Shown piece by piece: positions 1 to 20,000 of a stretch of DNA of 20,000 nucleotides. Both the position numbers and the translations under genes were made by a program. Source of the DNA: an uncultured virus (IMG/VR IMGVR_UViG_3300033175_000345) (lineage: Duplodnaviria > Heunggongvirae > Uroviricota > Caudoviricetes); IMG/VR virus record IMGVR_UViG_3300033175_000345. The stretch is one strand, 5' to 3'. Positions within the stretch are counted from its first letter, which is position 1; each line of letters opens with the position of its first letter. The notes beneath the pieces were generated by a model. It was not told the DNA's origin. It was given only the letters and a program-made list of their open reading frames with translations, and made no database searches.

Positions 1-143
1 CACCTCCGTCTGATATATTGTAACCCTGTTTATCCCGTTTTATTGGGATGCAAGCGACGAGGATTGGAACGTGGGACACCGATTAATTAAGAGAAAGAGG
101 CTGTTGGGAGGCAACCGATGAAGCCAACAGTGAGCGGGGTCGA

Positions 144-365
144 ATGATGGAAGACCGATGGCTCTCCGTGGATGAGATTGCTGACCATCTCGGCATCAAG
201 CGGGATACGGTCTACAAGTGGATTAGCGAACGGCAGATGCCGGGCCACAAGATCGGTCGGCTCTGGAAGTTCGACAGAAAAGAAGTGGACGCATGGGTGA
301 AATCCGGCGCAGCCGGCGAAAAGGACAATGAAGACCCCAACCCGACAAAGGACAGGTCGAGATAA
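144..365 (+). CDS. Excisionase-family (HTH_17/MerR-like) DNA-binding protein
   Basis: 73 aa WLSVDEIADHLGIKRDTVYKWISERQMPGHKIGRLWKFDRKEVDAWV is a typical excisionase-type HTH; first gene of the operon; start may be 144 or 147. Confidence 0.9.
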   Translation: MMEDRWLSVDEIADHLGIKRDTVYKWISERQMPGHKIGRLWKFDRKEVDAWVKSGAAGEKDNEDPNPTKDRSR

Positions 366-367
366 AG

Positions 368-1522
368 ATGCCGGATACAGGGAACAAAGGTCATCGACAA
401 CGATTAAGGGGTCGCTTCGCGAGCGGCGAGGAAAGTTCCCGCTCAGAGGAAGCCCTACTGGAGCTTCTGCTGACCTATGCAATCCCGCAAAAGGATGTTC
501 AGCCCCTTGCCGCGCGCCTGCTTTTGGAACACGGCAGCCTTTCTTCCCTGCTGGAAGCTCCGATGGAAACGCTCTGCCAGTCCGATGGCATCAAGGAAAA
601 CAGCGCGGTCCTTCTTAAGCTGGTTGACTGGATTCGTCAGCATCATGGCCTCAAGCAGCCTGCTAAAGAGACGACCAAACCACTGAAGCAAGCCACGCTG
701 TTCGAGACTATTCCCTCGAAGTTCAATCAGGCGCCTTCGGCGGTCGCTGAACCGCGCCGGGAAAAGGTAATCCAGAGGTACGGCACGGAGATGTTCGGCA
801 AGGCCGTGCTCAAGGAGGCCATTCAAATCCTTCCCAGCCTTCCGGATAGCGAGTCGCTGGACGAAATACGCTCCTTCCTCCGCGCCAAGCTCCATTTCAG
901 CGCGGAACAGACCCGGCACCGATATGCCAATTACATCACACGCAGGATATTCCCGGAAGGCTATGCAGACGCCCCTTTGCGTTTATTCGCCAAGGCTTTC
1001 CCGGATGCACAGGAACTTCGGGATGTCTGCTTCTACCGTTTCCTTCTCTCGGAGCCGCTCGAGGTGGAGATGATCGAGGACCTTATCCTTCCCAATCTCG
1101 GCACCGGCCGATTGAGTCGTGAGCGCATACGAAAACGCCTTGCCGAAAAGTTTCCCGAGGCCAAAAGTATCGTTGATTGCGGTAAGGCCATCGTGGATGC
1201 CCTTACCGCGGGAGGGATTGCCAAGGCCGACCGGACTAAGATCAGCTTTGCCTATCGGGATATTCCGGTGACATCCTTCGCTTTTGTTCTTCACAGCGAG
1301 TTCCCGGAACCGGGCATGTACGACATCCGCAAGCTCGATGAGAATCGCATGATTCGGGCCATGCTCTGGAACCCGGAACGGCTCCTCCATGCCCTTTATG
1401 AGCTGCGCAACCAGGGGCTCATCAGCAAGATTTCGGAAATCGATAACATTCGCCAGTTCACGACCAAACACACGCTCGCCGGAGTGGTCGAGCAGATCGT
1501 CTCCGGAGGGAAAAAGCCATGA
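368..1522 (+). CDS. RadC N-terminal (UPF0758 HhH) domain fused to a BrxA-like DNA-binding domain
   Basis: N-terminus GHRQRLRGRF...LLELLLTYAIPQKDVQPLAARLLLEHGSLSSLLEA...DGIKENSAVLLKLV matches the RadC N-domain; no JAB HNHPSG motif. C-terminal ~240 aa (SAEQTRHRYANYITRR; LYELRNQGLI) resembles BrxA, which fits its position at the head of a BREX operon. Confidence 0.7.
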   Translation: MPDTGNKGHRQRLRGRFASGEESSRSEEALLELLLTYAIPQKDVQPLAARLLLEHGSLSSLLEAPMETLCQSDGIKENSAVLLKLVDWIRQHHGLKQPAKETTKPLKQATLFETIPSKFNQAPSAVAEPRREKVIQRYGTEMFGKAVLKEAIQILPSLPDSESLDEIRSFLRAKLHFSAEQTRHRYANYITRRIFPEGYADAPLRLFAKAFPDAQELRDVCFYRFLLSEPLEVEMIEDLILPNLGTGRLSRERIRKRLAEKFPEAKSIVDCGKAIVDALTAGGIAKADRTKISFAYRDIPVTSFAFVLHSEFPEPGMYDIRKLDENRMIRAMLWNPERLLHALYELRNQGLISKISEIDNIRQFTTKHTLAGVVEQIVSGGKKP

Positions 1523-2043
1523 AGTCCACCGAGATCATAGAAGCCATTCGTCAGAAGCTCACGGTTCCCGGTGGGCGGCACCTATATGGCGTTCTGGGCA
1601 CCTACACTCAACTCAACGGGTTCGCCAAGAAACTGACTCAGGCCAAGACCACCGACGGCGATCCTTTTCCCAAACCTGTCAACGTAAACCGTGGCATCCT
1701 GGATGCCATCCCGGATGACGAGTTCAAACAGCTTGCTGAAAACGAAGCCAAGCGTCCTGAACCCACGGCAGCGCATGTGGCCAGGGCCTTCGAGCGGTTC
1801 CTGCGCGCGAATCTCACCGGCAAGGGAATCCTCGTCTTGTCCAATCTGGAGATGCTCTTTGCCTATCACATCGAGCTGAATCTCTTACGAACCATGGCGG
1901 CGGACGAGGACCGGGTGCTGCTTTTCTTGCCCGGCCGGAGGTCGCGCGGTCGGATCATCATGTTTCATGAAATGGACGAGGGCGACTACACGCTGCCCAC
2001 GAACCTGATAGCTGAAAACCATCTGTGGGAGATTAGGGAATAG
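1519..2043 (+). CDS. BrxF/BrxB-like degenerate P-loop protein
   Basis: 174 aa; ILVLSNLEMLF...RVLLFLPG resembles BrxF/BrxB-family motifs; no intact Walker A; ATGA overlap with the upstream gene. Confidence 0.6.
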   Translation: MKSTEIIEAIRQKLTVPGGRHLYGVLGTYTQLNGFAKKLTQAKTTDGDPFPKPVNVNRGILDAIPDDEFKQLAENEAKRPEPTAAHVARAFERFLRANLTGKGILVLSNLEMLFAYHIELNLLRTMAADEDRVLLFLPGRRSRGRIIMFHEMDEGDYTLPTNLIAENHLWEIRE

Positions 2044-2045
2044 CC

Positions 2046-4520
2046 ATGGCCAGAAAATACGATCCGCAAGCTGGAAGCCTCTTCAGGAAGGAAGCCCCAA
2101 AGATGCCGGAGGGTTACTATTCCGGCGATCAACCGAACCCGAACCTGCGGGCGTTCGTCGAGCAGCATATCAAAGAGCGGCCATATGATCCGGAAACAGA
2201 TATCTACGAAATACAGCCAATGACTGACGAGCTTCAAGTGGAACGTTCTGAACCTGTCTATGAGATGCACAGTTATTGGTCGAAAAAGCCGCCCTCCGCC
2301 ATTGATACCTACATAAAACACTACTCTGAAGTTGGAGATGTAGTACTAGACCCATTCTGTGGTTCAGGTACTACCATGGTTTCGGCTTTACGCCTTGGCA
2401 GAAACGCTATTGGTATTGATTTAAGCCCAGCAGCGACTTTTATAGCTAGTGGATACGTTTATCCCTTTGACACAAGAGCCGTTGATCGTGCCTTCAAGAA
2501 ATTTCTCTCCGTTCTGAGCGATAAATGCGGATATCTATATGACACCCATACCTCGAAAGGCGATGAAGCCACTATTGTCTATATTCGCTGGTCATCTCGA
2601 CTTCGTTGCCCACGTTGTATGGAAATAGTCACCGTTCGAGATGCAGTTCAATCTGCGGAACGGAATAGAGTTGACGACGGTCTGGTTTGTCCAGTCTGTG
2701 CACAACGCTCTGTTATTGAACTCCTATCGTCACGCAGAGGGAAGCTACCTCCCGTTCCAGTTGAAATGCAGGTTATTACCAAAGGGACGCGCCGCAAAGA
2801 GATGGTTGCTTTTGATGGCAAAGGGCAAGATGGCAAACTCCAGATAAAGGCCGAAGGCATACGAAATGGGATAAATCGGGCGCATATTGAGATTCCTCAG
2901 AAAGCGTTAAGCCTTAGGTTGGGGGCTAATGGGTATAAGCTTGCGAAAGATGCAATCTGGCCACGTGCTTCAGTAGTACTTGATACGGCTTTGACGCTAC
3001 TTGATGAGTGGAATGATCCCATAGAAAGACACTACCTAACGTTTTTACTTTCATCTATGTTGATGAATTTTTCCGTCATGTATTCGGATAGAGATCGCGG
3101 TGGCCAACCAACACTTGGTAGGCTCTCTCCGACACCACTGGCTCGAGAAATCAATCCTCTTCTTGTTTTGAAACGTAAACATGAACGTTTGCTTAAAGGC
3201 ATTGATAGCAAGAAGTGTGAAGGGAAATGTCTCATATCTACCCAAAGCGCCACTGACTTGAGTCAGATATCTTCAAATAGTATTGATTACGTGTTCACTG
3301 ATCCTCCATATGGTGACAAGATTGATTTTTGGGAGTTGAACTTACTCTGGGAGGCATGGCTAGGCTTCAACCGAGGATGGGACAAGGAAGAGGTCATTAT
3401 CAACAAGCATCTCGACAAGGGACAAGATGAATGGTTTTCCTTGATGAAAGGTGCATTTGCGGAGATATATCGCGTCCTCAAACCAGGGCGTTGGCTATCT
3501 CTGTGTTACCACGACACCTCAGAGGGAACGTGGGAAGATGTTAAGGATATCGCCAGCGAGGTAGGTTTTATACCTGACGAGGCGGATAGCGCTGTTACAA
3601 TTGGTACAGCCGAAAGCAGAATCCATATCGCAAAACGCGAGGGGATAATTAAGCGCGATATTGTTGTTAATTTCCGTAAGCCCAAACCTGGGGAAACAAA
3701 ATCTACTATAGCCATTACCGGCAACGAAGATAAAACGACCTTTAATGAAAAGGTCCGCCAGATCATCCGCGACTATCTTGATACGAGTCCCGGTTCTACG
3801 AAAGACCGCGTTTATGACGAGGTCGTCAGCCGGATGGTTCGTACCGGCCAGATGGAGGCCCATGATTTCAACGAACTCCTCGGGCAAGTTGCAGAAGAGG
3901 CAAAGATCGAGCGCGGGAAAAATGGCGGTGGACGATGGTACCTGAAAGAGACCGAGTTGGTAATCGCCGACGCTGCCGAAAACGCACGTGAGGATTCGGC
4001 AGCCGAGAAGCTCGGAGTGTTCATCAAGGGGTTTCTCAAGAAGAACCTCGGAGACGAAGGCGTCCACTACAGCGACCTTTTCGAGCACTACATTTACGCG
4101 GTAAAGGACAAGCCGCGCCGCCAACTGGCCGAGTTCCTGCCCGACTATTTTTACAAAACCGACCAAGGAACCTGGCGACTTCCCGCCTCCGAGGAGGAGG
4201 ATAAGGCCAAGCGTGAAGCCCGGGTCAAGGGCCTGGGCCGGAGGGTGAAGCGCTACATCGCCCAGCTCGAACTGGGCGCTATCATTACTGAGCACGAAAG
4301 GCCAAACGACGCAACCATTGCCGAGTGGATACGCCACTGCAAGCGGGCCGGACTCTACGAGCAGGGCAAGCTCTTGTACGAGAAAGGTGGACTTAATCCC
4401 GACAACCTGCCCGAGGAGGCCATGGTCAACGTCGAGGAAGATTACCAGGTTTGCGCACGCATGATAGCCAGAGGCGCGGTGGATGAAAGCGGTAAGAAGC
4501 GGAAACGGAGGGGGGAATAA
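2046..4520 (+). CDS. BREX-associated amino-DNA methyltransferase (probably N6-adenine) with zinc ribbon
   Basis: HSYWSKKP, SAM-binding motif I VLDPFCGSGTT (~2349), CPRC...CPVC zinc ribbon, catalytic motif IV DYVFTDPPY (DPPY at 3300-3311), YRVLKPGR; long C-terminal extension. Confidence 0.9.
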   Translation: MARKYDPQAGSLFRKEAPKMPEGYYSGDQPNPNLRAFVEQHIKERPYDPETDIYEIQPMTDELQVERSEPVYEMHSYWSKKPPSAIDTYIKHYSEVGDVVLDPFCGSGTTMVSALRLGRNAIGIDLSPAATFIASGYVYPFDTRAVDRAFKKFLSVLSDKCGYLYDTHTSKGDEATIVYIRWSSRLRCPRCMEIVTVRDAVQSAERNRVDDGLVCPVCAQRSVIELLSSRRGKLPPVPVEMQVITKGTRRKEMVAFDGKGQDGKLQIKAEGIRNGINRAHIEIPQKALSLRLGANGYKLAKDAIWPRASVVLDTALTLLDEWNDPIERHYLTFLLSSMLMNFSVMYSDRDRGGQPTLGRLSPTPLAREINPLLVLKRKHERLLKGIDSKKCEGKCLISTQSATDLSQISSNSIDYVFTDPPYGDKIDFWELNLLWEAWLGFNRGWDKEEVIINKHLDKGQDEWFSLMKGAFAEIYRVLKPGRWLSLCYHDTSEGTWEDVKDIASEVGFIPDEADSAVTIGTAESRIHIAKREGIIKRDIVVNFRKPKPGETKSTIAITGNEDKTTFNEKVRQIIRDYLDTSPGSTKDRVYDEVVSRMVRTGQMEAHDFNELLGQVAEEAKIERGKNGGGRWYLKETELVIADAAENAREDSAAEKLGVFIKGFLKKNLGDEGVHYSDLFEHYIYAVKDKPRRQLAEFLPDYFYKTDQGTWRLPASEEEDKAKREARVKGLGRRVKRYIAQLELGAIITEHERPNDATIAEWIRHCKRAGLYEQGKLLYEKGGLNPDNLPEEAMVNVEEDYQVCARMIARGAVDESGKKRKRRGE

Positions 4521-4525
4521 CGAGG

Positions 4526-5332
4526 ATGTCGAAGTACGATCCACTGACCGCATTCCTACGGAATCGACCCCAGGAGGAAGAGAAACTCGCGCTCTCCCTG
4601 GACGAAATTGAGCGTGTCTTGGGGACTGACCTTCCCAGAACGGCAAAAATCGACCGCCCGTGGTGGGCCAATACACGCTCGAGCCTGCACGCATTAAGAT
4701 GGCTCGATGCCGGCTGGAAGGTGGATAAGGTCGACTTTAAGGCTGGCTATGTAACTTTCATCAGGACTGGTGTGGAAGCTGTCGAATCCAATATCGGCCG
4801 GAATCGTTATGAGAACTTGCAGCGTTTCTTTAAAAGCGCCCCACCACAGCAGGAACAGATCGCATTGACGTTTAAGGAGTTGGCTGCGGTATTGGGTGGA
4901 AAACTACCTGTGACGGCCTCTCACGATAGACCGTGGTGGGCCAACACAAAATCCAGCCCGCAAGGCTCTTCTTGGATGGCCGCAGGGTGGAAGGTTGAAA
5001 GGGTTTATCTCAAGGCGCAGATCGTGACTTTCAGGCGCAAGGGAGTGAACCCTCTCACAAGCATACCGCGTTACGTTGAAGGCCTCCTTAATGGTTCAAC
5101 CCATTATGGCCGCCCAACGCCGAATACCCTCGCAAGCTGGTTACGGTTTTGTAAGCGCGTGGGGTGGTATTTCGAGGCTACGGTTCTGTATGAACGGGGT
5201 GGTCTTAACACAGATATGCTCAGTGAAAGTGAATGCGCAGAGGTTGATGAGGACTATGCCGTCTGCAAGCGCGAACTGAGTCGTTACAAGGACGACACAA
5301 ATGCGATGAAGAAGAGGAATTGCCATGGCTAA
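4526..5332 (+). CDS. Hypothetical protein: two tandem 'WWAN' (DUF7662-like) domains plus a C-terminal domain shared with the upstream methyltransferase
   Basis: Two ~80 aa repeats (LPRTAKIDRPWWANT..WLDAGWKV / LPVTASHDRPWWANT..WMAAGWKV). The C-terminal segment aligns without gaps to the methyltransferase C-terminus. Starts 5 nt after the methyltransferase stop and overlaps the next gene. Confidence 0.8.
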   Translation: MSKYDPLTAFLRNRPQEEEKLALSLDEIERVLGTDLPRTAKIDRPWWANTRSSLHALRWLDAGWKVDKVDFKAGYVTFIRTGVEAVESNIGRNRYENLQRFFKSAPPQQEQIALTFKELAAVLGGKLPVTASHDRPWWANTKSSPQGSSWMAAGWKVERVYLKAQIVTFRRKGVNPLTSIPRYVEGLLNGSTHYGRPTPNTLASWLRFCKRVGWYFEATVLYERGGLNTDMLSESECAEVDEDYAVCKRELSRYKDDTNAMKKRNCHG

Positions 5333-8300
5333 TACCGACGATCTTTTTACCGCCAGACAGAACCTGGCCGAGATTTGCACGGTCCCGGACAAGATCATTT
5401 CCGTCTATTCCCTGGAAAAACACGTCTGGGCCGACTCGAACTCCGAAGCCAGCCGCAAAGCCCGCAAGCCGGAGCTGCAGACCATTGAGGAGTTTCAGAT
5501 CGATCCGGTCAGACCATTCCTCACGGATATTCTGCGCAATATGGCAGCCCCCTGGAAGCGTGACCGAAAGGATAATCCGGTTGGTCAGGGCTATTGGATT
5601 CAGGCGGAGTTCGGCTCCGGTAAATCACACCTGCTCTGCTGTCTTTCCGCATTGGCACTTGGACGGAAAGATGCATGGGACATCGTCAAAAAGAAGGAGG
5701 ACGCCTCCGGCCGCGGCAAGCGCGAGTCTCTCTACCGTTTCTGGGAGGAGGGTATCGAGGCCAAGAGCGGCAAGGGGACCAAAGGCATCTTTGTCATCGT
5801 CAAGACGCTGGTAGGAGCAGGCAGCGGCACAGTGGGTTTGACCGATAAGGGCCGGCGTCTCTCCGAGTACATTCTGGATGCGGCCAAGGATCAGATACAG
5901 GTCGAGCTCGGCAAGAACATCTCCTTGTATCCGGTGGAGCTGTTGGCTGATCGCTTCATTACTGAGGACCTGGAGCGCTACCGGAAAGACCTATCCAAAT
6001 TCCTGCGCGACCCAAAATTCTTCGACGAGGATGAATTCGAAGAGGTTGACGACTTTATCCGGACCATCCAGCAGAACAAGACCCCGGAATACAAGCGGAG
6101 CTGCGGTAACAAGCTCTGGCGCTTTTATACCGAATACCTGAAAGTCCAGCCTCAGATCGCCGCAGAGACTGAGGACATCCTCACGCACATGACGGAAACG
6201 ATCTTGGCCGAGGGGTATAGCGGGGTCCTGTTGGTGTTGGACGAGGTGTCCTTGTTCATGAAGAACCGGGACGAGGATCAGCGGACCGACGACGAAAAGA
6301 CTCTGGTCGTATTGTCCAACCGGCTGGCGAAAATCCACAACCTGCCCGTGTGGACCGTCTGCGCGGCCCAGCAGGCTATCGAAAGCAAAATGGGGGTCAA
6401 GAACATCATTGCCGATGACCGGCTGAAGCTGGTGAAGCTGCTCGAAGAGGACAAGGACTATTATGATATCGTTCTGGCGCGCGTCAGAGAAATCAAAGTC
6501 CCGGCAGCTATCAGCAATTATTACCTCCATTACAAACGAGGATTCACCTGGCCGAACAGCATCGGCGAGACGGACTTCCGCCACTTCTTCCCATTCCACA
6601 AGCCTGCCATCGAGGTGCTACGGGCCATCACGTATGAACTGACCACGACCCGCTCCGCGATCCATTTCATGCATCAGACCCTGAAGCATCAGATCAAGAA
6701 TAAGGGGCGGGAGCTCATCCGCCTATGGGAACTGTTCGACGAGGCTGTTCGGTACGAGGAGGACCCGAGTGGCGTGCATGCCGGGCTGGTGGCCATCAAA
6801 ACGAAACGGGAGACGGACTATCGGGCTTACGAGGCCTGCAAGCGCCAGATCGATGGTCTGACCAAGGGATACTTGAAGGTTCACCGCGACAAGGGCGTCA
6901 AGGTCATCCAGACCCTTTTCCTTTACCACATCGCCCGCACGCGCCAGCAGGGTATCACGCCCGAAGAGATCGCCAACTCGGTGCTCATCGAGCGGGACAC
7001 CGATGCGAATCCGGATGAAAACAACCAGCACTATGAAACCATCGCCGACAACCTCAAAAAAGAACTGCGGCAGATCGTGCAGGCTTTCGATGAGGAGAAG
7101 CGACCAAGGTACCGCTTTGATCCCGTCTTTACCGGGGTCGATCCGAGGGATGAATTCCAGAAGGCCAGAGACGAAGCGGAATCCAATGAAGCCATGCAGA
7201 AGGAGGCCTGGGACCATCTTCTAGCGCTGGATGAATGGCCCGTGCGCACCCGCCAGATGACTATAGATCTGTCCAGCGGTGTGCGGTCCACGTTCCGGGA
7301 CATCGCGCCATTTATTGCGCCGTGGGAGGACAAGGGCGCAGTCCGCTCAGGGGACCAAAACCTGGATGTGGTTTGGCAGGGACGGCAGATCACGGGGCGA
7401 GTGGGCATGCGCGATCTCGGGCGAATGTTTGCGGACAATCAGCCCTTGCCGCCAATCGAAAGCGACCAGACGGATTTTGATTTCGCTGTCTATATTGGCG
7501 CACGGCACGTCGCAGACACCTCGATTCTCAAACTGATCGAGCGGCGCAAGGACCCTCGCGTTCTTCTCTGGACTCCAGCGGAACTGACCCAGGAAGAACG
7601 TGATCGGCTCATCGATTTCGCCGCCTACCGCAAACTCATTTCCGACTGGCAAGGCAAGGAAACCGAGGATGCGGTGGCGGTGGTCAACTGGGTTTCCAAT
7701 GCGCTTCAATCCGATCTCGCCAAGATCGTGAAGATTGTGGATAACAGCTACGCCCGGGGCCGCGTGGACGCAATGAATAACACCCAAATGGAGTTCCGCG
7801 TGGCCGGCGAACTGGCGGCTATCTTAACGCCGTTGGTAGATCGGGTGCTTACCGCCGCTTATGTGTCCAGGGACATCAAGTTCGATCCGCCCTTCGTATT
7901 CCGCAAGGAGGAAGGGGTCAAAGTGATCAATGGCATCGTCAAGACAGGCCGGATTCCCAAGGGGGCGAAGCCCAATCAGAACATAAGCGCCGCGCAGAAC
8001 TTCGGCTTCGGCTTGAACATCATGAAAAAGAGCGCAGAGAAGGAGCTGGATGTTTCGGGCAACACCTATGTGCATGAAATGTGGGCTTTCGTCGATGACA
8101 AGCTGACCGACGACGGGCAAACCATGAAAATGGACACCCTTTATAAGAACTTCATGGGCATCGGGGGGCCGAAGGACTATGGGCTCACCCGGCGCATGGT
8201 TCAGCTTTACATGCTCTGCCTCGTCCGGGAAGGCCGAGTGCGAGTCACCGTGGGGGCAAAGGCCGGGCTTGCCATCCCCATGCTCGATTACTCCAACATA

Positions 8301-9668
8301 GCGGAAGTAGAGTTTTCGACCAAAGTACTGGATGCATTGGGCGAGATTCAGAAAGTAGCCAAACCCGAGAATTGGGAAGTCTTAAGACCCTATGCGGAAA
8401 AACTGCTCGGCATCGAAATCCCGTCCACTCAGGACGACGCCATTATTTCCGAACACCGGACCAAGCTGCGGCAACTGTTCGCCCAGGAAAGGGAGTCCTT
8501 CTCACGGGTAGCGAGCCGGGCTCAGAGCCTGTTTGACGCACTCAAGTCAACCAACCCGTATGAAGCGGAACTGACGCAGGTCGCGAAACTCTTTGCCGCA
8601 AACATCGAGGGCGGCGACGACATCCACCTCCTTTTGTACGCCCTCAAAGAGGCCATGGGGTATCAGGCCTTTGATACGAATATGGCGGCACCTGCCGAAG
8701 TGGATGATCTTGCCAATCGACTGAAAAACTACAAAGACATTCGGGCGTTTCTTGATTACGAGACCGAGCTCAGGACCGCTCATGCCTACTGCGCCATTAC
8801 CCTTGGGGATCAAAAAGAACTAAATGAGGCTCGAAAGTCTATCGAAACCGTCCGAACCAAGCTTGGCAACCTGAAGGACTATATTGATTCCGACGTCAAG
8901 CTGAAGACTGAACTCGTGGGACATTTCCCGCCGGTCGAGGGGGAAAAGGACACGATTGCCTCGATGATCCGAGATTACTCATCCGTATACCTGCCGATGC
9001 ACGAATCCGCGGTGAACAAAATTGATGGGAGCCGCAAGAAGATTCTGGATATCATGATGGGAGCCGATATCAAGGCCCTTGAAGTTCTTGACGGTATCAC
9101 GGCACTCCAACCCGCAAGCACGGACAAACTGATCGCCCGCCTGACTCAGCTTCGCGCAGAGGTGTTCGAGTGTCCTTCGCCTTCGCGGGCTTCCGTCGAG
9201 GATCACCTGCGCAGCGGCCCGCTACATGAATGCGGCTTGTCGTTTGTGAATGCGTCAACCCATGTGCAAACGGCAGACGGAGCCGCCAGAAAAGCCAGCC
9301 AGTTGCTCGACGAGGCGTTTCGGCGAAAGATGGATGTGTTCATGAATCCTGCGGTGCGGGAACGTCTGGAGCAGGGCAAGTCTGAGCCTGCCATCTCAGG
9401 GCTCTTGGCATGTAAGACCACCGATGAACTGCGCGCATATTTTATAAAGGCGGTCCAGGAAACGCCTGATCTTGTGGACATCATTAATAAGTACCTCAAG
9501 CGCATCGTCGTGAAGCGGGTCAGAATGGCCGATTTCAGGCCCAAAACAGGCACCATCCAAAAAGATCAGGTTGGGAATGTGGCGGAGGAATTCGGCCGCT
9601 TCCTGGAATCACAGTTCACCGGTAACGAGGGAGACGACGACTCCCTTCCAATGCTTCAGTTGGAATAG
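5325..9668 (+). CDS. brxC: BrxC/PglY-like large P-loop ATPase
   Basis: 1447 aa; Walker A variant YWIQAEFGSGKSHL, Walker B VLLVLDEVS, FPFH motif, coiled-coil-like C-terminus; directly upstream of pglZ. Confidence 0.85.
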   Translation: MANTDDLFTARQNLAEICTVPDKIISVYSLEKHVWADSNSEASRKARKPELQTIEEFQIDPVRPFLTDILRNMAAPWKRDRKDNPVGQGYWIQAEFGSGKSHLLCCLSALALGRKDAWDIVKKKEDASGRGKRESLYRFWEEGIEAKSGKGTKGIFVIVKTLVGAGSGTVGLTDKGRRLSEYILDAAKDQIQVELGKNISLYPVELLADRFITEDLERYRKDLSKFLRDPKFFDEDEFEEVDDFIRTIQQNKTPEYKRSCGNKLWRFYTEYLKVQPQIAAETEDILTHMTETILAEGYSGVLLVLDEVSLFMKNRDEDQRTDDEKTLVVLSNRLAKIHNLPVWTVCAAQQAIESKMGVKNIIADDRLKLVKLLEEDKDYYDIVLARVREIKVPAAISNYYLHYKRGFTWPNSIGETDFRHFFPFHKPAIEVLRAITYELTTTRSAIHFMHQTLKHQIKNKGRELIRLWELFDEAVRYEEDPSGVHAGLVAIKTKRETDYRAYEACKRQIDGLTKGYLKVHRDKGVKVIQTLFLYHIARTRQQGITPEEIANSVLIERDTDANPDENNQHYETIADNLKKELRQIVQAFDEEKRPRYRFDPVFTGVDPRDEFQKARDEAESNEAMQKEAWDHLLALDEWPVRTRQMTIDLSSGVRSTFRDIAPFIAPWEDKGAVRSGDQNLDVVWQGRQITGRVGMRDLGRMFADNQPLPPIESDQTDFDFAVYIGARHVADTSILKLIERRKDPRVLLWTPAELTQEERDRLIDFAAYRKLISDWQGKETEDAVAVVNWVSNALQSDLAKIVKIVDNSYARGRVDAMNNTQMEFRVAGELAAILTPLVDRVLTAAYVSRDIKFDPPFVFRKEEGVKVINGIVKTGRIPKGAKPNQNISAAQNFGFGLNIMKKSAEKELDVSGNTYVHEMWAFVDDKLTDDGQTMKMDTLYKNFMGIGGPKDYGLTRRMVQLYMLCLVREGRVRVTVGAKAGLAIPMLDYSNIAEVEFSTKVLDALGEIQKVAKPENWEVLRPYAEKLLGIEIPSTQDDAIISEHRTKLRQLFAQERESFSRVASRAQSLFDALKSTNPYEAELTQVAKLFAANIEGGDDIHLLLYALKEAMGYQAFDTNMAAPAEVDDLANRLKNYKDIRAFLDYETELRTAHAYCAITLGDQKELNEARKSIETVRTKLGNLKDYIDSDVKLKTELVGHFPPVEGEKDTIASMIRDYSSVYLPMHESAVNKIDGSRKKILDIMMGADIKALEVLDGITALQPASTDKLIARLTQLRAEVFECPSPSRASVEDHLRSGPLHECGLSFVNASTHVQTADGAARKASQLLDEAFRRKMDVFMNPAVRERLEQGKSEPAISGLLACKTTDELRAYFIKAVQETPDLVDIINKYLKRIVVKRVRMADFRPKTGTIQKDQVGNVAEEFGRFLESQFTGNEGDDDSLPMLQLE

Positions 9669-9680
9669 GAGGCTGCGTCG

Positions 9681-12590
9681 ATGCTTTCAAGCTGGGTCAT
9701 CGAAAAATTGGAGGCATTGAAGGATGAGCAAATTCTGCTTGTCCAGGATTCGCTTCGTCTTCTTCCTGAAGCCGACGGTGCTGTCCACCGGTTCGCAAAC
9801 GAGAGCGGCTTCACGGTAATTATCGCCTCCACAAATCTCGTTTTCAGGGAGCTCTTTGAAAAGGCAACCGTTTCAAAAGAGACAAAGAAGCTGCTCCTTA
9901 TAGATCGTGCTCCGGCCCGAAGGAGGGCCCATGCGTCCCTGACAAAAGCGCCTCCCCCCTTCTATCCGGATCTTCTTGCCAGAACAGCGGATACAGCGCG
10001 GATCGACATTAGCCTTCGGCAGTTTCTGATCGAAAAGACCGGGGACCCCAACTGGCCTCAAGAGGCGAATGATCCGCGGTTTGCGAGACTTATCACGGGC
10101 TCTATCGACGCTGTGCTGAAGGCACATGCGAGCCTGCGGGTTGCTCATCCAACCAGGTTCACGGATCACGATTTCAAGACCATTGTTGCCTATTCGGCAT
10201 TGGGCGTTCCCGAAGCGGCTTTCAAGCGGCCTGAGGCAAGAATCTACTGGCGTATCGCACTTATCGGGTATCCGGCTCTCGAAGAGCTCGATTCACTTGC
10301 CCCGGAAGTGGCGCGTTCCATCCGTGACGAACTGCGTAGCGCCCCGGCTCCATTCTGCTGGTTTGCAGACTCGCCGCCGGAGCTGATTGTCAGGGCTTTC
10401 TATCTCTCGACGATATTGTCCCAGCACATTGAGCACTGGAAGCTCCTGCTGACAAGCGTTGATCCGGACCTCAAGGCCTTCAGCGAGATGGATACATCGT
10501 TAATTGGCGAGGCCGCACCCGAACTTGTGTCGATTGATCCCCATAGGGCTGACCGTGACCTTCTGGAAGTCGAGGCGTCGCTTTCCAAGGACATGCTCAA
10601 CCTTATCCTTCTCGACCAACTGAAACTTATCACGAACGGACGCTTTGCAGAGGTTATCGAGAGCGAGCATTATTCCGTCCTTATTCGTTCCTTGGCCCTT
10701 TTAGTTGGTCTGGACAGTCTACTTTCCGACACCCCGCCCCTCGCTGACCACGAGAAACTATGTCAGGTGCTGTTTGCGGAAGCAGATGGCAAAAAAGACC
10801 TGTTTATCGAACAGAGACCATCGCAAGCCTGGGAGAACCTAAAGGCGGGATATCGTCTGGTGCGATCAATACGCGACATCCGGGATGCCTTGGATGTCGC
10901 CGTCAAGAATCTGAGCGTGAAACCAGTCTCTGAGTTGACTTTCAAGTGGTTCCGAGCCTTATGGAATGATCGTCGTGTCAACCGCTTGGAGTTCTATCTG
11001 TCTGCTCTGGAGCGACTGGTGTTTAGTATGGATTTTCTCCCGCGTGCGGCGAACGACCTGCCACCAGCGTTCCTGGCAGCACAGGAACGGATTAGAGAAC
11101 GCGTAGGCTTGCTGAGGGACGAGATTCAAAAGACGCTTTCAGTTTTGAATGTCCGATACCAGGAACTGGTGGTCGCACAATACAAATCATGGGTTGCTTC
11201 GGATTCACCGGAAGTAAGGTTGACCAGCCAGTTTTTGCGGCGCTGCGTAAAGCCCAATTGGGACCCACAAAGCGAGAAGGCAGTGGTGTTTGTGTTCGAC
11301 GGCATGCGTTACGACATATGGGACGAGTTGGTCAGGCCCATTTTTGAGGATCGCATGGAGATCATCGCGGATTACCCGGCCACGTCCCTCTTACCTTCAG
11401 AAACTCATATCAGCAGAAAGGCCATTTTTGCGGGGACCTTTCCCGAGTCTTTCGACACTAAACGCGGCGAGGACGCTCTGCTTAAGGAGGCTATGCAACG
11501 AGAATTCGGGTATGCCGGAGATGTTGAAGTCGTGGCCCCCGATGGCATGGGAACAGGCGAGACCGTTCGATATCGCGCAGGCAATATCGATTTTTTCATA
11601 TTCGAACTTTGTGACAAGGAGCTCCATAAGATTCCCGTGAAAACGCTCCCCGATGGACGGTGCGTTCCTGGCCGCCCGCTGGCGTTCATCTATCAGCAGC
11701 ATATCAAGGACATCATCGACACCGAGGTTATGGCCATTATTCGTGGCCTAGCACCCGATACCAAGGTGTTTGTAGTTGCCGACCATGGATTTGGAGCTAT
11801 CGGTCGCGAGCGCATTCGGATTGACCTTCATTGGCTGAATGAACCGTTTGATTGTTTTTATCTGAACGCATGGCTCAGGCAGACACTCGGCAGCGTGGGC
11901 GCGCCTCGAAAGGTGCGCGATAACGTCTTGGAGTTTCCGGTCGGTGATCTGCGGATGCCTGATTCGGGAGAGGCGTATGACCGAGCCACGAAACAGAGTT
12001 GGCAGAAAAAGTTTGAATCGATCATTTTTCCCAAAACGGGCTATGCCTTGGCTCGGCCAAAGGCCAACTTCAATCCTGATGCATATTCGCACGGCGGGAT
12101 TTCGATCCAGGAAATGCTTGTGCCGATGCTTGCTATGCGAGTGAAAACGCCGGAGGAAGGCTTGCTGGTCCTTGGTTCAATTGCCGGGCCTGCGGAACTC
12201 ATTGAAGGGGAAGAAGCCGAGTTTAAGATGCCGGTTGAACTTACCGAATCTCATAAACATAGGGAGCTTCGAATAGAGGTACAAGCCGTCTATCAGAACA
12301 AGGAATCAACACCAGCCCTGTCTTCATTAGTTCAATATGTTGCTGCCGCGGGAGGAGAAGTCGTCTTCCGGTTTGTACCTGATGCGACCGACGCTTCGGA
12401 CGAAGAACGCAAAACAGGCATTATGGAGAGGACGCTGAGGATCAGCGTTACCTATCGTGAGGCGCAGCGAATGGTGAGAAAGGCGCGATCCATTCGCTTC
12501 TCTATGCGCCTGAATTCTGAAAAGATCGTCCGCCGCGTACCAGCGCATCTTGGCAAAATACTAGGCTTGACGCCAAGGAGCATGAAGTGA
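9681..12590 (+). CDS. pglZ: PglZ alkaline-phosphatase-superfamily protein
   Basis: [34 protein letters not shown] and [14 protein letters not shown] are PglZ-domain motifs; RBS AGGAGG upstream. Confidence 0.93.
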
Positions 12591-12684
12591 TGCCGGATTT
12601 CAAAACGTCACCCAAATCGACATGCCCGGCATGCTACCGAAAATCGCTCCTGGCGCTTCTTATGTCGTGGGTGGAGGACTGCGG

Positions 12685-14727
12685 ATGAACCTAAAGCTCA
12701 AAGAGGTCTTCAGAGGCAAGGTCGTCAACAAGGCTCATACGATTAACACGGGTGTTGACGAGTTTCCTCGCTATGTTCTGGAGTACCTTATCGACAACTA
12801 CTGCTCCGAGGATACCTTCCATGAGGACATGGAAAAGGTCGTCAGAAGGTTGAAAGAGACTTTTGTCTACGGGGCGGAGGCTGAGAAGATCAGGCATTAC
12901 ATCCGGGAAAACCGCAGCCATTCCGTGATCGCAAGTCTGGAGGCTCGACTGGTAGAAACGGAGGATAAGTATTGGGGGACGATTTCCGCCATCAACGAGA
13001 ATTTTGTAAACATACCGGAGAGCATCGTCCGTCAATATCCCATGCTTCTCTCGGGCGGGATGTGGGGCACTATCGACCTGACTTATGACGAGACAGAAAT
13101 ACACAATAAAAAAATCAGGCCCTTCAAAATCACAGCATTTACGCCCTTTCAGGTGAGCGTTATCAATCTGGATGAGTTCATAGAACGTCGAAGGGAGTTT
13201 TCCACTGACGAGTGGATCGATGTTTTGGTGAATTCCTGTGGCCTGGACCCGGAGGGGATGACCCGGCGACAGAAGTTGCTCTACCTATGCCGCTGCATTC
13301 CCCTCGTGGAAACCAACGTCAACATGGTGGAACTCGCACCTCGGGAAACCGGCAAGACGTATCTTTATCGTAATATCTCATATTACGCCCATGTGCTATC
13401 TGGCGGCAAAGCAACTCCAGCCCAGCTTTTCATTAATCTGAATAACGGAAGGATTGGCGAGGTCGGTGTTCGGGATGCCGTTGTGTTCGATGAGATCGCA
13501 AATACCGATTTCACGGACCCCAGGTCTTTCGTAAGTATTATGCAGGGGTACATGCAAGACGCCAAATTCAGCAGAGGGAAGAAAGAAATTCTTGCCTTCG
13601 CCAGTTTGGTGTTCGTGGGCAACCTGGACGTCCAGGGAGACCTGCCCCACGAGAAATACTATCACCTCTTTGAGCCGCTACCCGATTTCCTGCAGGTGAT
13701 TGCGTTTTTGGACCGAATCCATGGCTACCTGCCTGGTTGGGAAATCCCGAAATTGGCACCCAACAGTTACTCGAAAGATTATGGGTTCATCACGGATTAT
13801 TTTTGCGAAATCATGCACGAGCTCCGGCGCGTTGACCTGCTGGGCGCGGTTCGCTCGCGCTTTGAAGTAGTGGATCACGCTCGAAGGGCGCACGGTGTCT
13901 CGGGCCGAGACCAACGGGCTGTGATGAAGACCACATCGGGATTACTGAAGCTGCTTCATCCTGACGGTCAAGTTTCCGACGAGGGACTTCAAGATATCCT
14001 CAGTTTGTCATGCGAACTGCGTCAACGGGTACGAGACCAGCTCCATCTGATTGCGCCTGGCGAGTATGACCGTATTTCTTTAGGAGCCCTGATGCGGCCG
14101 TCGGGTAAGCAAGTTGTGCCTGAGCTTCCTGATAGTAATCGTGTTCAGCGAGTTGCACTTCCTGAGAAGCCTTCCGTGGGTGAGGTCATAGGCTTGGCTG
14201 TCGAAGGGGACCACGGTTGCATCTTGCATTTTGAGATGCAGGCGACCAAGGGGTCCGGACGCATTGTGCCGCTCGGATCGATCCAGAGGGTTATGAGGGA
14301 AAGCATCGAGGCGGCAGCTCAATACATCCGTGCGAAGCATGAGGACCTCGGGATAACTGCCGAATGGCGAAAGAGTTTTGATGTTGCGGTCTTGGCGACC
14401 TTCATGGGCGTGCCCAAGGAAGGGTCGTCCGCCGGCATCACAATCGTTGCCGGGATTGTGTCGGCCTTGAAAAAGGTCCCCGTGCGAAATGACCTCGCCA
14501 TGACCGGGGAGATTACGATCATGGGGAAGGTTCTCCCGGTGGGTGGCATTCAACAGAAGGTCAGGGCTGCCTACGATGCCGGAGTCAAGGAGGTTCTTTT
14601 GCCTGCTGATAATTTGAAGGAGGCGGAGGGATTACCCGCCTACGTGCTCGACGGTATCAAGCTGACGCCGGTAAGTAGTATTGACGAGGTGATCGAGATG
14701 TCCTTAGTGAACACCAATGCGAAATGA
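12685..14727 (+). CDS. brxL: BrxL: AAA+ ATPase with Lon-type protease C-terminal domain
   Basis: [20 protein letters not shown] (Walker A), VVFDEI (Walker B), [29 protein letters not shown], Lon-like PKEGSSAG...[20 protein letters not shown]. Start placed at ATG 12685 after GGAGGA rather than 12622. Confidence 0.93.
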
Positions 14728-14768
14728 ATAAGGGTAGCTATGGAGACACAGTTTGACTGGAGCACAGA

Positions 14769-15716
14769 ATGACTGCTGAGAATCACAATAAACCAGTGCC
14801 TCACATGAAAGACCTGAACTATCCAGGGCTTTTTCAAGGTGCTGATACCGCTGCTGCATCGGCCCAAAAGACCTTTTTCTTGTTACAGCGGATATATCTT
14901 GGCTCCCTTATCGTGGGCGGATTGACTGGCATGCTCACATCATTATTCACAGGCAGTGCACTCATATGGACATATACTGCGATGGCCATAGTTTTGGCCA
15001 TGGGACTTCTAACGTTATGGATTGGTCGCTCTCGTCAAGATGACAATGCTTGGTTCGATTGCCGTGCGATTGCCGAGTCCGTTAAGACGGCAACATGGCG
15101 ATATATGATGATTGCCCCTCCTTTCCAAGGCCTAGACTCAATTGATCAGCATTTCATTTCAGAACTGCAGGAAATCAGGAACGCAAGGCCGGAGTGCCAA
15201 AAGTATTTGGCAGGGATATCTGTCGTCAGCAACCCTGCTATTACTGATTTAATGCGTGAAGTTAGAGGGGATACGTTTGAAAATCGCAAATTGTTCTATA
15301 TCGAGCAAAGGCTATGTGACCAAAAGGTCTGGTACTCTCGCAATGCCGAGATGAACGCACGTAGAGGTAATCGATGGTTTTGGGGAACAGCGTGCCTACA
15401 ATGTGTTGCCGTTGTCGTGGCCATCGTCCAAGCATCAACAGGAGGGTTGGGATTCAATATGGTCCCGGTGCTTACAACCTGTGCTGCAGTTGTGGCTGCT
15501 TGGAGCCAGATGAAGCGTCACGATGAATTGAAGAAGACATATGCTCTTGCGGCACAGGAACTCAGTGAGTTGGAGGCCATAGCTAGTAATTTGGTCATCG
15601 AGAGCGAATTCCCTCAGCTCGTTGAGCAGGTAGAGGAGGCCATCTCGCGAGAACATACCATGTGGTGTGCTCGTAGGGATGTTCCGCTTCGCAGAGCTGG
15701 CTCTGGAGCGCGGTAG
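14769..15716 (+). CDS. SLATT-family (DUF4231-like) tandem 2TM+2TM membrane effector
   Basis: Two pairs of hydrophobic helices; motifs WFDCRAIAESVKTATWRYMM, YIEQRLCDQKVWY, YALAAQEL and VEQVEEAISREHTMW typical of double-SLATT effectors. Confidence 0.85.
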   Translation: MTAENHNKPVPHMKDLNYPGLFQGADTAAASAQKTFFLLQRIYLGSLIVGGLTGMLTSLFTGSALIWTYTAMAIVLAMGLLTLWIGRSRQDDNAWFDCRAIAESVKTATWRYMMIAPPFQGLDSIDQHFISELQEIRNARPECQKYLAGISVVSNPAITDLMREVRGDTFENRKLFYIEQRLCDQKVWYSRNAEMNARRGNRWFWGTACLQCVAVVVAIVQASTGGLGFNMVPVLTTCAAVVAAWSQMKRHDELKKTYALAAQELSELEAIASNLVIESEFPQLVEQVEEAISREHTMWCARRDVPLRRAGSGAR

Positions 15717-15727
15717 AGGAAAGCGAG

Positions 15728-16699
15728 ATGACAGTTCAAAGAAAACATACACTTGGCTTGGCGGGAACTACAGTACAGTTGCCCTGCTTTTTCCCATCCG
15801 TATCGAGTGTTAAAACGAATTTGCTGCCAGTTGATTACGTTGAGCTTTTGGCTGCTTCTGCCTATCCCCTGTTCCTTGTTTCTGCATATGACATCGCAAG
15901 TTCCGCGCCAGAACATCAGGAGCGTATTGATCGTGCCACCAAACAAAGCCGATCTGAGGGATCAGTCGTTTTGCTGGACAGTGGCAATTATGAGAGCTTT
16001 TGGAAAGGTGCCCCTGATTGGCGGGCGGAGACATTCCATAAAATTTCAAGCACGTATGAGTACGATATAGGCTTTTGTTTTGATAATCAGGTTCCCCCCA
16101 CCACCGCGAAGGCAATTTCTGAAGATGTTGTTAGGGGTGTTCTTCGAGACCAGGAACGCTCATCAAGCACGATAGTGCCAATCGTACATGGCCCCACCGA
16201 CTTATTGCCCGAGGCCGCGCAGATGGTTGCAGGGCAGCTTTACCCGGTACTTTTGGCAGTTCCCGAGCGTGCCTTGGGGGATGGCATCTTGGCACGAGCG
16301 CGTTCTGTCCGAAAGATCCGACAAGCGCTTGATCAATTAGGTTTTTATTGTCCGTTACATCTACTGGGCACAGGGAACCCAATTTCGATAATTGCATACT
16401 CAATCGCTGGAGCAGATAGTTTCGATGGCCTGGAGTGGTGCCAAACAGTGGTTGATCACGAGACGGCATTCCTATTTCACTTTCAACACTGGGATTTCGT
16501 CCGGGGGCAAACTGATTGGGGTTCACATGGCACACTGCCGTATATTCAATCTGCACTGATGCATAATCTTGATTTTTATGCCTCTTTCATGCGGAAGCTT
16601 CAGGAATCAATAGGATGTTGTAATCCTCATGGGATTATGAAGGCTTTCCTTCCTGGGACACGTGGCGAAATTATCCTCAATTCCCTTGAGGGGGTGTGA
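15728..16699 (+). CDS. tRNA-guanine transglycosylase (TGT)-like protein, Cap10-like
   Basis: LPCFFPSVS, LLDSGNYES (cf. DSGGF), FCFD, IVPIVHG, LHLLGTGNP, GADSFD and HNL indicate a TGT barrel; lacks the CxCxxC zinc site of bacterial Tgt. Confidence 0.8.
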   Translation: MTVQRKHTLGLAGTTVQLPCFFPSVSSVKTNLLPVDYVELLAASAYPLFLVSAYDIASSAPEHQERIDRATKQSRSEGSVVLLDSGNYESFWKGAPDWRAETFHKISSTYEYDIGFCFDNQVPPTTAKAISEDVVRGVLRDQERSSSTIVPIVHGPTDLLPEAAQMVAGQLYPVLLAVPERALGDGILARARSVRKIRQALDQLGFYCPLHLLGTGNPISIIAYSIAGADSFDGLEWCQTVVDHETAFLFHFQHWDFVRGQTDWGSHGTLPYIQSALMHNLDFYASFMRKLQESIGCCNPHGIMKAFLPGTRGEIILNSLEGV

Positions 16700-17439
16700 A
16701 TAGCAATATGGTGGCTCAAGTGGTTAATCTTTCTCGACTGGAGAGGGCAATCCAAGAAGTATGTATGTGCCTTAAGGACAAAAGCGAGCAGAGGCTTGAA
16801 TGGACGACCCTTAGCGAGGATCAGTTATGGCGTGAGCTTGTAGCTTGCATTTTGGGAAGCCGGGTCCGATATGGTGTTGCCTACTCAGCTATTGAGCGTA
16901 TGGAAAAGGCCAACTTGTTATCGCCGAGTCATGCCATCACAAGGCGGCATGAATACGAACAGCATGTCTTAAACATATTGATGGAACAGGGAGGTTCGGA
17001 AAATGCCCACGATGTAAAAAGCCGCTATCCCTTTCCTTGGTTACGAGCTGGTCAAGTTAGCGCGGCCGCTGAAACACTCTATTCCTGTGGTGGAACAATA
17101 AAAAGCCGCCTTGAAATGGCAAAGGACGAACGTGAGGCGCGCCGTCAATTGGCTAAGAGTGTTTCAGGACTTGGCCCCAAACAAGCGAGCCTCTTTCTGC
17201 GCAATATCGGATACACGGCCCAGGTTGCTGTTCTCGATGTACACGTTCTTACTTACATGGCATGGGTGGGATTGACTGCAGCACCTGTTAAGACCGTTCG
17301 AACAATACGGCAATATGAGGTGCTTGAAGACACATTTATTAAGCATTCATGTTCTTCTGGTTTCCCCCCAGATCGCTTTGATCTAGCGGTCTGGGTGGTT
17401 GTGCGAGTGATCAAGAGGGATTACGCGTCATGTCAATAG
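16696..17439 (+). CDS. 8-oxoguanine DNA glycosylase/lyase (OGG, HhH superfamily)-like protein, Cap11-like
   Basis: ELVACILGS and VSGLGPKQASLFLRNIG...VAVLDVHVL match the archaeal-type Ogg HhH motif with Lys and Asp retained; GTG start overlaps the TGT stop (GTGA). Confidence 0.85.
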   Translation: MNSNMVAQVVNLSRLERAIQEVCMCLKDKSEQRLEWTTLSEDQLWRELVACILGSRVRYGVAYSAIERMEKANLLSPSHAITRRHEYEQHVLNILMEQGGSENAHDVKSRYPFPWLRAGQVSAAAETLYSCGGTIKSRLEMAKDEREARRQLAKSVSGLGPKQASLFLRNIGYTAQVAVLDVHVLTYMAWVGLTAAPVKTVRTIRQYEVLEDTFIKHSCSSGFPPDRFDLAVWVVVRVIKRDYASCQ

Positions 17440-18026
17440 TGACCCTTGTTTCTGGCGGAATTGACTCTACCCTAATGAGTTTGATGGCTCACGAGGAAGG
17501 CATTGTCATAAACCCTCTGTTTGTAGATTACGGTCAACTCAGTTCAAATAGGGAATGGAATGCCTGCGAGCAATTGCATGAAAGATATGGATTGCCATTG
17601 GTTAAGCGAATGGATGTCTCCGGTTTCGGCAGGATTGTACCAAGCGGTATTACCGATCCCACCATGCGTATAAACGAAGACGCGTTCCTGCCAGGACGGA
17701 ACCTTCTTTTATTGCTTTGCGGCGCTGCCTACGCTTACAGTGTACAAGCGGATGGCGTGGCAATAGGTTTGCTCAATCCTGAAGATTGTCTATTCCCGGA
17801 TCAGACGCTTGATTTTCTTCGCAAAACCGAAGACATGATCGAGACAGCCATGAAAAAGCGAATTACAGTGCTCGCGCCTTTAATAGAGTTCACGAAGGCA
17901 GATATTCTGTCACTGGCGACAGCGCGTGGGTTACAAGATACGTACTCCTGCCACGCCGGGGGGAATGAGCCCTGCGGGAAATGCGTGGCATGTATTGAGA
18001 TTGCAAATGCAAAGGAAAGGAGCTGA
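17430..18026 (+). CDS. queC: QueC-family (7-cyano-7-deazaguanine synthase-like) PP-loop ATPase, Cap9/QatC-like
   Basis: PP-loop LVSGGIDST, DYGQ, LPGRN, KADI and zinc site TYSC-x7-CGKCVAC. Confidence 0.92.
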   Translation: MSIVTLVSGGIDSTLMSLMAHEEGIVINPLFVDYGQLSSNREWNACEQLHERYGLPLVKRMDVSGFGRIVPSGITDPTMRINEDAFLPGRNLLLLLCGAAYAYSVQADGVAIGLLNPEDCLFPDQTLDFLRKTEDMIETAMKKRITVLAPLIEFTKADILSLATARGLQDTYSCHAGGNEPCGKCVACIEIANAKERS

Positions 18027-18029
18027 AAG

Positions 18030-18536
18030 ATGGGTGGAGGTGGCGGAGGCGGCCGCGGACTGACTCCCAGCGAGCTTCAACAGTTGGAGCAAAAGGCCAA
18101 AGAATCTCTGAAGACAAGTGGCGACGCGAGTAAATGCAACGTGTTCATTAGCTTTGCGGCCGAAGACTTGACAGACGTCAATATGCTTCGAGCGCAGGCA
18201 AAAAATGAAAATTCGGATATTGAATTCAACGACTGGTCATTGAAAAAGCCCTTCGACAGCAAGGATGCTGAATATGTAAAGCGAGGCATACGTGAGCGTA
18301 TTCGGCAATGCTCGGTCACTGTCGTATACATATCCGAGAAGACTGCAGACAGCAAATGGGTTAATTGGGAAATCCGTGAGACAATTGCTTTGGGCAAAGG
18401 CGTGGTGGCTATGTATAAAGGCGATAGACCTCCTTCTCGTTTGCCTAAGGCTATTTCCGAGAACAAGGTGCCTGTAGTACCTTGGAACCAAAAGGCATTG
18501 GCTGTAGCGATAAAGACTCAGGCGCAGAAAAAATAG
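18030..18536 (+). CDS. TIR-domain protein (MTH538/DUF1863, ThsB-like) with N-terminal poly-glycine
   Basis: NVFISF, IRERIRQCSVTVVYIS and SKWVNWEI (catalytic Glu retained); N-terminus MGGGGGGGRG; 3 nt after the queC stop. Confidence 0.9.
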   Translation: MGGGGGGGRGLTPSELQQLEQKAKESLKTSGDASKCNVFISFAAEDLTDVNMLRAQAKNENSDIEFNDWSLKKPFDSKDAEYVKRGIRERIRQCSVTVVYISEKTADSKWVNWEIRETIALGKGVVAMYKGDRPPSRLPKAISENKVPVVPWNQKALAVAIKTQAQKK

Positions 18537-18576
18537 TTAGCCGCGCTTTGAAGTAAAAAGGCGAACGTCCAAAGAT

Positions 18577-18915
18577 ATGATCCAGGATTTGGAACAGATT
18601 GAGTATCGCCGGGGTATGCTCGAAAAGGGCATGAAACCTGACGATCTTCCAGTAAAAATATGGCGTGGAGCCAGAATTCCTGTGGTTATACGCACCGCGA
18701 TCAATACTGAGGGCTTGCTTAATCTCGGTGGCGTTTACGGGGACAAGAAGGCCGGCGATCCGGTGGAATACGACAACCTCAAGCTGGCCCTGACCGACGA
18801 CACTGTCGAGATCACGGTTTTCAACCGCGGGATCGCTCTCTTTATGTCTGACGACGAACGAATCCGTCGAATACACCGGGTGCTGTGCAAACTCGATGGA
18901 ACGGGGAAAGATTGA
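18577..18915 (+). CDS. Hypothetical protein
   Basis: 112 aa ORF; TGATG stop/start coupling to the next gene; no family recognised. Confidence 0.65.
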   Translation: MIQDLEQIEYRRGMLEKGMKPDDLPVKIWRGARIPVVIRTAINTEGLLNLGGVYGDKKAGDPVEYDNLKLALTDDTVEITVFNRGIALFMSDDERIRRIHRVLCKLDGTGKD

Positions 18916-19562
18916 TGGCCGGCTCAAGGGCAAGCGCGGAGAAGGTAACATGGTCAGGCCGTGTCATGGCTATTCAGCCTCGCATACGGCTCATACGTTC
19001 CTTTGATGAGCGGTCCCACAACTACTTTGGGTATGTGCTTTGCATCGACGGAACTCGCGGCGGGGAGGCCGGCGAGTTCCTGATTGCGGTCGGTGAAGCT
19101 GCACACGAAAAACACCGGTTTCAGACAGGCATGGAACTGAGCGGTTACTCCGTGCCGGCCGAAGACCCGCGCAAGGAGACGGCGGCGATCTACAAGACGA
19201 GCGGGCTCAAGGTCGTCAGGAATGCCGAGGGTGAAACTCCTGCCGGGCCGCCCTTCCTTGGAGTGCCTCCGAACCTGGCAACCTACCGCAGCCGTGGGCA
19301 TCGCCGTCTGGACGCCCGGACTTACGATACCAAATGCACGACTTGTAATTGGGGCTGCCGGATGCCGGTGGAGATGACCATCGACCAGTGGAATCCGTCA
19401 AAGAAACAGTACCGGTTCGAAACCTTCTGTTACGGCCCGAAAAGCTGCACTTTTTATCGGCCCGGACCCGCGCGGAAAGTTCCGGGACGCAAGGGCATGT
19501 CCTACACCGAGGAAGATTGGGTCGACGAGGACGCCACTGCCCATCGGGGCCCGGATGATTGA
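18915..19562 (+). CDS. Hypothetical Cys-cluster protein
   Basis: 215 aa from ATG 18915, which overlaps the upstream stop; CTTCNWGC and CYGPKSC motifs; GC-rich codon usage. Confidence 0.7.
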   Translation: MAGSRASAEKVTWSGRVMAIQPRIRLIRSFDERSHNYFGYVLCIDGTRGGEAGEFLIAVGEAAHEKHRFQTGMELSGYSVPAEDPRKETAAIYKTSGLKVVRNAEGETPAGPPFLGVPPNLATYRSRGHRRLDARTYDTKCTTCNWGCRMPVEMTIDQWNPSKKQYRFETFCYGPKSCTFYRPGPARKVPGRKGMSYTEEDWVDEDATAHRGPDD

Positions 19563-19602
19563 GGATGAGAACGCCCGATGGTCAAAAAAACGGCAAAGCG
19601 GA

Positions 19603-19645
19603 AATTGGGTAACGCCGAATGAAATGGATAACGAATTGGGTAACG
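19603..19645 (+). repeat. Three 12-bp direct repeats AATTGGGTAACG (one degenerate)
   Basis: AATTGGGTAACG at 19603-19614 and 19634-19645; AAATGGATAACG at 19622-19633. Confidence 0.8.
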
Positions 19646-19672
19646 AGTCGGCCTGCGGAAAGAGGTTGATCT

Positions 19673-19726
19673 TTGCGACAGGTTTGCGACACAACTTGCG
19701 ACAGACTCAAAACTCGACTTGCGACA
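19673..19726 (+). repeat. Four 8-bp direct repeats TTGCGACA
   Basis: Exact copies start at 19673, 19684, 19696 and 19719 (spacing 11, 12 and 23 bp). Confidence 0.85.
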
Positions 19727-19812
19727 TCACCCTTTGGTAGGGTAAATGAGGAAGTGGAATTGCCAGGGCTTCCGGCCTACCGGAGGCCACATGCTCTTTG
19801 ATAGGTTATAGA

Positions 19813-19903
19813 TTCACAACGGTTTTCGGTTAACAGCCGGAGAAGGAGAACCGTTATGAAAAGGGTTGCACATGGGGAGCCAACAACGAATGCAACCCTC
19901 TTC
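19813..19903. repeat. Two adjacent, slightly overlapping inverted repeats
   Basis: TTCACAACGGTTTTC/GAGAACCGTTATGAA (19813-19860) and GAAAAGGGTTGCA/TGCAACCCTCTTC (19858-19903). Confidence 0.65.
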
Positions 19904-19924
19904 GAACCGGTTGCTTATCGGATA

Positions 19925-19960
19925 GAGCCCCGCATCACCGATGTGGGGTTTCGTTTTTCT
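19925..19960 (+). terminator. Probable intrinsic terminator
   Basis: GAGCCCCGCATC-ACC-GATGTGGGGTTT stem (with G-U pairs) followed by CGTTTTTCT. Confidence 0.55.
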
Positions 19961-20000
19961 AAAGGCCGTATTTTCAAATAGTTACGGTTTCGCTGACATT

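Follow-up and report, generated by a model that had tools for sequence, protein, structure and literature searches.

We asked whether five adjacent genes in a 20,000-nt stretch of DNA from an uncultured virus (the window) form a single anti-phage system and, if so, of what kind. The first-pass annotation had described a compact SLATT-TGT-OGG-QueC-TIR operon. This description was exact in its coordinates, and Pfam families could be assigned to all five genes (Table 1). According to the ORF listing of the window, five plus-strand ORFs are packed tightly between positions 14769 and 18536 and encode, from 5′ to 3′, a double-SLATT protein, a Cap10-like TGT, a Cap11-like OGG, a Cap9-like QueC and a ThsB-type TIR. 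The first two genes are 11 nt apart, the next two junctions overlap by 4 nt and 10 nt, and 3 nt separate the QueC and TIR genes. The AGGAG core of the Shine-Dalgarno-like site preceding the TIR gene was kept in seven of eight aligned loci and was shifted in locus L023. Judged from their sequences, all five genes are intact, with catalytic residues conserved.

Table 1. Positions of the five-gene cassette, its sequence elements and the flanking genes in the window.
Feature	Position	Strand	Details
BREX-like cluster: PglXI-like methylase	2046-4520	+	Family searches
BREX-like cluster: BrxC-like ATPase	5325-9668	+	Family searches
BREX-like cluster: PglZ	9681-12590	+	Family searches
BREX-like cluster: BrxL	12622-14727	+	Family searches
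Double-SLATT membrane protein, predicted effector	14769-15716	+	315 aa; Pfam, NCBIfam, hydropathy
Cap10-like TGT-family protein	15728-16699	+	323 aa; Pfam, PADLOC, 9ntn match, AlphaFold2 model
Cap11-like OGG (Ogg2/HhH) glycosylase homologue	16696-17439	+	247 aa, GTG start; Pfam, 3fhg/3n0u alignments
Cap9-like QueC-family ligase	17430-18026	+	198 aa; Pfam, PADLOC, 9nto/2pg3 matches
Shine-Dalgarno-like AAAGGAG	18016-18022	+	7 nt before TIR ATG; overlaps cap9 end (stop codon 18024-18026)
ThsB-type TIR protein	18030-18536	+	168 aa; Pfam, PADLOC, 8fz9 match
N-terminal tail MGGGGGGGRG	18030-18059	+	Predicted 7-deazaguanine acceptor on Gly2 after Met removal
Two family-less ORFs	18577-19562	+	112 aa and about 213-225 aa (Cys-rich)

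The identity of each protein was assessed via family models and solved structures. The SLATT protein matched Pfam SLATT_3 (E-value 2.9e-32, residues 19-174) and SLATT_1 (2.7e-33, residues 177-299) as well as NCBIfam SLATT_3 (3.2e-38) and SLATT_1 (1.4e-32), and its hydropathy profile contained two hydrophobic blocks at about residues 42-88 and 202-245. The Cap10-like protein matched Pfam TGT (4.4e-07, 29.7 bits versus a cut-off of 26.3) and was similar to type IV CBASS Cap10 (9ntn) at 3.8e-07 by sequence and 7.4e-12 with a profile. Its AlphaFold2 model (pLDDT 93.5) also had 9ntn Cap10 as the best PDB match (E 1.5e-14, TM 0.68-0.71). H211 and D233 aligned with the catalytic pair H226/D248 of Rhizobiales Cap10, and D84-S85 and D119 were invariant or nearly so in the family. 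As the sequence alignment with 9ntn spans only the C-terminal third, no residue-level mapping of the nucleobase-reading positions D73/S74/D122/K154 was possible; an invariant family His (H154) is found where Lys might be expected.

The Cap11-like protein matched Pfam Ogg-HhH (6.2e-23) and aligned to 3fhg (1.6e-09) and 3n0u (2.3e-08). Its K162 (GLGPKQAS) and D181 (LDVH) sit where the aligned archaeal and bacterial Ogg enzymes have Lys and Asp, which we take to be the catalytic pair of Ogg2 enzymes. The Cap9-like protein matched Pfam QueC (7.8e-37), type IV CBASS Cap9 (9nto, 2.3e-13) and QueC (2pg3, 1.2e-14). Of the QueC/Cap9 motifs listed in PMC13082051, it contained the PP-loop SGGIDS (8-13), YGQ(x)5E, GRN and the four-Cys SCH(x)6CGKCVAC (Zn cysteines). 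The YPDC/YxDC motif of QueC and Cap9 is replaced by FPDQT in the clade to which it belongs, so its substrate could differ. Three canonical identities were rejected, as scores fell below the NCBIfam cut-offs: queuosine/archaeosine QueC (115 bits versus an equivalog cut-off of 150.3), TgtA (23 bits versus 350 for the Cap10-like protein) and the Ogg repair enzyme, an N-glycosylase/DNA lyase (85.6 bits versus 183 for the Cap11-like protein). PADLOC, suggested as a check in the first-pass annotation, recognized three of the five products, namely TGT (1.2e-22), QueC (1.7e-29) and ThsB (3.2e-19); the SLATT and OGG proteins had no PADLOC match.

In the TIR protein, which matched Pfam ThsB_TIR at 1.1e-23, a Gly tail and then an N-terminal helix (about residues 12-30) precede the TIR core. 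W110-x2-W113-E114 is invariant in the core, with E114 invariant across 38 aligned sequences, and the catalytic Glu aligns with that of WTEYE in the AbTIR-type chain 7uxr. The closest solved relative was BcTir (8fz9, 1.8e-13), which a preprint abstract reports to lack NADase activity, with a partner protein making a cADPR isomer. The tail fits the M(G/S)G(G/S)GG motif with which type IV CD-NTases universally start (Wassarman et al., bioRxiv 10.1101/2025.04.06.647259), but here it is carried by a TIR and not by a CD-NTase. In type IV CBASS, Cap9 attaches 7-amido-7-deazaguanine to this motif; according to the same study, NDG is located on Gly2 of the CD-NTase CdnD, and tail deletion or G2D in CdnD abolishes defence. 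The strict motif was present in 108 of the 120 closest TIR homologues, and 117 of them start with MG. Among cap9-adjacent TIRs having a 5′ end, 21 of 22 possessed the tail; the other TIR ORFs of the same loci did not (0/8). The Gly codons of the tail vary synonymously from locus to locus.

The conservation of the cassette was estimated from two sets of relatives: 23 genome loci anchored on the TIR, counted only where a locus reached far enough, and the best 80 of 326 metagenome relatives anchored on Cap10 (42-100% identity). In the TIR-anchored set, cap9 was directly upstream of the TIR gene in 22/22 loci, cap11 was upstream in 22/22 and cap10 in 21/21. In the best 80 of 326 Cap10-anchored relatives, a TIR starting with Met-Gly came right after cap9 in 54/54 loci, and Cap11 was present in 73/73. 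The arrangement is far beyond chance, with the same gene order in 22 genome loci and in metagenome loci. The first-pass statement that the locus has no CD-NTase was borne out for the 20,000-nt window, in which none of 14 ORFs (nine plus five scanned) matched CD-NTase/SMODS (PF18144). That homologous loci might always carry a CD-NTase was not the case: none was found among 87 neighboring ORFs of the TIR-anchored and 96 of the Cap10-anchored set (0/183, 103 related loci). Neighborhoods combining QueC, TGT, OGG and TIR but no CD-NTase were recurrent, and the TIR proved to be conserved next to queC. Sister loci include TIR-Cap10 fusions and extra untailed TIRs.

The gene upstream of cap10 was more variable. 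Of the 59 metagenome loci with room for a gene immediately before cap10 (best 80 of 326 relatives), 48 had a SLATT homologue there. The effector types found at related loci were long SLATT, short DUF4231/SLATT, TPR-S, TPR-S with trypsin, and patatin. Such effector exchange is, at the level of gene content, a pattern typical of signalling systems.

We modelled the TIR together with Cap10. The ipSAE of the pair was 0.85 (runs 0.71, 0.85 and 0.88), compared to 0.03 for the best control. In calibration, 116 of 157 solved complexes reached the ipSAE mark, as did two of 215 mismatched pairs; this calibration is only rough as own alignments were used. At least 55% of contacts agreed between runs, and partner pLDDT was at least 75. 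The modelled interface takes in TIR residues 6-11 and 15-27; residues 2-5, which should enter the Cap10 pocket, form no confident contacts in the 1:1 model. The TIR is thus predicted to bind Cap10, with a model that passes its controls. A Cap10-CdnD complex has already been solved, and the fold of CdnD differs from that of the TIR.

We consider it probable, based on gene content and the modelled complex, that the five genes act together in anti-phage signalling, as a single Thoeris-like system that is regulated like type IV CBASS. On the best reading, SLATT would be the effector of a Thoeris-type system whose TIR is primed by N-terminal deazaguanylation. The TIR would lose Met1, exposing Gly2, and the Cap9-like QueC homologue, using ATP, would join 7-carboxy-7-deazaguanine to the TIR N-terminus through an amide bond, giving an NDG-tagged TIR. 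The Cap10-like TGT homologue would bind the TIR at its tagged tail and N-terminal helix and hold or prime it; the conserved His/Asp pair of Cap10 may pass the base, still linked to the TIR, to some target, and the Cap11-like OGG homologue may counteract or reset this step. On infection, the TIR would turn NAD+ into a cyclic ADPR-type signal via E114, and the double-SLATT protein would bind this signal, oligomerise and breach the membrane, so that the infection is aborted. A cADPR-type signal is proposed because of precedent: type VII Thoeris consists of ThsB and a SLATT effector with canonical cADPR as the signal, and cADPR production upon infection has been shown for ThsB proteins linked to SLATT (Yirmiya et al., bioRxiv 10.64898/2025.12.03.692087). 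Comparative evidence favors the first-pass proposal of a hybrid between Thoeris and type IV CBASS, whose TIR generates the signal under the action of the deazaguanine module and thereby switches on a membrane effector. This evidence comprises the TIR fixed beside cap9, the Gly motif, the lack of a CD-NTase in relatives and the Cap10-TIR model. Speaking against parts of this reading are the lack of NADase activity reported for BcTir, the missing contacts of TIR residues 2-5, the restriction of the Cap10 sequence alignment to the C-terminal third, the FPDQT motif of the Cap9 clade, the absence of queD/queE/folE from the window as a source of deazaguanine precursor, the missing PADLOC match of the SLATT protein and the option, discussed below, of an NAD+-depleting TIR.

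A further and rather doubtful version would make deazaguanylation the sensing step and not a mere priming mark. Through its TGT-like His/Asp pair, Cap10 would swap the NDG base, together with the whole TIR, into phage or host nucleic acid in place of guanine; tethered TIRs would cluster and switch on, and Cap11 would excise the protein-base adduct. Cap11 was obligatory in the TIR clade in the set counted above and is optional in CBASS. The fusions and untailed TIRs of the sister loci would fit a relay from a tethered seed to recruited TIRs.

Alternatively, the TIR itself could be the executioner: freed or activated via Cap9, Cap10 and Cap11, it would deplete NAD+, with SLATT as a second effector or helper. 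Many defence systems employ a TIR as NADase effector, the limitations section of Yirmiya et al. allows for an NAD+-depleting TIR in unverified Thoeris types (bioRxiv 10.64898/2025.12.03.692087), and no signal-binding domain could be named in the SLATT protein with Pfam, PADLOC or NCBIfam. However, the TIR fits ThsB models best in both Pfam and PADLOC, and the SLATT-linked ThsB precedent is one of cADPR synthesis. Moreover, the neighboring gene swaps between SLATT, TPR-S, trypsin and patatin while the TIR remains 50-100% identical, as would suit a constant source of the signal whose effectors can be exchanged. We therefore regard an executioner role as unlikely.

The genomic surroundings bear on whether the cassette is one system at all. 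A BREX-like cluster (2046-14727) lies directly upstream, with the cassette following immediately after BrxL, and relatives frequently lie within BREX-like clusters. Together with the fact that TGT and QueC relatives modify nucleic acids (bioRxiv 10.1101/2025.04.06.647259), this could point to two interleaved independent systems: a plain ThsB and SLATT Thoeris, and a Dpd-like QueC/TGT/OGG modifier introducing 7-deazaguanine into DNA or tRNA, perhaps with BREX. Yet the cap genes always lie between effector and TIR in a fixed order, only the cap9-adjacent TIR has the Gly tail, the Cap10-TIR model passes its controls, and all three proteins score under the equivalog cut-offs of the metabolic enzymes. 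In addition, the cassette is also found without BREX (e.g., in locus L003), and the ORF family scan of the window detected no queD/queE/folE or DpdB/C-like genes. These observations make two separate systems very improbable. A decayed type IV CBASS, its CD-NTase lost and the Cap9, Cap10 and Cap11 accessory set of that type (bioRxiv 10.1101/2025.04.06.647259) left with an unrelated TIR gene adjoining it, is effectively refuted by synteny (the TIR holds the slot after cap9 in every locus counted in both sets), by the absence of a CD-NTase from related loci and by intact genes with conserved catalytic residues.

Next, we compared the operon to known systems. The first-pass annotation had presented the architecture as a candidate new system; this did not hold, and one of its own refuting conditions, a match with an earlier described system, applies, as Thoeris operons with cap9-cap11 were already described, from sequence only, by Yirmiya et al. 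(bioRxiv 10.64898/2025.12.03.692087, Dec 2025, Fig. 6G/S10B). The layout is thus already noted in the literature and is not a new kind. As in those operons, a TIR, an effector, cap9, cap10 and cap11 share one operon, and binding of ThsB to Cap10 and Cap9 was predicted there (AF3 ipTM 0.79 and 0.62, respectively), next to the ipSAE obtained here for Cap10-TIR. In a comparison by text only, section 9 and the figure legends of that preprint are silent on four features seen here: the Gly tail, a Cap11 present throughout, the constant order of the genes and their embedding in BREX.

Type IV CBASS consists of the CD-NTase CdnD, an effector and Cap9/Cap10, with or without Cap11 (bioRxiv 10.1101/2025.04.06.647259; Science 389:1347). 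The window operon resembles it, as described there, in the Cap9/Cap10/Cap11-like genes, the Gly-rich start of the enzyme, the Cap10 His/Asp pair and the membrane effector. It differs in that the signalling enzyme is a TIR and not a CD-NTase, in the FPDQT motif (versus YxDC in type IV CBASS Cap9) and in the frequency of Cap11, found in all 73 relatives counted here (best 80 of 326) but in roughly one in three type IV CBASS operons. At the level of domains, it shares with type VII Thoeris (effector ThsH) a ThsB-type TIR and a SLATT-domain membrane protein; as described, type VII Thoeris is a two-gene operon without the cap genes that the window operon carries.

A further parallel is QatABCD, in which a QueC-family enzyme modifies the glycine N-terminus of a partner (QatC on QatB; PMC13082051), as is predicted here. 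QatC, as described, has about 400 aa and remodelled motifs, whereas the Cap9-like protein has 198 aa. Membership in QatABCD was rejected: the PADLOC QatC match was only 0.007 (residues 3-64), and the operon has no QatA ATPase or QatD/TatD nuclease. Like type II CBASS and Thoeris with Cap2/Cap3, the operon would pair a signalling enzyme with an accessory conjugation machine that acts on a terminal tail; Cap2/Cap3 use ubiquitin-like chemistry at the C-terminus, whereas nucleobase chemistry at the N-terminus is predicted for the window operon.

Downstream of the TIR gene, the two small ORFs had no family in Pfam, PADLOC or NCBIfam, and Atlas gave unnamed clusters only. They accompany the five genes only in L003 among the 23 TIR-anchored loci and in L034-L036 and L093 among the 80 Cap10-anchored loci, and they fall inside a block of 84.5% nucleotide identity common to the window and L003. 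These ORFs are probably outside the core system.

The open reading frame listing of the window placed five genes on the same strand exactly where the first-pass annotation had proposed an operon. Successive junctions consist of an 11-nt gap, overlaps of 4 and 10 nt, and a 3-nt gap. PADLOC models matched the TGT, QueC, and ThsB proteins of the operon, and no PADLOC match was obtained for the SLATT and OGG proteins. Scores of the QueC-, TGT-, and OGG-like proteins were well under the NCBIfam equivalog cut-offs (115 vs. 150.3 for QueC, 23 vs. 350 for TgtA, and 85.6 vs. 183 for N-glycosylase/DNA lyase), which marks them as diverged paralogues rather than housekeeping enzymes. No recognisable CD-NTase was present among the 14 window ORFs scanned, in agreement with the earlier reading. 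Scans of the window for tRNAs and Rfam families found nothing, the promoter and terminator scan gave signal no better than that of shuffled sequences, and among solved structures the SLATT protein had no match above chance level.

Genes of the operon, in window coordinates
Gene	Position	Strand	Family assignment
SLATT gene	14769-15716	+	Pfam SLATT_3+SLATT_1
Cap10-like TGT gene	15728-16699	+	Pfam TGT, weak (29.7 bits vs. cut-off 26.3)
Cap11-like OGG gene	16696-17439	+	Pfam Ogg-HhH
Cap9-like QueC gene	17430-18026	+	Pfam QueC
TIR gene	18030-18536	+	Pfam ThsB_TIR

Judged by sequence, the decisive feature of the system is the N-terminus of the 168-aa TIR protein, MGGGGGGGRG, a clean Gly7 tail. According to Wassarman et al. 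(bioRxiv 10.1101/2025.04.06.647259), in type IV CBASS Cap9 puts 7-amido-7-deazaguanine (NDG) on Gly2 of the CD-NTase and the TGT pocket of Cap10 holds the NDG tail; the same preprint reports that an M(G/S)G(G/S)GG start is universal on type IV CD-NTases and that defence is abolished by tail deletion or G2D. The window TIR starts with this motif of type IV CD-NTases. Among the 120 closest of 1473 TIR homologues (73–99% identity, 166–184 aa), 117 start with MG and 108 fit the strict motif. A comparison with cluster representatives at 50% identity gave 638 matches (E ≤ 0.001); of the best 150, 41 start with MG. In an alignment of 38 TIR sequences, M1, G3, W110, W113, and E114 were invariant and G4–G8 nearly so. 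The glycine codons of the tail vary synonymously between loci, indicating selection at the protein level. The TIR ATG is preceded by a Shine–Dalgarno-like AAAGGAG, the AGGAG core of which was found in seven of eight aligned loci.

The predicted products of the accessory trio match the proteins of type IV CBASS. For the TGT-like protein, Cap10 was the sole PDB sequence match (9ntn, 3.8e-07; 7.4e-12 with a family profile). Its AlphaFold2 model (pLDDT 93.5) had 9ntn Cap10 as the top Foldseek match (E 1.5e-14, TM 0.68–0.71), with bacterial and archaeal TGTs just behind. Residues H211 and D233, invariant in 37 family members, align with the Cap10 catalytic pair H226/D248; even with the profile, this sequence alignment is confined to residues 169–240, and neither it nor the Foldseek match gives a residue map of the nucleobase pocket. 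The OGG-like protein aligns with archaeal and bacterial Ogg enzymes and retains K162 and D181, which we take to be the catalytic pair of these enzymes. The QueC-like protein matched solved Cap9 (9nto, 2.3e-13) and QueC to a similar degree, and it retains the Cap9 motifs given in a preprint on the QueC family (PMC13082051), namely SGGxDS, YxQ(x)5E, RN, and a four-Cys motif. In place of the YPDC of QueC or the YxDC of CBASS Cap9, it has FPDQT (residues 122–126, window 17793–17807). The D-Q-T core is common to all 23 aligned members of the TIR-linked Cap9 clade, and the change might alter the substrate.

Conservation of the gene order was assessed from the TIR side and from the Cap10 side. The TIR-based scan of genome contigs yielded 23 loci from MAGs whose labels span many phyla. 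Wherever the contig extends upstream of the TIR gene (22 loci), cap9 is its immediate upstream neighbour and is itself preceded by cap11; cap10 precedes cap11 in 21 of the 21 that reach that far. A glycine tail was present on 21 of the 22 cap9-adjacent TIRs having a 5′ end and on none of the eight other TIR ORFs of the same loci. At the single exception, L016, cap10 and cap11 are frame-broken as well. The Cap10-based scan of metagenomes gave 326 relatives, of which the best 80 (42–100% identity, hence the nearest Cap10 relatives only) were kept. Among these 80, which include close copies of one another or of the window (L034, L093) and are therefore not all independent, Cap11 came next in 73/73 loci with room, the TIR followed cap9 in 54/54 (all starting Met-Gly, 41 fitting the strict motif), and a long SLATT gene lay immediately upstream in 48/59. 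Limited to these nearest relatives, the scan does not bear on the relationship between TIR-linked and CD-NTase-linked modules.

Two other readings were considered. If the locus were a decayed type IV CBASS, a CD-NTase might be expected in relatives. None was found in the genome loci among 83 of 116 unassigned neighbouring ORFs (all but the 33 outermost) and four long Cap10 ORFs, or in the metagenome loci among 95 of the 110 other ORFs with a length of 180 aa or more (all but 15 apparent duplicates from sibling loci) and one long Cap10 ORF. With the TIR also fixed after cap9, decay was rejected. DNA modification of the Dpd type by the trio was rejected too, given the sub-cut-off NCBIfam equivalog scores and the fixed order with the TIR.

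The reading as a hybrid of Thoeris and type IV CBASS was also examined by modelling Cap10 with the TIR, using our own alignments (37 rows for Cap10, 38 for the TIR). The model reached ipSAE values of 0.71, 0.85, and 0.88 (median 0.85) vs. 0.03 for the best control; in a calibration that is only rough, the ipSAE mark was attained by 116 of 157 solved complexes vs. two of 215 mismatched pairs. The runs shared at least 55% of contacts, with a partner pLDDT of at least 75. The confident interface comprises TIR residues 6–11 at the end of the tail, 15–27 in the N-terminal helix, and 82–95; residues 2–5 had no confident placement. The partner in the solved Cap10–CdnD complex has another fold, so the model has not simply reproduced the interface of that complex. 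We regard the model as support for binding, not as proof of it.

The commonest effector gene among the loci is the long double-SLATT. Elsewhere its place is taken by a short DUF4231/SLATT, TPR-S/MAP3K_TRAF_bd, TPR-S with trypsin, or patatin. Such variation around a fixed core is what would be expected if one signal generator can work with interchangeable effectors. Yirmiya et al. (bioRxiv 10.64898/2025.12.03.692087) report that SLATT-paired ThsB proteins (type VII Thoeris) make canonical cADPR upon infection, and also state that the TIR in untested Thoeris types could be the effector. The closest solved TIR is BcTir (8fz9), described in its own preprint as having no NADase activity.

The hybrid reading has good support in this comparative evidence; the novelty that had been claimed for the architecture is not supported. 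By its gene content, the operon is of a kind already in print from sequence. A literature search for the layout found one paper, that of Yirmiya et al., in which cap9, cap10, and cap11 appear in some Thoeris operons (Fig. 6G) and AF3 predicts ThsB–Cap10 (ipTM 0.79) and ThsB–Cap9 (0.62) complexes like those of the CD-NTase (Fig. S10B). These operons are described there without experimental test, and the relevant passages do not mention the glycine tail. Searches combining SMODS, QueC, and OGG found no paper, and those combining QueC, TIR, and SLATT returned irrelevant or review matches only. In the pertinent parts of a review (PMC13434031) and of the QueC-family preprint, Cap9 is discussed solely with CD-NTases.

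If the hybrid reading is true, N-terminal nucleobase tagging would be a portable control module for unrelated immune signal synthases, whether cGAS-like or TIR, in parallel to Cap2/Cap3, which serve CBASS and Thoeris alike. The TIR clade would be a very suitable test case: being small, extremely conserved, always accompanied by Cap11, and cleanly tailed, it could help identify the Cap10 transfer target and the function of Cap11, questions that Wassarman et al. leave unanswered for type IV CBASS. For the window itself, the value is mainly one of annotation, namely a second defence system in a variable slot after BREX.

The genes upstream of the cassette (window 2046–14727) form a BREX-like cluster and encode a PglXI-like methylase, a BrxC-like ATPase, PglZ, and BrxL. 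In the nearest genome compared, G001, BrxL matches at 98% as far as window position 14711, beyond which the sequences diverge and the cassette is lacking, so that G001 does not bear on whether the window's genome has a CD-NTase; similarity returns only at a repeated element (19701–19886). The slot after BrxL in G001 (G001:C1:1682000-1689600) holds an AAA ATPase, an 868-aa S8 subtilase, DuOB, and two DUF488 proteins, and looks like a variable defence-cargo site. The G+C content of the cassette is 48–50% vs. 51–57% in the flanks, and a MAG labelled Hydrogenedentales carries window 14787–19560 at 84.5% nucleotide identity in a different neighbourhood. Taken together, the G+C offset, the divergence from G001 with other cargo, and the copy elsewhere mark the cassette as a mobile insert in a variable post-BREX slot.

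In relatives, the cassette recurs inside or right after BREX-like clusters, L003 being a BREX-free example. BrxL lies directly upstream in L039, L041, and L086. Loci L035, L038, L047, L090, and L106 have a DUF499 (BrxC-type) ATPase upstream, and L043 and L068 have a methylase upstream and PglZ downstream. After the TIR, window 18577–19562 contains a 112-aa ORF and a Cys-rich ORF of about 213–225 aa (56% G+C vs. 49% in the operon). Neither belongs to a Pfam, PADLOC, or NCBIfam family, their Atlas matches being unnamed clusters only, and among relatives, just the closest ones (L003, L034–L036, and L093) have them together with the five genes. Further downstream, window 19649–19886 is a dispersed repeat matching several places in G001 at 72–96% identity, some with tandem-like spacing, and a strong terminator-like hairpin lies at 19925–19951.

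Many sister operons, though not that of the window, have an additional short ThsB-like TIR that lacks a glycine tail, starts MAKxKIFISY, and is usually encoded between the SLATT gene and cap10 (L004, L005, L006, L010, L011, L019, and 21 of the 80 metagenome loci, e.g., L054:3563-3961). A diverged branch has a Cap10 of ~485 aa (L022:4286-5743, L023:2254-3702, L024:850-2325, and L025:4296-5750). Pfam assigns an N-terminal TIR_2 fused to Cap10 in three of these four ORFs and only a weak TGT match in that of L024. A Gly-tailed TIR after cap9 is present separately in these loci as well, and TPR-S, trypsin, or patatin-type neighbours replace SLATT. Finally, in L113 an IS21-type element with an IstB-like ATPase and an rve/Mu-type transposase (5172–7459) is inserted in cap11, splitting it into 4725–5117 and 7552–7923.

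Follow-up and report, generated by a model that had tools for sequence, protein, structure and literature searches.

Organization of the operon and its genomic setting

The window analyzed here, a stretch of 20,000 nucleotides from an uncultured virus (IMG/VR record IMGVR_UViG_3300033175_000345), contains five tightly packed genes on the + strand, located downstream of BREX genes that include PglZ and BrxL (Pfam). According to Pfam, they encode, in this order, a SLATT protein, a TGT-like protein, an OGG-like protein, a QueC-like protein and a TIR protein of the ThsB type (Table 1).

Table 1. Genes of the operon and features of the TIR gene, with their positions in the window
Feature	Position	Strand	Evidence or remark
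Double SLATT membrane protein (SLATT_3 + SLATT_1)	14769..15716	+	Pfam SLATT_3 2.9e-32, SLATT_1 2.7e-33
Cap10-like TGT-family protein	15728..16699	+	Pfam TGT 4.4e-7 (weak); PADLOC TGT PDLC00913 1.2e-22
Cap11-like OGG-family glycosylase, GTG start	16696..17439	+	Pfam Ogg-HhH 6.2e-23
Cap9-like QueC-family PP-loop enzyme, predicted ligase	17430..18026	+	Pfam QueC 7.8e-37; PADLOC QueC PDLC00911 1.7e-29
Ribosome-binding site AGGAG	18018..18022	+	Within the 3' end of the QueC-like gene; 7 nt ahead of the TIR ATG
ThsB-type TIR	18030..18536	+	Pfam ThsB_TIR 1.1e-23; PADLOC ThsB1 3.2e-19
Seven Gly codons, TIR residues 2-8	18033..18053	+	Predicted flexible tail; first Gly is the predicted acceptor amine
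Predicted helix, TIR residues 13-29 (PSELQQLEQKAKESLKT)	18066..18116	+	AlphaFold2 model

The first product, a predicted cell-killing effector, was above the cut-offs of both NCBIfam models, SLATT_3 and SLATT_1, and tblastn detected a SLATT homologue in 11 related loci, on the upstream side of the TGT-like gene. The OGG-like gene overlaps the TGT-like gene by 4 nt; its product reached 85.6 bits on the NCBIfam model for N-glycosylase/DNA lyase, below the cut-off of 183. When all ORFs between positions 14769 and 19562 were compared with Pfam and PADLOC, no member of the CD-NTase family was found. As the signal-making enzyme adjoining the QueC-like gene is a TIR protein and no CD-NTase is present, the operon is not a CBASS.

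Two ORFs at 18577-18915 and 18885-19562 were considered as further members of the system. They had no match in Pfam, PADLOC or NCBIfam and, as they recur only in the closest related locus (L001), they were not counted in it. In a scan of positions 14500-19900 for promoters and terminators, sites were no more numerous than in shuffled sequences and none was located on the + strand between the genes. The operon has no obvious internal terminator, and the scan supports nothing further.

The nearest genome compared, G001, matches the window (97%) at 4658-14711, up to the end of brxL, and again only at 19701-19886. Between these two matches, G001 carries genes for an AAA ATPase, an S8 peptidase, DuOB and two DUF488 proteins, and a defence-type QueC was not found in this genome. 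The presence of different genes between matching flanks indicates that the cassette is swappable cargo at a defence-island site. G001 encodes a canonical QueC as well as QueD, so that the precursor pathway exists in a relative. In related loci, the effectors vary around a conserved TGT-OGG-QueC-TIR core: double SLATT, single SLATT/DUF4231, TPR-S with a trypsin-like peptidase, MAP3K_TRAF_bd/TPR-S, patatin and extra TIR proteins were observed.

The TIR gene and its glycine tract

The ORF of the TIR gene encodes a protein of 168 aa whose N-terminus is MGGGGGGGRGLTPSELQQLEQKAKESLK (ORF list). From position 18030, the sequence reads atg ggt gga ggt ggc gga ggc ggc cgc gga ctg, i.e. M-G7-R-G-L, the seven glycines being encoded by three different codons (GGT, GGA and GGC). 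The mixed-codon glycine start described in a first-pass annotation of this DNA was thus read directly from the sequence. The same annotation had placed the TIR gene 3 nt behind a queC-like gene, and this spacing is exact: the QueC-like ORF stops with TGA at 18024-18026 and the ATG of the TIR gene is found at 18030. The TIR start is preceded by a ribosome-binding site (Table 1), and sites of the GGAG type similarly precede it in related loci.

Fold, helix and active site of the TIR protein

In the AlphaFold2 model of the TIR protein, the pLDDT was 80 overall and below 50 for residues 1-8; the TIR fold begins at residue 36. The best Foldseek matches of the model were 8fz9 (4.2e-9), EcThsB, ThsB (6lhy) and SARM1. 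A helix had been predicted between the glycine tract and the TIR fold. The model places it at residues 13-29 with modest confidence, the pLDDT values by 10-residue block being 71 and 54. In the alignment of TIR sequences (A1), L19 is nearly invariant and an L..LE..AK pattern is kept within the helix. By analogy with helix alpha1 of the cyclase CdnD, residues 13-29 form a candidate docking helix, a role which is suggested by the described Cap9-CdnD structure.

W113 and E114 are also nearly invariant in alignment A1. In the alignment with ThsB (6lhy), E114 falls on the Glu of WVRYE, which we take to be the catalytic residue. The TIR protein is predicted to be both the signal-making enzyme of the operon and the acceptor of a tag.

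Conservation of the glycine tail among relatives

A protein search with the TIR sequence returned 1473 database clusters at E <= 0.001, and the tail was counted in the best 120 of these 1473. These relatives are 73-99% identical, and nearly all are 166-171 aa long. The start is MG in 117 and MGG in 114 of the best 120, and the pattern M[GS]G[GS]GG is matched by 108. The glycine run is exactly seven residues long in 89 of them and six in 15, i.e. six or seven in 104. The three relatives without an MG start consist of one MV, one MM-GG and one longer called start that holds an internal M-G7. Relatives were also observed on plasmids carried by cultured Rhizobium; in these, a fusion joins the TGT-like domain with a further TIR. 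In a phage collection, only distant TIR matches (33-36% identity) were found, in Staphylococcus and Streptococcus phages.

Scanning of one genome per species yielded 23 related loci from very different phyla, one of which is cut inside the TIR gene, leaving 22. By tblastn with the proteins of the window, the QueC-like gene was found directly upstream of the TIR gene in 22/22, the OGG-like gene in 22/22 and the TGT-like gene in 21/22, the remaining locus (L019) being cut. A start codon directly precedes the glycine run in 21 of the 22; it is ATG, with GTG in L018. The exception, L014, is a decayed copy, and its TGT-like and OGG-like genes are likewise fragmented. QueC-linked homologues thus keep the N-terminal glycine, as had been anticipated, and the start at the tract, rather than downstream of it, is found in the same 21 loci. 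Among 18 related loci, the third positions of the glycine codons differ while glycine itself is kept. The earlier claim that the tract does not result from slippage agrees with this variation. As the codons vary synonymously between loci, selection acts on the peptide and not on a DNA repeat; judged from these sequences, the glycine tail of the TIR protein is under selection.

In five operons (L002, L003, L008, L009 and L017), the SLATT gene and the TGT-like gene are separated by a second TIR gene. Its product (132 aa in the two operons with the cleanest calls) lacks a glycine tail, the first strand (strand A) being located right at the N-terminus. An exhaustive search gave 638 sequences at E <= 0.001, for which 150 representatives were listed; 114 of these cover the first strand. 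None of the 34 representatives with an N-terminal extension shorter than 15 residues starts with MG, versus 40 of the 80 with an extension of at least 15 residues. In several of the other 40 extended representatives, the start was called too far upstream and M-GGGG is found inside the sequence.

Active sites of the QueC-like and TGT-like proteins

The key residues of Cap9 are SxGxDS, L83, R86, Y115 and D117, and those of Cap10 are D73, S74, D122, K154 and the pair D248/H226, as given in the accessible part of the preprint of Wassarman et al. (10.1101/2025.04.06.647259). The QueC-like protein (198 aa) was compared with solved structures and matched both Cap9 (9nto_B, 2.3e-13) and canonical QueC (2pg3, 1.2e-14). 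Its SGGIDS stretch, residues 8-13, aligns to residues 18-23 of Cap9, which form the SxGxDS pyrophosphate loop (S18, D22, S23), and S8, G9, G10, D12 and S13 are invariant in 22 QueC-like sequences. The base-binding residues L83, R86, Y115 and D117 of Cap9 correspond to L87, R90, F122 (Tyr to Phe) and D124. All of the same 22 sequences have R90, D124, C174, C182, C185 and C188, and at least 90% have F122. Furthermore, M29 of Cap9 is kept, all of the kept Cap9 positions being invariant or nearly so among the 22, and the binding-cleft residue L104 aligns to Gly.

On the NCBIfam models, the QueC-like protein reached 115 bits for the equivalog TIGR00364 (cut-off 150.3) and 66.8 bits for NF008317 (cut-off 378). 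It is below the curated cut-off for a canonical 7-cyano-7-deazaguanine synthase. With canonical QueC, the preQ0 synthase of queuosine biosynthesis, it shares the PP-loop fold, the SGGxDS motif, the Zn-binding cysteines and the substrate-binding residues; it differs by this low equivalog score and by its location in a defence operon. On the Pfam QueC model, the canonical QueC of G001 reaches 245.9 bits versus 127.3 for the protein of the window.

When a profile of 18 TGT-like sequences (A3) was used, the best solved relative was Cap10 (9ntn_A, 5.2e-16), and archaeosine TGT followed at 1.2e-6. D84, S85, D119, H211 and D233 are invariant in the 18 sequences and align to D73, S74, D122, H226 and D248 of Cap10, respectively, so that the catalytic pair D248/H226 is matched by the invariant D233/H211. 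The base-reading K154 of Cap10 aligns to Val150, and an invariant histidine (H154) is found four residues further on. The active-site residues of Cap9 and Cap10 are thus mostly conserved in the two neighbors of the TIR protein.

Co-folding of the QueC-like and TIR proteins

The QueC-like and TIR proteins were co-folded with custom-built alignments of 22 and 30 rows, respectively. The median ipSAE was 0.50 (0.50, 0.57 and 0.46 in the individual runs), versus 0.18 for the best control. The runs share at least 76% of the contacts, and the pLDDT of the partner was at least 71. The mark applied to such scores is reached by 116/157 solved complexes and 2/215 mismatched pairs, counts that hold only roughly here due to the use of custom alignments. 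Scores up to 0.60 include only 18 of the 157 solved complexes and both of the passing mismatched pairs. Moreover, as a like complex (Cap9-CdnD) is already solved, passing the mark may partly reflect this likeness. The first-pass annotation had expected the glycine tail in the QueC active site. The interface as such passed the mark weakly; the result consists of scores only, and no contacts of the tail within the pocket are given. The co-fold of the QueC-like with the TIR protein thus gives weak support.

A sister clade with a glycine start and no nearby QueC-like gene

Metagenome contigs were scanned with an alignment of distant Gly-tailed TIR proteins, and the analysis covered the 80 best among 373 confirmed loci. 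HMMs of the QueC-, TGT- and OGG-like proteins matched only 15 of these 80. The gene directly upstream of the TIR gene was counted in the 54 loci in which the TIR start is intact and preceded by at least 700 nt of DNA: it is QueC-like in 12, with TGT-OGG before it, and a gene of approximately 230-330 aa without Pfam hit in 40; neither gene is found in 2. In the sister clade defined by the Pfam-less gene, HMM searches of the loci detected neither a QueC-like nor an OGG-like gene over distances of up to 6 kb. A glycine follows the start codon in 45/47 TIR proteins of the Pfam-less-gene group and in 10/14 of the QueC group, and in the latter [GS]G or G[GS] follows the start in 12/14. In both groups, an 8xMP membrane protein is mostly encoded 3' of the TIR gene.

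Profile-profile comparison of the Pfam-less upstream gene (A5) with the Cap10-like alignment (A3) gave a probability of 1%, and a sequence search of A5 against solved structures returned nothing meaningful, xylose isomerase being found at E 0.85. The AlphaFold2 model of the gene product had a pLDDT of 80.6, and its top 50 Foldseek matches were all tRNA-guanine transglycosylases (best 2.4e-9). The model thus suggests that a lone, very divergent TGT-fold gene occupies the place of TGT-OGG-QueC in the relatives.

It had been expected that the Gly-rich start would occur only in QueC-linked TIR proteins. This holds in the clade of the window, where the linkage is 22/22, and fails in the sister clade, where the glycine start is found with no QueC-like gene within up to 6 kb. 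The glycine tail alone is therefore not a proof of QueC-dependent tagging. The reading for the clade of the window, with its 22/22 linkage, is not weakened by the sister clade, in which a variant that does without QueC may exist. If the sister clade works without any QueC, it would represent a second, undescribed control of TIR proteins through the glycine end. The glycine tail might even be first of all a handle for TGT-fold proteins, of which QueC-dependent tagging is one use only; we regard this extension as doubtful. If it is true, the core of the control module in the operon of the window, too, would be the TGT-like protein and not the QueC-like ligase.

Proposed mechanism and alternative explanations

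In our preferred reading, to which we give a probability of about 70%, the locus is a Thoeris-type anti-phage operon (TIR signal maker and SLATT effector) that carries the ancillary module of type IV CBASS, with the TIR protein tagged at Gly2. The gene content, gene order and tight packing, the conservation of the tail and of the active sites and the TIR fold were all observed in this analysis. The glycine tail and the adjoining Cap9-, Cap10- and Cap11-like genes recall type IV CBASS, which suggests that the TIR protein is probably tagged likewise. N-terminal deazaguanylation of this protein, as a covalent step proposed by analogy, is likely from the content of the operon, the conservation of tail and active sites and the 22/22 linkage with the QueC-like gene.

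The N-terminal methionine is removed before a small residue such as Gly2. As Gly2 is small, Met1 of the TIR protein would be cleaved off, exposing Gly2. For the steps that follow, we infer all of the chemistry as well as the sense in which control is exerted and the nature of the signal molecule. The QueC-like enzyme would use ATP to activate 7-carboxy-7-deazaguanine and form an amide with the exposed amino group of Gly2, the same reaction as that of Cap9 with the CD-NTase CdnD; the product would be a 7-amido-7-deazaguanine adduct (+176 Da). The seven-glycine tail and the helix would let the modified end reach the pocket of the QueC-like protein and then that of the TGT-like protein. The latter would hold or prime the TIR protein and may hand the base-linked protein to a further target, a hand-over that the OGG-like protein may undo. 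Upon infection, the TIR protein (Glu114) would turn NAD+ into an ADP-ribose-derived signal, which would open the SLATT effector, and the infection would be aborted.

Other explanations of the same data were weighed. The tract might be untranslated, or a chance low-complexity start, with the true start further downstream, e.g. at the TTG of Leu19, which is present in frame at codon 19. Such a start does not account for an AGGAG placed 7 nt ahead of the ATG, for an ATG and glycine run kept in 21/22 loci and 117/120 relatives with synonymous codon changes, or for the conservation of residues 9-35, and we attach practically no weight to it. A role of the QueC-, TGT- and OGG-like genes in putting 7-deazaguanine on nucleic acid, the TIR gene being merely an island neighbor whose glycine tail has another role, would fit the activity of the QueC and TGT families on tRNA and DNA bases and the fact that the QueC-like protein is as good a match to canonical QueC (2pg3) as to Cap9. 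This role is very improbable in our opinion, given that, among solved structures, Cap10 matches the TGT-like protein best (5.2e-16), far better than archaeosine TGT does (1.2e-6), that the QueC-like protein does not reach the cut-off of the QueC equivalog model, and that the TIR tail is the acceptor motif of the CD-NTases; in addition, the association of the four genes, with a Gly-tailed TIR, persists from phylum to phylum as the effectors are exchanged.

The conservation of G2 and of the exact published acceptor motif, as well as the position of the QueC-like gene, always directly ahead of the TIR gene with coupled or near-coupled starts, also argues against a purely non-covalent use of the tail. 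In that case, tail and helix would form a docking arm for the TGT-like and QueC-like proteins, the TIR protein would carry no base, and the QueC-like enzyme would make a free or otherwise attached 7-deazaguanine product. The sister clade is consistent with such an arm, as the glycine start is found, with no QueC-like gene, in 40/40 loci that have the TGT-fold gene directly upstream and at least 700 nt of preceding DNA; so is the co-fold of the QueC-like and TIR proteins, which is only weakly supportive. Against the arm also stands the type IV CBASS cyclase, whose binding to Cap10 requires the adduct made by Cap9, according to the accessible part of 10.1101/2025.04.06.647259. Altogether, we consider a non-covalent docking arm to be improbable.

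Relation to known systems

The acceptor reported for type IV CBASS by Wassarman et al. (10.1101/2025.04.06.647259, seen in part) is an N-terminal extension of the CD-NTase that starts with M(G/S)G(G/S)GG and is modified at G2; the NDG adduct on Gly2 of CdnD is made by Cap9 and bound by Cap10. The operon of the window resembles this system, as far as the available text describes it, in three respects: QueC-, TGT- and OGG-like genes adjoin the signal-making enzyme, the same motif is present on an N-terminal extension followed by a helix, and most of the named active-site residues of Cap9 and Cap10 are conserved. In contrast with the CBASS described there, the acceptor is a TIR protein instead of a CD-NTase, K154 of Cap10 and L104 of Cap9 align to Val and Gly, respectively, and the glycine run of the TIR protein is longer and purer (seven glycines). 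As the acceptor is a TIR protein, the signal is expected to be derived from NAD+ and not to be a cyclic oligonucleotide. The tag may either activate or restrain the enzyme, in CBASS as well as in the operon of the window.

With a TIR protein of the ThsB type that has the conserved Glu (E114), and with an adjoining SLATT effector, the window has the components of a Thoeris system. Some Thoeris operons carry cap9, cap10 and cap11, according to the accessible part of a preprint of December 2025 by Yirmiya et al. (10.64898/2025.12.03.692087). The combination described there is that of the window, namely a ThsB-type TIR protein, an effector and homologues of the three cap genes. For a ThsB from Pseudomonadales, AlphaFold3 gave an ipTM of 0.79 with Cap10 and of 0.62 with Cap9, "suggesting a similar mechanism", and the mechanism was, as here, proposed by analogy with type IV CBASS. 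In the same source, SLATT effectors are named ThsH and assigned to type VII Thoeris, for which cADPR is given as the signal; the operon of the window likewise has a SLATT effector. Two differences were noted with respect to the available text: its example comes from a Pseudomonadales bacterium, whereas the copy of the window follows a BREX island, and a Gly-rich N-terminus of the TIR protein is absent from its account of the cap9/cap10/cap11 operons.

A deazaguanylated Thoeris TIR protein is thus not new as an idea, such a protein being already predicted in the part of 10.64898/2025.12.03.692087 that was available. Literature searches combining deazaguanylation with TIR, QueC or TGT with Thoeris, and Cap9 with ThsB found no bench test of a TIR acceptor. 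As the idea is already in print, the value of the Gly-tailed TIR protein lies in its testability and not in surprise. The family provides a clean test case: it is abundant (1473 clusters), almost invariant in length, has an unusually pure seven-glycine tail and includes relatives on Rhizobium plasmids, and the N-terminal tryptic peptide is short and easily followed by MS.

The only substrate class for which protein deazaguanylation has been shown to date is that of the type IV CBASS cyclases; for QatB, it has been proposed. If a TIR protein is also an acceptor, the QueC/TGT/OGG module would amount to a transferable switch, able to be attached to signal-making immune enzymes that are unrelated to one another. 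Such a switch would parallel the case described for Cap2/Cap3 on Thoeris (10.64898/2025.12.03.692087, accessible part).

In the QatABCD system, QatC, a member of the QueC family, has been proposed to load deazaguanine on the N-terminal glycine of QatB (PMC13279940, PMC13329287; both seen in part). A QueC-family enzyme with the N-terminal glycine of a partner as the proposed acceptor is thus common to QatABCD, as described in these excerpts, and to the operon of the window. In contrast to QatABCD, the window has TGT-like and OGG-like genes and lacks genes for the QatA ATPase and the QatD nuclease. In addition, QatC is much larger, residues 332-362 being cited in the available text, than the 198 aa of the QueC-like protein.

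The BREX island and its cargo

When the window was compared with the nearest available genome, G001, the BREX island was found to be 97% identical in both as far as the end of brxL. Beyond this gene, the cargo of G001 consists of an AAA ATPase, an S8 peptidase, DuOB and two DUF488 genes, whereas that of the window is the operon running from the SLATT gene to the Gly-tailed TIR gene. The region after brxL has the look of a site of cargo swapping. G001 additionally contains another copy of BREX, with 83% identity.

The two ORFs located downstream of the window TIR had no match in Pfam, PADLOC or NCBIfam, and were conserved only in L001, the locus closest to the window, with 75% and 73% identity, respectively.

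Coordinates of the features described in this part
Feature	Location	Strand	Remark
BREX island and cargo region	window 1-14727 and 14712-19700; L035
PglZ of the window BREX island	9681-12590
BrxL of the window BREX island	12622-14727
ORF, 112 aa	18577-18915	+	directly after TIR
ORF, 225 aa	18885-19562	+	Cys-rich near end; overlaps ORF 18577-18915
Second TIR, tail-less	L002:4176-4646; L003:2198-2596; L008:4208-4681; L009:841-1449; L017:1724-2122
Rhizobium plasmid set	L116, Rhizobium sophoriradicis plasmid NZ_CP104156.1, 2267-5429
Sister cassette, examples	L048:4830-6746; L052:5287-6918

Variation among related operons

In the related loci L013, L019-L023 and L016, the TGT-OGG-QueC-TIR core was constant and the predicted effectors differed, being TPR-S with a trypsin-like peptidase, MAP3K_TRAF_bd/TPR-S, patatin or larger TIR proteins. 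Five related operons (L002, L003, L008, L009 and L017) contained, flanked by the SLATT and TGT-like genes, an extra ThsB-type TIR devoid of a Gly tail; in contrast, the window operon has no second TIR.

The operon copies in L014, L018 and L017 are apparently decaying. The TGT-like gene was split in two in L014 and L018, as were the OGG-like gene in L014 and the Gly-tailed TIR gene in L017.

On Rhizobium and Agrobacterium plasmids, an N-terminal TIR domain and the Cap10-like TGT domain form a single protein of 467 aa, the gene of which is followed on its 3' side by the OGG-like and QueC-like genes and the Gly-tailed TIR gene. This set is preceded by a PfkB-like kinase gene and followed by an Mrr_cat-like gene. 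Among the database representatives, the C-terminus of QueC continues into the Gly-tailed TIR in P0121, and a TGT-like N-terminus precedes the TIR in P0174; both look like read-through or fused gene calls.

A sister cassette in metagenome loci

A three-gene sister cassette was observed in the metagenome-contig loci L036-L095, in which a gene of ~230-330 aa comes first, followed by that of a TIR with Met-Gly-Gly-Gly at its start and then by that of a membrane protein, 8xMP (PF24838). Neither a QueC-like nor an OGG-like gene was found up to 6 kb around the cassette in these loci. A Pfam search with the first gene gave no match; its predicted structure, however, gave tRNA-guanine transglycosylases only among the top 50 Foldseek matches. 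The loci often also carried, upstream of the cassette and in divergent orientation, a gene of the CARF-like/winged-helix type (HFX_2341_N + DUF6293_C).
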